Assembly: GCA_035275345.1 (NCBI GenBank)
Contig: DATEMY010000364.1
Location: forward strand, 642 to 64,641
Length of the DNA stretch: 64,000 nucleotides
Reading direction: 5' to 3'
Source of the DNA: Blastocatellia bacterium
GTDB lineage: Bacteria; Acidobacteriota; Blastocatellia; RBC074
Shown here: piece after piece, positions 1-64,000 of the stretch
Position numbering within the stretch: position 1 is the stretch's first letter
How the letters are laid out: every line of letters begins with the position of its first letter
Position numbers and translations under genes: made by a program
The notes under the pieces: generated by a model
What the model was told of the DNA's origin: nothing
Databases searched by the model: none
The model's input: only the letters and a program-made list of their open reading frames with translations

Positions 1-17
1 GAACAACTCCTAAGCGT

Positions 18-56
18 CACGATTTCGGAAGGCTTCGCGCCACGATTTCGGAAGGC
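18..56. repeat. Direct repeat CACGATTTCGGAAGGC x2 (18-33 and 41-56, 23-bp period) upstream of the metalloprotease gene
   Basis: Two exact 16-nt copies read directly; about 125 nt upstream of the ATG at 180. Confidence 0.6.
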
Positions 57-179
57 GCGGAGTAACAATTCAACACTTCGATCGCTCCCGCCAGACGCCT
101 GTCACGGGTTTTGTGGATAGGTGTGTCTGCGCGCGGCGGCGTAAGCGGTGTTGCAACCGAATGGTGTTCAGGAGGCAAT

Positions 180-2774
180 ATGAAGCTCTCTGTTAGGCGG
201 ATGGTTCTGTTCTCTATCTGCCTGATTATCTCTTTTCTTTCAGCCCCTATCACGTCCTGGGCGACCAGCGTGATAGTGCCCAGCGACGACGAGATGGTCA
301 TCGGCGCGCGAGCCATCGTGCGCGGCGTCGTTACCTCGATCAACAGCGGTTACGACAACCGGCGCAAGGCGGTATTCACTTACGTCAACGTTCGAGTCTA
401 TGAATTTATAAAAGGACAGCTCGCATCGAATCCGTCGGGCGAAATCATATTGAAGCAACCGGGCGGCGTGGCGGGAGACCGAGGGACGATGATCTTCGGC
501 GCTCCGGAATTCACGGTAGGCGAGAACGTGCTGCTCTTTCTGGACACTTGGTCCGACGGCAGCCTGCGCGTTTACAACTGGTTCCTTGGCAAGTTCAATG
601 TCGGGATGAGTCGCGCGACTGGCAGGCAGATGGTGACGCGCCAGCCGCCCGGGCGCAACGTCGACGTCATCGGCAGATCGCCCGCCGGCCAGTCCACCGA
701 CCGGATGGATTTGACTTCTTACATTCAAATGCTCAGCTCTCGTGTTGCGGCGCATCGTCAAAGGTCGCTCGAGCACGAGAACAGGTTTTTCAGAAACGTT
801 CGAATGCGCGCGGTTCCAACCGAGGCATTGAATCTCTCGTCTTCGCAGTCGCCGATTCAAAACTTCACTTTCATCAACGGCGCCGCGCCGCCGCGATGGT
901 TCGAACCGGACAACGGCCAGTCCGTTGTGTTCAAGGTCAACGCTTCAGGAGCTCCGAATTCGCAAATCGTGAGTGACATAAACTCTGCGATCAGCGCCTG
1001 GTCGAACGTCAGCTCCAGCGCCTTACGCGTCGCCAACGGCGGCTCGACTGGCGGATGCGGACTGTTGACGGCTGACGGCGAGAACACCATATCATTTAAC
1101 AACTGCGACAACTTCACTCCGTTCTCCCCTCCGGCGGGGCAAAGTTGTTCCGGCATTCTCGCCGCCGCCGGCATCATCAACTACAGCCTCTCGCAGACCA
1201 GAGTCATAAACGGCATCACCTTCTACCGAGCCTTCGAAGCCAACATGTCGTTCAATCCCTTCGCGAGCTGCTATTTCACCAACAGTTGCAACGTGCGTGA
1301 AGTCGCCACGCACGAAATGGGACATGCGCTAGGTCTGGGTCATTCGTCCGACCCCGACGCGACGATGTACGCCTTCGCCCATTTTGACGGTCGCTGCGCT
1401 GCGCTTCGCGCCGATGACATGAACGGCATCAGGTTCATCTATCCGGGAACCATTCCCATCGCCCCTCTGATCATCGCGACATCAACGCTGCCGGCTGCGC
1501 AACGTGGCGTTTTCTATTCAATGTCGCTGGTTGGGGCGGGTGGAACCGCGCCTTACAACTGGAGCCTGATAGGTGGATCGCTGGCCCCAGGATTGACCCT
1601 CAATTCAGGCGGAACGATCAGCGGAATTCCGTCATCAGGAGGGGCATTCAATTTCACCGTCCGCCTGAGTGACGCGGCGTCCAGGACTGCGCAAAAGACT
1701 CTGAGCCTTTCTGTTACAGGCGCCGCCCCGCCTACGCCAACGCCGACGCCCAGACCGAGTCCAACGCCGACGCCCAGACCGAGTCCAACGCCGACTCCAA
1801 CGCCGACGCCCAGACCGAGTCCTACTCCAACGCCAACTCCCAGACCGAGTCCGACGCCAACGCCCAGACCGAGTCCAACGCCAACGCCCCTTCCGCCAAG
1901 CGGAACCAGAGCCAGGTTGGGGGATTTCGATGGCGACCGCAAGGCCGATTTGGCTGTGTGGAAAGCTTCGAGCGGGTCTTGGGAGATTCTGGGTAGCGCA
2001 AATGGGGAAACTCGGGAGGTACGGTTGAACGAGCCGAATCCGGATCAGGGCAACATCATTACCCCGGGCGATTATGATGGAGACGGCAGGATTGATTGCG
2101 CTGTCTGGCGTCCCTCGGACGGAACCTGGCTCATTATCAACAGCTCGAACGGATTGTTGACCACCAAAAAGCTAGGCGTACGAGGCGACACGCCGGCGCC
2201 AGCCGATTATGACGGCGATAGGAAAACAGATATCGCCGTTTGGCGCCCCTCCACCGGTTTCTGGTATATCGTTCAGAGCTCGAACGGAGTGACGAATAGC
2301 CTGGAGTGGGGATCGGGGGCCGGAGGCTGTTGCGATATTCCAGTTCCGGGGGATTATGACGGCGATGGCAGGGACGACATCGCCGTCTACCGCACGACGA
2401 ATGGCAACTGGTTAATCATAAACAGCTCGACCGGAGCGTTCTCCGGCAAAGTCCTTGGTAATACGGGGGACAGGCCGGCCCCGGCAGATTATGACGGAGA
2501 CGGAAAAACCGATATCGCCGTCTGGCGCAGCGCGCCCGGCTACTTTCTAGTTCGTTATAGCTCCACAAACTCGACCGTGTTCCAGCAGTTGGGAACGAGT
2601 ATGGAGCCTGACCGCGACGTTCCTGTTCCCGCTGATTACGATGGGGATGGGAAAGCAGACATCGCGGTTTGGGGACAATCCACCGGAATCTGGATGATTA
2701 TCAATTCGTCCAACAAATCCGTACGGACTCAATTCTTAGGAGCGATGGGCGATATCCCGATAACGATGAAATAG
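180..2774 (+). CDS. Exported M10 (matrixin-type) zinc metalloprotease with Ig-like domain, Pro/Thr linker and six FG-GAP/VCBS-like repeats
   Basis: In ORF 111..2774. ATG at 180 follows GGAGG (171-175) and opens a signal-like [28 protein letters not shown]. Zinc motif [11 protein letters not shown] followed by Met-turn-like ATMY. Six DYDGDGKxDxAVWR-type repeats at the C-terminus. Confidence 0.85.
1728..1893 (+). repeat. In-frame tandem nucleotide repeat encoding the PTPTPRPS linker
   Basis: Unit CCAACGCCGACGCCCAGACCGAGT recurs about five times with small variations. Translation is [31 protein letters not shown]... Confidence 0.85.
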
Positions 2775-2796
2775 CTTACGCTGAATATGCGGACCG

Positions 2797-2848
2797 AGTG
2801 AGCTATCGATATAAGAGAGTGAGGTCAACCTTATACCGATAGCTCACT
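2797..2848 (+). terminator. Hairpin downstream of the metalloprotease gene (19-bp stem, 1 mismatch)
   Basis: AGTGAGCTATCGATATAAG (2797-2815) pairs with CTTATACCGATAGCTCACT (2830-2848). No clean T-run follows, so terminator function is uncertain. Confidence 0.35.
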
Positions 2849-2937
2849 TGTGTTCAGCTATCTTTTAGTCCGCTCGCCAGCGTCAGGGAGGGACGGGATA
2901 GCCGGACTCAGTCCACTCTAAATCAGAACACATGAGG

Positions 2938-2966
2938 CCGGTACAGTACCGCGCGTACTGTACCGG
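2938..2966. terminator. Perfect 12-bp stem / 5-nt loop hairpin between convergent genes
   Basis: CCGGTACAGTAC-CGCGC-GTACTGTACCGG. Lies between the stop at 2774 (+) and the stop at 2991 (-). No U-tract on either strand. Confidence 0.35.
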
Positions 2967-2990
2967 TGTCCCAATGTTGCCTGGTTCGAT

Positions 2991-3908
2991 TTAGAGAAAC
3001 CATCTAGTACAGAGAAAAAGGGACGATAGTCGTTTTGTTGTTGTATCGGACCGGAGCAACAACCTTGAATCGCTAATCATGGGGGCGATCTGCAGCGGCA
3101 CGCGCAGCATCATCGGCGCGCCTGGCTTGGCTCTGACAAGGTAAATTGTTTGCGGCAGGGGATCGCCCTGCCTGAGGCGCCGTTCGCCTTTATCAGCTTC
3201 CCTCTCCGCAGCGGTCCACTGTTTGCCTGCTCCGCCTCGTTCTTCCTTCCGTTCTACGCGCCCTCCCCATTGCTTCTCCCACTGGGCCACTTGCGTTCTC
3301 TCGAGCCTGACGGGCTCGGCAGGCGTCCCGAGTGACAACTTTAGCGGTTTCTGGCTGACGATGATGGTGAGTTCCTCGCGCAACAGGTCTTTCCGGACGC
3401 GTTCCAGTGTGAAGTAAGGATATTCATCGCCTTGCGCCGGAACAAAAACCGGCTTTCCGGCCGACACCAGATTTCCCCCTTCGGGCGTGGTTTGAGAGGG
3501 AAAGATGAGGTAAGGGTCGCCTGTTGAACCATCCGCATAGATCTCGCTATCAATAACGTAAAGATAACCGTCGCTCGTTCGAGGCGCTTCGACGCTGATG
3601 CGCAGGCGTTCTCCCTCAGTAAACGCCGTGTCCGTGGTCGCGCGTTCGGCCGTCGGTTTGTCCTGGTCATCGCGTAAGCGCCAGAGCGTGATTCCGATAA
3701 GCTCCCCCTTCAAATTTGTCCCTTTGGGTCGCCTGGCGAGAGTGCGATCACGCGCCTCTCGAAACCTTTTGTTCCAAACCCGGCGCGTTCTATCTTCCGA
3801 CTCACGCTGCGGCAAAGGGCCGGCTACGGCCCACAGGCAGCAAAGACCGAGCAGAGCGGTTGTAATAATTCGCCCCCAGGGTCTAAACAACTTCTTTCTG
3901 TGAATCAT
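2991..3908 (-). CDS. Exported DUF4384-like protein
   Basis: In ORF 2991..3971. Internal ATG at 3908 gives MIHRKKLFRPWGRIITTALLGLCCLWAVAG (signal-like). The segment LRISVEAPRTSDGYLYVIDSEIYADGSTGDPYLIFP resembles the DUF4384 core and the kinase ectodomain at 7840-9741. Confidence 0.7.
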   Translation of the reverse strand: MIHRKKLFRPWGRIITTALLGLCCLWAVAGPLPQRESEDRTRRVWNKRFREARDRTLARRPKGTNLKGELIGITLWRLRDDQDKPTAERATTDTAFTEGERLRISVEAPRTSDGYLYVIDSEIYADGSTGDPYLIFPSQTTPEGGNLVSAGKPVFVPAQGDEYPYFTLERVRKDLLREELTIIVSQKPLKLSLGTPAEPVRLERTQVAQWEKQWGGRVERKEERGGAGKQWTAAEREADKGERRLRQGDPLPQTIYLVRAKPGAPMMLRVPLQIAPMISDSRLLLRSDTTTKRLSSLFLCTRWFL

Positions 3909-4023
3909 TCTCCCTCCGTAATTCTGGAAAAGAAGCTTATATCTCCCCGTCGCCAGAATTCCAGCCCTCACTTATTTAAGGCAGGAAATGCGGCGCCAAC
4001 GGCTAATCCCCGGCCAAAAGTTT

Positions 4024-7000
4024 TTATTTTTCTCTTTTACCATTTAAATTCGCCCACTCGCCTGACTGTATGAAGCTGGCCCAATAGTACGGATGCCGCC
4101 GTTTCACATCCTTGAGCATCTCTATTTGCGCCTGTCGCAGCGCGGCGGCGCGTCCTTGCCCACGTTGCAACCCCCGGTAGTAGGCCACCATCAGTTCTCT
4201 GGTCCATCGGTCCGACACCGGCCAGAGGCTCATCACCTGCGTTTCCGCGCCGGCCAGCGCCAGGGCCCGCCGCAGGCCATGAACTCCATCTCCGTTTCTT
4301 ACTTCACCCACTCCGGTATCGCAGGCCGAGAGGGACACCAATTTCGTCCCCCACAAATTAAGCCCTGTCATCTCCAGCGCCGTCAGGATCCCGTTTTCTC
4401 CTTCCTTCTGTTCGTTGGCGCCGGCCAACGCCAATCCTGCGCGCAGCAGAGGATTCTCGATGCGCGATCCATCCTTCTCGACCTGTTTCAGACGACGGCT
4501 AGGTCCGTGAGGCGATTTTCGCAGGCTTCTTTCTCCCGTCGATATCAATTTCAGGTCTTCCAGGAAGAAACCGTGCGTGGCGATGTGCAATATGGCAGGG
4601 CTGTGAACCTGCTCGAGCGCCGCCTTGTTCGCCCGGCGTTTGGTCAGCAGAGTCGCGTTGGGAAGTAGCGAGCGTATGGCGTTGCCTTCCTCCGCCGTGT
4701 AAGGCAGAGCAGGGAAGTAGAATTTGCTGAATGCGGTCGCGGGCGTCTCGTCCCTGGTCGGCCTCTTAGGCTCCGCTTTCGCCTTCTTAGGTTCCGCTTT
4801 CGACTGTTTCAGCAAACGCCTCGCTTCAACCAGACGCCGGCCTCCGAAGTCCGGATCGGCGATCACCAGGGGCCCGCTCTGACTCTTTCGGGGCGTCTGC
4901 AATCGTAGAAGGTCACGTCCGCTGGACAGATAGCTGATCGAGTAACGCTCGACCATATACCGCCCTCGATCATCGACGAGCGCCGCGTAAGGGATGAGAT
5001 TTAGCTCCCCATCAGGCGAGATGAGCAATCGTGTCAGACCTCCGGCCAGGTGGCGGAGGGGCTGAAATACTTTCTGATCAACTACTCGAGCCAGATACTT
5101 CACGTCCCTTCGCTTTGGGTCGCGCATCGCTTTGCGCAGCCTGGCGACGGCCTCGTCAATGGCCTTCGCATCGCCCAGCTCCTTCCACTGAATCTCTTCC
5201 TGCCGGCGCAGGACGTAGGCCACATATCGAGGCCGGCCATAAGCCTCATCTTCCTTTGCGGCTTTGGGATCGAACGGGCGATAAGAAGCGAGCTCGATCA
5301 GAGCCGCATCGTCGGGAATCGCCGCCCGCACGGCTTCGAGCGTGATGGGCAATGATCGGGCGCGGAATTCATCGCTTCTGCGACTGATCTCGGCCTCGAA
5401 CTTCTCGGCCTGTTCTTCGAGAGTCTTGATCCGTTCGCGATATTGATCGGCGGGCATTCCCTGCGGCCCGTCGAGGACCATCCTGGCGATTTGTGAGCGA
5501 GCGTCGGTCAAACTGTCGAGCAATGCTCGATCTTCCGCGTTGAATCGGCCGCGGAGGGCGTTGAGACTTACAGAAGTGGCGTCTAATGCGCGCCCCTTGC
5601 GCTGCAGGATCAATGTGGCGGCCAGGCTGCGCGCCACTGGATCACGGGGAGCATTGCTGAGATGGAGGGAGATGGTTCGATCGGTTTGCTTTGAGAGGGT
5701 GGCGAGATAAGCGAGTATCTGGCGCTCCGAGCTGGTAGCGAGATTGAGCCTGAGGTTGCGTTCGCTGACCGCGTTGGCGCGTGACTGAAAGGCTATCGCC
5801 TGAGCAATATCATTTTTCGCCAAATTAAGTACGGCGAGGTTATCGAGATAACTCGCGACATCAGGGTGTTCCGGCCCCAGCGTTTTCTCCCCGATGGTCA
5901 GCGCGCGTTGATGGAATTGCTCCGCCTTCGGATAATCGCCCCTGATGCGGAAGAGTTCCCCGAGATTGTCGAGAGACTGGGCGACATCAGGGTGCTCCGG
6001 TTCCAGTTCTTTCTCTCGGATGGCCAGCGCGCGTTGATGGAACTGCTCCGCCTTCGAATACTCGCCCCTTGAATAGTAGAGGTTGGCGAGATTGTTGAGA
6101 GAAGTGGCAAAAAAGGGGTGTTCCGGTCCGAGCGCCTTCTCTCTTATTGACAGCGCGCGTTGGTAGAACGGCTCCGCCTTCGAATACTCCCCTCTGTCGC
6201 AATAGAGGAGCGCCAGGTTATTGAGATAAAGGGCGATATTGGGGTGTTCCGGCTCCAGCCGTTTCTCATTTATGGCCAGCGCGCGTTGATAGAGTGGCTC
6301 CGCCTTCTCATAGTCGCCTCTGTAGTGGTAGAGGAGCGCAAGATTGTTGAGAGAACCAGCGACATCGAGGTTATCCGGCCCCAGCGTTTTCTCCCTTATA
6401 GCCAACGCCCGTTGATAGAGCGGCTCCGCCTTTGCGTAATCGCCTCTGGAATAGTAAAGGAGCGCGAGGCTGTTGAGAGACTCGGCGACTTTGAGATTAT
6501 CCGGCCCCAGCGTTTTCTCCCTTATAGTCAGCGCCCGTTGAGAGAACGGCTCCGCCTTCGAATACTCGCCCTTGTAATAGTAGAGGAGCGCAAGATTATT
6601 GAGGTAAGAGGTGATATTGGGATCTTCCGGTTCCAGCGACTTCTCCATTATGGCGAGCGCGCGTTGATAGAGCGGCTCCGCCTTCTCATAGTCGCCTTTG
6701 CTGCGGTAGATGATCGCAAGATTGTTGAGCGAACTGGCGAATTCGGGGTGTTCCAGTCCAAACGCCCGCTCCTTAACCACCAGCGCGCGTTCAAAGAGCT
6801 GTTCCGCCTTCTCATAGTCGCCTTTGCTGCGATGGAGGAGCGCCAGATTGTTGAGGGAAGCGGCGACATCAGGGTGATCCACTCCCAACGTTTTCTCCCG
6901 AATGTCGAGCGCTTGTTGATAGAGCGGCTCCGCCTTCGAATACTCGCCTTTGGAGGAGTAACATATAGCCTGGCCGACGATTGCGGCGACGACATCGGGG

Positions 7001-7617
7001 TGATCAGGCTCTAAAACCCTTGTGCGAATCTCCATCGCGCGTTCAATAGACGCAAGCGCTTCGTCATATTTGCCTGCGCCGTGCAATTCGATAGCCTTCC
7101 TGTACAAATATCGCGCCTCCAGCAGGGCGCGGTCATTCTTTGTTGCGGCGCGCAACTCCTCAATCCGAACCTCATAGGCGCCCCTCGGCGCCGCCTTCTG
7201 TACGGGGCGCACAATCAGCCGGTAATCGCCCTCCGTTTCGGCCACTTGCCAGACCGATTCCTGTCCGCGCAGCCTGCTTTCGGAATCGGAATCCATGACT
7301 TCTTTGCCGTCCGGCCCTAACAGATTCGCCACCACATCAATACCCTTTTGTTCGATGGTTACCTTCAGGAACTCATCAGCTCTCATCCTAATCCGATAGT
7401 TGTGTCGCTGCCTGGCCTCCAACTCGCGTCGTTGGGGCTTGCCTGGCTCAAGATCGCGGACATCATTCTCACCGCCAGCCCCGCTTCCTGCGGCGCCTGG
7501 GGCTTGGGTCGATTGCTGGAACTCCACGGTCGCATTCCCGAAAGCCCCTTGTGGAGCCGCGACGACGAACAGGCCAATGAGCGGTAAAAGAGTTAATTGG
7601 TTGATCATGCGCCGCAT
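4024..7617 (-). CDS. Exported TPR-repeat CHAT-domain (caspase-fold) protein
   Basis: 1197-aa ORF with AGGAG upstream of the ATG at 7617. N-terminal signal MRRMINQLTLLPLIGLFVVAAPQGAFG. About ten 42-residue TPRs (GDYEKAEPLYQRALAIREKTLGPxHPDVAxSLNNLALLY). C-terminal His and Cys motifs ILHIATHGFF and LVSLSACDTGVG typical of CHAT. Confidence 0.9.
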   Translation of the reverse strand: MRRMINQLTLLPLIGLFVVAAPQGAFGNATVEFQQSTQAPGAAGSGAGGENDVRDLEPGKPQRRELEARQRHNYRIRMRADEFLKVTIEQKGIDVVANLLGPDGKEVMDSDSESRLRGQESVWQVAETEGDYRLIVRPVQKAAPRGAYEVRIEELRAATKNDRALLEARYLYRKAIELHGAGKYDEALASIERAMEIRTRVLEPDHPDVVAAIVGQAICYSSKGEYSKAEPLYQQALDIREKTLGVDHPDVAASLNNLALLHRSKGDYEKAEQLFERALVVKERAFGLEHPEFASSLNNLAIIYRSKGDYEKAEPLYQRALAIMEKSLEPEDPNITSYLNNLALLYYYKGEYSKAEPFSQRALTIREKTLGPDNLKVAESLNSLALLYYSRGDYAKAEPLYQRALAIREKTLGPDNLDVAGSLNNLALLYHYRGDYEKAEPLYQRALAINEKRLEPEHPNIALYLNNLALLYCDRGEYSKAEPFYQRALSIREKALGPEHPFFATSLNNLANLYYSRGEYSKAEQFHQRALAIREKELEPEHPDVAQSLDNLGELFRIRGDYPKAEQFHQRALTIGEKTLGPEHPDVASYLDNLAVLNLAKNDIAQAIAFQSRANAVSERNLRLNLATSSERQILAYLATLSKQTDRTISLHLSNAPRDPVARSLAATLILQRKGRALDATSVSLNALRGRFNAEDRALLDSLTDARSQIARMVLDGPQGMPADQYRERIKTLEEQAEKFEAEISRRSDEFRARSLPITLEAVRAAIPDDAALIELASYRPFDPKAAKEDEAYGRPRYVAYVLRRQEEIQWKELGDAKAIDEAVARLRKAMRDPKRRDVKYLARVVDQKVFQPLRHLAGGLTRLLISPDGELNLIPYAALVDDRGRYMVERYSISYLSSGRDLLRLQTPRKSQSGPLVIADPDFGGRRLVEARRLLKQSKAEPKKAKAEPKRPTRDETPATAFSKFYFPALPYTAEEGNAIRSLLPNATLLTKRRANKAALEQVHSPAILHIATHGFFLEDLKLISTGERSLRKSPHGPSRRLKQVEKDGSRIENPLLRAGLALAGANEQKEGENGILTALEMTGLNLWGTKLVSLSACDTGVGEVRNGDGVHGLRRALALAGAETQVMSLWPVSDRWTRELMVAYYRGLQRGQGRAAALRQAQIEMLKDVKRRHPYYWASFIQSGEWANLNGKREK

Positions 7618-7839
7618 AACAAAATTCTCCTTTTGTTATATTTCTAAGGAAGCGATGTTTGTGAGGGCGTTATGAGCCAGGGGCAAATTTCGGCCAAATA
7701 GCCGGGAGTTTCAAAGATGATTTCTTCACTCCGTTCGGAGTCGCTGTGGTGATTTTGTGGGTGCTTTGTTTTCTCGCCCCCATTTAGAACGGTGATCGTG
7801 GGAGTCTTGCAATAAGAGATGCTCAATTATACTGGAGAA

Positions 7840-9741
7840 TCAATGATGCTCAAGCTTCATCATCCATACCAGCGTTTCGCCTTTAACTTTGAGCCTGGTC
7901 TGTTTGTTTACCTCATCCCTTTCGACTTCAGGCTTGATGGCCGAAAACGACGCCAGATAATGCAATACTGACGCTCTCTGGGTTAGATCACGGATGGCGC
8001 CGTGGTCCTTGGGATTCGCCCAGCCTTTGACGGCCTCCAACTCAGGAACGGCGCGCTCGGACCAGATGAGCCAGATATTCTCGGCGCCTTCTTCATGGTC
8101 GAGGACGAACCAATTCTCCCGCTGGTTCGGGCCGGGCAGCGGGATTCGCGCTACCTGGCCAGCGCGGATTTCCGGCGAACCGCCGCGGATATCCGCGTCG
8201 GGAAAGAGGAAGTTGAAATTGGGTAAACCATCATTCTGCCTCGGCCCTTCGTTTATGACATATAAAGAGCCGGATTGCGGACTGCTGATGTGGAAGCGTA
8301 TCTCGTCGCTTGCTCCCAGGATGAGATTGTCGAAGGTGGGGAATGGCTTGGCGCGAGGGGTACGTCTGGGGTCTCGTCGCGCCTCCATGATGTAATTGAG
8401 ACGCCGGTCCGAAGCCACGACGGGAGTCGTTCGGGCCTCCTCAGGTTGAGCCTTGTTCCCTATGCTGAAGCGCGGCAAGTCGAGAATGCCGATGACGGCC
8501 AAAAGGGTCAAGGCGAGTGGCGCCAACCATCGCCGCAGGCCGGCAATCGCGTAGGACGCCGTCGCCAATGGACTCCCTTCTCCTCCCAGGCTGTCTGCGA
8601 ACGCGTCAGTAAAATCTTTCGCGTTAGTGAACCGGTCCTCCGGGACGAACGAGAGCGCTTTTAAAATCATGTCTTGTGAGGCTTCAGGCAAATCGGCGCG
8701 CAGTTCGCGCGGTTTGACTTTGACCCCGGCGCGCTGCGATTCATAGAGTTGAAAAATTGACTCGTCGTTGAAAGGCCGCCGCCCGGTTACCAATTCGTAA
8801 GCGATTACTCCCAGGGCATAGATGTCACTGGCCGCGACCGGTTTTCCGCGTAACTGTTCAGGCGCCACGTAACTGCGCGTCCCAACGACTTCGGTAGTCT
8901 GGCAATCGGCTCCCTCCGGCAGCTCATGTATTGTCGCAATTCCGAAATCAATCAGCTTCACATACTCTTCATCATTCAAAATCTGAAGCATGATATTTTC
9001 AGGCTTGAGGTCACGATGAATGACGCCTTGTCGGTGAGCGGCTGCGAGAGCCTGTCCCATCTGGCGGATTATCTTTGCGATGCGCTCAAACTCCATTCCA
9101 CCCCGAGTCATTGCGGAGCGCAGGCTCTCGCCGGAGACATATTGCATAACGAGATATGACCGTCCGTCGGGTAATGCGCCGACGTCGAGCGCGCGCACCA
9201 CGCCCGGATGGTCGATCCGCGACAAGGCTGCGATCTCAATCCTGAATTTCTTTTCCAACCACGTCCTGCGCATGGTTTGTCGCCATACGTTCAGCAAGAC
9301 TTTGATCACCACCGGCGCGTCATGCAACTTCCGGTCGCGGGCGAAGAAAACCGCGCAGGTCCCGCCCTGACCCAATTCTCTTTCGATCACATAACGCCCG
9401 CCGAGCATGGCGCCTGGCGCGAAGTATCCGGCTAATCCTTCGGACGGAGATGCCGTGACGTTATTCGGCGGATGGTCACAACCCGGGAGAGCTGCGCCTT
9501 TCGCGTCCAGGTCGTCTTCATCATGATTCGCGGCGTCCGTCAGCGGGGGCATTGAGAGCAGCGCGGGCGTGGCAAGGAAACTCTCCGCCCGCCCTTCATG
9601 AGTTAACATCGCTTCGACCTCCGAGCGCAAGAACGCATCGCCAGCGCAAGCCCTGGCAAGGAAACCGGAGCGCTGTCCCGCTTCAAGCTGCAAGGCGCTG
9701 TAGCAGATCCGGCAAACCCGTTCGTATAATTCCGGCGTCAC
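7840..9741 (-). CDS. Membrane Ser/Thr protein kinase with C-terminal DUF4384-like ectodomain
   Basis: GTG start at 9741. An AGGAG overlaps the sigma gene stop. Motifs HRDLKPENIML, DFGIA, YVAPEQ. TM segment LAPLALTLLAVIGIL. C-terminal IRFHISSPQSGSLYVINEGP...FNFLFPD. Confidence 0.9.
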   Translation of the reverse strand: MTPELYERVCRICYSALQLEAGQRSGFLARACAGDAFLRSEVEAMLTHEGRAESFLATPALLSMPPLTDAANHDEDDLDAKGAALPGCDHPPNNVTASPSEGLAGYFAPGAMLGGRYVIERELGQGGTCAVFFARDRKLHDAPVVIKVLLNVWRQTMRRTWLEKKFRIEIAALSRIDHPGVVRALDVGALPDGRSYLVMQYVSGESLRSAMTRGGMEFERIAKIIRQMGQALAAAHRQGVIHRDLKPENIMLQILNDEEYVKLIDFGIATIHELPEGADCQTTEVVGTRSYVAPEQLRGKPVAASDIYALGVIAYELVTGRRPFNDESIFQLYESQRAGVKVKPRELRADLPEASQDMILKALSFVPEDRFTNAKDFTDAFADSLGGEGSPLATASYAIAGLRRWLAPLALTLLAVIGILDLPRFSIGNKAQPEEARTTPVVASDRRLNYIMEARRDPRRTPRAKPFPTFDNLILGASDEIRFHISSPQSGSLYVINEGPRQNDGLPNFNFLFPDADIRGGSPEIRAGQVARIPLPGPNQRENWFVLDHEEGAENIWLIWSERAVPELEAVKGWANPKDHGAIRDLTQRASVLHYLASFSAIKPEVERDEVNKQTRLKVKGETLVWMMKLEHH

Positions 9742-9751
9742 TGTTTAGCTC

Positions 9752-10309
9752 CTATCCTAGCTCGCGAAGAAGCCAGAGTTTGGCCAGGGTCAAGTCTCGC
9801 TTGACGGTCCCAAGCGAAACGCTGAGGACTTCGGCTATCTCTTTCAAAGCCAGGCCGCCGAAGAAGTGCAATTCCACCACTCGGCTTTGTCTGGAATGCA
9901 GCGCGGACAGCTTATCCAATGCTATATCAAGATCGACGAGATCCGGGTTGCGTTCGGAAAATACCTCGGCCGCTTCTTCCAACGTGACATGCTTCGCTCC
10001 GGCGCCGCGCTTTAAGGCTTTTTGCTCGAGGGCGTAATCAACCAGAATGCGCCGCATCATCTGGGCCGCCACCCCGAAGAAATGAGCGCGGTTCTGCCAC
10101 TGCACGTTTTGCCAGTCGATCAATCGTAGGTAGGCTTCTTGCAGGAGAGCGGTAGTTTGCAGAATATGGTTGGGGCGTTCCTTCGCCAGGTAACTCTTGG
10201 CCAGGCGGCGCAACTCAGCATGCACCATCGGGGCGAGTTTTTCGAGCGCCTCTCGATCTCCATCGCTCCACGCTACCAGTAGCTTGGTGATCTCGTGTGT
10301 CGTCGACAT
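9752..10309 (-). CDS. ECF-type RNA polymerase sigma factor (Sigma70_ECF / TIGR02999-like, kinase-associated type)
   Basis: ORF 9752..10330 opens with TTG. I prefer the ATG at 10309 (MSTTHEITKLL). Has TTALLQEAYLRLIDW and the C-terminal HTH LSVSLGTVKRDLTLAKLWL. No anti-sigma gene is adjacent. Confidence 0.85.
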   Translation of the reverse strand: MSTTHEITKLLVAWSDGDREALEKLAPMVHAELRRLAKSYLAKERPNHILQTTALLQEAYLRLIDWQNVQWQNRAHFFGVAAQMMRRILVDYALEQKALKRGAGAKHVTLEEAAEVFSERNPDLVDLDIALDKLSALHSRQSRVVELHFFGGLALKEIAEVLSVSLGTVKRDLTLAKLWLLRELG

Positions 10310-10383
10310 TACTAACCATCTCTTAGCCAATTGGCGACCACGGGGACGGCGTTATTTTATCACAGTCGCAGATAGGCGCGTCG

Positions 10384-11214
10384 TTATTTCTGTCCGACGA
10401 TCAGCGTCGCTTTGATCGAAACGTCGAAGTCCATCATGTGGCGGTCTTCATCAATGATCTTTACCGACTGCTCTCGAACCTTACCGCGAGTCTCTTCATC
10501 CGGCAGGATCGCCAACCAGTCGTCGAGGAAGAAGGTTTCGATCAGCGGCGCTTCGAAGAACGCTTTTCCGTCATTGAAATCAAACCGCTCTTTACGCGTC
10601 ACGCTTCGAACGTGGTTCAGGCCGGCGTCAATCGCGATCTGTTCGGCGTCGCTCACAGTCAAGCGCTCGGTGATCAGTCCCTCGAGCTGAGGCGTGTAAT
10701 CGAGCAATCCCAGGTTGTATAAAGATTCCCAGTAGATCGAGAAGAATTCGTCGAAACTGCCGCGGGTCGTCAGCTTCAATACGACAGTAGCGCCACTCTT
10801 CGCGACCCGCGCCAGCTCAGCGAGAGCCGGCCCGATTGCCGCAGGCGGCAGCATCGAAGCGTCGCCGATCACGAGATCGAACTCTCCGTCGTCGAATTTG
10901 AGCGATTGCAGCGAGCCCTCGCGAAATTCCACGCGGTCCACCTTTTTCACCTCGGCCTTGCCGCGCGCCAGAATCAGTTTCTCGGCGCTCGGATCAACGC
11001 CGACGACCTCCGTTTTCGCGCCGCATCTGATCGCCAGATCAATCGCATAACCGCCCGTTCCGCATCCGGCGTCCAGAATCTTTCCTTCCTCAGGCATTCC
11101 GACTTCGTCATCGATCATCTGATCGAAGGCTTCAGTCCATACGGGCGCGACATACAGGTCATGGATGTACGCAATCTCTTTGGCGTCTCTCATTGTGTCG
11201 TCATTCCCTCGCAT
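10384..11214 (-). CDS. Class I SAM-dependent methyltransferase
   Basis: Motif I ILDAGCGTGGYAIDLA. An alternative ATG at 11193 has a better GAGGGA spacer. Confidence 0.8.
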   Translation of the reverse strand: MRGNDDTMRDAKEIAYIHDLYVAPVWTEAFDQMIDDEVGMPEEGKILDAGCGTGGYAIDLAIRCGAKTEVVGVDPSAEKLILARGKAEVKKVDRVEFREGSLQSLKFDDGEFDLVIGDASMLPPAAIGPALAELARVAKSGATVVLKLTTRGSFDEFFSIYWESLYNLGLLDYTPQLEGLITERLTVSDAEQIAIDAGLNHVRSVTRKERFDFNDGKAFFEAPLIETFFLDDWLAILPDEETRGKVREQSVKIIDEDRHMMDFDVSIKATLIVGQK

Positions 11215-11564
11215 AATGGCACGATACTAGCCAATCAATCGCGCAGGCTGCAAGCGCCTGACGGTACGTTTTGACGCTGATCGCGCGTCGCCAAGGCCCC
11301 GTTCAGGCCTCATCGGCATGTCCTCCAATTCAGAAAAAGCAAGCTTCGCTTTCAGATCGGCCTGTGAATTTTTTTGCCGGCCTACAAGTTCCGCGGCGCC
11401 ATTCCCGCATTTAGGAAGTGAGGGGAGCAAGCGGCCCCCCTTAATGGTGGTGGGGCAATTAACGCTCAGCCCAATTCAACCCAACTACAGTAAGGCGCAG
11501 GGGCGGCTTCAGCCGTGGCCCCAAGCGCCTCTCATGCCGCGCAATTTATAAGAGGAGAAAGATT

Positions 11565-13235
11565 ATGCAGAAGATGTGGAAAATTTCGATCATTGCTTTG
11601 GCCTTCATCCTGGCCATTGGTCCCATGTTCAGTTCAGCGCCAGTGGGCGCGCAGGTCGGCTCCAATCAGGCGATCCAGCCTCAAAAGCAGTTGAGCCCGC
11701 AACAACAACAGGCGCTCCGGGCTTTGGGAAGGCGTTTGCAGGAGGTCGAGTTCGACGACCGCGCAGTCCCTTCCTGGCTGAGGGGCGATTTGGGGACGGT
11801 CAATGGGAGTCCTCGTGACGCGGCCGTCGAAGCGATGCGCGCGCTCGGTCCCCTCTTCCGCCGCGGGGCGGACGACGAGTTCGAGATGAGTAAGGAGCCT
11901 GTCCAGGACGAGCTGGGCCAGACGCACGTTCGGTTGCAGCAACGTTACCGCGGACTGCGTGTGGTGAGCGCCAAAATGATCGTGCACCTTCAGGGCGATC
12001 GTGTCATAGGCGTCAACGGCGATTTTATTCCCGAGATTGATCTGGACCCGAGGCCGGGCTTGATCGCCGAGGTCGCGTTTGGCATCGCGCGAAGGAGAAT
12101 GCCGGCGGCGGAGATGGTTGAAATCACCAGGCCCGAGCTGGTGGTTTTTGTCACGGAGGATAAGACGCCTCGCCTGGCCTGGAGCCAGCAAGTGGCCTAT
12201 GAAAGCGCTGACGGCCAGCCGAACAAAGACCTGATCTTCGCCGACGCCGCCACAGGCGACCTGCTGGGGCAGCGCGCGCTCATCTGGACGGCCAAGAACC
12301 GCAAGGTTTATAGCGCCAATCACGGAACCAGTCTGCCGGGTAATCCGCTCTGGCAAGAGGGAGACATTCTCTTTTCGTTCTATAGCGATGCGCTGAAAGG
12401 CGCCGTCAACGGAACGGGAAAGACCTACGATTTTTACAAGAACGTTTTTAACCGGGACTCTTACAACAATGCGGGGGCGGCGCTGATCTCCACCATCCAT
12501 TACGGGAACGACTACAACAACGCGTACTGGGATTCGAGCTTGAAGCAGATGGTCTATGGCGACGGCGACGGAGTGACGTTCAAGCCACTGTCCATCGGGG
12601 TGGATGTCACGGCGCATGAGTTGACCCACGGTGTGACCGACGCGACAGCAGACCTGATCTACGCGAAGGAGTCCGGGGCGCTCAACGAGGCCATCTCCGA
12701 TATCCTCGCCATCGCCACGGAGAATTATTACCCATCTTCCATACAGCCTTTATTCTTCGATTGGCAGATCGGTGAGGACGTCTATACGCCAAACGTGGCG
12801 GGCGATGCGCTCCGCTATATGAACAATCCGACTCTGGACGGATATTCCGCCGACTACTACCCGGACCGCCTTTATCCCGGAACCTGTACGCCCTCGTGGG
12901 GTAACGATTACTGCGGCGTACATGGCAATAGTGGCATCGCCAACCTCGCCTTCTACCTGATGGTCGTCGGCGGACAGCACCCGCAGGGGAAGACCACGAA
13001 TGTGGCGCCCGCCATCGGCATGTCGAAGGCAAGAAAGATCTGGTACCGCGCGCTGACGGTCTATATGGATGAAGATGACAACTTCCAGCAGGCCCGCTCC
13101 AAGACAGTTCAGGCCGCCGCCGACCTGTACGGCGGGAACTGTGGGGACGCAGCCAAGGCGGTTAGGAGCGCGTGGAACGCGGTGGGCGTCACACCTACCA
13201 GTCTCATACTACCCTGCTTAGTCCTTCCTATCTAA
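11565..13235 (+). CDS. Exported M4 (thermolysin-family) metallopeptidase with propeptide
   Basis: AGAGGAGA upstream of the ATG. Signal-like MQKMWKISIIALAFILAIGPMFSSAPVGA. Motifs VTAHELTHGVTD (HExxH) and GALNEAISD. Confidence 0.9.
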   Translation: MQKMWKISIIALAFILAIGPMFSSAPVGAQVGSNQAIQPQKQLSPQQQQALRALGRRLQEVEFDDRAVPSWLRGDLGTVNGSPRDAAVEAMRALGPLFRRGADDEFEMSKEPVQDELGQTHVRLQQRYRGLRVVSAKMIVHLQGDRVIGVNGDFIPEIDLDPRPGLIAEVAFGIARRRMPAAEMVEITRPELVVFVTEDKTPRLAWSQQVAYESADGQPNKDLIFADAATGDLLGQRALIWTAKNRKVYSANHGTSLPGNPLWQEGDILFSFYSDALKGAVNGTGKTYDFYKNVFNRDSYNNAGAALISTIHYGNDYNNAYWDSSLKQMVYGDGDGVTFKPLSIGVDVTAHELTHGVTDATADLIYAKESGALNEAISDILAIATENYYPSSIQPLFFDWQIGEDVYTPNVAGDALRYMNNPTLDGYSADYYPDRLYPGTCTPSWGNDYCGVHGNSGIANLAFYLMVVGGQHPQGKTTNVAPAIGMSKARKIWYRALTVYMDEDDNFQQARSKTVQAAADLYGGNCGDAAKAVRSAWNAVGVTPTSLILPCLVLPI

Positions 13236-13259
13236 ATTTGAAAGACGATTGAGATAGTT

Positions 13260-13299
13260 TCGCCCCTTGCCACAGCTTACCGGCGAGGGGCGAGTTTTT
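13260..13299 (+). terminator. Rho-independent terminator after the M4 peptidase gene
   Basis: TCGCCCCT (13260-13267) pairs with AGGGGCGA (13286-13293), followed by GTTTTT. Confidence 0.6.
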
Positions 13300-13473
13300 C
13301 TCCAGCCGTGATCGGCGACCGATGCCGCTCCCCACCATACAATTTTTATTGAAATACTTGATCTAGATCAATGACGGTCCAATATGATTCAGCTATTAAA
13401 GAAGGCGTTGGTTCTCAATTGTTCTTTCACTACACAAATATTCCCAAACTTACAACAAAAAAAGGAGGTTTCT

Positions 13474-13725
13474 ATGAAGAAAGATACAGCTCTTTCTGTG
13501 GCGATGCCCACAATTAAGATAATTACCCTGGGGATGCTTATGTGGGGCGCTAACGTTTTGTCTACCGAAGCAACTGCTGGATCCGCATGTTATACCTGCA
13601 GTACGGTTGGAGGGGCATACAACTGTGTGGAGCCAAACCCCGGTGGGTCTGGGTATTCCGCATGCGCTGAATGGCATGAGTCAGGTAGTTGTATTCTTAG
13701 CGGAACGAGTTGCACGGCGAGCTGA
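13474..13725 (+). CDS. Small exported cysteine-rich peptide (83-aa precursor, predicted 48-aa mature part with 6 Cys)
   Basis: AAGGAGG at 13462-13468, ATG at 13474. Sec-type leader MKKDTALSVAMPTIKIITLGMLMWGANVLSTEATA. Remainder GSACYTCSTVGGAYNCVEPNPGGSGYSACAEWHESGSCILSGTSCTAS. Lies in the low-GC island. Confidence 0.65.
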   Translation: MKKDTALSVAMPTIKIITLGMLMWGANVLSTEATAGSACYTCSTVGGAYNCVEPNPGGSGYSACAEWHESGSCILSGTSCTAS

Positions 13726-13901
13726 GCTAAAGTAGCTGCCCGCTCAAAAGGCGTTCTTGGGTAAGTTACATTTATGGCTCAAGAGGCGATTAAGCGTTTC
13801 GCTTCTCTACAGTACAAAAAATGATGTTGGACTGTGGTCATAGCTAATCAGGTCATCGTGCGATTTGACTTTCTGTCGCCAAACTGAAAGGAGATCACAC
13901 G

Positions 13902-14540
13902 ATGACCGGCGTTCGCTTGCTTGAGCGAACGATTATACTGTCACATTTCGCTGCTGCGGTAGAACCGGCATTTACACATGATGGCTCATCATCGAAAGGA
14001 TATTGTATGCATGATATTGCTAAGAAGCTTAATGCACTCGCAAACATTACAATTATTATAGTTGGGGTGATAATAGTCGCCCTTTTAGTTAAACGGCAGT
14101 TCTTCAGTGAGCCACTATTCTCAACTAATAATTTCCAGATTGGAAAAAGAGTTCCGCTGGAGGAAATAACGTGGGATCAAAATGACCAAACACTATTTCT
14201 CGTAATCACGGAAAAATGTCATTTTTGTACAAGCGGTATGCCCTTTTATCGTCAATTGGCAGAGATGCGAAACGGCCAAAATAAGTTTAAACTAGTTGTA
14301 ATTACAACGGGCAGGGGTGATGAAGGAAAGAGATATGTTAATAGTTTAGGCATAACGATTGATGAGATAAAACAAGTGACGGATAAAACAATTGGGATTG
14401 TACGAGTGCCATCTATAATACTTGCCAACAGCAGTGGTATCGTAACAGATATCTGGACCGGGAAGTTGACTTCTGTTCAGGAGACGGAAGTATTGGATAG
14501 ATTGAAAGGCGTTGGCCATTTGGTCACACAACACCCGTAA
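13902..14540 (+). CDS. Membrane-anchored thioredoxin-fold thiol:disulfide oxidoreductase (TlpA/ResA-like, CHFC active site)
   Basis: GAAAGGAG 7 nt before the ATG at 13902 (alternative ATG at 14007 gives MHDIAKK...). TM anchor ITIIIVGVIIVALLV. CxxC context FLVITEKCHFCTSGMPFY. Confidence 0.7.
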   Translation: MTGVRLLERTIILSHFAAAVEPAFTHDGSSSKGYCMHDIAKKLNALANITIIIVGVIIVALLVKRQFFSEPLFSTNNFQIGKRVPLEEITWDQNDQTLFLVITEKCHFCTSGMPFYRQLAEMRNGQNKFKLVVITTGRGDEGKRYVNSLGITIDEIKQVTDKTIGIVRVPSIILANSSGIVTDIWTGKLTSVQETEVLDRLKGVGHLVTQHP

Positions 14541-14564
14541 ATGGTACAATTGTAGACCGCAATA

Positions 14565-16505
14565 ATGAATGGAGACCTAAACATGGAAAAGTTAGCGGCA
14601 GTTTTATTTCTACCTTCCACATCCGACTCAATACACTATAGACCGTATTTAGATTTTGTGGGACCCACAAATTTACTTGAGTGGTTTATTGATAGATTCA
14701 TTTCTGCGAACCCAACCGTTAGTTTGTATGTCCTGGCTCAGGGAGGCGCTGACTTACAGCTCGTGAGCGATAAGGCGCATTATATCAAGACTGATCACAA
14801 AACAAAGCTATTGGCATTTGCGCAGGCAGCTCGTGATATACCTAAACCTTATATAGCATTCCTGACCTTAGGTTTTGGATTCGCCCCAAGAAGCTTATTG
14901 GAATACGCCTATTCACACCACGTATCTTCCGGCAACAACTTTACGCCCATTATAGGGCTACCAAACGGCGTTATCCCCGAGATATACAACTCTGATCTAT
15001 TATTGTCACTCCTAGATCTCAAATTCCCGTTTTTACCACCCGATCCAGTCGTAATTATTGATCGCCTCTCGCAGATTGCCAGCTCTACGGGCGAGACGCC
15101 TATACCTATAAGAGATCAGGTTCTTGATGCGGCGGCTTTGTACAATGTTGATCCGGTTGAACTACCAGAATATGTCCAGCTGGAGTACTCCAGAGATATT
15201 GACGTCGCAAGAAGCGCGATCACTGACTTATCAGCGTTGAATGATGAAGGTGGCATAGATGGTCTTCGTTGCTGGAAACAAGCTGCGTTAGAGGAACGTC
15301 TAAATTTCCGCGGCGGGCTGGCGCGAGGAATTAATATAGAAAACGATTTTAAGAAGAAAACTACGCGACGGCGTGTTCTTTACGTTTCTAATCCTTCGGC
15401 ATTTTCTGGCGCAGAGGGAAGCTTATGTCAGCTAACCTCACGCTTGGATACAGATCGCTACCAACCATTTGCATTAATAGGCCTGAGAGGAGTTTTTTCG
15501 GAGCGCCTAAAATCATTAGGAGTTAGTGTGATATGCCCGGATTGGGATTTTGGGAGTAATACCTTAGATGTTTTTCTGTATCTCATGAATACCGTTCGCA
15601 GGATTCAGCCTGATATTATACACCTTAATGGTATTACAGGAATTCCAATAATGTTTGTGGCAGCCTCATTAGGTATACCCACCATCTTGCATTTACGATT
15701 TACGTCTAAACCAGGGTCAGCAGAACAATTACGGTGCGCTGATAGTTTTATCGCAGTTTCAGAATTCGTCAAGCGAGAAACCGCTAAACTCAATATAGTA
15801 AAAGACTCGATATACGTCGTCAAAAATGGGATAGATACCTGTTATTTTCGCAAGGACATATACAACAAGCTTGAAATGAGACAGGAATTCGGACTCCCGC
15901 TCGACTCAAAGATTGTATTAATGGTAGCTCGCTTTGCGCCATACAAACGACATGACTTAATGTTGAAGGCTGCTGACATTATAAGAAAATTCGTTCCATC
16001 ATTTCATTTAATCATCGTTGGCGAAGCTTTGGGATATCATGAATATTATGAGTCAATTCAACAGGCCAGAGATGATTTAAACTTAAATGACTGCGTAACC
16101 TTCATTGGTTTTCAAGCGGATATAAGAAAGTTAGAGGCTGCGGCTGATGTGTTAGTATCGTGTTCCGATGGCGAGCCGCTTTCACGGTGTATTATCGAAG
16201 CAATGGCCATGGAATTACCGGTAGTCGCCGTGAATTCCGGCGGTACTCCCGAAATCATCGAGGATAAAAAGACTGGTTTTATTGTAGAGAATGGCGCCCA
16301 TGCGAAGTTGGCGGAGCGTTTAATCGAAGTTCTTACTGTGGATGGGCTTTGCGTACAAATGGCGCAGGAGGCTAGAAAATTCGCGGAACGTGAGTTAGAC
16401 GCTAGCATATGCGCTAACCGAACCATGGAGATATATGATTTGACATTGTCGAAGCGGCAAAATCGGCAACAAATAAACGCTCGACCCACTCAGTCGGGAT
16501 GTTGA
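14565..16505 (+). CDS. Two-domain glycosyltransferase: ~270-aa uncharacterised N-terminal domain fused to a GT4 (GT-B) domain
   Basis: C-terminal EPLSRCIIEAMAMELPVVAVNSGGTPEIIEDKKTGFIV (E-x7-E region) and RRVLYVSNPSAFSGAEGS are typical of GT4. The alternative ATG at 14583 has a better GGAGA spacer. Confidence 0.8.
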   Translation: MNGDLNMEKLAAVLFLPSTSDSIHYRPYLDFVGPTNLLEWFIDRFISANPTVSLYVLAQGGADLQLVSDKAHYIKTDHKTKLLAFAQAARDIPKPYIAFLTLGFGFAPRSLLEYAYSHHVSSGNNFTPIIGLPNGVIPEIYNSDLLLSLLDLKFPFLPPDPVVIIDRLSQIASSTGETPIPIRDQVLDAAALYNVDPVELPEYVQLEYSRDIDVARSAITDLSALNDEGGIDGLRCWKQAALEERLNFRGGLARGINIENDFKKKTTRRRVLYVSNPSAFSGAEGSLCQLTSRLDTDRYQPFALIGLRGVFSERLKSLGVSVICPDWDFGSNTLDVFLYLMNTVRRIQPDIIHLNGITGIPIMFVAASLGIPTILHLRFTSKPGSAEQLRCADSFIAVSEFVKRETAKLNIVKDSIYVVKNGIDTCYFRKDIYNKLEMRQEFGLPLDSKIVLMVARFAPYKRHDLMLKAADIIRKFVPSFHLIIVGEALGYHEYYESIQQARDDLNLNDCVTFIGFQADIRKLEAAADVLVSCSDGEPLSRCIIEAMAMELPVVAVNSGGTPEIIEDKKTGFIVENGAHAKLAERLIEVLTVDGLCVQMAQEARKFAERELDASICANRTMEIYDLTLSKRQNRQQINARPTQSGC

Positions 16506-16847
16506 CTCTCAAAGTATCCGGCTTGCAGAAGCCTCACTACCTTTTGGAATGATTCGATCGTCGCGCCCTGTCATTCTGACCATGCCAGGCTCGGCATAGA
16601 GCGCATGCGCATGCGCAGAAGAAAATCTCTCAGCGCCGCCAGCCTCAACCCCGTCAACCGTTTCCGCCACATCACACAATCTCCAGCCGCAGCGATTGCG
16701 CGGCGGCACGTCGATTTCAATACCTAGGGTCGGGCAGGTAAGAAGCCGTCAGTGGCGATTCCGATTCCAGAGCGGCATGCGCCTGCGGCCGGTTGGCTTC
16801 AGACCTGGCCCAAATTTTCAGAACCTTAAGAAAAAGGAGTTAAGACA

Positions 16848-18452
16848 ATGATGAAACCCTTCTCTATATTTCGGCGGTCACGTTGGCAAACGACATCTCT
16901 CGGTTTGCCCCTCGCAATGGCTCTGATCGGCGCGATGGCTCTCGGCCAGGAGGCTGAGCGCCCAAGTCCGAAACAGCGGGCGCAAATGGTTGAGAGAGTT
17001 GATCGCTCGGAGCCGCATCCCATTCAAACCGCGTTTGCTTACCAGGGACAGTTGAAAGAGAGCGGAACGCTGGCGAATGGCGCTTACGACGTTCAGTTTG
17101 CCCTCTACACGGCTCAGGTGGGCGGGAGCGAATTGAAATCCGTCGTCCTTGAAGACGTCACCGTCGTCAACGGACTGTTCACTGTAAAGTTGGATTTCGG
17201 CCGGGCGGCCTTCGACAGCAAAGAGAGCTGGTTGGATGTGTCGGTGCGCGCCGGTCATAGCGTGGACGCGTTCGAGTCGCTGTCGCCCCGCCAGCGGCTG
17301 ATGCCTACGCCCTATGCGATCTTTGCGCAACATGAGCAGTGGAGCTTGATTGGCGTGCTCATCGGGTTCGCCGGCGGTGAAGACAATAACGTGGTCGGAG
17401 CCGGCGCCACTCCGTTCGCCGCCGCGACCGCCACGAAGGAGGCCGACGATCGGCGCTCGAAGAGCTCTGACTCGACAAATCTTCAGGCGTCCCTGGCGGC
17501 GAGCGGCACGCCAAATTTCATCGCCAAATTCGACGGTTCGGGCAGCCCCACCGCCGATTCGATTATGTTTGACGATGGCGCTCGTGTCGCGATCGGGACC
17601 ACGACTCCGCTATCTACTCTTCAAGTGCATGGCCCCGGCGGCGTGGAGCAAGGCCCGGGAGGCAGTTTCGCCACAGCGAGCGTCTTTTCCACGAACTTCC
17701 TCCTTCCTCAAGGCTTTGGGCAACTGGGACTTTTCACGACCGATCCACAGGCGCCTGATATCGGCGGTCAGTTGGTCCTCGGCGGGCAGGACGGTGAAAC
17801 CGATAGAAGAACCTTCGCCGCCATTGCCGGGAGAAAAGAGAATAACATCGCGAGAAATCGAGATGGTTATTTGCAGTTCTCAGTCCGTTCCCAAGAGGGG
17901 CCTCCGTTCCGAGATCTCCAGGAACGGATGCGGATCACGAGCGAAGGTAACGTCGGTATCGGGACGACAATCCCGAGCCGGAAACTGGAGGTGTTCGAGA
18001 GCGTTGATAGTTTCACTACCATGGGCATCAGAAACCCCAATCTCGGCAGCAAGGCGACCGCCGCCATAGCCGTGAATTCGGACGGCGCTCAGGGGTCTTT
18101 TATCTCCCACAGCAGTTCCTACATCGCCCCGCACCGCGCCGACCGCGTCTCCCTCGTGGCCGAAAGTAACGCCGCGGGCGTGGATGTGGTGACTACCCAG
18201 GGGAGCGGCGACATCCGGCTGTTTACTGGCGGATATTCGGACTTCAACGAGCGGATGAGGGTAACCAACGGTGGCGCCGTCGGCGTCGGAACGACCTTGC
18301 CCAAAACCAGGCTTCACGTCGAAGGCGGCAAAATCCTCGTGGGGTCCGCGGGGCAGGGAATCATTCTCAAATCGCCGAATGGCGCAGTCTGTCGCGAGCT
18401 GACCATCAACAATTTAGGGGGGATCACGCTGAACGCCATAGCGTGTCCCTAG
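16848..18452 (+). CDS. Exported repeat protein with phage-tail-fibre-like motifs
   Basis: AAGGAG upstream of the start. Signal-like N-terminus. FAYQGQLKESGTLANGAYDVQFALY...VTVVNGLFTVKLDFG. Recurring xxVGIGTTxPxxKLxV motifs. C-terminal GIILKSPNGAVCRELTINNLGGITLNAIACP. Confidence 0.7.
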   Translation: MMKPFSIFRRSRWQTTSLGLPLAMALIGAMALGQEAERPSPKQRAQMVERVDRSEPHPIQTAFAYQGQLKESGTLANGAYDVQFALYTAQVGGSELKSVVLEDVTVVNGLFTVKLDFGRAAFDSKESWLDVSVRAGHSVDAFESLSPRQRLMPTPYAIFAQHEQWSLIGVLIGFAGGEDNNVVGAGATPFAAATATKEADDRRSKSSDSTNLQASLAASGTPNFIAKFDGSGSPTADSIMFDDGARVAIGTTTPLSTLQVHGPGGVEQGPGGSFATASVFSTNFLLPQGFGQLGLFTTDPQAPDIGGQLVLGGQDGETDRRTFAAIAGRKENNIARNRDGYLQFSVRSQEGPPFRDLQERMRITSEGNVGIGTTIPSRKLEVFESVDSFTTMGIRNPNLGSKATAAIAVNSDGAQGSFISHSSSYIAPHRADRVSLVAESNAAGVDVVTTQGSGDIRLFTGGYSDFNERMRVTNGGAVGVGTTLPKTRLHVEGGKILVGSAGQGIILKSPNGAVCRELTINNLGGITLNAIACP

Positions 18453-18525
18453 TCGCCGGACACGCGACAATCATCCCGCCCGATATCGTAACAGGTGAGG
18501 AGCCCCTGGTTACGCAGTGTGTAGA

Positions 18526-18590
18526 AGAGTACGGAACAGACGGAAACCAGCTTTGATATTGCCTTTCCGTCTGTTCCGTACTCTCTTTTC
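18526..18590 (+). terminator. Rho-independent terminator (perfect 19-bp stem + T-rich tail)
   Basis: AGAGTACGGAACAGACGGA (18526-18544) pairs with TCCGTCTGTTCCGTACTCT (18566-18584), then CTTTTC. Confidence 0.7.
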
Positions 18591-18632
18591 TCGCTTCAGG
18601 AAAAGCCCATCTAGAGGCCAGGCTCGGCATTA

Positions 18633-21600
18633 TCAATCCGGTTTGCTTCCGTCAGCCAGAATCGGTTTGACGGCGGCCGGATAGACGCCGCTTTCAGCCA
18701 TCTCTTTCGACAGCGATGAGAAATCGGCGATCAGTAGGTTGGCGTCCTGAATCGCTTTCTCCACCGCCACGCGGACTTCTGGAATCTGGCGGCTCTGCGT
18801 CTCGGACGGGCGTGAAGTCGAAGCCATGACGCCGCTCTTCAACTGGCCGATTCGGGAACGGAGCGCGCGGGCGAAGCTTTCGAAATCGCCCGTTACGAGG
18901 GGGTCGCCCATCCCGATGCCGAATTGGCGGCCGACCGGTTGAAACTTTTTAGCGAACTCTTCAATTTTGGTCTTCAACGCTGCTGGCGCGTCTTTATTGT
19001 CTTTTATGGCCTGCTGCATCGCGGTCAGTCGCTGATTGAGCGCGCCGACGCTGTCCGAAGCTTCGTTGAACGTCTTCTGAATTCGATGGAGCTCCATTGC
19101 GGCGTCGAATGCGGCGCGGCGATCAGCCTCGGCGATGGTTATTTCCTGATCGCCCAGCACAGTGAAAGTATTCGTCCCGATCTCCTTGCCCTCAACTTTC
19201 AAGGTGACCTGATATTGCCCGGGCATGACGAACGGTCCGGTCAAACCGGAGCCACCGCCGCCACCGCCGCCGCCGCCGCCGGGGCCTTGCTGCTGAACGC
19301 GCGGTTGTGGAAGCGGTTCCACGCGCAAATCCCAGAGCGCGGTGTTGACGCCCGCATCCGTCTTGTTTTTCAGCGCATCGCCCGAAAGTTCGCGCACGAT
19401 CTTGCCCGACGAATCTTTGACCACGAGCGACAGGCTCTTGGCCGGCGCTTTCAGGAAGTAGTTGAACGACGCCGCGACCTCAGGGTTTTTGCCGAGGAAT
19501 TGCATGTCGCCCTCGAAATCACGGCTGCGGTCATTGGCCAGGTTCATTTGCGTCGCCGCGCGCGCGTCGAAGAGGAACGCGTCTTTCGATCGGGCTAAGG
19601 CGAACTGTTGGAAGGGCGTAAGGTCGTCAAGAATCCAGACGCCGCGTCCGTGAGTGGCCAAGATCATCGCGTTGTCGCGTGGGTGCAGCGTGATCTCGTA
19701 TATCGGCACGGTCGGCAGATTGGCCTTGACGCGCATCCATTGCTTGCCGCGATCAAACGAAACAAACAGGCCGCGCTCCGTGCCCAGATAGAGGGTATCG
19801 GGGTTTCTCAAATCCTCGGTGATGGCGCGCGCGACCTCTCCCTTCGGCAGATCGCCGGCGATTGATTGCCAGGTCTGGCCATAATCGCGACTGGCGTATA
19901 CGTAGGTGTTGAAATTGTTAAGGCGGTGCCCGTCGAAGGTCGCATAGACCGTGGCTTCATCGAAGCGCGACGGCGCAAACTTTGAAACGTAAGTGTTCGC
20001 GGGCAACCCCGGAACTTTCGACGTGACGTTGGCCCAGTTCGCGCCATCGTCGCGTGAGACGCTGACTACGCCATCGTCGGAGCCTGCGTAATACAGACCG
20101 GCCTTCTTCGGCGACTCGGCGAAGCTCACCAGATTGCCGTAAGAGCCGACGCCGTCGTTTTTGGCGATCGTGATCTCCTTGCCTTTGACGCCCATCAATT
20201 CAAGGGTGTCCCGGTCGGTGTTGGTGGTCAGATCGGGGCTGATCGGTTTCCACGAATGCCCCCGGTCGGTTGATTTCAAGACTCGATCGGCGCATACGAA
20301 GATCGTCGCGGGATTGTGCGGCGAAATCAGCATCGGCGTGTCCCAGTTCCACCGGTACGGCTTTTCGCCTTCATGCGGTTCGGGTCGAATCGTTTTGCGC
20401 TCATTGGTTGCGCGGTCAACGCGGTTCATCCGGCCGTCCTGCGATTCGGAGTACATGACGCGGCTGTCGGAAGGGTCAATCAGCGCGACGAAACCGTCGC
20501 CGCCGCCTATGATCCACCATTCGTCATTGCCTATGCCGGACGCGGATCGTACGGCGCTCGGCCCGCACCACGTGTAGTTGTCCTGCAACCCACCACAAAC
20601 GCTGTAAGGTGTCTTGAAGTCGTAGCTGATGTGATAGAACTGCGAGAGGTTCGTGTTGCGCAAAAAGACGTAGTTCTTGCTGCGGTCGTAAGAGACGCCC
20701 ACGCCGCCGTCGCCGCCAATCATCAGGTGGTTCGAGTTGTTCGGATTGATCCACATCGCGTGGAAATCGACGTGAATCTTACGCGCGCCGTCACTGCGGA
20801 ACGTCTTGCCGCCGTCGTCGGAGACATGAAGTTGCACGCCGAGGACATAGATTCGTTGATCGTTGTTCGGGTCAATGCGGATTTGAGAGAAATACATCGG
20901 GCGTGGGTTGGTGTTGGACATCTTCGCCCACGTCGCGCCACTGTCTTCAGAGCGATAGACGCCGCTTTCCTTCGGATGCTCGACGCGCGCGTAAACGATG
21001 TTCGGATCGCGACGATAAACATCCATCCCGATGCGTCCCATCGGCCCTTCGGGCAATCCCTTCGTCAGCTTCGCCCATGTGCGCCCGGCGTCGGTTGATT
21101 TCCAGATCGCGCTGCCCGGGCCACCGCCGTTCATCCCCCACGTCGAGCGCCGTCGCTGATAGGTCGCCGCGTATAGAGTCTTGTTGTTCGACGGATCCAT
21201 CACTAACTCGGTCGCGCCCGTGTTCTCGTCGGTCGACAAAACGCGGCTCCAGGTCAATCCTCCGTCAGCGGTTTTATAAACTCCTCGATCTCCTCCCGGC
21301 CCCCACAGGCTGCCCAAAGCCGCGACATAAACGACATCGTGATCTACCGGATCAACGATGATGCGGGCGATCTGCTTGGAATCTCGCAGCCCCACGTTCT
21401 TCCAGGTCTTCCCGCCGTCAGTCGATTTGTAGACTCCATCGCCCCAGGACGAACTCTGGCGGTTGTTGTTTTCACCCGTCCCGACCCAAACGAGATTCGG
21501 GTCGTTCGGCGCCATGGCCACATCGCCGATTGACGAGGTCGTCTCGTTGTCGAAGACCGATTCAAACGTAGTCCCGTTGTTGACTGTCTTCAAAAGCCCG

Positions 21601-21830
21601 CCGGTCGCTGTAGCCACGTAAAAGGTCGCCGGATTGCTTTCGAGCACTGCGAAATCGTCGATGCGGCCTCCGACCGTGGCCGGGCCGATTTCTCGGAACC
21701 ACAATTTGTCGAACGGCGAACTGGCCGGTGAATTGCTGTTCTGCGTTCGGCCCGCTGGATTCCAGACCAGAAGCGGAGAAACGAGCGCGATCATAAGAAA
21801 CGCGCGAGCGATGATGCGTGCGGTCGCCAT
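18633..21830 (-). CDS. Exported BNR/Asp-box repeat (sortilin/VPS10- or GH74-like) beta-propeller protein
   Basis: In ORF 18633..22127. The ATG at 21830 has GGAGG upstream and gives MATARIIARAFLMIALVSPLL. Several S/TxDxGxTW Asp-boxes (STDGGKTW, TADGGLTW, STDAGRTW, SEDSGATW, SDDGGKTF). Confidence 0.85.
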   Translation of the reverse strand: MATARIIARAFLMIALVSPLLVWNPAGRTQNSNSPASSPFDKLWFREIGPATVGGRIDDFAVLESNPATFYVATATGGLLKTVNNGTTFESVFDNETTSSIGDVAMAPNDPNLVWVGTGENNNRQSSSWGDGVYKSTDGGKTWKNVGLRDSKQIARIIVDPVDHDVVYVAALGSLWGPGGDRGVYKTADGGLTWSRVLSTDENTGATELVMDPSNNKTLYAATYQRRRSTWGMNGGGPGSAIWKSTDAGRTWAKLTKGLPEGPMGRIGMDVYRRDPNIVYARVEHPKESGVYRSEDSGATWAKMSNTNPRPMYFSQIRIDPNNDQRIYVLGVQLHVSDDGGKTFRSDGARKIHVDFHAMWINPNNSNHLMIGGDGGVGVSYDRSKNYVFLRNTNLSQFYHISYDFKTPYSVCGGLQDNYTWCGPSAVRSASGIGNDEWWIIGGGDGFVALIDPSDSRVMYSESQDGRMNRVDRATNERKTIRPEPHEGEKPYRWNWDTPMLISPHNPATIFVCADRVLKSTDRGHSWKPISPDLTTNTDRDTLELMGVKGKEITIAKNDGVGSYGNLVSFAESPKKAGLYYAGSDDGVVSVSRDDGANWANVTSKVPGLPANTYVSKFAPSRFDEATVYATFDGHRLNNFNTYVYASRDYGQTWQSIAGDLPKGEVARAITEDLRNPDTLYLGTERGLFVSFDRGKQWMRVKANLPTVPIYEITLHPRDNAMILATHGRGVWILDDLTPFQQFALARSKDAFLFDARAATQMNLANDRSRDFEGDMQFLGKNPEVAASFNYFLKAPAKSLSLVVKDSSGKIVRELSGDALKNKTDAGVNTALWDLRVEPLPQPRVQQQGPGGGGGGGGGGSGLTGPFVMPGQYQVTLKVEGKEIGTNTFTVLGDQEITIAEADRRAAFDAAMELHRIQKTFNEASDSVGALNQRLTAMQQAIKDNKDAPAALKTKIEEFAKKFQPVGRQFGIGMGDPLVTGDFESFARALRSRIGQLKSGVMASTSRPSETQSRQIPEVRVAVEKAIQDANLLIADFSSLSKEMAESGVYPAAVKPILADGSKPD

Positions 21831-22251
21831 GAAGCTTTCCTCCTGATAGGCGGTTACGGAAACTGTCGACAGTCCATACGGCTTATGGACATAAACCGTG
21901 CGAGTGATGATTGCGAGTCGCTTGTTGTCCGAAAATATCAGCGTAGTGACGAATTTATTCGTCACGTGATGAGTAAATTCGTCGTATAGAGTAGAAAGGC
22001 AATACTGCGACGTGAATTTTACAGATGTAAAGGGCGAAGTGGAATGGCGCCGCGGCGCCATTAAGGTCAAATGCTTACAGACCGCGATTCGGAGTTGTCT
22101 TTTTATTAGTCTCCGGCTTATACTCACGTTTACTTACCGATCGGTAGGTTTTTGGGTCGGTCGTTTTATTGTTCACCGAAAATGCGCTGACGCGGCGGAG
22201 GCATCCGCGATTTAACAACGAGAAAGACTGGAACGAACCAGGGGGTGGGAT

Positions 22252-23523
<1,272 letters not shown>

Positions 23524-23527
23524 CTTT

Positions 23528-24820
23528 TCACTCCCTATGTTGGGCGTCCGGCGCGTCCAAAGCCATGGCAGGCCGGACGCTCAACGACTCATCTTTGCGC
23601 GGCGCCATAGTCACGCCCCGATGCGCCATCTCCTGAATCTCTTCCTCCGCATAACCGAGCGAACGGAGTAATTCCAGTGAATGCTCGCCGACTTCCGGCG
23701 CCGGCGCGGGCGTTTGCTTGACGGCTCCGTTCAAGTTGACCGGGTTGTTGACTGTCATGATCTTTCCGATCCGCGGATGATCCAGTTCGGTGAAGACACC
23801 GTTGTCCAGCATCTGTGGGTCCGCCGCGACCTGATGGATTGTCGGTATCAGTCCCCAGATGACCCCCTCTCGCTCGAACAATTTCGCCCACTCAGACATA
23901 TCTTTTTCGGCCAGCGCCTGATCCAGGATGCCGACGACCTCCGTCGCATTCTCCCTGCGCGCCTGGGCCGTCGCGTAGCGCGGATCATCGGTCAGCTCCG
24001 GTCGCCCGATTGCGCGGCAGATGCGTCCCCAGTCGTTGGACGGGTCGAGACAGCAGAAAATGAACCGCTGAAGGTCGCGCGTCTGATACTGGTTGACCAT
24101 CGGGTTGATCGGCGTGAAGCGTGTGCGGCGTGTTGGGAACTCCGCGCCCACCAGCGCCGCCTGAATCTGGCAACTGTTGCTCCAGGCGCCGATGGCCATC
24201 AGCGAAGTCGAGACTTTGGCGCCGCGCCCGGTGATCTGGCGTTGATAGAGCGCGAGCATAATCGCGCCGAACATCGCCAGCGAGGCCGGATGATCTCCGG
24301 TCCCGCAAGGCGTCGAGCCGGTCTGCACCGTCAGGTCATACATTATCCCCGTCAGGCCTGAGCGCGCCCAGTACGCCGTCGTGTCGTAGCCCGGCTTGTT
24401 GGCGTCTTCGCCCTCTTCGCCGTAACCGGTGATATGCGCATAGATCAGTCGAGCGTTGAGCGGCGCAAGGTCTTCATACCTGACAGAGAATTTCTCGGCC
24501 AGTTCAGGAGGATAGTTCGTGATGAAGATATCGGCGGTCGCCGTCAGCCGGCGCAACGCCTCGCGCCCGGATTCGTCACGCAAATTCAGCGCGAGGCTCT
24601 TCTTGTTGCGCGAATCGAGCAGCCAACAGTAGTTATGCTCCGAGACAGGCATGCCTGGCAGGAATGAGAGGTAGCGATATGGATCGCCGTGTGGGGGCCT
24701 CTCGATCTTGATCACCTCGGCGCCAAAGTCGGACAGGATCGTGGCGGCCGCCGGGCCGGCGATATACGTCCCGCAATCTACCACGCGCAAACCGGAGAGG
24801 ATGTTTTTATGATCGGTCAT
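23528..24820 (-). CDS. Family III CoA-transferase (CaiB/BaiF-type)
   Basis: The ATG at 24820 gives MTDHKNILSGLRVVDCGTYIAGPAAATILSDFGAEVIKIERP. The longer ORF extension to 25363 overlaps the BtpA gene and is Arg-rich nonsense. Confidence 0.85.
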   Translation of the reverse strand: MTDHKNILSGLRVVDCGTYIAGPAAATILSDFGAEVIKIERPPHGDPYRYLSFLPGMPVSEHNYCWLLDSRNKKSLALNLRDESGREALRRLTATADIFITNYPPELAEKFSVRYEDLAPLNARLIYAHITGYGEEGEDANKPGYDTTAYWARSGLTGIMYDLTVQTGSTPCGTGDHPASLAMFGAIMLALYQRQITGRGAKVSTSLMAIGAWSNSCQIQAALVGAEFPTRRTRFTPINPMVNQYQTRDLQRFIFCCLDPSNDWGRICRAIGRPELTDDPRYATAQARRENATEVVGILDQALAEKDMSEWAKLFEREGVIWGLIPTIHQVAADPQMLDNGVFTELDHPRIGKIMTVNNPVNLNGAVKQTPAPAPEVGEHSLELLRSLGYAEEEIQEMAHRGVTMAPRKDESLSVRPAMALDAPDAQHRE

Positions 24821-25620
24821 CGTCGGTCCCTTTCCACCAAAGTCATCAATCGTCTCACTCTTTCCGCATCGACCGGATTCGCCCAATGCCCGTCCGCTTT
24901 GAAATACGTGCCGATGATGAATCCGTCGGCGGCCTGATAAAAATCGGCGATGTTGTTCGCGTCGACGCCTGAGCCCAGCAGCACGGGCAATCGGCAATGC
25001 GACTTGGCTTCCTCCACGTCGGCGATTTTCGGCGCATCGCCGGTGACGCTGCCTGTTACGATCACCGCGTCGCCGCGCATGAACTCCACCGCTTCGGCTG
25101 TCGCGCCGAGACTGACGTCGGCGGTGATAGCGTGCGACGAATGTTTCTTCTTCACGTCGGTCCACACCTGCGCGCGGTCGGCGCCGATCATCTTGCGATA
25201 GCGCAGCAGCTGGGCGGCGGAGGATTGGATCACCCCTTCGTCGGCCACATGCGCGAACGCGTAAGCCTCCGCGCGGATGAAGTCGAGGTCGGCGGCGTGG
25301 GCCACGGCCATCGCTTCGATATTGGCCCCGGCGAGGATTTGGATACCTGTGGGCAATTGGCATTCGGCTTTTACGGCGTGGCCGATGACGGCCATCGCTG
25401 CGACGATCTCAGGTCCGACCGAGCCGCGCAGGTAAGGCGTGTCGTGCATGTTTTCGATGATGATCCCGTCCACGCCGCCGTCGCGGTAGACAGCCGCTTC
25501 GCGGACCGCTTGAGCGATTATTTCACTCACCGGCAGTTTGTTCATGGGCGCGCCAGGCAAGGCGGCGACGTGAATCACTCCGATGACCGGTTTGCGATTT
25601 GAAAAAAGGTTGTTCAGCAT
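24817..25620 (-). CDS. BtpA/SgcQ-family protein
   Basis: KPVIGVIHVAALPGAP N-terminal motif and TIM-barrel-like pattern. Its stop overlaps the CoA-transferase start (ATGA). Confidence 0.7.
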   Translation of the reverse strand: MLNNLFSNRKPVIGVIHVAALPGAPMNKLPVSEIIAQAVREAAVYRDGGVDGIIIENMHDTPYLRGSVGPEIVAAMAVIGHAVKAECQLPTGIQILAGANIEAMAVAHAADLDFIRAEAYAFAHVADEGVIQSSAAQLLRYRKMIGADRAQVWTDVKKKHSSHAITADVSLGATAEAVEFMRGDAVIVTGSVTGDAPKIADVEEAKSHCRLPVLLGSGVDANNIADFYQAADGFIIGTYFKADGHWANPVDAERVRRLMTLVERDRR

Positions 25621-25640
25621 AGCGCCATCTCGTCATCACT

Positions 25641-27197
25641 TTAGGGCCGCATCCCGCGCCGTTTCGGCCCCAATTCCGCCTGCAATAATTCATACGCCAG
25701 CTCGACCCAATCACACAACAAAGACCGTGTGTCGCGCGGGTCAATGATCTCTTCGATGCCGAAGCTTTCGGCCGTGCGAAACGGCGAGCGCAATTCGTTC
25801 AACATCTCTTCGATCTCTCTTCGTCTCGCGTCCGGATCTGGAGAAGATTCAATGTCGCGTTTATAAGCCGCCTGCACGCCGCCTTCAATCGGCAATGACC
25901 CCCAATCTCCCGAAGGCCAGGCGTAGCGCAGGTTGAGCGATTGCGCGGCCCCGTGCGCCGCGCCCGCCACGCCGAACACTCTTCGCAGGATGATCGAAAC
26001 CCAGGGCACGGTCGCCTGATAAACTGCGGCCATCGCTCGCGCGCCATATCGAGCCGTGCCTGCGCGTTCGGCCCGCGTGCCGATCAGGAAGCCGGGTTGA
26101 TCGACGAAATTGACGACCGGCAGGTGAAACGTGTCGCAGAGGTCAACGAAGCGAGTCATCTTTTCGCTGCCCGCGGCGTCGAGCGCCCCACCGCCCCGCA
26201 TCGGATCGCCGGCCAGCGCGCCGACGGCGTAACCGTTCAACCGCGCAAGCCCCGTGACCAGCGGTCGTCCGTAAAGGCCTCCGATCTCGAAAAATGAATC
26301 GCGATCCAGGACCAGGTTGAGAATCCGTCGAACGTCGTAAGAGCGCCGGCGGTCGCGCGGGATAATCGAAATCAATTCCTCTTCGCGACGGCGCGGATCG
26401 TCGTGGTTCTCTATTCGTCTCGGCGATTGCCAGACGTTCGAGGGCAGGTAAGAGAGAAAGCGGCGGATTTGCGCGAAGGCTTCGTCTTCGCTTTCGACTT
26501 CGTTGTCAACCGCCCCGCTGCCCCGCGCATGAATGCTCGATCCCCCCAATTCTTCTTTCGTGACCTTTTCGCCGACGCCGCGTTCGACCACGGGCGGACC
26601 GGCGACGAAGAGCTGGCTGACGCCCCGGACCATGACAGAAAAATGCGAATGCACGACGCGGACCGCGCCGAGTCCCGCGCATGGCCCTAAGCACGCGGAG
26701 ACGACGGGTATCTCCGAAAGTGACGCGACGATGATGTCCCAAGCAGGATTCGCCGGCACGTAGGTTCGCCCGGTCATTTCCAGCGTCTTCACGCTGCCTC
26801 CGCCACCAGTGCCATCGACCAGACGAACAAGCGGCAATCGCAGTTCGCGGGCCATACGCTCGGAGTAACTCATTTTATGGCCTATGGCCGCATCGGCCGC
26901 TCCTCCGCGAACCGTAAAGTCGTCGCCCCCGACCACAACGCGGCGCCCGTCAATTCTACCGGCGCCGAAGACGAAATTGGACGGCGTGAAAGAAACCATC
27001 TCGCCGTTTTCGTAAACCGCCTTGCCCGCTAACGCGCCAGTTTCATGGAATGATCCGGGATCGAGCAGACGATCGATGCGTTCGCGCACGGTCAATCGTC
27101 CATTAGCGTGTTGGCGCGCGACATTGGCCTCGCCGCCCATCTGTTTTGCCAGTTCGCTGCGGCGTTTTATCTCGTCAACTTCAGGTTGCCAGCTCAA
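25641..27197 (-). CDS. Acyl-CoA carboxylase carboxyltransferase (beta) subunit
   Basis: GRLTVRERIDRLLDPGSFHE and the two-lobed carboxyltransferase pattern. I place the start at TTG 27197, 7 nt after a GGAGG; the ORF track starts at TTG 27236. Confidence 0.8.
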   Translation of the reverse strand: MSWQPEVDEIKRRSELAKQMGGEANVARQHANGRLTVRERIDRLLDPGSFHETGALAGKAVYENGEMVSFTPSNFVFGAGRIDGRRVVVGGDDFTVRGGAADAAIGHKMSYSERMARELRLPLVRLVDGTGGGGSVKTLEMTGRTYVPANPAWDIIVASLSEIPVVSACLGPCAGLGAVRVVHSHFSVMVRGVSQLFVAGPPVVERGVGEKVTKEELGGSSIHARGSGAVDNEVESEDEAFAQIRRFLSYLPSNVWQSPRRIENHDDPRRREEELISIIPRDRRRSYDVRRILNLVLDRDSFFEIGGLYGRPLVTGLARLNGYAVGALAGDPMRGGGALDAAGSEKMTRFVDLCDTFHLPVVNFVDQPGFLIGTRAERAGTARYGARAMAAVYQATVPWVSIILRRVFGVAGAAHGAAQSLNLRYAWPSGDWGSLPIEGGVQAAYKRDIESSPDPDARRREIEEMLNELRSPFRTAESFGIEEIIDPRDTRSLLCDWVELAYELLQAELGPKRRGMRP

Positions 27198-27524
27198 ACA
27201 AGCGCCTCCAAGATGTGAGATTAATCGTCGGCGCAAGACTGAAGGCGAGGGAAGTGAATGTCAAGATTCAACGCTATACCGTGCGGCGCCGTGCGTCGAA
27301 CGGCGCCGCGCGCGTTGAACGGCGTCGCGCGCGGTACAGACAGAAGCGCCTGCGATCACGATCCTTGGAACGGAATCCAGCCGTTTTGAATGGTTTCCCA
27401 GATGACGAAATAAACTGAGTCGAATCGGCTACGGCATTCGCTCCATCTCTGGCGAGTGCGACAAGGTGGGTCTAAGATGCGCCCAGTATTCCCAAACAAC
27501 CAGCTAAATTTGAGGTAATGAGGC

Positions 27525-27653
27525 ATGAAGAAAAGATTCCTGTCGCCGATCTACTTTGTGATAGCTGTTTATGTTTTGCTTGCTATTCTGGGCTTTCTCG
27601 AATTGAGATGCCTGGCCAATTACACCGTAAATGAGCGATTCAACTATGAGTGA
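27525..27653 (+). CDS. Possible 42-aa small membrane protein overlapping the decarboxylase start
   Basis: My own translation, not in the ORF track: MKKRFLSPIYFVIAVYVLLAILGFLELRCLANYTVNERFNYE. GAGG 9 nt upstream. Its TGA overlaps the ATGAGTGA context at 27646. Confidence 0.3.
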   Translation: MKKRFLSPIYFVIAVYVLLAILGFLELRCLANYTVNERFNYE

Positions 27654-29145
27654 AAAAAACGCGTCGCAGGCTGGCGCAAAAGAGCTCGGCGATATGCCGG
27701 CTGAAGAGTTCCGGGCATACGGCCATCAGTTGATTGACTGGATTGCGGACTTCCTGGCAGGCATTGGCGATCTTCCAGCCTTTCCTGATGTTCAACCGGG
27801 CGACATCCGCGCCAAGTTGCCGATAGCGCCGCCAGTCAAAGGCGAAGCGATGGGGGGAATTCTGGACGACGTTGAACGTGTGATCATGCCAGGAATGGCG
27901 CACTGGAACCATCCGCGTTTTTTCGCCTACTTCACGTCGTCTGGCGGCGCCCCCGGCATTCTGGGGGAATTGCTCAGCGCGGCTTTCAACGTCAACAGCA
28001 TGCTCTGGCAATCGTGTCCTGCGGCGACTGAGCTTGAACAGGTCACGCTCGATTGGCTCCGGCGGATGATCGGGCTCCCGCCGGAATTTTTCGGGATTAT
28101 TTATGACGGTGGATCGAGCAGTACGTTTCATGCGATCGCCGCGGCGCGAGAACAGCTTGCCGAAACGGCCGAATTGAATGTTCGCGAACACGGGCTGGTG
28201 GGGAGAATCGATTCGCCGCGACTCAGTATTTACACATCCGAACAGGGTCATTCGTCAATTGACAAGGCGGCGCTGGCGTTGGGCCTGGGATTGACGGGAG
28301 TGCGCCGCGTCGCCGTGGATGACGAATATCGAATGGACCCACAGGCGCTGGCTGACGCGATTGCCGATGATCGCCGCGCCAGGGTCTTGCCGTTTTGCGT
28401 GGTGGCGACTGTCGGCTCGACTTCGTGCGCGAGTATCGATCCTGTCCCGGCGATTGCGGATGTCTGCGAGCGTGAAGGGGTGTGGCTGCATGTCGACGCG
28501 GCGCATGGGGGGGCGGCCGCTGTTGTTCGTGAGATGCGCCATATTATGGACGGATGCTGGCGGGCCGATTCCATAGTCGTCAATCCGCACAAATGGCTCT
28601 TCGTGCAGATGGGATTGAGCGTTTTGTTCACGCGCAAGCCGGATGTGTTGCGGCGGGCGTTCAGCATTGTTCCCGAATACTTGAAAACGAGCCAGGACGA
28701 TGACGCCGTAAACTTTATGGATTACGGCATCCCGCTGGGCCGCAACTTTAGAGCGTTGAAGCTGTGGTTCACGTTGCGGTACTTCGGCGTGGAGGGCATT
28801 GCGGCTCGCATCCGCGAACACATCGAGTTGGCGCGGCGGTTTGCGGAACAGGTCGACGCGCATCCTGAATTCGAGCGGTTGGCGCCTGGGTCTCTGAGCA
28901 CGGTCTGTTTTCGCGCGCGCCCGCGGGGGATGGATGACGAGGCCGCGCTCGATGATCTCAACGAAAGATTGCTGCAATCGATTAACCAGAGCGGCGAAGC
29001 CTTCCTCTCGCACACCAGGCTTCGCGGGCGATTCACGATCAGAATGGTTATTAGCCATCTGAGAACGAATCAAGAGCAGATCAACCGTGTCTGGGCGATA
29101 GCCGTCGAGAAGTTGCAATCCTTGACTAATGTCGCCACGGAATGA
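27631..29145 (+). CDS. Group II PLP-dependent (aromatic-L-amino-acid-type) decarboxylase
   Basis: HVDAAHGGAA and the PLP-lysine motif VNPHKW. Alternative start at 27646. Confidence 0.85.
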   Translation: MSDSTMSEKNASQAGAKELGDMPAEEFRAYGHQLIDWIADFLAGIGDLPAFPDVQPGDIRAKLPIAPPVKGEAMGGILDDVERVIMPGMAHWNHPRFFAYFTSSGGAPGILGELLSAAFNVNSMLWQSCPAATELEQVTLDWLRRMIGLPPEFFGIIYDGGSSSTFHAIAAAREQLAETAELNVREHGLVGRIDSPRLSIYTSEQGHSSIDKAALALGLGLTGVRRVAVDDEYRMDPQALADAIADDRRARVLPFCVVATVGSTSCASIDPVPAIADVCEREGVWLHVDAAHGGAAAVVREMRHIMDGCWRADSIVVNPHKWLFVQMGLSVLFTRKPDVLRRAFSIVPEYLKTSQDDDAVNFMDYGIPLGRNFRALKLWFTLRYFGVEGIAARIREHIELARRFAEQVDAHPEFERLAPGSLSTVCFRARPRGMDDEAALDDLNERLLQSINQSGEAFLSHTRLRGRFTIRMVISHLRTNQEQINRVWAIAVEKLQSLTNVATE

Positions 29146-29333
29146 CGAATAACGATTTATCTGCAGGCGGCGCAGGATGCGCTGGCGCGAATCAATCCGG
29201 CAGGGCTCCTTTGCGTTGAGTAGATGCGAAATTTTATGCGTTCTTTTTGCGTCCTCTTTACGTATTTTCAGTTAACCCTTCGCAGTTTGTCGCTGGTTTT
29301 AACTAAAATTCCAATACGCGGAGAGGGGAGCGC

Positions 29334-30154
29334 ATGATCAAACACATAACGGGATTCGCGTTGACCTTCGCGGTCACCATTTTTCTGGTAACGGAAGTCG
29401 TTGCGCAAAGCCCTTCGGGCAATCCCAGCCCCGGCGACCTCAAGTTCGAGCCGTACAAAATTCAGGCCGGAGACCTGACGGTTGAAGGCGAACTCGGCCG
29501 TCTGACCGTCAAAGAGAACCGCGGCAAGCCGCAATCGAAACTGATCGAGTTGGCTTTCGTGCGGCTCAAAAGCACGGCGGCGCAGCCGGGCCATCCGGTC
29601 GTTTACCTGGACGGCGGGCCGGGGTCGTCGGCGATCAATCTCGCCCGGGTCCCCGAATACCTATTGATCGCGGCGATTACTCGATGCTGTCGCGTCTTGT
29701 AGAGAGGCGCTTCAATGAATATAGCGCGGGAATGCCCATCATGACTCTGGTGATGGACGCCTCGTCGGGGGCGACGCGCGAGCGCGACGCCCGGATCGCG
29801 ATCGAGGCCAGGACGGCGCTGCTCGGCAATGTGATGAACTTTCCCTTCCCGGCAATCGGCGAGGTGTTCGGAAATCCGGACCTGGGCGATAAGTTCCGCT
29901 CGCCCATTAGGACGGATGTGGCTACGCTTTTCATCAGCGGCTCGCTCGACAACAACACGCCGCCTTTTCAGGCGGACGAAGTGCGCCAGCATTTCAGACA
30001 CAGCGCCCATATCGTCGTTGAAAACGCCGGCCACGAAAGCATGCTCGACAAACCGGAAACGCAGCAGGCCATCGTTGATTTCCTGCTCGGAAAAGATATC
30101 AGCCGAGTGAAGATATCGTTGCCGCCGCTGAAATTCCGCCCGATTTCACAATAA
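29334..30154 (+). pseudogene. Alpha/beta-hydrolase (S33/TAP-like) remnant: frameshifted, and the nucleophile region is missing
   Basis: ORF 29334..29702 carries the signal plus HPVVYLDGGPGSS. ORF 29684..30154, in another frame, carries the C-terminal FISGSLDNNTPP...VENAGHES. No GxSxG motif occurs in either piece. Confidence 0.65.
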
Positions 30155-30187
30155 AGGTTTCAGGCGCGAATCAAATTCAGCCCAGCT

Positions 30188-30270
30188 TAAATGAAGCAAT
30201 GGCATTAAGTTCAGCCCTGGGGCCGCGTGCGCCCCCAGGGCTGAACTTAATGCCATTGGCATAAATGAAG
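30188..30270. repeat. Perfect 25-bp-stem hairpin flanked by 9-bp direct repeats TAAATGAAG
   Basis: Arms 30198-30222 and 30233-30257 are exact reverse complements with a 10-nt loop. TAAATGAAG occurs at 30188-30196 and 30262-30270. Confidence 0.8.
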
Positions 30271-30525
30271 GAGGCCAGGGTTGATGCAGTCTTCGCGCAA
30301 TACGGGAAGGCTGATTCTCCCGGCTGCGCCCTGGGCGTGAGCAAGGACGGCAAACTGTTATACGCGCGCGGTTTCGGGATGGCCAATCTGGAACACAACA
30401 TCCCGAACGGCCCGAAAGCGGTTATTTCCGTCACTCAATTCGAATACAGCCGCGACGCCGCGGGCAAGCTCTCAGGCTTCGCCATTTACGCCGGACGCAT
30501 CCGAAACGTGCGATTTTCAAGATAG
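30265..30525 (+). pseudogene. Beta-lactamase-family serine hydrolase remnant (internal deletion)
   Basis: N-terminal-type DAVFAQYGKADSPGCALGVSKDGKLLYARGFGMANLEHNIP joins directly to C-terminal-type GKLSGFAIYAGRIRNVRFSR. The SxxK region is absent. Only 86 aa. Confidence 0.6.
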
Positions 30526-30533
30526 AATTTATA

Positions 30534-30562
30534 TTGACAGTAGCGACATAGATGTCTTAGAT
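30534..30562 (+). promoter_or_regulatory. Candidate sigma70-type promoter TTGACA-17-TTAGAT
   Basis: TTGACA at 30534-30539, TTAGAT at 30557-30562. About 195 nt upstream of the ATG at 30758. Confidence 0.3.
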
Positions 30563-30757
30563 TTCCCGCCATCTTCTCTTCAGCGTGATTTGTTGCATCA
30601 GTTCCGTAACAATATCACCTTCGTTCAATGCCCCACAGTGAGGTTCCATAATCAACCTGTTTTGGCCCGACGCAGCCCGGTCCCTGTCTGCGCCCCCTCG
30701 ACCCCACTAGCGCTGACCGGAGCAGCCTTCGCCATTCCGCAACAATAAGGAGTCACT

Positions 30758-31195
30758 ATGTCAGAGATGACCATTCCAGAATCGCGCGCCCGACTGGGCT
30801 ATTTACTCTCCGAAATGCTGTCATTGCCCAACCTCCCCGTAGATCTGAACCGGATGATCAGTGATCATCTTCAGAAGCAACTGAGCCTCGTCAATATTCT
30901 CAAGCCTGAATACTGTCTCAGGCTCTATCCCGTACTGGCCGAACTGGCTGAATTGTCCGCCCTCGAATCCGACAACCAACCCGCCGCCAGTGAAGTCAGC
31001 TCGGGCGTAGCGCTCTCCGTCGCAACCCCCGAATCCACTCCTGTTGAATCTCACTCCGAAAGCGTAAATGGTTCAACCGCCGAAGCTGTGACGGATGAAA
31101 CTCCCGCAGAGTTGGTGAACGGCCCGATTCACGATCAGAACGATCATTTCAACCTGGCGTCCAACGAGCAGTCATCCCAGGAGGAGGGTTATTAG
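30758..31195 (+). CDS. Hypothetical protein with a structured N-terminus and an acidic low-complexity tail
   Basis: AAGGAG upstream of the start. 145 aa. The tail is rich in E/S/T/A (SEVSSGVALSVATPESTPVESHSESVNGSTAEAVTDETPAE). Confidence 0.6.
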   Translation: MSEMTIPESRARLGYLLSEMLSLPNLPVDLNRMISDHLQKQLSLVNILKPEYCLRLYPVLAELAELSALESDNQPAASEVSSGVALSVATPESTPVESHSESVNGSTAEAVTDETPAELVNGPIHDQNDHFNLASNEQSSQEEGY

Positions 31196-31302
31196 CTGAT
31201 CGCTAAAGACATTCCCTGACGGTTGCGGCGCGGCGCCGACGGTTGCGGCGCCATCGCCGCGACCGTCAGCAGTCGCTGCCCGCAGGGCTTGAAGGAACAG
31301 GC

Positions 31303-32277
31303 ATGTCGAAAGCCAAAATCATCTCGGTCATCAACTACAAAGGCGGCGTCGGCAAGACGACCAGCGCCTATCACATCGGCTGCTCTCTTGCTCAGCACTA
31401 CCATAAAAGAGTCTTGCTGATTGACATCGACCCGCAGACCAACTTGACCTTCTTATGCGCCGATTACGAGAGTTGGGACCAGTTCAGGGCAGAGCGAGGC
31501 ACGATCGCCACCCTCTACCGGCAATTCATCGCCAGATGCGCGATGAAAACCAGTAGCGTCATCTGGAAAAGCCCTGTTCGTCTGGCGGACGGCGGAAGCA
31601 TCGCGAATTTGGACCTGATTCCCTGCGACATCGAACTGCTGGGTGACGAGTTGGGTTTGGACGGAAGCGGCGCCCCTTTCCCGGCGCACCGGCCATCCGC
31701 TTGGGCCATGGAAGATTTTTTGCGCTGGCGTCGTTTTCTTTGCGAGGCGGTGAAGCAGGTTGAGAATGAATACGATTACATATTGATAGACTGTCCGCCA
31801 AATCTCTACTTGCTGACTCAGAATGCGCTGCTGGCCAGCGACGCATACCTGGTGACCACCATTCCGGACCACCTCTCCACACTTGGAATAGACACATTGC
31901 AAGGTCGTATTAAGGTGATCAACACGCGGGTAGCGGCGGCCCAGGTCTTCCTCGGTAAGAGCTTCGGGCTGGATTCAGTCGCTGAACTGGGCGGAATCGT
32001 TTTCGTGAAGGTTCGGGAATCGGCGCATGGTGTTCTCAATTTATTTGAACAGAGGATGTCGCAGATTGGTAGCGATTTCAATGGCAAGTGCTTCCCAGCG
32101 TATACCACTGAGATGGTGGGTTACTGTGAAGCGTCGGAACAAAGGCGGCCGGTTTGGGCTTGCGCCAGTCCGAACGCTAAAAACGCCGCTGCGACTGAGC
32201 AGTACCAGAAAATCACCCGAATCTTCCTGGAGAGGTTTCAGCATAATGGCAAAATCAACAAAGTCGGCAGGGGTTGA
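31303..32277 (+). CDS. ParA/MinD-family (deviant Walker A) ATPase, orphan
   Basis: The ATG at 31303 gives MSKAKIISVINYKGGVGKTTSAY. Also LLIDIDPQTN and YDYILIDCPPNL. Confidence 0.85.
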   Translation: MSKAKIISVINYKGGVGKTTSAYHIGCSLAQHYHKRVLLIDIDPQTNLTFLCADYESWDQFRAERGTIATLYRQFIARCAMKTSSVIWKSPVRLADGGSIANLDLIPCDIELLGDELGLDGSGAPFPAHRPSAWAMEDFLRWRRFLCEAVKQVENEYDYILIDCPPNLYLLTQNALLASDAYLVTTIPDHLSTLGIDTLQGRIKVINTRVAAAQVFLGKSFGLDSVAELGGIVFVKVRESAHGVLNLFEQRMSQIGSDFNGKCFPAYTTEMVGYCEASEQRRPVWACASPNAKNAAATEQYQKITRIFLERFQHNGKINKVGRG

Positions 32278-32815
32278 AGTCGAAAGTTTTATCCAGAGGC
32301 TACAAAGCCTTCTCGACGCGTTGCCATCGGAATCGCAGAAGCAGGAGATCAACAACGCCTTTACCGAATTGATCAGTTTCCTAACAGATATGCAGAACCT
32401 ATTTCTGGCGATGCCGTCAACCGAAGACAGCGCAAGCATCCGTGTATCGCTGGAGAAACTCGCGGGGTTCTATGCGTCAGCGCAAAAAGTCCCAATTATC
32501 GCTGCTTCTGTCGGGGCCGGTCAGAAGTCTACAAAACGGAGTTCCGGCGCCTCGTCGAAGGAAGAAATTGATATTGATGTTAACGAAGTTCTGGCAAGCT
32601 TGACGAAATTGTCTGCTGATGAGATCAGGTCCCAATTGGATGGCAATGCCTATTCAAAGCATTCCCTGCGGCTTATTGCTTCAGAAATGGGGCTAAAGAC
32701 GGCTAGCGGCGCGACCAGGAAAAGACTGGCCGAAAAGATTGCTAACGACATTGTGAATCAAAGGATGCGCGATAGTTTGGCCGGCAGATCCAATCGCGAA
32801 TCGGCGGTGGGTTGA
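32246..32815 (+). CDS. Hypothetical ParA-partner candidate with basic N-terminus and C-terminal SAP/HeH-like motif
   Basis: The ATG at 32246 overlaps the ParA-like gene by 32 nt. MAKSTKSAG N-terminus. C-terminal LRLIASEMGLKTASGATRKRLAEKIANDI. Confidence 0.55.
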   Translation: MAKSTKSAGVEVESFIQRLQSLLDALPSESQKQEINNAFTELISFLTDMQNLFLAMPSTEDSASIRVSLEKLAGFYASAQKVPIIAASVGAGQKSTKRSSGASSKEEIDIDVNEVLASLTKLSADEIRSQLDGNAYSKHSLRLIASEMGLKTASGATRKRLAEKIANDIVNQRMRDSLAGRSNRESAVG

Positions 32816-32843
32816 GGACGAAATAAATAACGAATTTGGAGCC

Positions 32844-33527
32844 TCAGTCATTTGCGGATAAAGAGTTTCGCAACCACCCGCGAAAAGTTCGCAACGTCGC
32901 GCTCTGGCCATCGGTTTTGCTCTGCTCCAGAAAGTTTGACAGCGCCTCAGCCGTCAAGACAGGCAAGGCTCGGCTGGTCGCCGCTTCAACATACCCTTGT
33001 TCGGTCAGATGCAGAATCTGCAAACGTTTTTCGTCGTAGCGCCAGATTTCCGGCGCGCCCAGATCGGCGTAGAAATCGAGCTTGTAAAGCGAGCCACTCG
33101 AAATATCTATTTCGACGATCACGTCAGGCGGCGGGTCGCGGCGGGGATCGAGTTTTCGTTTGCCGATGACTCCGGCCGCGTTCTGGATGAAAAAGCAGGT
33201 GTCCGGCTCCATTCCTCCGGGAAAAGACTTCTTCTTAAATGTCGCCGAGCCGCGGCTTTCAAACTCGCAACCGGTCTCATCCGCCGTTATGCGGCCAATA
33301 TCATGTAGCAAACCAATATACATTTCGTGATATTGCGATGGACTCATAATCCACAACCTCCCTCGGTCGTAGTTCACTCGTCTGCCAGGGCGATCACCCA
33401 TATCGGCAAGCAACTGTTCATATTCATCCCAAGTGACGTCCGGGATCGTGACCATAGCTCCATCGGGCAGGTTCTCGACTGCGGCCAAATAGCTTGAAAT
33501 TTTTCTGACAGGCTGCGCGCTCATCAA
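32844..33527 (-). CDS. Uma2-family (DUF820) endonuclease
   Basis: PDVIVEIDISSGSLYKLDFYADLGAPEIWRYD core typical of the family. Confidence 0.8.
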   Translation of the reverse strand: MMSAQPVRKISSYLAAVENLPDGAMVTIPDVTWDEYEQLLADMGDRPGRRVNYDRGRLWIMSPSQYHEMYIGLLHDIGRITADETGCEFESRGSATFKKKSFPGGMEPDTCFFIQNAAGVIGKRKLDPRRDPPPDVIVEIDISSGSLYKLDFYADLGAPEIWRYDEKRLQILHLTEQGYVEAATSRALPVLTAEALSNFLEQSKTDGQSATLRTFRGWLRNSLSAND

Positions 33528-33574
33528 AACACCTCCGGATTATCCTTCAATCCGAAACGATAACACACTCGCTT

Positions 33575-33615
33575 GGTAAAATCGGTGTGGGGCAACCGCT
33601 GTGTTACCTCACACC
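33575..33615 (-). terminator. Possible terminator of the oxidoreductase gene
   Basis: GGTGTGGGG (33584-33592) pairs with CCTCACACC (33607-33615), 8 of 9. In minus sense it is followed by GATTTTA. Confidence 0.35.
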
Positions 33616-33632
33616 TTGTGTTCCAGCCTGGA

Positions 33633-34868
33633 TCAAACCCGCGCAACCGCGCCGTCGCTGTTCAACACGACGCGTTTCTGCTGCCTGAGCGCCAGGTTGG
33701 CCAGATGCGGCCCGGTCACCGCGTTGTGGCCGACCTCGACCGGAGCGTTCGGCTCCTGCCGTGATTTGACGCAATCGAGAAAGTTTTTGACGTGTGGTTC
33801 GGTCGGGATGCCGCCCTTGTATTCGTGTATCGGGGCGGGCGGAATATCGGGACGGCGCCAGGGCTCCGGGTAGACTCGATAGCCGTCATCATCAAGCACC
33901 ATCGTGGCCTTCTTGCCCTGCAGGAAAATCTTCCAACTGTCTTCGTACGAATTGCCGTAACAGAGCGTCCAGGTGGCCAGAAAGGACGGATATTCAAAGA
34001 CTGCGCTGAACGTGTCGGGCACGTCTCCGCCTTTGTGAACGTAGATCGCGCCCTGGCAGACGGCGGACACCGGAGGTTTTCCCTGGTTGCAGAACCATTG
34101 GATCACGTCCATCAGGTGCGTGCCCTGGTCGGTCATATGGCCGCCGTTGTAATCCGAAAAGTTACGCCAGAATAAGAACCGCCGTTCGTCGAGCGGGTAG
34201 CGTTTCTTCGCCGGTCCTTGAAAACGCTCCCAATCGAGCTTGCCTTCTAGCGAAGGTTTCTGCGGCATCGGCCTGCGGTTCCAAAACCACTGAGCGCGAG
34301 CCATGACGATCTCGCCAAGCGCGCCGTCATCAAGGAGCTTCTTCGCGCCGCGCACGGCTTCGGAACTTCGGCGCTGCATTCCCACCTGGACGATCTGTTT
34401 TGTGGCGCGCACGCCTTTGACCATCCTGGCGCCCTGTTCGATCGAATACGAAAAAGGCTTTTCGGTGTAAACGTCTTTGCCAGCCGCAACCGCGTCGAGC
34501 AGGATGTTGGCGTGCCAATGATCCGGCGTGGCGTTGAGCACGGCGACCACATCTTTATTGGCCAGCAGTTCCTTGTAATCCATCGTCGACCTGGCGCCTT
34601 CGCGCGCGAGCTTCAACGCGGCGTTGATGTTCGGTTCATAAACGTCGCAAACATGGATGAATTCGCAGGCCTGCGAAAACCTGTTGAATGACCCCATCAC
34701 GCTTCGGCCGCGGCCTCCTGATCCGATGACGCCGAGTTGAATCCGTTCATTCGCCCCGATGACGCGCGCGTAAGATTTCGCCGTGAGCAGTCCCGCCCCG
34801 GCCAGTCCCGCGCCAGCGTTGGCGATGAAGCGCCTGCGACCGGGATGCTTTGAAGTATTCTCGGGCAT
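33633..34868 (-). CDS. TAT-exported Gfo/Idh/MocA-family oxidoreductase
   Basis: Twin-arginine leader [19 protein letters not shown]. Rossmann segment [15 protein letters not shown]. Confidence 0.85.
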
Positions 34869-34989
34869 AAGCTCCTCCGTTTTCGGTTGTTAACTGTTAT
34901 TGTGAAAGATGGGGCGAGAATAAGGAATCGGCGGGAGAAAGGCAAATTCCGGGAGAGCCAGAGCGGTTTACGATTGCGTGTGTGGCCAC

Positions 34990-35082
34990 AACCACGGGGG
35001 GCGCGGGGATCACGGGGGTAAAACAAGAGGAGCGATGATTTTTTCACTTCCTTCCCCCCGTGATCCCCGCCCCCCCGTGGTT
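34990..35082. repeat. G/C-run-rich imperfect palindrome (about 28-bp arms, 36-nt spacer)
   Basis: AACCACGGGGGGCGCGGGGATCACGGGGG (34990-35018) versus CCCCCGTGATCCCCGCCCCCCCGTGGTT (35055-35082), with one mismatch and a 1-nt indel. Confidence 0.75.
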
Positions 35083-35105
35083 ATTCGCTGCATTTCATTC
35101 CCGCG

Positions 35106-36131
35106 CTACTTCGCCTCGATCTTCCAGCTTCGATTGGTTAACTGTTCGGCTCGGATTTCGACCTCGAGAAATTTTCGGATGATTTCGATGTTGGTCGTGG
35201 TGTGGCGCGAGGGCGGAACGGTGATGAACGACCCGCCGCGGGCCAGAGCCATCGGCAGCAGCAACTGATCGGCCAGATATTCGCCGACTGGCACATCGCT
35301 CGCCAGATAACGTCGCGCCGCTAACACGGCCTGATCCGCCACAGCTTCGGCTGCGACCCCACGCTCGCCGAATCCAGTGAAGACTTCGGCGCAATTTTCG
35401 CTCTCGATTTCGAGCGTGATAATGTTACCCGGGCCGTGCGAATTCGTAACCGATTCCGCTTTCAGCCATTTCTGCGGCCACGAAAGCTTCCTGTGAACCA
35501 CGCCCAGTTCGCGTTCGGCGATGCTGCGCGGCAGATGGGCCACCAATGCCTTCGCGCGACGGTCGAGTATTTTGCCGCGTTCATTCAGCTCGATCGGATC
35601 AAGCCTCTTCGCCGGCTTGATTGTGACCTCGACGCGGCCTCCGCCCGCCGGGTAGAAGCCGTAGCGTTCGAGCCTGGCTTCGACTCGCGCGCCCATGCGT
35701 TCGAGCAGCGGCAGGAACGCCAGCGCCAAAAAATCGAAAGGCGGCGCGAAAGGATTGTGCGTACCGCCTTCAATCGTCAGATGCGTTTGTTGATCCGGGT
35801 CGCCGGAGGCCAGCAGCGCGGGTAGGATAGTTTGCAGCACGAGGGTTGCGCTGCCCGCCGTTCCGACCGCGAACTGATAATCGCCGTGCGCGATACTGCC
35901 TGGCGTAAATGTGAGTTGCGTCGAGCTGATGTTCGCGCCGGATACTTCGGCTTGACCGATCTTCGCAGCGGCTTTCACGGCCGTCAAATGCTGCCGCAGC
36001 AATCCGGGATTCCTACGGCCGGCGCGAATCTTCTCGATTCGGAAAGGCTGGCCGGTAATGAGCGAAAGACCCAGCGCGGTGCGTAATATCTGGCCGCCGC
36101 CCTCTCCGAATGAACCGTCGATTGTGATCAT
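35106..36131 (-). CDS. rtcA: RNA 3'-terminal phosphate cyclase
   Basis: The ATG at 36131 gives MITIDGSFGEGGGQILRTALGLSLITGQPFRIEKIRAGRRNPGLLRQHLTAV. No rtcB or rtcR nearby. Confidence 0.85.
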   Translation of the reverse strand: MITIDGSFGEGGGQILRTALGLSLITGQPFRIEKIRAGRRNPGLLRQHLTAVKAAAKIGQAEVSGANISSTQLTFTPGSIAHGDYQFAVGTAGSATLVLQTILPALLASGDPDQQTHLTIEGGTHNPFAPPFDFLALAFLPLLERMGARVEARLERYGFYPAGGGRVEVTIKPAKRLDPIELNERGKILDRRAKALVAHLPRSIAERELGVVHRKLSWPQKWLKAESVTNSHGPGNIITLEIESENCAEVFTGFGERGVAAEAVADQAVLAARRYLASDVPVGEYLADQLLLPMALARGGSFITVPPSRHTTTNIEIIRKFLEVEIRAEQLTNRSWKIEAK

Positions 36132-36138
36132 TACCGTG

Positions 36139-36546
36139 TCATTTCCTGGCGGCTGTGAACGTCCCCTTCTCGACCTCTTCGCCACTGGCTTTGGCGCGGA
36201 TCGAATAGTCGCCCTTGATTGATTTCCCTTGGATCAAGCTCTGCAGCGTCACTTCAACACCTCCATCGGGGGAGTCGAACTTTATTGTAAGTTTGGACGC
36301 CTTCGCGTCAATCAATTTGAATTGCGTTGTGTAGCCTTGACCCTGATCAGGGCTGGCCGTGAGCGTTCCAGAGAGCTTCCCCGCGGCGTCTTTCTTGATT
36401 GTCATTTCAAATTTGCCTGCGCTGCTTCCGGTCCAGCTCCCGGACCAGGTTCCAGCGGCGTTGGCGCCCGACCGGGACTGACCGTAAGCAATATAGCCAA
36501 CGAAGATTATTAAAACGATTAACGAAGCGGACGTTGTTTGGCGCAT
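36139..36546 (-). CDS. Small exported hypothetical protein (135 aa)
   Basis: The ATG at 36546 has GGGAGGA upstream. Signal-like MRQTTSASLIVLIIFVGYIAYG. The stop lies 7 nt before the rtcA start. Confidence 0.6.
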   Translation of the reverse strand: MRQTTSASLIVLIIFVGYIAYGQSRSGANAAGTWSGSWTGSSAGKFEMTIKKDAAGKLSGTLTASPDQGQGYTTQFKLIDAKASKLTIKFDSPDGGVEVTLQSLIQGKSIKGDYSIRAKASGEEVEKGTFTAARK

Positions 36547-36807
36547 ATTTTCCTCCCGAGAAATGTGATGGTTCATCGGATAATACGATAGGCCGCCAGA
36601 AACAGAGCGCATTTTTTTTCGACCTTTGCAAGTGGGGCGGGAAGGGAAGCGATCTCGGTTGGAATTATTTTCGCCGCCTGAAAAGCCTGGAGACGGACTC
36701 TACAAATCACCGATAATGCGCCATACTTGCCTCCTTTTTTCCTGGCGGATTTTCCAATACGCAATGTTTAACCACAACCTGGAAACAAATAACCGAAGGG
36801 AACAAAA

Positions 36808-38526
36808 ATGAAAAAGCGGATTATTTTCCATGGCGCATTGATCGCTTGTGTGACAATCGCTTTGGCCTGCGCGACCGACACGGCAAAAAACAACCTCGCC
36901 CCGGCGGCGCCCGCTGAAATAAAGCCCGCGCTCGACAGCGTCACGAGCGACGATCTGCTTCGACATATCAAAACGCTCGCATCGGATGAATACGAGGGGC
37001 GCGCGCCTGGCACGAAAGGCGAGGAATTGACAGTCAACTATCTGACCGAGCAGTTCAAGCGTCTTGGGCTCAAGCCAGGCAATCCTGACGGGAGCTACGC
37101 GCAGAAAGTTCCGCTCATCGGTTTCACGCCTCAACCTTCGGTGTCATTCAGCGTAGGCGGCAAGCTGATGCCCATCCCGACTGAAGATTATCTGGCGCGC
37201 TCTCAAAGCTACACTCCCGAGACCAAGGTCGAAAATTCGGACATGGTCTTCGTCGGTTATGGCGTCGTCGCTCCCGAATATGGCTGGGACGATTTCAAAG
37301 GCGTGGATGTCAAAGGCAAGACGATCGTCATGCTCATCAACGACCCGGCGATCCCGGACCCCGCTGATCCGAAAAAGCTCGACGAGAAAATGTTCAAAGG
37401 CAAAGCGATGACCTACTACGGCCGCTGGACGTACAAATACGAGATTGCCGCGGAGAAGGGAGCGGCGGCTGCGATCATCGTCCACGAGACCGGCCCCGCG
37501 GGTTATCCGTTCATTGCGTTAGCCAGTTGGCGGCAGGAGAATTTCGGCATCAAGACGCAGGATAAAAATAAGAGTATAAGCCGTGTCGCCGTCGAATCGT
37601 GGATCACGGATGATAGGGCGAAAAAGCTCTTCGAGGCCGCCGGTCAGGATTTTGACGCTTTGAAGAAGGCGGCTCTGAGCAAAGACTTCAAGCCCGCGCC
37701 GCTTAACGCCAAGGCCAACTTCACGATCAGGACCACACTGCGCGAAGTCGCTTCGACCAACGTGATCGCCAAACTGGAAGGCTCGGATGAGAAACTCAAA
37801 GATGAATATGTGATCTACAGCGCGCACTGGGATCATATGGGGCGGAACCCGAAATTGGAGGGCGACCAGATCTTCAACGGCGCGCTCGACAACGCGTCGG
37901 GCACGTCCGGTCTGCTCGAACTCGCCGAGGCTTTTTCGAAGCTGAACCCCGCGCCCAAACGTTCGATCCTGTTCCTGGCCGTGACGGCGGAGGAGAAGGG
38001 GCTGCTGGGCGCGAAATTCTACGCCGAAAATCCGCTCTACCCGCACGAACGCACGTTGGCCAACATCAATATGGACGGACTCAACCAGTGGGGGCGCACC
38101 AGAGACGTGGTGATTATCGGTTTCGGCAATTCGACGCTCGACGATACCCTCGTCGAGATGGCGTCGGCTCAGGGACGCGTAGTCAAACCTGACGCCGAGC
38201 CGGAGAAGGGATTCTTCTATCGCTCCGATCACTTTGAATTCGCCAAGCAGGGCGTGCCGGCGCTCTACACCGATGACGGAACTGATTTCATCGGCAAGCC
38301 TGAAGGCTACGGCATGCAGAAGCGCAAGGAATACACCTCGCGCGATTATCACAATGTTTCTGACGATGTGAAGCCGGATTGGGATCTGTCCGGCGCCGCC
38401 GAAGATTTACGACTGCTCTTCCAGGTCGGTCACCGTGTGGCGCAAGGCGAGAAATGGCCGGAGTGGAAACCGGGTACGGAGTTCAAAGCGCGGCGCGATG
38501 AGGCGCTTAAACGGGCCAAGGCTTGA
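36808..38526 (+). CDS. Exported M28-family aminopeptidase with PA domain
   Basis: Signal or lipoprotein-like N-terminus. YSAHWDHMG and [20 protein letters not shown]. Confidence 0.85.
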
Positions 38527-38595
38527 GGATGAGCGGGAATGAGTCCCGACGCTGGCGAATCCATAACTCAAGTTCTTTGAAGAGAGGGCAAAAAA

Positions 38596-39897
38596 ATGAG
38601 TGAAGACATTACGACCAATGTGGTGAACGAAGTTGCGGTGACAATCATTGACGCTGACCGCGCGATGCACGACGCAATGCCCACGGGAATGGCTGATGTC
38701 GTATTGGCCGCCCTGACCGCCGAACCGGAGACGCTGGAGGAATTGGAAGTGGCTGTCGGGCGTTATGACAGGCCGGTCGTCAATCACGGCTTTCTGAAAC
38801 ATTTGAATAGCGGCGTGAGTGAAAAGCCGTGGGACGCCGGCCTGATCATCGTTGATCTTCCCGCTCGGTTGATCGTCGCCGCGACCGAGCCTGCGCTCTA
38901 CGAACCCGACGTCCACGGGTTTGCGCTCTATTGCCCCGATCCGCCGCCTGATTCCTCTGAAGTCTCCGAGGAAGATCTCGTTTGGCTTCCCTTTCGGCTT
39001 TCTAAAGACTGGCTCTTGATCAGATCGCTCGAAGACTGGCGCGCCGTGTCAGAACAACGCCGCCGCGCGCGCGCCGGCATTCCGCTGTTCGACGCCCGCT
39101 CAGTTCTGTTCGGCAAAGTCTCTGAATTTATCGCCGGTCAATGCCGGGTGGCGCGGGGCGCGGGGATGGATGACCCGATTGCGGCTATTCACGAAGGATG
39201 GCTGATGACGCCGCGCGACGATCTGCGCGGACAGACGCCGCGTGAGGCGTTGTTGTCGGACCTGGAGTACATTGACTGGGACATTGAATCGCGCGCCCGG
39301 CAATGGTCGTTCACGGGCCAATGCCCGGCGCCGTTGAAGCCGGATTCCATCGCGTATCGCTACGCCGGTTTCGGAACACACAGCAACGTGGTCTACTTCG
39401 ATCTGCTGCGCTTTCTGTTACGCGAATGCTGGGAGCGGATGGACGCCGATCCGTCTGCGGCCCTTTCTGATGTGGTCGCGCAACTGGAAAGACTGAGGGA
39501 TGAATGGATGAAGGAATGCGGAGATTTCAACCACTCCCACGGATGGATCATGGAGCAGGAGCGATTGCGCATCCCAGTCACAGCGTCTCCCCAGGAAGTG
39601 TTGATGGATCCTGATTGTGATATGTGCCAATGGGCCGCCGACCCGGATTTCGGCCCAACCTTCTGGCGTCTGGACGGAAGCGAGATGGATCTCGAAAACA
39701 ACTGGGTCTTCTCCTTCCATCTCACGCGTGAATCCTGGGAGGCTGAACGACGCAAGTGGGAGGAGCATCGTCGCAAGTTTAATGAAGAGCAGTCCCAACG
39801 TCGCGCCGAAATCGAATGGGCCGGCGGCGCGCGGATTTTCGATGATAGAAAGGCGACGGAGGAAAACGACGAAGACGATGCGCCCTTTCGAAGTTGA
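38596..39897 (+). CDS. Hypothetical cytoplasmic protein (433 aa), no family recognised
   Basis: GAGAGGG upstream of the ATG. Long ORF with background composition. One CxxC (DPDCDMCQW). Basic/acidic coiled tail. Confidence 0.6.
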   Translation: MSEDITTNVVNEVAVTIIDADRAMHDAMPTGMADVVLAALTAEPETLEELEVAVGRYDRPVVNHGFLKHLNSGVSEKPWDAGLIIVDLPARLIVAATEPALYEPDVHGFALYCPDPPPDSSEVSEEDLVWLPFRLSKDWLLIRSLEDWRAVSEQRRRARAGIPLFDARSVLFGKVSEFIAGQCRVARGAGMDDPIAAIHEGWLMTPRDDLRGQTPREALLSDLEYIDWDIESRARQWSFTGQCPAPLKPDSIAYRYAGFGTHSNVVYFDLLRFLLRECWERMDADPSAALSDVVAQLERLRDEWMKECGDFNHSHGWIMEQERLRIPVTASPQEVLMDPDCDMCQWAADPDFGPTFWRLDGSEMDLENNWVFSFHLTRESWEAERRKWEEHRRKFNEEQSQRRAEIEWAGGARIFDDRKATEENDEDDAPFRS

Positions 39898-39987
39898 TAC
39901 GCGATCATAGTAAAAAAACGCCATAATTGAACACATCCTTCAACCGCCGGATTATTCCGACAATCGCAATGGAAATTTGGCGCCCCG

Positions 39988-40698
39988 TTGACGGGGGCGT
40001 TCCACCTCTCAGAGCCATCCCATTCCTTATTACATGCGAAGATTCAGGATGAAATGACGGCCCAGACAGCGGCTTACGAGTTTTGCGGCTACATCGGCGG
40101 CAGGGAAGCCGAGTTCGGGAACGGCATCGCCGTGGACGGCGCTGGCAATATGTATGTGGCAGGCTGGACCACATCGAATGAGACGAGCTTTCCGGTGAGA
40201 GTCGGACCTGATTTGACTTTTAACGGCGCCTCTCCAGCCATTCCCGACGCATTCGTGGCCAGGGTGAAGGCTGATGGCTCAGGATTGGAATATTGCGGCT
40301 ACATCGGAGGCAGCGACACCGATCAGGGATTCTCTATTGCGATTGACAATTTGGGCGCCGCCTATGTCACCGGATCCACACGCTCCACTGAGGCCACATT
40401 CCCGGCCGTCTCCGGGCCGGACCTGACTTATAACGGCGGATCCGATGACGCATTTGTGGCGAAGGTGAAGGCTGATGGCGCAGGTTTGGAATATTGCGGA
40501 AGCGGTCTCTCGGCGGTGAGAGCCAGGATCGGAGGCGTGGACGCCACGGTCTCCTTTGCTGGAGCGCAGGGCGATTTCGTCGGCCTCGATCAAGTCAATG
40601 TTGGTTTGCCTCGCAGCCTTGCCGGGCGGGGCGCCGTGGATATCGTTTTGATGGCGGATGGAGTAACGGCCAATACAGTGACAGCCAGAGTCAAGTGA
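39988..40698 (+). pseudogene. Remnant of an SBBP-repeat / Soli_cterm (TIGR03437-like) surface protein
   Basis: Two SBBP-like repeats (YCGYIGGxxxDxGxxIAVDxxGxxYVxGxTxS) join abruptly to a half C-terminal domain ([30 protein letters not shown]). No signal peptide. Confidence 0.5.
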
Positions 40699-40706
40699 CA
40701 AAGGGC

Positions 40707-42215
40707 TTATGGCGCCTTGTATCTATCGGTCTCGATTTGCCAGAGGCTGATTTGACGATGCATTCCCAGCCTGGTCCATTTTCCAGGGAACCGTTTCTGC
40801 GCCTCTTCGACCTCCTGCGACAGGAGCAATGCGTACCACTGGTACCCCTTCTCCGCCGCGCGGGCCTGGAGCGTTTGCAACTGATCCGCTCCGACTCTTT
40901 CAAAGCGCACGATGGGCCGGCCCAAATAAAACTTGATCGCGCCGCTCATTTCCGTCGCAATCAGCAGCGTCTGTTTTGGAATGAGGCGGTCTGATTGCCG
41001 GAGGAAATCGGTCTGAGCCGATTGCAGCGCCGCGACTCTGAGCAAGTAAAATCGCTCGACGCTCTGCCGCTCGAAACCGAGCACGACGCCGATCAGGATG
41101 ATTGCCGTCGCCAGTCGCAACCAAACGCCCCATCCCTTCGCGACGGAGCGTTCAATCAGCTTGCCGAGGTCTCTGACGACCAGCAGAGTTCCGAGAATCA
41201 ACGCCGGCATTCCGGGCAGCAGGAACCGTGTGTACCACCACTCCGCATAATGGAAGTAGCAGGAATAGAACAGCAGAAAGACTCCGAACCAGGAGATGAG
41301 CAACGCGCGGTCTCTGAGCTTCACGTTTCGATTAAGCGCCACGGCTAACCAGCCGAGCAGAGGCAGCGGGCTCATTGTCACTGTCAGCCAGAAGATGTAG
41401 TGGCGGAAACGAATCGGGAAATTTCCCAACGTCACCAGGTCCTGAAGTCCCAAGGCTCCGTACCCGGTCATGAGCGGATGTCCGTAAGCGGCGGTGTTGT
41501 ACGCGCAGAAGACGCCGGCGAAGGGCAGTCCTCCCAGCAAGAAGAGCAGCAGCGTCCTGGGGCTTAATCGAATACTGAAGAGAATCGGGATCAGCAAGAG
41601 AATGCTGGTGGGGCGCACGAGGAAAGCCAGGCCGAATGCGGCTCCGGCCCCCAATCCCCACGCCGCGCGGCTCCGCGAGCGCAGCGCGGTCAGGATCGCC
41701 GCCAGAGACCAGAACGTGGCCAATCCATCGCTCATCGGCTGGATCGCGTGCAGGCAAAAGGTCGGATTCAATGCCAGCGCCGCGGCGCCTGCTATCGCCA
41801 ACCCACGCGTCAGCCCCAACTCCACTCCAATCAGGTAAATCAACGCCAGACTCAGCGCGGCGGCCAGAGGGCTGACTAGAAATGGTCCGTACTTCCAGCC
41901 GAAGATCAATGCGCCGCCTGCCATGTGAAGCGGGTATCCAACCGGATAGATCGGCGACAGAGTGCGCGGCCGCGGGCCTGCCTCATAACCGAGCGGAGTA
42001 AGGTAATGGATATACTGATCCGGGAGTTCAAGCTCGTCGAGCGGCGGCGCCGGTTGCGCAATTCGGCCTTCGAGGAGCGACCGCGCCACATTGACGTACC
42101 CGGTCGGATCTGAACCCCATACCGAATAATACGCATGCCGGACTACCAGAAAACTATAGATCAGCAGTCCGGCGCCAGCGGCGAACGCGCCAAATCGTGA
42201 CAAGCGAAAGGTCAT
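40707..42215 (-). CDS. GT-C fold (ArnT/PMT-like, family 39-type) membrane glycosyltransferase
   Basis: About 11 predicted TM segments and a C-terminal soluble domain. YPVGYPLHMAG-type loop. Confidence 0.65.
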   Translation of the reverse strand: MTFRLSRFGAFAAGAGLLIYSFLVVRHAYYSVWGSDPTGYVNVARSLLEGRIAQPAPPLDELELPDQYIHYLTPLGYEAGPRPRTLSPIYPVGYPLHMAGGALIFGWKYGPFLVSPLAAALSLALIYLIGVELGLTRGLAIAGAAALALNPTFCLHAIQPMSDGLATFWSLAAILTALRSRSRAAWGLGAGAAFGLAFLVRPTSILLLIPILFSIRLSPRTLLLFLLGGLPFAGVFCAYNTAAYGHPLMTGYGALGLQDLVTLGNFPIRFRHYIFWLTVTMSPLPLLGWLAVALNRNVKLRDRALLISWFGVFLLFYSCYFHYAEWWYTRFLLPGMPALILGTLLVVRDLGKLIERSVAKGWGVWLRLATAIILIGVVLGFERQSVERFYLLRVAALQSAQTDFLRQSDRLIPKQTLLIATEMSGAIKFYLGRPIVRFERVGADQLQTLQARAAEKGYQWYALLLSQEVEEAQKRFPGKWTRLGMHRQISLWQIETDRYKAP

Positions 42216-42823
42216 TCCTGTTTCTTGTTCGGGGAATAGGGCGGATCGTTCGGATTGTAGGGCTTGTGCGGATCGTGTGATTTGCCATCCACCGTGAAGA
42301 TTTGCTCTCTTTCGTTCTCAACTTTTCTTTTTTTCCATCCTTCAGTCGTCTTAACCCATGTTTCGGTTTGAAGAACACTGGAGAAAACATCGTGAATCTT
42401 ACCGTCTCGTAACCTTTGCTTTCTGGGAAAGTATTGCCGCGCTTCAACAATGACTTCGTTTCCCTTCGCCGTTAAACTCTCAACAATGAGGCGCAGATCG
42501 CCGATTTCTACAAATTGCTGAGAGCCTCGCCGGATGTAATTCTTGATCGTTTCGTAATTCATTATCTGCCCGTCAGGCAGTATAGCGATAAAATCAGGCG
42601 AGATTATCGCAAGCATGGCCTCCACATCATTGTTTTTCATCGCCCGTACTCCCTCCGCATAGATCGCCTCGAATTCTCTCCGCAGGGGCTTTGTCTTGTC
42701 TTTTATGATCGTCACGCCGCCTTTGTTCTTAACCTGGATCAGATCGTCCTGGGCGTAAACGTTGAGCGCGGAAAAACACCCAATCATAAGCGTTATCGAG
42801 GCAGTAGACCATAACAGTTTCAT
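42212..42823 (-). CDS. Exported SnoaL/DUF4440-like (NTF2 fold) protein
   Basis: The ATG at 42823 has GAGGTGA upstream. Signal MKLLWSTASITLMIGCFSALNVYA. ATGA overlap with the downstream gene. Confidence 0.6.
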   Translation of the reverse strand: MKLLWSTASITLMIGCFSALNVYAQDDLIQVKNKGGVTIIKDKTKPLRREFEAIYAEGVRAMKNNDVEAMLAIISPDFIAILPDGQIMNYETIKNYIRRGSQQFVEIGDLRLIVESLTAKGNEVIVEARQYFPRKQRLRDGKIHDVFSSVLQTETWVKTTEGWKKRKVENEREQIFTVDGKSHDPHKPYNPNDPPYSPNKKQE

Positions 42824-42849
42824 CACTATCACCTCAGAAAATAGCGGAC

Positions 42850-42909
42850 AGTGGGCAGTGGGTAGTGGATAGTGAGGAGTTCAAGACTACCCACTACCCA
42901 CTACCCACT
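42850..42909. repeat. Repeat family A, copy 1: hairpin built from (C/T)AGTGGG heptamers
   Basis: AGTGGGCAGTGGGTAGTGGATAG (42850-42872) pairs 21/23 with CTACCCACTACCCACTACCCACT (42887-42909). Related inverted copy at 50324-50396. Confidence 0.8.
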
Positions 42910-42950
42910 TTCATCGTTTCAGATCGTAGCTCACGACCAGAAGGGGCCTG

Positions 42951-43035
42951 CGGAAAAAGTAGCGCAACCTGCCGAGGTTGCGCTGATTCGGCGAGGGACG
43001 AGTAGAGAAAGCCGCGTAACCTCGGCAGGTTGCGC
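42951..43035. repeat. Repeat family B, copy 1 (85 bp, two GCGCAACC-N6-GGTTGCGC hairpins around GACGAGTAGAGA)
   Basis: Aligns with the reverse complement of 60758-60842. Near-identical blocks of 33 nt (one mismatch), 12 nt and 18 nt. Confidence 0.85.
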
Positions 43036-43043
43036 ATCGACGT

Positions 43044-43307
43044 TTAGTGACGTTGTGAAACTTTCTCCGCCGCTTCCATCGAGGAAATGACCGGGTAAAT
43101 CTCGAAATCGACAATATCATTCCAATTGGCGATCCATTCGTCGAGAAGTTTGCGGTCATCTGTTTCCATCAGTTGGAAGCAACGTTCGAGCTTTTCATCT
43201 ACCCAGCTTGACACGTATTGCAACCCTTCGGGAGCGAGGCGACCGCGGTCACGGAATCGGCGATACACGGGAACAGGGTCCTGATTTTTGAAATGCTCGA
43301 CGACCAT
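43044..43307 (-). CDS. DUF3303-family protein
   Basis: MVVEHFKNQDPVPVYRRFRDRGRLAPEGLQYVSSWVDEKLERCFQLMETDD matches my recollection of the family. The ORF track starts at GTG 43334. Confidence 0.65.
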   Translation of the reverse strand: MVVEHFKNQDPVPVYRRFRDRGRLAPEGLQYVSSWVDEKLERCFQLMETDDRKLLDEWIANWNDIVDFEIYPVISSMEAAEKVSQRH

Positions 43308-43330
43308 GTATATCAAATCGGTTCCTCCAT

Positions 43331-44515
43331 TCACTTTTGCAATATCTCTTTGAAGAAATCCACCGCCCGTTCATCCCCCGTCTGTCCGAGCCAGAAGATC
43401 GCTTGCTTGCGGACTGCCGGGTTGGAATGGGTCCTGGCGATATTGATGAGCAATGGAACGGACTCGTTCTTTGGCCTTTGACTGATGGCGAAGACGGCTT
43501 GATTCTTTACCTCGGTGTCGGCGTCTGCGCTGTCAATCGTATCTTTAAGAACGCCCAGGCTGCGCTCGCCGGCTTTCTGTCCGAGCCAGAAGATCGCCTG
43601 CTTACGAGCTTCGCGGTCGGTCTCCCTGCTGGCGAGGTCAATCAGGAAATTCACCGCGTCGTCCTTATTTTCATTGATCGACGCGGCGAAGATGATCTGA
43701 TTCTTGACGTCGCGATGAGTGACCGAAGGGTAGAGGCTTTGGAGCGTCGAGAGCGCCGAACTGTCCTTGCTTACGCCGATGGCGAAGGCGGCCTGTTTGC
43801 GTACTTCTGTGCGCTCGTCGTCTTTGCGCACAAGATCGGCCAGAAACGGCGTTTCGCCCCCAACCTGACCCAGCCAGAAGACGGCGTTGGTTCTCACCTT
43901 TTCAATCGAAGATTGCTGGACGAAATTCTTCAAAATTCCGGCCACCCGCGGGTCGTCATGCAGGGCGATGGCCATCGTCGCATGTTCGCTGACCTTGCTT
44001 TCCTGCCGCCCTTCGACAAACGAGCGCAGCAGGTTCAAACTCTCTTCATTACCCGCGCGCCCCAGCCAGTAGACGCGATAGCCGCTGTAATCACGGACGC
44101 GGTCGAGGTTGTAGACCTCCACTCGCGCAACCGAGCCGCCGGTCGGTTCGCGCAGTATGAAGACTCCCAGGTTGCGCGTCTCGCGTGTTGAATCGAACGA
44201 AATGTTGATCCCGTCCCGAGAAGTCCTTTTGCCATCCCAATCAACGTCAACCGTCACGCCGGGCCGCACGTCGAAACCGTAAGCAGTCCAGAACCGAGCC
44301 TGAGTGGCGCCTCCGAGCCTGAGTGCAGCCTCCATTCGACTTCTTAGATCCGCCCCATCAACCGGGATGAATCCCCGCTGCTGAATCGGCTCGGCGCCGG
44401 ATAGGGAAGGTGAAGTTAGGTGTGGGGAGCGGGAATCGCTGATTGCCACGACCGAGTTATTTTGCGCACAGGCCAGCGATGCCAGCGCAATCGCGAAAAA
44501 TGTTCTGATGATCAT
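43331..44515 (-). CDS. Exported HEAT-repeat protein (AIFWLGQ-type repeats)
   Basis: Signal MIIRTFFAIALASLACAQ. Repeated RKQAxFWLGQ/AVFAISQ units in the C-terminal half. Confidence 0.8.
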   Translation of the reverse strand: MIIRTFFAIALASLACAQNNSVVAISDSRSPHLTSPSLSGAEPIQQRGFIPVDGADLRSRMEAALRLGGATQARFWTAYGFDVRPGVTVDVDWDGKRTSRDGINISFDSTRETRNLGVFILREPTGGSVARVEVYNLDRVRDYSGYRVYWLGRAGNEESLNLLRSFVEGRQESKVSEHATMAIALHDDPRVAGILKNFVQQSSIEKVRTNAVFWLGQVGGETPFLADLVRKDDERTEVRKQAAFAIGVSKDSSALSTLQSLYPSVTHRDVKNQIIFAASINENKDDAVNFLIDLASRETDREARKQAIFWLGQKAGERSLGVLKDTIDSADADTEVKNQAVFAISQRPKNESVPLLINIARTHSNPAVRKQAIFWLGQTGDERAVDFFKEILQK

Positions 44516-44534
44516 CCTTAATGCCTCCTGCGGG

Positions 44535-44673
44535 AAGGTAGGGCAAACTGTCAGTTTGCCTTGCTCCCTTTAATGGCGTCTTTCAAGAAAACTGCGCAAA
44601 CTCACAGTTTGCCCGCTCTTCTCGAAAGGAACTATTGAATCAATCGAGGCAAACTGACAGTTTGCCCTACCTT
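44535..44673. repeat. Triple-palindrome spacer: GGCAAACTG-N-CAGTTTGCC x3, outer copies forming a perfect 26-bp inverted repeat
   Basis: 44535-44560 is the exact reverse complement of 44648-44673. Each arm is itself palindromic. A third related palindrome lies at 44596-44612. Confidence 0.85.
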
Positions 44674-46120
44674 ATTTGAGAATCTCCTCGATGAATTTCA
44701 CGGCTTCGGGATCGCGGCTTTGTCCAAGCCAGAAGATCGCGGTTTTCTTCATCTCGACGGAAGCGTCGCTCCTGGCTATTTGCATCAGTTTACGCAGCGC
44801 GGACTTCCGATGAGACTGGCCGAAAGCGAAGATGAGCTGCTCCTTGACACTATTGTTTTTCTCCGAGTCATACATCTGCGCCAGCAATTCAATCGTCTGT
44901 TCTCCGCTTTGTTGTCCGAGCCAGAAGATCGCCTGCTTGCGCGCCTCAATATCGGTCTCGGCGCGGGCGATCTCGAGAATCTTCGCCTGCGCGCGTTGGC
45001 TATTGACCTGATTCAGCGCGAAGATAGCCTGCTTGCGAAGTTCCGTATTGGCGTCTGCGTCGTAGGCTTTGATCAATTCATCCACGGCGCGCTGGCTGCG
45101 GTGTTGCGAGAGCGCGAAGAGAATTTGCTTCTTGATCTCGACGTTCTGATCGGCCTGGTATATTTTCATCAACTCGTCCACCGCCGTTTCATTCTGGCGC
45201 TGGCCAAGCCAGAAAATCGCATCGAGCCGAAGCGCCATCGAAGGGGCGCTGCGGGCCAACTCAGCCAACAACTCGTAAGCGCGCGGGCTGGAGTGTTGCG
45301 TGAGCGCGAAGATCGCGGCCTTGGCTATCTCCGTGTCGGTTGACTGCGTGGCGATTTCTCTGAGCAGATCGAAGGCGCTCGGGTCGCCGCTCTGCCCCAG
45401 CCAGAAAATCGCGTCCTTGCGCAGCTTCGGATCGGTCTGATTGCGCGCCAGGTCCAAAAGTATCGGCGTCGTCCTTGGACCTCGATGTTGCCCTAACAGC
45501 GAGATGGCGTTCTCTTTCAACCTCTTGTCGGCCTTCGAGTCCGGCTTGAGGAGTTCGATGAGATAGGCGACCGCGCGTTCCGGGCTGGATTGAAAGAGGC
45601 TCTGCAGCGCGATCGCTTTAAGCTCGATATCGTTCTTGTCAAGCTCTCTCTCAACCATCTGCGGATTGCCGGTTTGGCCCGCGATCTCGATGCGCATCGC
45701 CCGCGCGTCATCGAGCCAGTTCGAGCGAGGATGTTCGCGGATCAGCTTCTCCAATTGCCTGTCCGCCTCGGCGTACTTTCCCTGCTTCTTCAGGGCAAAA
45801 GCCATCCAATAGAGCGCGGCGTCGATATCCTTGTGCTTCGGATAACTGGCGACGAAAGAGTTGAACGACGCCGCGGCGTTGCTCCATTCCTCGCCTTCGA
45901 TCTGGTCGCGGCCCTGCCGGAAGACTTTCATCGCCTCGTCTTTCGCGTTCGAGTTCTGAATGAAGCGATTGAGCTTGCCCAATTCCTGCGTGGATGCGCC
46001 GTTTGAGCGGCGTCCGGCGCTCAGGCCGAACAGGCCGCCAGCCGTCAGCGCCAGTGATAAAGCCAGGCCGCTGAATAAAGCCAGACGCCCGCGGCGATAA
46101 CTGCGAATGTCGTATCGCAT
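44672..46120 (-). CDS. Membrane-anchored/exported TPR + HEAT-repeat protein (eight AIFWLGQ-type repeats)
   Basis: The ATG at 46120 has AGGAG 7 nt upstream (the ORF track starts at GTG 46141). N-terminal TM LALFSGLALSLALTAGGLFGL. BamD-like TPR segment. Repeats KDAIFWLGQSGDP, RKQAIFWLGQQSG and similar. Confidence 0.8.
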   Translation of the reverse strand: MRYDIRSYRRGRLALFSGLALSLALTAGGLFGLSAGRRSNGASTQELGKLNRFIQNSNAKDEAMKVFRQGRDQIEGEEWSNAAASFNSFVASYPKHKDIDAALYWMAFALKKQGKYAEADRQLEKLIREHPRSNWLDDARAMRIEIAGQTGNPQMVERELDKNDIELKAIALQSLFQSSPERAVAYLIELLKPDSKADKRLKENAISLLGQHRGPRTTPILLDLARNQTDPKLRKDAIFWLGQSGDPSAFDLLREIATQSTDTEIAKAAIFALTQHSSPRAYELLAELARSAPSMALRLDAIFWLGQRQNETAVDELMKIYQADQNVEIKKQILFALSQHRSQRAVDELIKAYDADANTELRKQAIFALNQVNSQRAQAKILEIARAETDIEARKQAIFWLGQQSGEQTIELLAQMYDSEKNNSVKEQLIFAFGQSHRKSALRKLMQIARSDASVEMKKTAIFWLGQSRDPEAVKFIEEILK

Positions 46121-46151
46121 AACCGAACTCCTAGTCCTCACTTTGATCGTT

Positions 46152-47159
46152 CTATGGGTTTTGATAAGCAGGCGCCGAAGGGCGCGCCGAAGAGATTTGA
46201 AGCGAGGCGATCAGCTCCTTCCGCTGCAGACGTTCCCTGATGCCACGCAACTCATCCGCCGATGGTTTGTCCGGAAGGTTGGCGATGTCGAGCAGGAACG
46301 GCTCCAGATTACTGAGCGCCTCTTCCGCCGGCAGATCGCCTTTCATCTCCGCATCACGACGCAGCAGAATGTTTTGATAAAGCAGCCGGCGAGACAATTG
46401 TTTCTCGTAATCAAGATCGATCGGCGCCCGGATTCGTGAAGCTTTCCCGACGCCGACGTTGCGAAACGAGCGCAGCATCAATTGCGCTTTCTCGAAATGC
46501 CTGATCGTTTCCGGCGTGAAGAGCGAGGCGGCGATCAACGATTGATCAAGTCCTCGTGAAACAACATCGTGTTTGACTATATCTACGCCTTGCTCGTCAC
46601 GCCTAACTGGCGGCGCCTCGCCATCCGATTTCACCGTTTTCGGATAAATGGGCTTTTGCTTTCTGATAATGACTTCAGTCTTCGGCCCAGCCGCAATGTC
46701 TTTGTCGAGTGATTCAACTTTTGTTTGCGGAGTCGGAGTCGCCGTGGCGACCTGGTTGTCTATTGGAGAAGTCCCAACAGCCTGCCGCTGTCGCCAACTC
46801 CACCAACCGATCGCCAGCAAGACCAGCGCCAGCCCGGCGCCCAACTGAAGCGGGCTGGCCGTCAATGGCCAGAAGCCGCCGATCCATCGCTCCAGGCGCC
46901 GTTTCAAACTCGGCCCCTCAAGCCGCAATCGCTCGCGCAATCTGGCTTCGTAGCCCGGCCAATAACCTTCATCGGGCGTGGCTATTTCCGACGCCTGATC
47001 GAAGACGCGCAGCGTCTCAGTCATTGACCGGTATTGCGCCAGGCAACCGGGGCAGTTTTCAATTTCGACCAACGCGCGCCGCCTGGCTTCGGGATCCAGT
47101 TCATTAAAGACCAGATCAACCAGCCGCTCTCTTGTCTTCATACAGTCGTGCATAATCAT
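46152..47159 (-). CDS. Zinc-finger (zf-HC2-like) transmembrane anti-sigma factor
   Basis: N-terminal CMKTRERLVDLVFNEL...ENCPGCLAQY. Single TM LQLGAGLALVLLAIGWWSW. The start is ambiguous (ATGs at 47159, 47153, 47141) and overlaps the end of the sigma gene. Confidence 0.7.
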   Translation of the reverse strand: MIMHDCMKTRERLVDLVFNELDPEARRRALVEIENCPGCLAQYRSMTETLRVFDQASEIATPDEGYWPGYEARLRERLRLEGPSLKRRLERWIGGFWPLTASPLQLGAGLALVLLAIGWWSWRQRQAVGTSPIDNQVATATPTPQTKVESLDKDIAAGPKTEVIIRKQKPIYPKTVKSDGEAPPVRRDEQGVDIVKHDVVSRGLDQSLIAASLFTPETIRHFEKAQLMLRSFRNVGVGKASRIRAPIDLDYEKQLSRRLLYQNILLRRDAEMKGDLPAEEALSNLEPFLLDIANLPDKPSADELRGIRERLQRKELIASLQISSARPSAPAYQNP

Positions 47160-47733
47160 CAGATTTAACTCCCAGGCATTCACGCAGCCTGTTGATCGCG
47201 CGAAACAACGCTTTTTTGACCGTTCCCGTCGAGACCGCGCAGGCTTTCGCGATCTCTTCGTAAGTCATCCCCTCGCGATGTTTGAGCAAAAAGATCAGTC
47301 GCTGCTGCGCCGTCAATTCGCCCAAACCCTCCATGACCTTCTCGACCATCATCTGTTGTTGCAATCTTTCTTCGGGCGCGTGCCGCGGCTCGGAGGGCGT
47401 CATCCCCAGCTCATCCAACGATACCATCTCGCCTAATCTGAACGCCTTCTTTCCCCTGCTGTACATTGTCTTCGTCTCCCGTTGATGATTAAGAAAAGTA
47501 TTGATCGTAATCCGGCGCAGCCAGGTGTAGAAACTGGACTCGATGCGGAAGCCACCGATGGCCCGGTATGCCTTCAGCCAAACCTCCTGCGAAAGGTCTT
47601 CAGCCTCGTGCGGGTCGCGTGTGTAATGCAGCGCCAACGCGAAAACGCGCCGATGGTAAGAGCGAGCCAGTATACAGAAAGCTTCATGATCTCCTTCCTG
47701 CGCGCGCTCGATCAGCTTGTGTTCCTCAATCAC
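47116..47733 (-). CDS. ECF-family RNA polymerase sigma factor
   Basis: GTG start. Region 2 DLSQEVWLKAYRAIGGFR and region 4 MTYEEIAKACAVSTGTVKKALFRAINRLRE. Confidence 0.85.
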   Translation of the reverse strand: MIEEHKLIERAQEGDHEAFCILARSYHRRVFALALHYTRDPHEAEDLSQEVWLKAYRAIGGFRIESSFYTWLRRITINTFLNHQRETKTMYSRGKKAFRLGEMVSLDELGMTPSEPRHAPEERLQQQMMVEKVMEGLGELTAQQRLIFLLKHREGMTYEEIAKACAVSTGTVKKALFRAINRLRECLGVKSDDYARLYEDKRAAG

Positions 47734-48072
47734 CGGTTGTCATCCTTAATTTCGGACTTCTGAAGTCGTACACATAGACACGGAGAAGATAATTTGGTTG
47801 GCGTGAAAGCGAAAAAATTTTGAGCGGGTTGCGAGTAAACCTCAAAGCAGAAACCGCTTTAAGGTCTCGGCGCATTCTTGGTCAGCGAATGAGCGTGAGT
47901 CAAGGCTGAGGCTGGGGACGAAGAGCGAGGCGCCGGGGACAACCCCAAAAGAGCTCTCATGGTAGGGCGTATTATTGATTAGCGGCGATGTGGAAATGAA
48001 CGCCTCGGATGTGTTACAACTCCTTTGCTGTATCTTCACTGACTTTCCAAACACACGACAAGGAGCATCATT

Positions 48073-50256
48073 ATGAATAGCGCCTCTCGCCGCGTCAGTT
48101 TGTGGCTCGCGCCGGCCTTAATCGGGGCATTGATTATCACTGCCGCCTCGTCAGGGGCGCAGAAGCGGACGATCACCGAAATGGACCTGTTTAAATTCGT
48201 CTGGATCGCCGATCCGCAGATTTCGCCCGACGGGTCTCGGGTCGCATTCGTTCGCGTCTGGGTCAATCAGAAAGCCGACCGCTACGATTCGGCCTTGTGG
48301 ATCGCGCCGACCAGCGGCGGCGCGGCGCGGCAATTGAGCGCCGGTCCGCGCGACATCGCGCCACGGTGGTCGCCCGACGGCAAGCGCCTGGCCTTCGTCC
48401 GAGCGGTTGAAAAAGACGGCCGTCCGCAACCTCCGCAAATCTACCTGCTCAGCTTCGACGGCGGCGAAGCGCAAGCGTTGACCGATTTGCCGCGCGGCGC
48501 CGGCGCGCCCGAATGGTCGCCTGACGGAAAGACCATCGCTTTCGCGATTTCGGAAGATACGAGCAAGCCCGCTGCGACCGGGGATAAGGTCATGACCGAA
48601 GGCGGCGAGATCAAAGACAAACAGCCTGAACGAACGAGCGATGTTCGCGTGATCACTCGCGCGACCTACCGGTTCAACGGCCAAGGCTATCTCAATCCTA
48701 AAGTTCATTCGCACATCTGGACGGTCGCGGCGCACACTGCTCCGGGCGCTCCGGGAGAAGCGCCGAAGCCGAAGCAGATTACGAGAGGGAATTTCGACGA
48801 AAGCAATTTCAATTGGGCGCCCGACGGCAAGCGCATCTATTTCACGGCCAACCGCTCGCTGGAGCCTTATTACGAACCGCCGCGCGCCGATCTTTATTCG
48901 ATTGCTCCGGACGGAAGCGACGAGAAGAAAATCGTCAGCTTCGACGGCCAACTGCGCGGCTATTCGTTCAGCGCCGACGGCAAACGCATTGCGTTCAGCG
49001 GTTCGATGACGCGCAAGCCGATCCAGTCATATTCGCAGCCAGACCTGTTTGTAGCTGAAACCGTGGCGGGCGCGACAACCAGGAACCTGACCGCCGATTA
49101 TGACTTCGACATTGGCGGCGGCATCGGCGGCGATCAGCGCGCGCCCAGAGGCGGCTCGCCCGGCGACGTGATTTGGAGTAAAGACGGTCGGAGCCTCTAC
49201 GTCAACGTCGCCGAACATGGGCGGTCAAATCTGAAGCGTATTGACGCCGCGACGGGCAAGGTCGAGCCGGTCACGACCGGCGATCACGAGGTGCAGTCGT
49301 ACACGGCGACGCCAGACGGGTCGAAGATGGTTCTGTTGATTTCCTCACCGGTCAACATCGGCGATCTCTTCCTGCTCGATACGGCGTCCGGCAAGTTGAC
49401 TCAATTGACGAAAATAAACGAGGAACTCTTCTCACAATTCAATATTACGCCTCCCGAAGAGGTCTGGTACGCCAGCTTCGACGGCAAGAAGATTCAAGGC
49501 TGGATTCAGAAGCCGCCCAACTTCGATCCGGCGAAAAAATACCCATTCATCCTTGAGATCCACGGCGGACCGCATTCGGCGTATGGTTTCAACTTCACGC
49601 ACGAATTCCAGTGGATGGCGGCCAAAGGTTACGTCGTGCTCTACACCAACCCCCGCGGCTCGACGAGCTACGGCCAGGATTTCGGGAACATCATCCAGTA
49701 CAACTATCCCGGCGACGATCACAAGGACCTGATGATCGGAGTGGATGAGGTTTTGAAGCGCGGCTACATTGACGAGAATCGCCTGGGTGTGACTGGCGGC
49801 AGCGGCGGTGGCGTATTGACGAATTGGGCTGTCGGGCATACGAATCGTTTCAAGGCCGCGGTGTCACAACGCTCGATAGCCGATTGGGCGGGATTCTGGC
49901 ATACGGCCGACTTCACGCTCTTCCAACCGACGTGGTTCCGCGGCGCTCCCTGGGAAGACCCGCAGGATTTCATCAACCGCTCGCCGATCACCTACATCAA
50001 GAACGTCACGACGCCGATGATGTTCATCGAGGGCGAAGTTGACTGGCGCACACCCGCGAACGAGGGCGGCGAGACGATGTTCCGCGCGTTGAAGTACCGT
50101 CGTGTTCCAACCGTCATGGTGAGGTTCCCCAACGAATCGCACGAGCTGTCGCGTTCTGGCGCGCCGTGGCATCGCATCGAACGTTTGCAGCATATCCTGA
50201 ACTGGTTCGACAAGTATCTTCAGGACAAGCCGATCAAGCTTTACGACGTAGAGTGA
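48073..50256 (+). CDS. Exported S9-family serine peptidase (beta-propeller + alpha/beta hydrolase domain)
   Basis: AAGGAG upstream. Signal-like N-terminus. Nucleophile motif GVTGGSGGG. Later EGEVDWRTP and NESHEL. Confidence 0.85.
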
Positions 50257-50323
50257 CAAAGATCGCCTAACCAAAACTTCTCACGAGATGTGAGTCGTTC
50301 ATGTCGTGGTGAGCGACCTAAAA

Positions 50324-50396
50324 AGTGGGCAGGGCGCAGTGGGTAGTGTGCAGTCTTGATCCCTTCACTATCCACTGCCCACTGCCTACTACCCGC
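50324..50396. repeat. Repeat family A, copy 2 (inverted relative to copy 1)
   Basis: Its reverse complement shares GGATAGTGAxGxGxTCAAGACT (19/22) plus flanking CAGTGGG / CCCACT heptamers with 42850-42909. Ends 6 nt before the AGGAGG of the next gene. Confidence 0.75.
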
Positions 50397-50415
50397 TAAT
50401 TCAGGAGGATCAATA

Positions 50416-52125
50416 ATGAATAATCAGAAACGGCGGACGAAGCCCAGATCGAAACTGAGGTTGTTAAAACTGTTGTTCTGCGCCGTGGTCCTGGGCATCT
50501 ATAGCTTTTCAACGAAGAGTGCGACCGCGAACTCATTCGGTCCGCCGCCTGCCCAGACCGGCGCGCCAGGCGAGACGACTTGCGTCTCCTGCCATTTCTC
50601 GTTCCCGCTCAACAGCGGCGGCGGAGCGTTCGCCATCACTGGCCTACCCGCAACCTATACGTCCGGGCAGGAGTTGGACATCACAATCACTCTGACACAA
50701 TCCAACCGCGCGCTCTATGGCTTCCAAGTGACGGCCTTAACTGATTCCGGGGCGACGGCGGGGACGCTCATCGTCACAAATTCGGCGCGGACGCAAATTA
50801 TCCCCGGCGGCTCGCGAACATACCTTGAACACACCTCAGGCGGAACCGCTCCCACTTCGGCCAATCAGGGGAACTGGACTTTCAGATGGAGAGCGCCCGC
50901 GACCAGCGCGGGGCGCGTGACTTTTTATGCGGCGGGCAACGCCGCGAACGGGAACTTCAACCTGGACGGCGATTTCATCTATACCACCACGGCGGTCACG
51001 CAACCGGCGGCGCAGCCGGCTCCGACCATCACAAATCTCAATCCGAATATGGCTACGGCTGGCGGCCCGGCGTTCACTTTGATAGTCACAGGGACAAATT
51101 TCGGCGCTGGCTCGACCGTCCGCTGGAACAACGCCGATCGGACAACGATAGTGAACAGCGCGACACAACTGTCCGCGTCAATCCCGGCTACCGACATCGC
51201 CCTCGCCGGGACAGCCAGCGTTACCGTCGTCAATCCCGGAAACATTTCGTCGAACGCCTTGGTTTTCACCATTGCCGCCCCCGGACTGGAAGCTGACGTT
51301 GCCCCGCGAGGCAATACCAACGGCGTGGTGAGCATAAGTGATTGGGTGCAGGTTGGGCGATTTGCGGCTGGACTCGATGTGGCCAATCAAGGCGCTGAGT
51401 TTCAACGCGCTGACTGCGCGCCGACTTCGACCCTGGGCAATGGCATAATCAGCATCGCCGATTGGGTGCAGGCGGGGCGCTATGCCACGGGATTGGATCC
51501 GGTTGCGTCCGCAGGCGGTCCGACGGTTCCAAACCCACTCTCGATTGTCGCATCTGACGCGGAGTCCCGCGCCTCATCGCTCGATGGCTTCCCCCAAGCC
51601 GCTGTTTCGCGGACGAGAGTTGTGCGGGCGACGCCAGTTGTCAATCGATCTGACCGTATCGTGTCTTTTGGCATTCAGCTCGAGGCTCCGGGCGATGCGC
51701 ACGCGATCGGCTTCAGCCTCAATTTCGATCCTGACCGATTACGTTTTGCCGGCGCGACGTCGAGCCGCGAAATGAGCCGGGCTACATTTGTCGTCAACGC
51801 GGAGCGATCCGAGAACGGCAGGATCGGCGTATTGATGATGCTGGCGCCCGGACAAAGATTGCCGTCCGGCGTCAGGTCGTTGATGGCGATTCATTTCATC
51901 CCTGTCGCGGATGGTTCGCTTTCAGACCCGCAATTTGGCTTTGGAGATGACCCGGTTGTGCGCGAAATCGCCGATACTGAGGCCAATCTTCTCCAGGTTT
52001 CTTTTGAGGAGCCAGCAACCAACCCCGATTTGATCCACCCCGGTTTGATCCATAGGATCGGCGAGCGCGGAAATAAGATCAGACATGAGAATGGAAGACC
52101 GGGAAATAGGAAACTGGAAAGATGA
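50416..52125 (+). CDS. Exported multidomain protein: Cys-pair N-terminal domain, IPT/TIG-like domain, two dockerin-like segments, cohesin-like domain
   Basis: AGGAGG upstream of the ATG at 50416. [40 protein letters not shown]. Duplicated [20 protein letters not shown] / [34 protein letters not shown]. Confidence 0.7.
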
Positions 52126-52129
52126 AATG

Positions 52130-52211
52130 AAAATCAACCACGAAGAAACGAAGAGCGCGAAGGTTTTTTCTGATCTTTCTTCGTCTTCTTCGTTTCTTCC
52201 TGGTTGATTTT
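52130..52211. repeat. Long hairpin (25-bp stem, 1 mismatch) filling the spacer between two co-directional genes
   Basis: AAAATCAACCACGAAGAAACGAAGA (52130-52154) versus TCTTCGTTTCTTCCTGGTTGATTTT (52187-52211). Confidence 0.75.
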
Positions 52212-52225
52212 CTAAGGAGATCTGA

Positions 52226-52633
52226 ATGCGCAAATTCAAAATCGTGATGAAATACCTGCTCGCAATCGCGTTCATTGCCGCAGGGCTCAATCATTTCGCG
52301 AATCCCGAACTTTACCTTCGAATAATGCCGCCTTATCTGCCATGGCCTTCAGCGCTACATTTGATCGCGGGCATATTTGAATTTGTATTTGGCGTGATGT
52401 TGCTGATCCCGCGGCTTCAATGGTGGGCCGCATGGGGATTGATCGCGCTGCTCCTGGCCATTTATCCGGCAAACATTCACATGGCTGTTAACAATCATCT
52501 CTACCCCGAGTTTCCAATGATCTATCACTGGATCAGATTGCCGTTACAATTCGTCCTGATCGCATTGGCGTGGTGGTATTCGAAAACTGATGAAGAGAAG
52601 GAATTGAAGTATGAACCTGGAAAAAATTCGTGA
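52226..52633 (+). CDS. DoxX-like membrane protein
   Basis: AAGGAG upstream. Four hydrophobic segments. N-terminus LLAIAFIAAGLNHF. Confidence 0.6.
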   Translation: MRKFKIVMKYLLAIAFIAAGLNHFANPELYLRIMPPYLPWPSALHLIAGIFEFVFGVMLLIPRLQWWAAWGLIALLLAIYPANIHMAVNNHLYPEFPMIYHWIRLPLQFVLIALAWWYSKTDEEKELKYEPGKNS

Positions 52634-52988
52634 ATATTGCCTCTCGCTACCACACGCAACCGAAGAGGTCCTCTGGGAAAAAGACCTCGTCTTCAAAATC
52701 GGCGGTAAGATGTTCGCGGTCATCGGCCTCGACGCCGGCCCGGTGAGCAAATTCTCGTTCAAATGTACGCCGGAAGAGTTCGCCGAATTGACCGAACGCA
52801 ATGGCATCATCCCCGCGCCTTACGCCGCTCGCTACCACTGGGTTGCTGTCGAGAAGCCAGGCTCTTTGAGTCAGGCCGAGGTTAAGCGGTTAATCAAGGA
52901 TTCTTACGAGATGGTTAAAGCCAAGTTGACTAAGAAAGCGCAGTCGTTGCTTGGCCAAAACGAATCGAAGGCGAAACGTAAATCTTGA
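52611..52988 (+). CDS. MmcQ/YjbR-family protein
   Basis: MNLEKIREYCLSLPHATEEVLWEKDLVFKIGGKMFA is typical of the family. Overlaps the upstream gene by 23 nt. Confidence 0.75.
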   Translation: MNLEKIREYCLSLPHATEEVLWEKDLVFKIGGKMFAVIGLDAGPVSKFSFKCTPEEFAELTERNGIIPAPYAARYHWVAVEKPGSLSQAEVKRLIKDSYEMVKAKLTKKAQSLLGQNESKAKRKS

Positions 52989-53039
52989 GTTGCCTCACTT
53001 TTTGACTTACCCATTCTGTCTGATACTTAGATTCCAATG

Positions 53040-53531
53040 CTACCTTTTACCTTTGCTGTGTCGAATCCGATCATTTGGTCGAGAATCAACCTCTACCTCA
53101 CCCTGAGCGTGCGGCGCCGCAATGGGGGGAGGTTCAGAAACTGGCTTTATCAATAAAACTCCCGTTAAAACAGCAGGTCGCCGATGAAAGATATAAAGCC
53201 CCAGGCCCGAAACAAAGCTCAACACCATTCCCAGAACGACTTGCGCTACCCAAGCCAACCGGCGTTTGATCGCGTTCAATCCGACAGGACAGTTTTGCGT
53301 AAGGATCGAGCCATCCGATTTGCGATAAAACCTGACGCAGAGGCGGCCTTCGGTTTTTGTGACCAGGTCTTCAGCCTCATGCCTGCTCATATCCGATAAA
53401 TTGTAGACGTTGAGATTACACTGAGAGCAAAAACGGACTCGTTTGTCTTCAAATGAAAACATTTGATCCCAGTCTGCAGGGCAGGGGGATGCTATTTTCA
53501 CGTGATCTAGAGGACTTGTTAACTTCGCCAT
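53040..53531 (-). CDS. Hypothetical Cys-rich N-terminal domain + TM protein
   Basis: SPCPADWDQM...RFCSQCNLNVYNLS (four Cys), followed by the TM segment VVLGMVLSFVSGLGLYIF. Confidence 0.6.
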   Translation of the reverse strand: MAKLTSPLDHVKIASPCPADWDQMFSFEDKRVRFCSQCNLNVYNLSDMSRHEAEDLVTKTEGRLCVRFYRKSDGSILTQNCPVGLNAIKRRLAWVAQVVLGMVLSFVSGLGLYIFHRRPAVLTGVLLIKPVSEPPPIAAPHAQGEVEVDSRPNDRIRHSKGKR

Positions 53532-53666
53532 AAACGTTCCTATATAAATTAAGTAGTCGCCAGAAGTAGAACGCCAGGCTCAGTCAACGCTTGCACAGGA
53601 TGAGGGTTCCCATAACTTGTGATAAACACTTTCGGCTTTAATCGTCTTTCCGGCCACTAAGACCAA

Positions 53667-53743
53667 CCAGACAGAAAAATGGCGGACAGAAAAATGGCGG
53701 ACGAAAAAGAGATGGCATTTCCGCCCGCCATTATTCTGTCTGG
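53667..53743. repeat. Imperfect inverted repeat containing a tandem 15-mer ACAGAAAAATGGCGG x2
   Basis: CCAGACAGAAAAATGGCGG (53667-53685) versus CCGCCATTATTCTGTCTGG (53725-53743), 18/19. Tandem copies at 53671-53685 and 53686-53700. Confidence 0.7.
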
Positions 53744-53766
53744 TGGCCGATACACTGGCGCTGAGA

Positions 53767-55356
53767 TCAGCAATCATCCTTCGTCAATTGATTGTCCACC
53801 AACCGCCAGAGACCGCGCTCATTTACATTTCGCAACTCAACCGGTAAAGCCTCCTGCGCAAAGTTCTGATAACAGACCGGGCGCGCGAAACGTTCTATGG
53901 CCGCAGTGCCTACAGACGTCGCGCGGGAGTCGGTCATTGCGGGATATGGCCCACCGTGATGCATCGAGGAGCAGACTTCGACGCCCGTCGGGAAACCGTT
54001 GAAGACCAATCTTCCGGCCCTGGTTTCCAGGATCGAAACCAGCCAGTCGTGGTCGCGCAAATCCTGGGGCGTGCCGTGAATCGTCGCTGTCAGATGGCCT
54101 TCCAGGTTGCGCGCGATGCGTTCCATCTCTTCGCGCGAATCGCAACTGACGACAACCGTTGACGGGCCGAAGACCTCTTCGCTGAGTTCGTGATGGCGCA
54201 GAAACGTCCGCGCGTTCGTAGCGAACATGGCCGGGCGCGCTTCAGTCTTTGCGCCGTCAGGTTCGATATGCGATTGGGTTGTTTGCAATCCATCAATCTC
54301 ACTCAATCTCTTCACCCCCGCTTCGTAACCTTGCAAAATGCCAGGATAGAGCATCGTTCCGGGTTGAGCGCTCCCAATCAAACCACCGAGTTTATCGGCG
54401 AATCGGGCGAAGTTTTCATCGAGCAGCCCGACCGCCAGACCGGGACAGGTACAGAACTGTCCCACGCCGAGGGTGACTGAATTCTTCAAGCCCTCGGCGA
54501 TTGCGTCCGCGCGTTCGCGCAAAGCTCCGGGCAGGATGAAGACCGGATTTATGCTGCCCATCTCGGCGTAAACGGGGATCGGATCGGGGCGGCTTGCGGC
54601 GGCGTCGAACAACGCGCGTCCGCCGCGCAGAGAGCCGGTGAAACCGACCGCTCGTGTCATCGGATGTTTGACCAATCCGATGCCGACCTCGTGCCCAGCG
54701 CCGTACAACAGCGAGAATACGCCCGCGGGCATCCCTGTTTCCTCAACCGCTTTGACGATTGCGCGCGCGACCATCTCCGAGGTTCCGGGATGCGCGTGAT
54801 GCGCTTTCACCACGACAGGGCAACCCGCCGCCAGCGCCGAAGCCGTGTCGCCGCCCGCGACCGAAAACGCCAACGGAAAATTGCTCGCGCCGAAAACCAC
54901 TACGGGGCCGATCGGAATGAGCATTCGTCGAAGATCCGGTTTTGGCAAAGGCTGACGGTCCGGAATCGCGCGATCTATACGCGCCTCAACCCATGAGCCT
55001 TCGCGAATCAAATCGGCGAACATCCTCAACTGGTTGACCGTGCGCCCGCGCTCGCCCGCCAGACGATCTTTCAGCAAACCGCTTTCCACATGGACGCGCT
55101 CGATCAGGTCATCGCCGAGGGCGACTATTTCATCCGCGATCTTTTCAAGAAAGTTTGCGCGTTGTTCTGAAGAGAGCCGGCGGTATTTGTGAAAAGCCGC
55201 TTCAGCCGCTTCGAGCGCCTGATTGACCTGATCCGCCGTGGCCCCTTCAAATCGCGGCTCGATTGATTTAACTGAAGCCGGAGCGAACGCTTGAAACGTC
55301 TTTCCTCCGACTTCGATTGTTTTCCCAGCGATGATGTTTTTACCTTGTAGTTTCAT
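53767..55356 (-). CDS. NAD(P)+-dependent aldehyde dehydrogenase (2,5-dioxovalerate / alpha-ketoglutaric semialdehyde dehydrogenase-like)
   Basis: The ATG at 55356 gives MKLQGKNIIAGK. FGASNFPLAFSVAGGDTASALAAGCPVVVKAHHAHPGTSE. Catalytic-Cys context GVGQFCTCPG. Confidence 0.8.
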   Translation of the reverse strand: MKLQGKNIIAGKTIEVGGKTFQAFAPASVKSIEPRFEGATADQVNQALEAAEAAFHKYRRLSSEQRANFLEKIADEIVALGDDLIERVHVESGLLKDRLAGERGRTVNQLRMFADLIREGSWVEARIDRAIPDRQPLPKPDLRRMLIPIGPVVVFGASNFPLAFSVAGGDTASALAAGCPVVVKAHHAHPGTSEMVARAIVKAVEETGMPAGVFSLLYGAGHEVGIGLVKHPMTRAVGFTGSLRGGRALFDAAASRPDPIPVYAEMGSINPVFILPGALRERADAIAEGLKNSVTLGVGQFCTCPGLAVGLLDENFARFADKLGGLIGSAQPGTMLYPGILQGYEAGVKRLSEIDGLQTTQSHIEPDGAKTEARPAMFATNARTFLRHHELSEEVFGPSTVVVSCDSREEMERIARNLEGHLTATIHGTPQDLRDHDWLVSILETRAGRLVFNGFPTGVEVCSSMHHGGPYPAMTDSRATSVGTAAIERFARPVCYQNFAQEALPVELRNVNERGLWRLVDNQLTKDDC

Positions 55357-55395
55357 ATTTCCAGATGAAGCCTCCAACATTGGCTGCAAAGATAG

Positions 55396-55475
55396 AAGCA
55401 AAAAGGGCAAAAAATGGCAAAAGATAGCAAAAAGGCCTTTTTGCTATCTTTTGCCATTTTTTGCCCTTTTTGCTT
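55396..55475. repeat. Perfect 80-bp palindrome (40-bp arms, no spacer) with about 10-bp phased A-tracts
   Basis: AAGCAAAAAGGGCAAAAAATGGCAAAAGATAGCAAAAAGG | CCTTTTTGCTATCTTTTGCCATTTTTTGCCCTTTTTGCTT. I verified the reverse complement base by base. Confidence 0.95.
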
Positions 55476-55523
55476 TCCTTTTCGCATCCTTAAACTTGAG
55501 GTTAACAGAAGAATTTTCGGACT

Positions 55524-56360
<837 letters not shown>

Positions 56361-56411
56361 GATTTACCAGACGGATTGTCCACAAAGTCACACGAAGATG
56401 GTTGTGGAAAG

Positions 56412-58115
56412 TTACACATCTCCTCGTTTGAATTGTTCGACGGCGTATTCGCTCGCCCGCATCGAAAGCGCAAGGATCGTTAATGTCGGGTTGACGCAGC
56501 CGCTCGAGACGAAGCAACTGCCGTCAACCACAAAAAGGTTTTTGATTTCGTGGGACTGGTTCCATTTGTTGAGCACGGATGTCTTCGGATCGTCGCCCAT
56601 TCGCGCCGTGCCGACCTCGTGGATGCTGTGGCCGGGCGGGAACATCTGGAGGTTCTCCGTAATCAGCTCGATTCCGGCGGCGTGGAACATTTCGTGCGCG
56701 CATTCGACGGCGTCTTTGGTTAACTCGCGTTCGTTGTCGCCGTATTCGATGTTGATGTTCAGGCTGGGAATGCCCCAGGCGTCTTTCAGTTTCGGATCAA
56801 TCGTGACGCGGTTTTCGCGCCGCGCCAACACCTCGCCGAACGCGCTCATCCGCACCATCGCCGGGTGCCAGGCGAGAACCTCTTTTTTGAACGGCGAGCC
56901 GAAACCGGGCAGTAGTCTTGCGTGTCCTGGAAATATCCCGGCCCCGCTGCCGCATTGATAACCGAAGCGACGGATGTATTTTTTCTGCTTCGAGGCGTTA
57001 TCCAGATTGCGGAAGCTCGGAATGTAAGTTCCTTGCGGCCGCCCGTCTTCATTGACGATCTCGCGCCCTTTGAGTTGCGGCGCCAAGCCGGTGAATCCCA
57101 CGCCCCAGGTGTGGTCGTGCAGGTAATGGCCCAGCGCGCCGCTCGAATTGGCCAGTCCGTTCGGATAAAAACGCGACTTCGAGTTGAGCATGATCCGCGT
57201 CGATTCAAGCGTCGAAGCTCCGAGCACGACGATCTTTCCGTAGGCTTCATACTCGCGCTTCGTCTTTCGATCCACGAAGGCCACGCCGCGCGCCTTGCCC
57301 GTGTTGCGGTCAACAATAACCTCGCGGACGACCGAATCGGCCCGGACTGTCAGTCGCTTCGTTTCTTTCGCTGGCGCGAGCAGGGCAGTGGGCGAATTGA
57401 ACATCGCGCCTACGTCGCAACCGCGTCCGCACGCGCCGCAATAATGGCATTTCGCGCGATGGCGGTTATTAACGCCTTCGCTCGTCACCCCAGCGCGCGT
57501 CGGGATCAAACGCCGGCCGGTCTTTTCGACGCCGCGCTTCAGGATAGTCTCGCCGCACAACATCGGCTGGGGCTTTTGAAATATGCCGTCGGGCAACTGC
57601 GGCAGCCCCTCTTTCGTGCCCATTATGCCGATCAACTGGTCAACGCGGTCATAGTACGGTTTGATGTCGGCGTAAGAGATCGGCCAGTCGTCGCCGTATC
57701 CGTCATGCCTGGCGGCTTTGAAATCGTAATCGCTCAGCCTCAGCGAGACTCGTCCCCAGACCAGCGTGCGTCCGCCGACCGCGCGGGCGCGCACCCAATC
57801 GAAGGGCTTGCCTTCGGGCGTCGAGTACGGATTCTCATCCAGCCGCGCGTAGATGTGCGTGGTGTAGCCGTCGGCGAACCCGTATTTGTAATTGTGCGCG
57901 TCCCGCGGCGAGATGCGACCGCGATATTTCTCTTCGTAAGGCCACGCGTGCGTTTTGAAATCATTATACAGATCGAGCTGCGGCCCGGCTTCGAGCACGA
58001 GAACGTTCATTCCGGCGTTGGCCATTATGTAAGCGGCCATCCCGCCCGCCGCGCCTGAGCCGACGATCACGGCGTCGTAGACTTTGCTCGAAGCCTTGCG
58101 CGAGATGATCTCCAT
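56412..58115 (-). CDS. GMC-family FAD-dependent oxidoreductase
   Basis: GGAGG upstream. YDAVIVGSGAAGGMAAY. C-terminal HEVGTARMG and NLFVVDGSCFVSSGCVNPTLTILAL. Confidence 0.85.
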   Translation of the reverse strand: MEIISRKASSKVYDAVIVGSGAAGGMAAYIMANAGMNVLVLEAGPQLDLYNDFKTHAWPYEEKYRGRISPRDAHNYKYGFADGYTTHIYARLDENPYSTPEGKPFDWVRARAVGGRTLVWGRVSLRLSDYDFKAARHDGYGDDWPISYADIKPYYDRVDQLIGIMGTKEGLPQLPDGIFQKPQPMLCGETILKRGVEKTGRRLIPTRAGVTSEGVNNRHRAKCHYCGACGRGCDVGAMFNSPTALLAPAKETKRLTVRADSVVREVIVDRNTGKARGVAFVDRKTKREYEAYGKIVVLGASTLESTRIMLNSKSRFYPNGLANSSGALGHYLHDHTWGVGFTGLAPQLKGREIVNEDGRPQGTYIPSFRNLDNASKQKKYIRRFGYQCGSGAGIFPGHARLLPGFGSPFKKEVLAWHPAMVRMSAFGEVLARRENRVTIDPKLKDAWGIPSLNINIEYGDNERELTKDAVECAHEMFHAAGIELITENLQMFPPGHSIHEVGTARMGDDPKTSVLNKWNQSHEIKNLFVVDGSCFVSSGCVNPTLTILALSMRASEYAVEQFKRGDV

Positions 58116-58361
58116 GGCGCCTCCACATTGAGAGAGTTATGGAATCGCTCCTCAAGCGACGTTCGAGAAAAAGATTGTTCGAGAAAACGAGAGAAGTATC
58201 GCTGAGAACAGGAGCGTCCTGGCGCGTGTTCTCAGCGAAATGCGGCGTGATGATGGCAAGTCAATGCGTGGATTGCAAGGCGCCGGGAACCGTTTTTGGA
58301 GTTCGAAAGCATTGGGACATCGGGCGCATACACTCATTCCTGATTGTAACCCGCCTTCACT

Positions 58362-58441
58362 ATCATTTCTTGGATGAGGGAGGTTTGTCAGCAGGTTCCA
58401 AATCATTTCTTGGATGAGGGAGGTTTGTCAGCAGATTCCAA
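58362..58441. repeat. Tandem 40-bp duplication (39/40 identical) spanning the stop codon of the 58403..59380 gene
   Basis: 58362-58401 and 58402-58441 differ only at 58395/58435 (G/A). Copy 2 encodes the last 12 codons plus the stop. Confidence 0.9.
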
Positions 58442-59380
58442 AACCCATCTGTAATACATGCAGCAGTTCCCCTTGCTGAGCCGCTGGTTAGCTTCGAGGG
58501 CCTCAGGATTCGGTTGGAATTTGGAGTCGAGCATTACCCAGAGGTTCCAGGGACCGCCGCGCTCAGGGAGAACCGGGTAACGGTTCACCCATTCGTACTT
58601 ATCTCCGCCGTAGCTGAAACTGATCTTGTTTTTTTCAGCCAGGCCGATTTTCTGAAAATCGTACCCTTCGTGCGGCCTGATTGAGATGACGAAAACCCCT
58701 TTCCCTGGTAAATAGAATGCGGGGAGCTCCCCGAGGTAGAAATCTAACTCGCTCTTGCCGCTGCGCACCTCGCCGTTGATGATCAAACGAAAGCTGGACA
58801 AGTTGAACTTCACGTCATCGAGCGTGAAGTCACGCGCGGGTCTCGGCCGGTCTACGGCAAAACGAATCTCGTCTCCGACGACTCCCCATTCCGTCCCCGC
58901 GTTAACCCACAGCGGAATTTTGACCACGTCATTAAGGTTAATCACGAGCGGTTCAGGGTAACTCGGCGGACGCGCCGGGGTGTAACTGGTTCTATCCGGC
59001 CATTTCATCTCCAACATCTTCCCCATAACAGTCCCGCGGAAGGAGTTTACTAACTGTTCCGGCAGGGGCCCAATGGTAATCTTAAGTTTCGCGCTATCCG
59101 GCAGCCGCTCGATGACCAGGACATAGCCGATATACATTCCGGTAGAGAGATTGATCAGGTAACTCGCAATTGCATTGACATTGGCGTAGCTGAAGTTGAA
59201 GCGAAGGATCCCCTCCGCGTTAGCGCGCCCCTCGGCAAATGACGAGAAGGTCACCACAATACCATTCACCCGTTGTTCCGGACTCCCATTGCCCTTTGCC
59301 AGACTCTCAAGTGTCTGCGCTTGCAATCGAATCGAACACAGTAAAAGAGCGGCTAGCAGCGAATATATTCTATTTCTCAT
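58403..59380 (-). CDS. Exported hypothetical protein (325 aa)
   Basis: The ATG at 59380 has GGAGG upstream. Signal MRNRIYSLLAALLLCSIRLQA. Confidence 0.65.
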   Translation of the reverse strand: MRNRIYSLLAALLLCSIRLQAQTLESLAKGNGSPEQRVNGIVVTFSSFAEGRANAEGILRFNFSYANVNAIASYLINLSTGMYIGYVLVIERLPDSAKLKITIGPLPEQLVNSFRGTVMGKMLEMKWPDRTSYTPARPPSYPEPLVINLNDVVKIPLWVNAGTEWGVVGDEIRFAVDRPRPARDFTLDDVKFNLSSFRLIINGEVRSGKSELDFYLGELPAFYLPGKGVFVISIRPHEGYDFQKIGLAEKNKISFSYGGDKYEWVNRYPVLPERGGPWNLWVMLDSKFQPNPEALEANQRLSKGNCCMYYRWVLESADKPPSSKK

Positions 59381-59891
59381 CGTTACCTCCAGGAATGACA
59401 ATTAGTTTGATTTCGCCGACTGGGCGAAAACCCGCCAGGTCAATTCGAGGGGGTAGGGAAGTGGACGCCGGGCGCTCTTTGGCTTTTCGCGCGTCTGTAT
59501 TCTTGTACACGACGCGTGTCACTTTTATCTCCTGAATCACTGGAACGGGAACTTCAACGATTTTTACCATCGGGGCGTTTGGCGGAACCGCAAGGGGATA
59601 GCTCGTCGCCTTGCGCGCCGCCAGATAAGACGTTGCGCACAACAACAGCGCGGCCGCGACCGCCACCGGCGCGGGTAAGCTGATCGATCCCGTGAGCCAT
59701 CGTCTCCACAACGGTCTGCGAATAAATTGGCGCCGATACGCTGTGATAACGCGTTGGTCGAGGGTGCTTGTGACATCAGGAGCGCCCCACTCGCCGAGCA
59801 GGTTTTTCAGCTCCCTGTCTTCTATGACTTCATCGGCCGTGTTCGGATTCCGATCCGGAGAATTCTCTTCTGTAAAATTCATAAGCGACAT
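59370..59891 (-). CDS. Single-pass membrane protein, putative anti-sigma partner (no zf-HC2 motif)
   Basis: Immediately follows the sigma gene (ATG at 59891 or ATGA overlap at 59882). TM ISLPAPVAVAAALLLCATSYL. Overlaps the next gene by 11 nt. Confidence 0.55.
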   Translation of the reverse strand: MSLMNFTEENSPDRNPNTADEVIEDRELKNLLGEWGAPDVTSTLDQRVITAYRRQFIRRPLWRRWLTGSISLPAPVAVAAALLLCATSYLAARKATSYPLAVPPNAPMVKIVEVPVPVIQEIKVTRVVYKNTDARKAKERPASTSLPPRIDLAGFRPVGEIKLIVIPGGNDEK

Positions 59892-60463
59892 CTTTCTGTA
59901 TCTGTTTCCGCGCACTCCTTGAAGTAGGGAGCGAGCAGTAATCGCAAACGCTGCCTGGCGCGATGGAGCCGCGACTTCACCGTGCCGATATCGACACCGG
60001 CGATTTCAGCGATTTCAGCCAGGGACAGCTCTTCATATTCGAACAGTATCAACGCTTCACGCTGCAAAGGCGGCAATTCGCCGATGGCCTTTCGGACGGC
60101 CTCGGAAACTTCGGCGTCGAGCATTATTCGCAATGGCTCTTGTGACTCCGCCGCCACCAATTGTTCTGAAAAGTCGTCAATCGCCGTCTCGGCGCCGGCT
60201 CGTCGCAAACGTTTGAAGGCCAGATTGCGAGCCGCCGCGCAAAGGTAAGTTCTCAATGAAGCCCTTTGCTCATCAGCTTTGAATCGCTGTGGCTTCTTGA
60301 TCAAACTCAGGAAACAATCGTGGGTGATCTCTTCGGCCAACTCTCTCGATTGCGACAGGCGATAAGCGAAGCGAAAGACCAGACTGCGATGGCGTTCGTA
60401 AATCACCGCGAACGCCGTCTCGTCGCCGGATGCCGCTTGTTCAAGCAATCGTTCGTCAGTCAT
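59879..60463 (-). CDS. ECF-family RNA polymerase sigma factor
   Basis: AEEITHDCFLSLIKKPQRF (region 2). LSLAEIAEIAGVDIGTVKSRLHRARQRLR (region 4). Confidence 0.85.
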   Translation of the reverse strand: MTDERLLEQAASGDETAFAVIYERHRSLVFRFAYRLSQSRELAEEITHDCFLSLIKKPQRFKADEQRASLRTYLCAAARNLAFKRLRRAGAETAIDDFSEQLVAAESQEPLRIMLDAEVSEAVRKAIGELPPLQREALILFEYEELSLAEIAEIAGVDIGTVKSRLHRARQRLRLLLAPYFKECAETDTERCRL

Positions 60464-60757
60464 ATTTCTGGATGAACCTCGCGCGAATTTTGCCTGGACG
60501 ATGGATCAATCTAAGCCGCCCAATTGTAAGCCATCAGAGGGTTCACTTACTTATTACCGCCCAAGCGAAGAAAGATACGGAGTGGGAAAAGGAATTTTTC
60601 AGCCAACGATCGTCGTTGCGGGGACTCTTGCTTCCCGGACCGAAAAAGTTCATCCTTTGCCCTTCCAACCGCACAGTTGAATAAACAATCAATTTTAAGA
60701 GGAGTCGTTCATGCCGCAGGCAATGCCCTGAAACAATGAAAATCGGTGGCAAGCGTA

Positions 60758-60842
60758 GCGCAACCTGCCGAGGTTGCCCTGCATTCTCTACTCGTCTCAT
60801 GTCGAAGCCGCGCAACCTCGGCGGGTTGCGCTACTTTTTCCG
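60758..60842. repeat. Repeat family B, copy 2 (inverted relative to copy 1)
   Basis: Reverse complement aligns with 42951-43035. Overlaps by one base the GAGGAG Shine-Dalgarno (60842-60847) of the amidohydrolase gene. Confidence 0.85.
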
Positions 60843-60854
60843 AGGAGAACGATT

Positions 60855-62522
60855 ATGTTACGTCTGGCGTCAAAATCGTGGTTTGTGATTCTGTTATTCG
60901 TTTTCGGCTGCGCCGTTATTTTAGCGCAGGCTCAACAGGCTCAACGCGCGATCCAACCCGGCCCGGATCGCAAACCCGGCGAAGGCGAAGGGCCATTCGA
61001 GCGGCTGGTCATTAGAGGCGCCACGATGATTGATGGTACGGGCGCTCCGCCGATGGGCCCGGTCGATATCGTCATCGAGAACAACCGGATCAAAGAGATC
61101 AGAAGCGTGGGCTTCCCCAAAGTCGCGATCAGAGATTCAAGCCGTCCGCCCAAAGGCGTAAAGGAGATTGACGCCAGCGGGATGTATGTGATGCCCGGTT
61201 TGGTTGACTGTCATGCGCACATTGGTGGCGTCGCGCAGGGAACTCCGGCCGAATATGTTTACAAACTGTGGATGGCGCACGGCGTGACGACGATCCGCGA
61301 CCCCGGCTCAGGCAACGGCGTCGATTGGACGATCAGTGAGCGCGAACGCAGCGCGCAGAACAAGATCGTCGCGCCCCGTATCTTCGTTTACGTTCGACCT
61401 GGAATGAACTGGGACAAGGGGCCGATAGTCAACCCGGAGATTGCTCGCGAATACGTTCGTTGGGCGAAGCAAAAGGGCGCCGATGGATTCAAAGTCATTT
61501 CGCAGAGCGATCCGCTCTTCGACCCCGAGATCATCGGCGCGCTGCTCGATGAAGCGAAAAAGCTTCAAATGGGCTCGACAACTCATATGGCTCAAACGGG
61601 CGTCGTCAGGACGAACGTCATTCAGGCCGCGCGGATGGGAATGGGTTCGATGGAGCATTGGTACGGATTGCCCGAATCGCTCTTCGCCGACCGCGTCGTG
61701 CAGGATTTTCCGCTCGATTACAACTACAACGACGAGCAGCATCGTTTCGGCCAGGCCGGGCGTTTGTGGAAACAGGCCGCGCCGCCGGGCAGCAAAAAGT
61801 GGAACGAGATCATGGACGAGCTCGTCAAGCTCAATTTCACGATTGACCCGACGTTCACTATATACGAAGCCAGCCGCGACCTGATGCGCGCGATGCGCGC
61901 CGAATGGCATGACCGTTACACGCTGCCGTCGCTCTGGAAGTTCTATCAGCCCAGCCGTGAAGCCCACGGCTCGTACTGGTTCAATTGGACGACTCAGGAC
62001 GAAATCGAATGGAAGAACAATTACCGGCTGTGGATGGCGTTCGTCAACGAGTTCAAGAATCGCGGCGGGCGAGTGACCACCGGGTCGGATTCGGGATTCA
62101 TTTACAAGACCTATGGCTTCGAATACATCCGCGAGCTGGAGCTGTTTCAGGAGGCGGGATTCCATCCGCTCGAAGTGATCCGCTCGGCGACCTTCAACGG
62201 CGCTGAGTTGCTCGCGCAGCAGCAGAACCGCCCAATGGAATTCGGCGTCATCCGTCCGGGCAAGCTCGCCGATCTGATCATCGTGCCCGAAAACCCGATT
62301 GCGAATTTGAAGGTGTTGTATGGGACCGGCGCAATTCGGTTGAATGACCAAACGGGACAGGTCGAACGCGTCGGCGGAGTGAAGTACACGATCAAGGATG
62401 GCATTGTCTACGACGCGAAAAAATTGTTGGAAGACGTGGCGCGGATGGTGGAAGCGGCGAAGACCGCGCAAAAGATTCCACAGGCCGGCGCCGGAACGAC
62501 CGCCACCGCTAAACAAAAGTGA
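60855..62522 (+). CDS. Exported amidohydrolase-family metallo-hydrolase
   Basis: The ATG at 60855 has GAGGAG upstream. Signal MLRLASKSWFVILLFVFGCAVILAQA. HxH motif MPGLVDCHAHIGG. Confidence 0.8.
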   Translation: MLRLASKSWFVILLFVFGCAVILAQAQQAQRAIQPGPDRKPGEGEGPFERLVIRGATMIDGTGAPPMGPVDIVIENNRIKEIRSVGFPKVAIRDSSRPPKGVKEIDASGMYVMPGLVDCHAHIGGVAQGTPAEYVYKLWMAHGVTTIRDPGSGNGVDWTISERERSAQNKIVAPRIFVYVRPGMNWDKGPIVNPEIAREYVRWAKQKGADGFKVISQSDPLFDPEIIGALLDEAKKLQMGSTTHMAQTGVVRTNVIQAARMGMGSMEHWYGLPESLFADRVVQDFPLDYNYNDEQHRFGQAGRLWKQAAPPGSKKWNEIMDELVKLNFTIDPTFTIYEASRDLMRAMRAEWHDRYTLPSLWKFYQPSREAHGSYWFNWTTQDEIEWKNNYRLWMAFVNEFKNRGGRVTTGSDSGFIYKTYGFEYIRELELFQEAGFHPLEVIRSATFNGAELLAQQQNRPMEFGVIRPGKLADLIIVPENPIANLKVLYGTGAIRLNDQTGQVERVGGVKYTIKDGIVYDAKKLLEDVARMVEAAKTAQKIPQAGAGTTATAKQK

Positions 62523-64000
62523 AAACAAGCAGCCTGATATTTATCTGCCTTTTCCTGATTGTGTTTAACGTTTGCTCGTCGGCTGACGAGCGGTCGAAAC
62601 GATCTGGCGCGACCATATCCCCGAACGTCCACGCGCGCATCATCCAGCTCGAAGATGAACGCAATCTCGCGGGCGATGAATTGACTGGTCTGCTAAAGCA
62701 TAAGACGCCAGAGGTGCGCGAACGCGCTGCGCTGGCTATCGGCCGCATCGGTGATAAGCGGGGAACAGCGCCACTCATCAACGTATTGCAGAGAGATGAA
62801 AGCTCATTAGTACGAGCGATGGCCGCATTCGCCCTGGGCGAGATAGAAGATGTCAGGGCCGCGAATGCGCTGCTCGATGCGCTAAATTCATCGAAAGAAT
62901 CTCTGAGCGTGCGGGCGCGAGCAGTCGAAGCGCTGGGAAAGATTGTGGGCGTCCAGGCGAACGCGGAAAGTTTGGGTCAACCGACGCTCGATTCGATCAA
63001 CCAGTCACTCGTCAAACAACTTCCCGCGGTTAGCGGCGCGCTTTCGGCCGATCAAAAGCTGCTCTCCTCGCTGACTATCACTGCTCTGGCGCGGTTACGA
63101 AACCCGGCTTCGATTGAGCCTCTCAGCCAGCAGTTGAAATCGAATGACGCCGATTTTCGCGCACAGGCTGCAAACGCCCTCGCTCGATTGCGTCAGCCAA
63201 TCGACAACGCCGTTATGCCTCTGATCGAGGCGTTGCAGGAGCAGGAGATCAGCGCGACCGTCAAATCTACGGAATCGCTAACAAATAATCGCGCCGATGC
63301 TCGGGCCAACGCCGCCCGCGCGCTCGGCGTGAGTAAAGATTCGCGCGCCGTGGAACCATTGCTGAAAGCCCTCTACGACAAGAGTGAGCATGCGCAAGTC
63401 GATGCTGTGCGCGCGCTGGCCGTCATAGGCGACCGGCGTGCGGTCGAACCGTTGATCGAATTGACAAAGTTGAATGATCCTAAATCACAGCTCCTCCGTG
63501 AGCGTCCTCCCAGTTTCAACTTGATGCTCGAATGTGTGGTTGCGCTGGGGGCGCTTAAGGATGAACGGGCATTGCCGTCGTTGGGGGAATTGCGCCGCAC
63601 ATATGCGCCGGCTGCGATTCAAGAGGTTGAGATAGCGATTGCCAGGTTTGGCGAACGATGGTTTAGTGAAATCCCTCTCAGCCCCGCAGGCCAACGCGAT
63701 CTGGCTTGCAGAGATTGGCAACGCGCCGCGGCTACTGCGCTTGCCATCAGCGAGTGGTTGCCGACCAAAAATGGGAATGTTTGGGAGAGAGCTTTCTATG
63801 ACCTTTTGTTCGGGATGATGCCGCGCATAAATAATCCAGCCTGTGATCAGCGCAGTACCCCGGAGGCGATGCGAGCCATTGACAAATTGTGGCAGAACTA
63901 TCTTGATGAACCGTCATTTGCGCAGTCGTTCAAATCCCGTGATGTCGCATCAAGCGATAAGCCAATCGATTTATATCTTTCGTTCTTTCCTCAACAACTG
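62519..64000 (+). CDS. HEAT-repeat (PBS-lyase type) protein, 3'-partial at the window edge
   Basis: Translated by me, not in the ORF track. GTG at 62519 overlaps the upstream TGA (GTGA). Open to base 64000 with no stop. VKTSSLIFICLFLIVFNVCSS signal-like start. Repeats VRERAALAIGRIGDKRGTAPLINVL and VRAMAAFALGEIEDVRAANALLDAL. Confidence 0.7.
   Translation, partial: MKTSSLIFICLFLIVFNVCSSADERSKRSGATISPNVHARIIQLEDERNLAGDELTGLLKHKTPEVRERAALAIGRIGDKRGTAPLINVLQRDESSLVRAMAAFALGEIEDVRAANALLDALNSSKESLSVRARAVEALGKIVGVQANAESLGQPTLDSINQSLVKQLPAVSGALSADQKLLSSLTITALARLRNPASIEPLSQQLKSNDADFRAQAANALARLRQPIDNAVMPLIEALQEQEISATVKSTESLTNNRADARANAARALGVSKDSRAVEPLLKALYDKSEHAQVDAVRALAVIGDRRAVEPLIELTKLNDPKSQLLRERPPSFNLMLECVVALGALKDERALPSLGELRRTYAPAAIQEVEIAIARFGERWFSEIPLSPAGQRDLACRDWQRAAATALAISEWLPTKNGNVWERAFYDLLFGMMPRINNPACDQRSTPEAMRAIDKLWQNYLDEPSFAQSFKSRDVASSDKPIDLYLSFFPQQL

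Follow-up and report, generated by a model that had tools for sequence, protein, structure and literature searches.

The DegS/RseP/RseA-sigmaE pathway is the classical case of regulated proteolysis of anti-sigma factors. Here an extracytoplasmic serine protease responds to an envelope cue, and an ECF sigma factor becomes active as a result (PMC11506125). ECF sigma factors of the PF07638/TIGR02999 type, which lack an anti-sigma factor, are represented by EcfP of Vibrio parahaemolyticus (with the kinase PknT) and EcfK of Xanthomonas citri (with PknS). In these proteins an xTTA motif replaces the acidic motif of sigma2.2, and a threonine in it (Thr51 in EcfK) is phosphorylated directly; the adjoining gene specifies a receptor kinase that spans the membrane once and carries a helical extension, as yet uncharacterised, at its N-terminus (PMC13147305, PMC8999054). 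In PknS this extension is 83 aa long (PMC13147305) and the sensor ectodomain consists of TPRs. The one characterised precedent for a periplasmic TPR-CHAT protein tied to an ECF sigma factor is DdvA/DdvS. DdvA is an anti-sigma factor in which the CHAT part, with a canonical His/Cys dyad, is fused to a zinc anti-sigma domain and a transmembrane segment; its periplasmic TPR-CHAT portion has been proposed as the site-1 protease, which a signal would activate to begin transmembrane signalling, and the sigma factor is freed by regulated intramembrane proteolysis (PMC11506125). In the type III-E Craspase (Csx29, Csx30, Csx31, RpoE) the target cleaved by the TPR-CHAT protein Csx29 is Csx30, a binding partner of the ECF sigma factor RpoE, and DUF4384 is the C-terminal domain of some Csx30 lineages (bioRxiv 10.1101/2022.08.17.504292). 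Lastly, DUF4384 is fused to a caspase fold in cyanobacterial orthocaspases (PMC8283722) and forms the C-terminus of the "Proteo1" Ser/Thr kinases (bioRxiv 10.1101/2025.01.12.632604). These two reports list architectures only, with neither a three- or four-gene neighbourhood nor a free DUF4384 family.

The window, a stretch of 64,000 nucleotides from the genome of a soil member of the Acidobacteria (Blastocatellia), contains four neighbouring genes on the minus strand which specify an ECF sigma factor, a receptor kinase, an exported TPR-CHAT protein and a small exported DUF4384 protein (gene 4). The sequence-only reading had named these genes and their domains, and Pfam/NCBIfam profile matches bear out all of them. 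Other secreted peptidases (matrixin/FG-GAP and thermolysin M4) flank the locus. Judged from sequence, the four genes look like an undescribed route for sensing extracellular events. No description of the sigma/kinase/TPR-CHAT/DUF4384 architecture was found in the literature searched. The earlier statement that no characterised example exists holds for this architecture, but not for the link between a TPR-CHAT protein and an ECF sigma factor, which is known from DdvA/DdvS and Craspase-Csx30-RpoE.

The 185 aa sigma factor (9752..10309, minus strand) matches Sigma70_ECF (PF07638; 9.1e-48) and NCBIfam TIGR02999 (203.6 bits; cutoff 126). The acidic sigma2.2 motif is absent and QTTA is found in its place (aa 51-54; nt 10148-10159, minus strand). 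Thr53 corresponds to the position phosphorylated in EcfP and EcfK, and this position is Ser or Thr in all 10 related sigma factors compared. Because of these profile matches, the QTTA replacement and the conserved hydroxyl residue, the protein fits the ECF43 type, and its prediction as a kinase-regulated sigma factor, made in the sequence-only reading, is strongly supported. A kinase gene followed the sigma homolog in four of four sigma-centred look-ups, with sensor domains varying by locus; as had been noted, there is no anti-sigma gene at the window sigma factor, nor room for one.

The sigma and kinase genes are separated by only 10 nt (junction at 9742..9756, minus strand, ...CTAGGATAGGAGCTAAACAGTG), and direct reading places an AGGAG across the TAG stop codon of the sigma gene, 7 nt ahead of the GTG of the kinase, just as first described. 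Junctions in related loci are equally tight or overlapping. Translational coupling of the pair, as predicted from this arrangement, has strong support.

The Hanks-type Ser/Thr kinase (633 aa, GTG start; 7840..9741, minus strand) contains a Pkinase domain between aa 117 and 373 (2.4e-46) with the motifs VVIK(144), HRDLKPEN(242), DFG(265) and APE(291). A transmembrane segment is predicted at aa 405-423 (8473..8529, minus strand), where hydropathy between the kinase domain and DUF4384 peaks, and this layout is common to all DUF4384 kinases examined. The DUF4384-like core (aa 451-567; 8041..8391, minus strand; Pfam and hhalign) gave a Pfam match at aa 479-563 of 22.5 bits, and of 25.1 bits with the isolated ectodomain. 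The predicted topology, with one membrane pass and an extracytoplasmic DUF4384 beta-sandwich, is strongly supported. At the N-terminus, a segment of about 60 aa (VTPELYERV...FLARACAGDAFLRSEVEAML; 9562..9741, minus strand) has no Pfam match. All 16 kinases linked to a sigma gene have it, irrespective of sensor domain, as against none of the 14 DUF4384 kinases lacking a sigma neighbour; its specificity for sigma-linked kinases is thus strongly supported and makes it a candidate sigma-coupling element.

The TPR-CHAT protein (1197 aa; 4024..7617, minus strand) is a predicted caspase-fold protease. It begins with a signal-peptide-like sequence (MRRMINQLTLLPLIGLFVVAAPQGAFG; nt 7537-7617, minus strand), hydrophobic and conserved among homologs, followed by an N-terminal region (aa 36-165; 7123-7512, minus strand) and the TPR array (5698-7122, minus strand). 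Both the signal peptide and the "about ten" TPRs of the sequence-only reading were recovered, the latter as ten TPR_12/TPR_10 stretches (TPR_12 x10). The CHAT domain (4060-5094, minus strand) matches its profile almost in full (aa 842-1186; 8.6e-84; profile positions 3-288 of 289). The His and Cys motifs said to be retained are ILHIATHG, with the predicted catalytic His1015 (codon 4573..4575, minus strand), and SLSACDTG, with the predicted catalytic Cys1099 (codon 4321..4323, minus strand); the dyad is invariant in 17 of 17 CHAT proteins linked to gene 4 and in 25 of 25 wider homologs (alignment A2). The best Foldseek matches to the CHAT domain were Csx29 of Craspase [8d9f, 8eey, 7zoq; E about 1e-6 to 1e-5], separase, and DdvA [8rw5, 8rot; E about 2-4e-3]. 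Around the active site, AlphaFold2 modelled the CHAT half with low confidence.

Gene 4 (305 aa; 2991..3908, minus strand) is preceded by a strong GGAGGG Shine-Dalgarno sequence ahead of its ATG at 3908 and also opens with a signal-like N-terminus (nt 3822-3908, minus strand). Export signals occur on nearly all full-length protease neighbours of gene 4, and those predicted on both the TPR-CHAT and gene-4 proteins are strongly supported. The AlphaFold2 model of gene 4 is an Ig-like beta-sandwich (pLDDT 77.6), with its core at aa 84-191 (nt 3336-3659, minus strand). The last 29 aa (2994..3080, minus strand) are missing from all homologs because, according to protein and DNA alignments, one extra base precedes the ancestral TGA. 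The family numbers more than 500 cluster representatives.

The DUF4384 match of gene 4 (aa 96-187; 26.1 bits), like that of the kinase, falls just below the Pfam gathering score of 27, and only 12 of 25 relatives matched the model at E <= 1e-3. A pairwise BLASTP comparison of the two cores is weak (23% identity over 61 aa, E = 0.006); profile-profile alignment with hhalign gave 97.4% probability (E = 1.3e-11, 110 columns), with the similarity confined to the core of about 110 aa. The common core of kinase ectodomain and gene 4 is therefore real, as had been suspected, and the DUF4384 assignment stands at the family level while the single window proteins remain just sub-threshold. The fusion of this domain to caspase-fold peptidases, mentioned in the sequence-only reading, is on record (PMC8283722) and was also seen as a C14-DUF4384 protein at one of our loci (L003).

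We examined 45 distinct loci of gene-4 homologs, all from Acidobacteriota-type MAGs, for neighbours within 10 kb. An exported caspase-fold protease (TPR-CHAT or WD40/TPR/HEAT-Peptidase_C14) was within reach at 37 loci and directly adjoined gene 4 at 29; at the other eight, some limited by contig ends, none was within reach. A Ser/Thr kinase with a DUF4384 ectodomain lay within 10 kb at 24 loci, at 14 of them directly beside gene 4. Flanks of 8 kb or more on each side were available at 19 loci, of which 17 had the protease, 13 the kinase and 12 both. These counts indicate that the conserved core is the DUF4384 protein, the caspase-fold protease and the DUF4384-kinase, and that the three travel together across the Blastocatellia is strongly supported. 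The sigma gene was present at 11 of the 45 loci, so transcription through it is not an obligatory output: the sigma factor is an optional output of the module. The full set of four genes occurred at nine loci, in varying order and strand, and in L006, L007 and the P0032 contig the sigma-kinase pair is encoded on the other strand. Of the outcomes that the sequence-only reading had named as fatal to it (no co-conservation, a sigma group with a classical anti-sigma factor, a missing CHAT dyad, a failed DUF4384 assignment) none was found.

Compared with the described systems, the sigma-to-kinase half is already known biology (EcfP/PknT, EcfK/PknS). The window kinase carries DUF4384 where PknS has TPRs, and its pair is co-conserved with an exported caspase-fold protease and a free DUF4384 protein, neither of which is described for EcfP or EcfK. 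The window shares with DdvA an extracytoplasmic TPR-CHAT protein, the His/Cys dyad and the genetic tie to an ECF sigma factor, but its CHAT protein is free and exported, its sigma factor is of the phosphorylation-activated type with no anti-sigma factor, and DdvA has no DUF4384 partner. The trio of TPR-CHAT protein, DUF4384 partner and ECF sigma factor recurs in Craspase, which, in contrast, is cytoplasmic and RNA-guided via Cas7-11, has its sigma factor sequestered by Csx30/Csx31 and not phosphorylated, and includes no kinase. No sequence-level match was found between Craspase and the window module, whose TPR-CHAT protein bears an export signal and which has no cas genes beside it. The single-polypeptide fusions mirror the domain pairings of the window. 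The logic of DegS/RseP/RseA-sigmaE would be retained, but with a caspase-fold protease, without an anti-sigma factor or site-2 protease, and by way of a kinase and sigma phosphorylation.

We consider it roughly an even chance (about 0.5) that the four genes make up a single module for signalling across the membrane. The exported protease would stay inactive until an envelope cue reaches its N-terminal domain or TPR array, and would then bind or cleave a DUF4384 partner, which might be the gene-4 protein in its free form, the kinase at its ectodomain or linker, or the two together. This may alter the oligomeric state of the kinase and lead to autophosphorylation; phosphorylation of Thr53 would allow the sigma factor to bind core RNA polymerase and turn on its regulon. 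DUF4384 would be the recognition module between caspase-fold proteases and their partners, and gene 4 would serve the kinase ectodomain as soluble co-receptor, decoy or substrate. Against a single module count the sub-threshold DUF4384 scores of both window proteins and the 222-nt spacer ahead of the CHAT gene. This gene has its own sigma-70-like promoter match (TTGAGC-16-TATAAT, 10/12; 7826..7853, minus strand), which lies some 210 nt upstream of it, across the stop codon of the kinase gene, although a consensus scan of this kind is not evidence of function. No shared ECF-type promoter was found within the window. The protease family is also far broader than the module, and none of the three paralogous TPR-CHAT genes sampled, which show 53-69% identity and share the N-terminal domain, has gene 4 as a neighbour.

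The promoter match of the CHAT gene would also suit a protease-partner cassette under a separate regulator. Gene 4 would then be a dedicated inhibitor, chaperone, anchor or pro-substrate of a protease whose work is extracellular, be it surface remodelling, the processing of proteins or proteolysis for nutrients. The protease would not act on the sigma/kinase pair, whose part would be limited to controlling expression or to detecting the same ligand with a DUF4384 domain of its own. Gene 4 does adjoin the protease most often, many loci have these two without kinase or sigma (L002, L018-L020, L039-L041), and secreted peptidases flank the locus. We nevertheless think this unlikely: a kinase with the same rare ectodomain, so often near or beside gene 4, is hard to explain without shared function, and TPR, WD40 and HEAT scaffolds typify regulated, partner-specific caspase-fold proteases such as separase, Craspase and DdvA (PMC11506125), not bulk digestion. 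Doubtful, too, is a conflict sensor which detects phage, predator or competitor at the envelope and induces a defence regulon, on the model of DdvA/DdvS (CBASS-CRISPR island), Craspase-Csx30-RpoE and PknS/EcfK (type VI secretion against amoebae). All three of these characterised relatives of the parts are defensive (PMC11506125; bioRxiv 10.1101/2022.08.17.504292; PMC13147305), and several MAGs hold at least two paralogous modules (L009/L017, L026/L033, L024/L035, L013/L030, L014/L046, L037/L045), which suggests diversification; yet PADLOC returned only generic kinase and TPR matches for the four proteins, and neither the window nor the loci examined showed any recognised defence or cas gene beside the module.

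Since genes for TPR-CHAT proteins and kinases are very common in Acidobacteria (4704 TPR-CHAT matches at E <= 1e-5 among 8000 candidates; at least 8000 for the sigma family), and paralogous CHAT genes exist apart from gene 4, chance could in principle have made neighbours of these genes. This explanation is already disfavoured and now scarcely credible. Within 4 kb of a DUF4384 gene there were 48 caspase-fold ORFs in 450 kb, compared with two in 276 kb of distant flanks at the same loci, an enrichment of roughly 15-fold. The recurrence of the protease extends down to 34-40% gene-4 identity, and the association outlasts changes in gene order and strand as well as the exchange of CHAT for WD40-, TPR- or HEAT-Peptidase_C14 proteins.

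The four-gene string on the minus strand (2991–10309) described in the sequence-only reading was recovered with the same limits and gene descriptions by ORF, Pfam and motif analyses. Its first gene specifies a sigma factor (9752–10309, minus strand; 185 aa) which matches Sigma70_ECF in Pfam [PF07638; 9.1e-48, 163 bits] and TIGR02999 in NCBIfam [203.6 bits; cutoff 126.15]. A SAM methyltransferase gene (10384–11214) is located 74 nt upstream, while the GTG start of the kinase gene lies 10 nt past the sigma TAG stop, which is overlapped by the AGGAG sequence noticed earlier. Since the flanking gaps are only 10 and 74 nt, there is no space for an anti-sigma gene, as had been claimed. Residues 51–54, where the acidic DAED/DxxD motif of σ2.2 would be, are the uncharged QTTA, and the third position is Ser or Thr in all ten related sigmas aligned. 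The hallmarks of ECF43 are an adjacent Hanks kinase, the lack of an anti-sigma, and an uncharged σ2.2 motif (QTTA by consensus, STTA in EcfP) with a Thr that can be phosphorylated, phosphorylation of which contributes the negative charge on which binding to core RNA polymerase depends (PMC13147305, PMC8999054, PMC7826278). The window sigma shows these hallmarks, in keeping with the ECF43-type regulation pointed to in the sequence-only reading, and its phosphorylation by the kinase is predicted. A kinase gene comes after each of the sigma homologues examined. At four of them (66–79% identity), selected solely for their long contigs, the kinase comes directly after the sigma and the sensor domains are DUF4384, WD40, hemopexin and cytoplasmic cyclase/AAA_16; the sigma/kinase pair thus behaves as a general-purpose output unit to which different sensors can be fitted. 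This half of the module is already known biology.

The Hanks-type Ser/Thr kinase (7840–9741, minus strand; 633 aa) possesses a complete catalytic domain [Pkinase, 2.4e-46 in Pfam] with the motifs VVIK144, HRDLKPEN242, DFG265 and APE (in YVAPE291). At its N-terminus is a segment of about 60 aa (9562–9741, minus strand; MTPERxxx..FL..AC.gD..LR.EVE.LL) for which no Pfam match was found. This segment is present in 16/16 sigma-linked kinases irrespective of their sensor domain, namely those of the window and of the related loci L007, L012, L022, L024, L025, L027, L028, L030, L033, L034, L048–L051 and L054, and in 0/14 DUF4384 kinases without a sigma. We infer that it couples the kinase to its sigma and regard it as a candidate docking element; so strict a linkage to sigma adjacency would point to such an element for sigma phosphorylation generally. 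PknS of Xanthomonas carries a helical N-terminal extension of 83 residues, the function of which is uncharacterised (PMC13147305). A CxxC in the window kinase N-terminus was considered as a zinc anti-sigma-like motif and rejected, as it is not conserved among the homologues.

A hydrophobic segment (aa 405–423 in the window) separates the catalytic domain from the DUF4384 ectodomain in every DUF4384 kinase. The DUF4384-like core shared with the last gene of the string, gene 4 (2991–3908, minus strand; 305 aa with an export-type N-terminus), had been noticed in the sequence-only reading and is upheld by profile comparison, even though each window protein scores below the 27-bit Pfam gathering score of DUF4384 (PF14326): 22.5 bits for the kinase (25.1 for the isolated ectodomain) and 26.1 for gene 4. 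Twelve of 25 gene-4 relatives match DUF4384 at E ≤ 1e-3 (best 5.6e-7), and several have a precomputed PF14326 match. Pairwise BLASTP aligned only 61 residues of gene 4 with the kinase ectodomain, at 23% identity [E = 0.006], and hhalign of the gene-4 family with the kinase ectodomains gave 97.4% probability over 110 columns [E = 1.3e-11]; by these alignments the two are clearly homologous across a core of about 110 aa. The idea that gene 4 is paralogous to the entire ectodomain (ca. 270 aa) was abandoned, since a gene-4-only HMM with hhalign limits the homology to about 110 aa; the apparent paralogy had arisen because an iteratively built local HMM mixed both protein types.

The gene-4 family numbers more than 500 cluster representatives. 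In the AlphaFold2 model of gene 4 (pLDDT 77.6) an N-terminal helix is followed by a linker of variable character and by an Ig-like β-sandwich, which the best of the solved structures, Ig-like sandwiches of the RhoGDI/UNC119 type, resemble weakly (E ≥ 5e-3); searches of the PDB with single sequences and profiles gave no meaningful matches, and nothing in Pfam matched the C-terminus. The gene is preceded by a 115-nt spacer and a strong Shine–Dalgarno sequence. The window protein ends in a 29-aa tail (MISDSRLLL...RWFL; 2994–3080, minus strand) which is absent from 24/24 aligned homologues, these ending in ...RIAP. The tail results from a single additional base within a run of C (ATCGCCCCCATGA versus ATCG-CGCCGTGA in relatives) which shifts the ancestral TGA out of frame, and which is either a true frameshift or an assembly indel.

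Between kinase and gene 4 is the TPR-CHAT gene (4024–7617, minus strand; 1197 aa), preceded by a 222-nt spacer in which a consensus scan revealed a sigma-70-like promoter match. The protein has, as anticipated, a signal-peptide-like N-terminus, ten TPR_12/TPR_10 units and a CHAT domain, a member of the caspase-fold peptidases of clan CD [PF12770; 8.6e-84, profile positions 3–288 of 289]; an N-terminal region precedes the TPRs, and neither it nor the region in the middle of the protein has a Pfam match. His1015 and Cys1099 lie within HxxxHG and LSACxT, which we take, as established for CHAT domains, to be the catalytic dyad motifs. Their identity is also supported by the H862/C907 dyad of DdvA (PMC11506125). 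Both residues are invariant in 17/17 CHAT domains encoded near gene-4 homologues and in 25/25 wider homologues; the window CHAT thus keeps the canonical dyad, and proteolysis is predicted. The C-terminal 578 residues were modelled with AlphaFold2 at a mean pLDDT of 64, falling below 50 in the active-site region. In Foldseek this model matched Csx29 best [1.3e-6 to 1.4e-5], followed by separase [5.8e-5 to 1e-3] and DdvA [2–4e-3], all at probability ≥0.97, so that the fold, as judged from a model of moderate quality, is of the separase/Craspase type. Sequence and profile searches of the PDB with the CHAT half gave no meaningful matches.

Nearly all full-length CHAT and Peptidase_C14 neighbours of gene-4 homologues start with a positively charged and then hydrophobic, signal-like sequence, and all gene-4 homologues have a signal-like N-terminus. 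From these and from the hydrophobic segment of the kinase, that is, from hydropathy and conservation, the protease, the gene-4 protein and the DUF4384 domain of the kinase are all predicted to be extracytoplasmic and hence to meet outside the cytoplasmic membrane.

Of the 47 gene-4 loci collected, five came from look-ups of the exact protein and 42 from a sampling of one genome for each species; after de-duplication, and with the window included, 45 distinct loci remained. Nearly all derive from genomes labelled Blastocatellia, Pyrinomonadaceae, Chloracidobacterium or Acidobacteriota; a few carry other labels (Clostridia, Heliobacteriaceae). On these contigs, all from MAGs and many of them short, which were annotated as longest ORFs with ad hoc local HMMs seeded from Pfam-verified domains, the neighbourhood conservation which the sequence-only reading had put forward as a check is borne out: a caspase-fold gene lies within 10 kb of gene 4 at 37/45 loci and adjoins it directly at 29/45, a DUF4384-ectodomain kinase does so at 24/45 and 14/45 respectively, a sigma is present within 10 kb at 11/45, and the full four-gene set at 9/45. 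Where both flanks extend for 8 kb or more (19 loci), the protease is present at 17, the kinase at 13 and the two together at 12. Two kinds of protease occur, TPR-CHAT proteins and Peptidase_C14 caspases in fusion with WD40, TPR or HEAT repeats, and gene order and strand vary; at L006, L007 and the P0032 contig the sigma–kinase pair is 3–4 kb away on the opposite strand. Several MAGs have two modules per genome. Individual loci show further variation. Locus L003 (1799–12722) contains a gene-4 homologue, a C14-HEAT protein, a TPR protein, a DUF4384 kinase, a second C14, an uncharacterised 504-aa protein and a C14-DUF4384 fusion, and thus as many as three caspase-fold genes. Locus L045 (7616–10750, plus strand) specifies a 1044-aa protein in which a gene-4-like C-terminus (aa 746–1044) is fused to an uncharacterised N-terminal part, adjoining a kinase on the opposite strand. 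At L048 (10001–17800) a sigma (79% identity) and a DUF4384 kinase stand beside fragmented TPR-CHAT pieces without a gene-4 homologue, which looks like a decayed module copy or a frameshift-rich assembly.

Two known systems share parts and logic with the module, which belongs to neither. DdvA of the DdvA/DdvS pair joins a periplasmic TPR-CHAT and an anti-sigma in one protein and is proposed to cleave itself as a site-1 protease (PMC11506125). In Craspase the TPR-CHAT protein Csx29 cleaves Csx30, the holder of the ECF sigma RpoE, and the C-terminal domain of Csx30 is in some cases DUF4384 (bioRxiv 10.1101/2022.08.17.504292). Whereas DdvA has a cytoplasmic (zinc) anti-sigma domain and a TM helix N-terminal to its TPR-CHAT, the window protein lacks these, and a Pfam search for an anti-sigma domain in it gave no match. 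Craspase has Cas7-11, a CRISPR array and a cytoplasmic TPR-CHAT, whereas the window CHAT has an export signal and no cas genes occur among the genes adjoining the module (methyltransferase and secreted peptidases). What sets the module apart is a free exported protease, the lack of an anti-sigma domain and a sigma predicted to be of the phosphorylation type. The belief that no characterised example exists stands for this gene neighbourhood, of which the searched literature gave no description, and falls for the sigma/kinase half; DUF4384 appears in that literature as a domain-list item or remark only. In its coupling to exported caspase-fold proteases and to DUF4384 proteins the pair represents a conserved, lineage-restricted variant undescribed in the literature searched.

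To our knowledge, the input signal of ECF43 sigma/kinase pairs is known for very few, and we know of no bacterial Hanks kinase under the control of a protease outside the membrane. We favour a role for the module in transmembrane signalling, with a probability of about 0.5; the envelope-signalling interpretation of the first reading is supported at the genomic level. An envelope cue bound by the repeat scaffold or the N-terminal domain would activate the exported caspase-fold protease, which would bind or cleave a DUF4384 partner (the gene-4 protein, the kinase ectodomain or linker, or both). This would alter oligomerisation and autophosphorylation of the kinase, which would then phosphorylate Thr53 of the sigma; where a locus lacks the sigma, the kinase presumably acts on other substrates. 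If this wiring is true, DUF4384, which recurs in fusions with caspases and with kinases, would acquire its first function, some of the exported TPR-CHAT/caspase proteins so abundant in Acidobacteria would be assigned a role, and the emerging theme of caspase-like proteases controlling sigmas (DdvA, Craspase) would gain a phosphorylation branch.

Caspase-fold ORFs number 48 in 450 kb near DUF4384 genes versus 2 in 276 kb of other flanks, and it is very improbable that the genes are coincidental neighbours. The association of gene 4 with the protease is directional: the TPR-CHAT family is very large, and 3/3 paralogous TPR-CHAT genes (53–69% identity, on long contigs) have no gene-4 neighbour. 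That protease and partner form a cassette directed at other extracellular targets, the kinase being merely a parallel sensor, is a reading we consider unlikely. A role specifically in defence or conflict is less likely still, PADLOC having returned generic kinase and TPR matches only for the four module proteins. The transmembrane signalling reading has a bolder and rather doubtful form, in which DUF4384 would be a dedicated caspase-fold recognition module and the locus a periplasmic cascade: an exported TPR-CHAT or C14 protease, by cleaving or capturing a DUF4384 partner, would switch a Hanks-type receptor kinase, and this would activate an ECF43 sigma through phosphorylation. Such a cascade would, together with DdvA/DdvS and Craspase–Csx30–RpoE, make three independent architectures of caspase-gated sigmas, and would suggest that Craspase accessory genes were recruited from envelope modules of this sort.

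No ECF promoter shared by the sigma, CHAT and gene-4 upstream regions was found in the window. A GAyACTTTTTGC-N10-11-CGC motif occurs in a single sub-clade of the related loci, on the plus strand ca. 90–130 nt 5' of the sigma (L025, ~722; L028, ~7274; L030, ~5596; L033, ~7172), with no further copies elsewhere in these four or in the window, and is a candidate autoregulated ECF promoter. An Rfam scan of 2700–11600 gave no credible match. The module is flanked by genes for two secreted-type peptidases on the plus strand, a matrixin/He_PIG/FG-GAP protein (111–2774) and a thermolysin M4 enzyme (11565–13235). The methyltransferase and M4 genes were rejected as module members because they show no co-conservation, and the matrixin/FG-GAP gene is syntenic solely in the closest relative, L001. 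A stretch at ca. 13500–16500, with a GC content of 0.41–0.45 versus about 0.57 around it, contains an ORF without a Pfam match (13902–14540) and a GT4/GT1 glycosyltransferase gene (14565–16505), and may be an acquired island. Lastly, the window contains a second, classical ECF sigma [47116–47733, minus strand; Sigma70_r2/r4_2] followed by a 343-aa candidate anti-sigma without a Pfam match (46152–47183, minus strand), beyond which is a TPR/HEAT protein (44672–46141, minus strand).

Follow-up and report, generated by a model that had tools for sequence, protein, structure and literature searches.

At positions 13352-16476 of a 64-kb stretch of a Blastocatellia genome (the window, meaning the whole stretch of DNA that was analysed) lies a low-GC island with genes for a small six-cysteine peptide precursor, a thioredoxin-like protein and a glycosyltransferase (GT); the host is an acidobacterium from soil. 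The question raised by this locus is whether these genes act together in maturing a secreted peptide and whether the GT acts on that peptide. The reading that we favour, and to which we give about an even chance, is that the cassette is a horizontally mobile, self-contained unit making a competition peptide that is exported by Sec, folded by disulfides and probably glycosylated.

A three-gene island and its cysteine-rich peptide

The three genes occupy 3.1 kb and run in the same direction (peptide, thioredoxin-like, GT). Gene calls and a GC content of 43.3%, vs 56.9% for the rest of the window, bore out an earlier note on this DNA, which had described three co-directional genes in an island of foreign composition. 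Related loci that were compared with the window carry L-numbers as labels. By blastn, DNA similarity to L001, L003 and L004 was confined to 13352-16476, and the cassettes of these loci have a GC content of 43-45% between flanks of 54-59%; the GC contrast and the blastn limits together delimit the mobile three-gene cassette as the island itself. No C39 or ABC transporter gene was found within the island or among the neighbouring genes, and PADLOC anti-phage models gave zero matches to the three cassette proteins. The earlier statement that transporter and protease are missing holds for the island itself but not for its relatives, in which an ADOP/MacB-type permease often adjoins the GT and, in one case, a signal peptidase I is present.

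The peptide gene has the ribosome-binding site AAGGAGG (13462-13468, + strand, read directly from the sequence) 5 nt 5' of its ATG, and encodes a precursor of 83 aa (13474-13725, + strand). The 35-aa leader, MKKDTALSVAMPTIKIITLGMLMWGANVLSTEATA (13474-13578, + strand), has all the features of a Sec/signal peptidase I signal, namely a positive n-region (KK), a moderately hydrophobic h-region (hydropathy of 1.8 in an 11-residue and 1.56 in a 19-residue window) and small residues, A-T-A, at -3/-1; no double-glycine or Gly-Lys site was found in it. The remaining 48 aa and stop codon (13579-13725, + strand) form an anionic, Ser/Gly-rich core with the Cys framework C-x2-C-x8-C-x12-C-x8-C-x6-C, composed amongst others of 9 Ser, 8 Gly, 4 Thr and 6 Cys with zero Lys or Arg (net charge -3). 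The framework opens with a CxxC, directly followed by Ser43. The precursor, its Sec-type leader and its Gly/Ser/Thr-rich core are present as first described.

The small ORF, on whose conservation the earlier note had staked its proposal, is conserved with the same six-Cys framework in five other variants. The n-region reads KK or RK across the variants, a small-x-small site (ATA, ARA, ANA, ASG or AKG) stands directly before the first Cys at one alignment position in all of them, and the Cys residues and Ser43 are kept. Amino-acid identity between variants is 65-86% in the leader and only 38-51% in the core. The dN values were 0.55-0.75 for the core, 0.08-0.22 for the leader and 0.07-0.11 for the GT, the core diverging at 5-8 times the rate of the GT, with the leader and the Cys framework kept; core dN/dS is about 0.4-1.2. 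A bacterial cis-defensin (CS-alpha-beta) was considered and rejected, as none of the eight peptides fits the cis-defensin Cys pattern C-x(2,18)-C-x3-C-x(2,12)-C-x(4,17)-C-x-C (PMC11561630), applied as a regular expression.

The membrane-anchored oxidoreductase

A structured intergenic element (13800-13935, + strand), whose membership of the cassette is uncertain, consists of a long hairpin at 13851-13907 and then a short GC hairpin, with an MFE of -53.6 kcal/mol (z = -5.2). No Rfam match to it was obtained, and a 73% identical copy with one compensatory pair lies in L002 in the opposite orientation. The long hairpin covers an RBS-like GAAAGGAG and the ATG at 13902, from which the longest ORF of the thioredoxin-like gene runs to 14540. 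All homologues begin at the residue that corresponds to 14007 (MHDIAKKLN...), a start with an AAAGGA site of its own; the gene is therefore likely to be 14007-14540 (+ strand), its start, judging from the aligned sequences, most likely lying at 14007 rather than 13902.

Defined by the homologue starts, the CxxC and the anchor, the product is a membrane-anchored thioredoxin-fold thiol-disulfide oxidoreductase of 177 aa. The TM anchor and the thioredoxin-fold CHFC motif reported earlier are both present: the N-terminal hydrophobic anchor is strong (2.95 in a 19-residue Kyte-Doolittle window), the CHFC occupies 14217-14228, and the structures closest to the family profile (E of about 1e-7) are those of StoA, ResA and CcmG, which are extracytoplasmic oxidoreductases. 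C71, C74 and P135 (cis-Pro) are invariant in the family, which also shares the anchor. NCBIfam gave only weak matches to MauD, ResA and TrbB (19-20 bits vs cut-offs of 170-189), so that no named equivalog (ResA, MauD, DsbE, StoA) was reached above its curated cut-off. In every homologue the anchor has charged residues on either side, so that charge favours neither orientation, and the presumed topology is taken from relatives only.

The nearest relatives of this protein are reductases of the ResA, StoA and CcmG class, and the peptide is anionic, lacks any basic residue and opens with a CxxC. These observations would also suit a thiol-rich redox peptide or ligand, periplasmic or secreted, that binds metal for example through the CxxC and other Cys and is kept reduced by the oxidoreductase, in the manner of ResA, CcmG and TlpA with their clients. 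We consider this explanation very improbable, given that so fast a divergence of the core would be unusual for a housekeeping ligand, that the cassette is rare and mobile and has transposase genes at its flanks in the relatives, that no metal-handling genes were found near it, and that the GT would be left without a role.

A two-domain glycosyltransferase and its genomic company

The transferase (646 aa, 14565-16505, + strand) is covered by the Pfam families Glycos_transf_1, Glyco_trans_1_4 and Glyco_transf_4 at residues of about 320-605, with PF00534 scoring 126 bits vs a gathering threshold of 26, and has zero Pfam or NCBIfam coverage at residues 1-270. The fusion of a domain of ~270 aa to a GT4 domain is therefore as the earlier note had it, including the lack of a Pfam or NCBIfam match, but the fold of the N-terminal domain is now recognised as cytidylyltransferase-like. 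The AF2 model of this domain (residues 1-262, 14565-15350, + strand; pLDDT 88.6) was matched by Foldseek to 6oew, IspD and KdsB at E of 1e-7 to 1e-8 and TM up to 0.70 (6oew, TM 0.64-0.70 at E 1e-7; IspDF, E 3e-8), and the domain profile reached 6oew among PDB sequences at E 0.009. The metal-binding Asp in the LTGDCPL-type motif of 6oew is missing from the aligned stretch LTLGFGFAP, and no conserved acidic residue was found there across the family. Basic residues of the NTP-binding loop were likewise not found, since in LPxxSxSxx[YWF]xxx only Ser22 is invariant and Arg/Lys are not conserved. The domain is predicted to be non-catalytic, a nucleotidyltransferase-like fold that lacks the catalytic motifs.

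The GT4 (GT-B) domain (15366-16505, + strand) has HepE, BshA, PimB' and MshA as Foldseek matches (target TM 0.8-0.86), the values for 7mi0, HepE and BshA being 0.81-0.86. E537 and E545 of its E-x7-E (16173-16199), together with the donor-phosphate basic residues K461 and R456, do not vary among 22 family sequences, and the domain is intact and predicted from these residues to be active. Pfam GT4 families only, and GT4 enzymes as best structural matches, uphold the assignment to GT-B/GT4 rather than to a SunS-like type. Both domains are under purifying selection (dN/dS of 0.15-0.28 for the GT and 0.18-0.28 for the N-terminal domain). No signal peptide or TM segment was found in the GT, which is therefore taken to be cytoplasmic.

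Co-occurrence of homologues, on which the proposed link between the three genes had been made to depend, was found at two depths. The order peptide, thioredoxin-like, GT is shared by four close lineages (the window, L001, L003/4/5/6 and L036). The architecture recurs across deep divergence in L027, L017, L008/9 and L041, where the GT is 27-35% identical and each locus has an unrelated Sec-type Cys-rich peptide. L027 carries peptide, thioredoxin-like, GT and ADOP; L017 has a 10-Cys peptide and thioredoxin-like gene oriented divergently from the GT; L008/9 has thioredoxin-like, MauE, 6-Cys peptide, signal peptidase I, GT and ADOP; and L041 has the GT, two tandem 6-Cys peptides and a thioredoxin-like protein with CKYC. 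The signal peptidase I of L008 is a dedicated one, an observation that supports the Sec-leader reading. Because it recurs in distant relatives, the trio is a real, undescribed peptide-maturation cassette, in which glycosylation is a prediction.

The relatives extend beyond the GT into ADOP permease and Tn3 or IS3 transposase genes, whereas the island in the window stops exactly at the GT stop and the 64-kb window holds zero ADOP genes. The island could accordingly be a remnant, in decay, of a larger cluster carried by a transposon; it would have lost its permease and would no longer make a functional product. This is improbable in our view, as the three ORFs are intact with a good ribosome-binding site each, the GT dN/dS is 0.28 even vs the nearest relative, and L036 likewise shows a permease-free three-gene unit on a 4.8-kb contig. 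Moreover, Acidobacteria have many ADOP paralogues elsewhere in their genomes, according to the TIGR03434 description.

Full-length members of the GT family were found only in Acidobacteriota. The majority of their loci are peptide clusters, with Cys-rich Sec peptides, grasp-with-spasm systems (L007, L011 and L013-15, with TIGR04192 and TIGR04193 above cut-off) or, in one case, LanB/LanC. In a heuristic scan, Sec-like Cys-rich ORFs were found at ≤3.5 kb from family GTs at 8 sites in 151 kb, 7 of them credible, compared with 3 implausible matches in 183 kb of far flanks and 0 in 129 kb of generic GT4 loci. A minority of members (L016, L018 and L021) stand in glycan contexts: their neighbours are GT22, GT2 or glycoside-hydrolase genes, and a recognisable peptide was not found near the GT in these three loci. 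The concern that the GT might cluster mainly with polysaccharide-biosynthesis enzymes has thus been allayed for the family as a whole. The leaders of the associated peptides differ entirely (Sec-type, double-glycine type and lanthipeptide), and the GT therefore cannot read a common leader; this and the glycan contexts of the minority weigh against the favoured reading.

The most constant neighbour of the GT is the ADOP permease and not one peptide type, which counts against the favoured reading; GT-ADOP is the most widespread pairing and spans unrelated peptide chemistries (L003/4, L007, L008, L020, L024, L027 and L042). As the main rival, the GT may leave the peptide untouched and serve, with ADOP in the relatives, in self-protection or envelope modification, for example by placing a sugar on the target of the peptide, be it a surface glycan or a lipid-linked precursor of the envelope. 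MacB/BceB-type permeases are resistance devices against peptide antibiotics, and a GT of this kind would supply the immunity function otherwise missing from the three-gene cassette. The glycan contexts of some members (L016 with GT22 and GT2) point the same way, as do the nearest structures of the GT4 domain, which act on small molecules, lipids and glycans (HepE, BshA, PimB' and PglA). We nevertheless hold this rival to be unlikely, if worth serious attention. The associated cores are all Ser/Thr/Gly-rich, those of L025 having an SSSSSGSGG tract right after the predicted cleavage site, and the window cassette retains its GT without any ADOP. GTs in ribosomal-peptide clusters are normally tailoring enzymes (glycocins, NAI-112, cacaoidin), and to our knowledge no GT serves as bacteriocin immunity.

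Proposed maturation and relation to known systems

In the favoured reading, that of a glycosylated competition peptide, the 83-aa precursor would be synthesised in the cytoplasm, where the two-domain GT would glycosylate Ser, Thr or Cys residues in the still-unfolded core; a candidate for the modified residue is the invariant Ser43, which comes right after the CxxC. Sec would then export the precursor, and signal peptidase I would cleave after A-T-A to give the 48-aa anionic peptide, whose three disulfides the membrane-anchored ResA/MauD-like CxxC oxidoreductase may form or shuffle outside the cytoplasm. In the relatives, the adjoining ADOP/MacB-type permease probably carries the peptide onward out of the periplasm or shields the cell that makes it. 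Bacterial competition is the most likely role of the product: the leader and Cys framework are conserved while the core diverges fast, the cassette is mobile, and toxin and antibiotic clusters accompany it in the relatives. Four further observations count against the favoured reading: the peptide is anionic, which most membrane-active antimicrobial peptides are not; the window has no counterpart of the relatives' permease; with the GT as a tailoring enzyme the cassette has no obvious immunity gene; and farther thioredoxin-like relatives were found without a GT.

With their ribosomal Cys-rich peptide, one dedicated GT and thioredoxin-like enzymes in one small locus, the glycocins share the parts list of the cassette. 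Sublancin and glycocin F are glycocins, as are thermoglycocin and orniglycocin, with three disulfides (PMC12457901); the three-disulfide products are comparable in size to the cassette peptide. Known glycocin leaders are without exception cut off by the C39 domain of a PCAT (PMC12457901), at a double-glycine (or Gly-Lys) site, whereas the cassette has a Sec-type AxA leader and no PCAT, and both of these distinctions drawn by the earlier note hold. The glycocin GTs are SunS/GccA-like instead of GT4 with a pseudo-cytidylyltransferase domain, the paired C-x6-C of their helix-loop-helix contrasts with a spacing of 2, 8, 12, 8 and 6 with only one C-x6-C, and their hosts are Firmicutes rather than Acidobacteriota. 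A classical glycocin locus of the sublancin or glycocin F type was rejected on these grounds (GT type, leader, lack of a C39-ABC transporter, Cys spacing and Gram-negative host) and is scarcely credible here.

Other systems share single steps with the cassette. Like MauD/MauE, which serve the disulfide-rich small subunit of methylamine dehydrogenase, and like ResA, StoA and CcmG, it has a TM-anchored thioredoxin-fold CxxC protein for a small exported Cys-rich client, and a MauE gene adjoins the thioredoxin-like homologue in L008. At about 20 bits vs cut-offs of 170-189, however, the cassette protein is not an equivalog of MauD or ResA, and no methylamine dehydrogenase or cytochrome genes were found with the cassette. 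E. coli STII leaves the cytoplasm through Sec, acquires its disulfides in the periplasm and is then expelled by MacAB-TolC, and enterocin P is a Sec-dependent bacteriocin. The route from Sec signal through periplasmic disulfides to a MacB-family permease resembles that expected for the cassette's relatives, which have the permease, but such bacteriocins and heat-stable enterotoxins have no GT or dedicated oxidoreductase, and the window has no permease.

Regarding the GT, SdgA/SdgB and GtfA/GtfB are cytoplasmic GT-B enzymes that glycosylate Ser-rich substrates ahead of Sec export. The cassette GT resembles them as a GT4/GT-B enzyme, predicted to be cytoplasmic, with a later Sec-exported substrate, and NCBIfam gave a weak match to SdgA (E 2e-15), a likeness generic to GT4. 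Their substrates are large adhesins rather than a 48-aa peptide, and they have no pseudo-nucleotidyltransferase domain. Cao24, a GT4 enzyme of the cacaoidin cluster, is proposed to extend a disaccharide on this Streptomyces lanthidin (PMC8068269). It is likewise a GT4 within a ribosomal-peptide cluster with a proposed sugar-adding role, but lacks an N-terminal nucleotidyltransferase-like domain and belongs with an unrelated peptide class.

Altogether, we tentatively propose, at somewhat less than an even chance, that an undescribed portable peptide GT of Acidobacteriota (pseudo-cytidylyltransferase plus GT4) decorates at least three unrelated kinds of peptide, namely Sec Cys-rich peptides, grasp-with-spasm products and class I lanthipeptides. 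In that case the cassette in the window would represent the simplest version of a new class of glycosylated, Sec-dependent peptides with three disulfides, matured by a dedicated ResA/MauD-like oxidoreductase and without leader-recognising RiPP machinery or a PCAT. Bacteria are known to make very few kinds of glycosylated ribosomal peptide (glycocins, NAI-112 and cacaoidin). If the GT serves as an immunity element instead, it would represent an unusual mode of self-protection. If it modifies the peptide, it would constitute a new GT-B family with its own accessory domain, acting on Sec-routed and other peptides and of use in peptide glyco-engineering; three genes in 3.1 kb would be a simple system for synthesis and direct testing, and the cassette would give a first view of the secreted peptides of the Acidobacteriota, which are abundant in soil and hard to culture.

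Composition and surroundings of the island

The three co-directional genes that the earlier note had placed at 13474-16505, encoding a six-cysteine peptide, a thioredoxin-like oxidoreductase and a glycosyltransferase (GT), were confirmed as described there. The limits of the island that carries this cassette, drawn from DNA similarity to related loci in other genomes (numbered with the prefix L), are 13352 and 16476, the latter marking the end of the GT gene, and its GC content is 43.3% compared with 56.9% in the remaining window. In loci L001, L003 and L004 the cassette has 43-45% GC in flanks of 54-59% and adjoins Tn3-/IS3-type transposase genes; from its low GC in higher-GC flanks and its transposase neighbours we conclude that the cassette is mobile among Acidobacterial hosts. 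At the island edges in the window, no terminal repeats (inverted or direct), transposase or tRNA were found, and a promoter and terminator scan returned counts that were not above those in shuffled sequence.

The window belongs to a Blastocatellia (Acidobacteriota) metagenome-assembled genome, as the name borne by an identical protein shows. The genes flanking the island in it are ordinary chromosomal genes of host composition, and encode an M4 protease, a methyltransferase, an ECF sigma factor with a Ser/Thr kinase, and a sortilin/BNR protein. The M4 protease, a secreted thermolysin-like metalloprotease with an FTP propeptide, is encoded immediately 5' of the island (11565-13235, +) by a gene of host GC, which is followed at about 13260-13290 by a terminator-like hairpin of its own. 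It was ruled out as the leader protease by this GC content and by its absence from every other cassette locus, and because it does not stand beside any other copy it is probably unrelated to the cassette. Immediately 3' of the island, a gene of host GC (16848-18452, +) encodes a 534-aa protein with a signal-like N-terminus, for which no Pfam, NCBIfam or PADLOC match was obtained. The sigma factor and kinase pair lies about 3 kb 5' of the island (7840-10330, -), and a homologous pair (43% and 31% identity; L023:4027-7665, -) adjoins a relative of the GT; their proximity to GTs may be coincidence, because such pairs are common in Acidobacteria.

The peptide, the oxidoreductase and the glycosyltransferase

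An AAGGAGG site stands 5 nt 5' of the peptide gene (13474-13725, +), whose product is a precursor of 83 aa. Its leader, MKKDTALSVAMPTIKIITLGMLMWGANVLSTEATA, takes up residues 1-35 and combines a basic n-region with an h-region of moderate hydrophobicity and A-T-A at -3/-1; the hydropathy of this leader (1.8 over 11 residues, 1.56 over 19 residues) is more in keeping with a signal peptide than with a membrane anchor. The 48-residue core contains 9 Ser, 8 Gly, 4 Thr and 6 Cys, has no Lys or Arg, and carries a net charge of -3. Motif tests ruled out a cis-defensin, and PADLOC gave no match for any of the three proteins of the cassette, so that the locus does not belong to any known defence system. 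Five relatives of the peptide were collected (L001, P0080, which represents L003-6, P0081, L036 and the truncated P0094), while P0095 and P0096 were dismissed as spurious repeats. An exhaustive profile search of 1.84 billion representatives gave two real relatives only, and a metagenome scan with the peptide alignment returned nothing beyond L003 and L004, both already found.

Downstream of the peptide gene, the intergenic stretch 13800-13935 is strongly structured (MFE -53.6 kcal/mol, z = -5.2), with a long hairpin that sequesters the RBS-like GAAAGGAG and the ATG at 13902, followed by a short GC hairpin. A copy that is 73% identical, with one compensatory pair, occurs at L002:2440-2557 on the strand opposite to the thioredoxin-like gene of that locus. 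Possible readings of it are a regulatory RNA, a miniature mobile element, or a small ORF whose RBS is sequestered; Rfam gave no match in the whole window at gathering thresholds or in 13200-14100 at E up to 1.

The longest ORF of the thioredoxin-like gene (+) runs from 13902, but in all homologues the start corresponds to 14007, where a separate RBS is present, and the oxidoreductase is thus most likely the 177-aa protein that begins there. It has a strong N-terminal anchor, a CHFC motif at 14217-14228 and a cis-Pro loop, and across its family the C-x-x-C and the cis-Pro are invariant and a membrane anchor is present. Charged residues lie on both sides of the anchor in all homologues and are ambiguous as a topology signal. 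The family profile best matches the StoA, ResA and CcmG structures (E 1e-7), and single sequences give weak MauD, ResA and TrbB matches, far under curated cut-offs. All of these proteins act extracytoplasmically, with exported Cys-containing proteins as their clients; for MauD and MauE the client is the disulfide-rich small subunit of methylamine dehydrogenase, and a MauE gene adjoins the thioredoxin-like homologue in L008. More distant relatives of the oxidoreductase are also found without the GT.

The GT gene (14565-16505, +) encodes 646 aa, of which residues ~320-605 are covered by Pfam GT4 models and residues 1-270 by no Pfam or NCBIfam model. The full-length structural model (pLDDT 89, pTM 0.87) matches GT4 enzymes in its C-terminal part, including HepE, BshA, PimB' and MshA, and the GT4 domain has as invariant residues an E-x7-E pair (E537, E545), R456 and K461. 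The N-terminal domain (N-domain, residues 1-262), when modelled alone (pLDDT 88.6), matches nucleotidyltransferases, cytidylyltransferases among them: 6oew (TM 0.64-0.70), IspD, KdsB and GlmU, with weak support for 6oew from a profile search (E 0.009). An active NDP-sugar synthase was ruled out by the missing NTP loop and catalytic Asp: the basic residues of the loop are not conserved across the family, and the LTGDCPL motif of 6oew aligns with LTLGFGFAP, a stretch that has no conserved acidic residue. We therefore regard the N-domain as non-catalytic. It is under the same constraint as the GT4 domain (dN/dS 0.18-0.28) and has an invariant patch of its own (S22, H119, N124, T127, P133 and Y193). 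A tblastn search of a plasmid collection with the N-domain gave no match.

Recurrence of the cassette and contexts of the glycosyltransferase family

The order peptide, thioredoxin-like protein, GT is kept in every relative with sufficient contig. Between the four cassette variants represented by DNA, the peptide leader (65-86% amino acid identity, dN 0.08-0.22) is far better preserved than the core (38-51% identity, dN 0.55-0.75, dN/dS about 0.4-1.2), in which the six Cys and Ser43 are retained; the corresponding rates are dN 0.07-0.11 and dN/dS 0.15-0.28 for the GT, and dN 0.16-0.25 and dN/dS 0.29-0.57 for the oxidoreductase. Secreted toxins and competition peptides typically combine a conserved signal and an unvarying Cys framework with a mature part that changes fast.

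The combination also recurs at deep divergence, where the GTs are 27-35% identical to that of the window and the peptides are unrelated in sequence. An 8-Cys Sec-like peptide, a thioredoxin-like protein (Pfam AhpC-TSA, Redoxin), the GT and a MacB-type permease (ADOP) are encoded on one strand in L027; in L008/9 the series is thioredoxin-like protein, MauE, 6-Cys peptide, signal peptidase I (TIGR02227, above cut-off), GT and ADOP permease. The GT is accompanied in L041 by two tandem 6-Cys peptides and a CKYC thioredoxin-like protein, and in L017 a 10-Cys peptide gene followed by a thioredoxin-like gene is divergent from it. Sec-like Cys-containing peptides stand immediately 5' of the GT in L026 and L025, and thioredoxin-like genes are close to it in L002 and L042. 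We scanned heuristically for ORFs that combine an RBS and a signal-like N-terminus with four or more Cys in the rest; this gave eight matches, seven of them credible, in 151 kb within 3.5 kb of family GTs, compared with three, all implausible, in 183 kb of far flanks and none in 129 kb of generic GT4 loci.

Some of these loci have further features. The L008 system is enclosed by an RHS/YD-repeat toxin gene and an NRPS gene (L008:1-2558 and 14806-17926), and its surroundings are rich in antagonism and secondary metabolism. L017 (7716-8750, -) and L026 (8460-9944, +) share a protein family (29% identity) alongside their Cys-rich peptides; it has no Pfam match and is absent from the window. L025 encodes, 5' of the GT, a pair of paralogous small secreted proteins (2021-2272 and 5256-5570), each with two Cys only and an SSSSSGSGG tract immediately after the predicted signal cleavage site; they are attractive candidates for O-glycosylation substrates.

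Both domains of the GT are present in about 25 full-length relatives. With one genome taken per species, full-length members turned up in Acidobacteriota only; the hosts include Bryobacterales, Acidobacteriaceae, Solibacteraceae, Pyrinomonadaceae and the cultured Telmatobacter bradus DSM 23630. Members at five loci (L007, L011, L013, L014 and L015) belong to grasp-with-spasm clusters, for example L007:2286-7400 and L015:14347-17499, with ATP-grasp (TIGR04192) and SPASM (TIGR04193) maturases, both above cut-off, a C39-ABC exporter, one to three tandem double-glycine-type precursors with the conserved leader ELERINSELFGSFDPEDExWIVGGS, a 71-aa protein and often a sigma-54 activator. L014 and L015 have two GT copies each; in these two and in L022 an apparently NusG-like gene, assigned by eye, lies immediately 5' of the GT. 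Another member adjoins a class I lanthipeptide cluster (L010:1231-10007) with LanB, LanC, a luciferase-like oxidoreductase and a precursor of 63 aa whose sequence ends ...GGATFSCCIGCNTDGSSWCSCGSGSKSGSK; TrwC/relaxase genes are close by. Since the clusters served by the family have unrelated leaders, it is doubtful that the N-domain reads one common leader, and it probably does not.

A minority of GT loci have no peptide: L016 (GT22, GT2), L018 (GH43) and L021 (GH28). In L016 (20-4233) the GT adjoins an Alg9-like GT22, in two split ORFs, and a GT2, a glycan or glycolipid context from which it follows that not all members are peptide-linked. The ADOP duplicated permease (TIGR03434, 951 bits) is beside or near the GT in L001, L003/4, L007, L008/9, L013, L014, L020, L024, L027 and L042.

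A proposed route for the peptide and its relation to known systems

The association of the GT family with ribosomal-peptide clusters and the Ser/Thr/Gly-rich cores lead us to infer that the GT, in the cytoplasm, would modify the unfolded precursor. In the main rival explanation the GT, together with ADOP at the loci that have it, would serve to protect the producer or to modify the envelope, and in its favor the GT-ADOP pairing is the most constant one and the cassette is otherwise without an immunity gene. Following modification of the precursor, Sec would export it, signal peptidase would cleave after ATA, and the anchored oxidoreductase would form or shuffle the disulfides outside the cytoplasm; judging by sequence features and relatives, this is the most likely course of export, cleavage and disulfide formation. 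In the relatives, as opposed to the window, the ADOP/MacB-type permease would take the peptide further.

Glycocins with three disulfides have recently been described (PMC12457901). The earlier note had likened the parts list of the cassette to that of glycocin loci while holding it to be different, and this cautious interpretation is supported, as homologues of the trio co-occur in order and the parts list does resemble that of glycocin loci, but membership among them fails on GT class, leader type, the leader-removing C39-ABC transporter (PCAT) and Cys pattern. The cacaoidin cluster (PMC8068269) has a GT4, but without the N-domain fusion seen here, and no description of the GT family or of the cassette was found in the open-access literature. 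Altogether, the cassette is rated as a putative variant, not previously described, of a known kind of system in which a thiol-disulfide enzyme and a tailoring GT accompany a ribosomal peptide.
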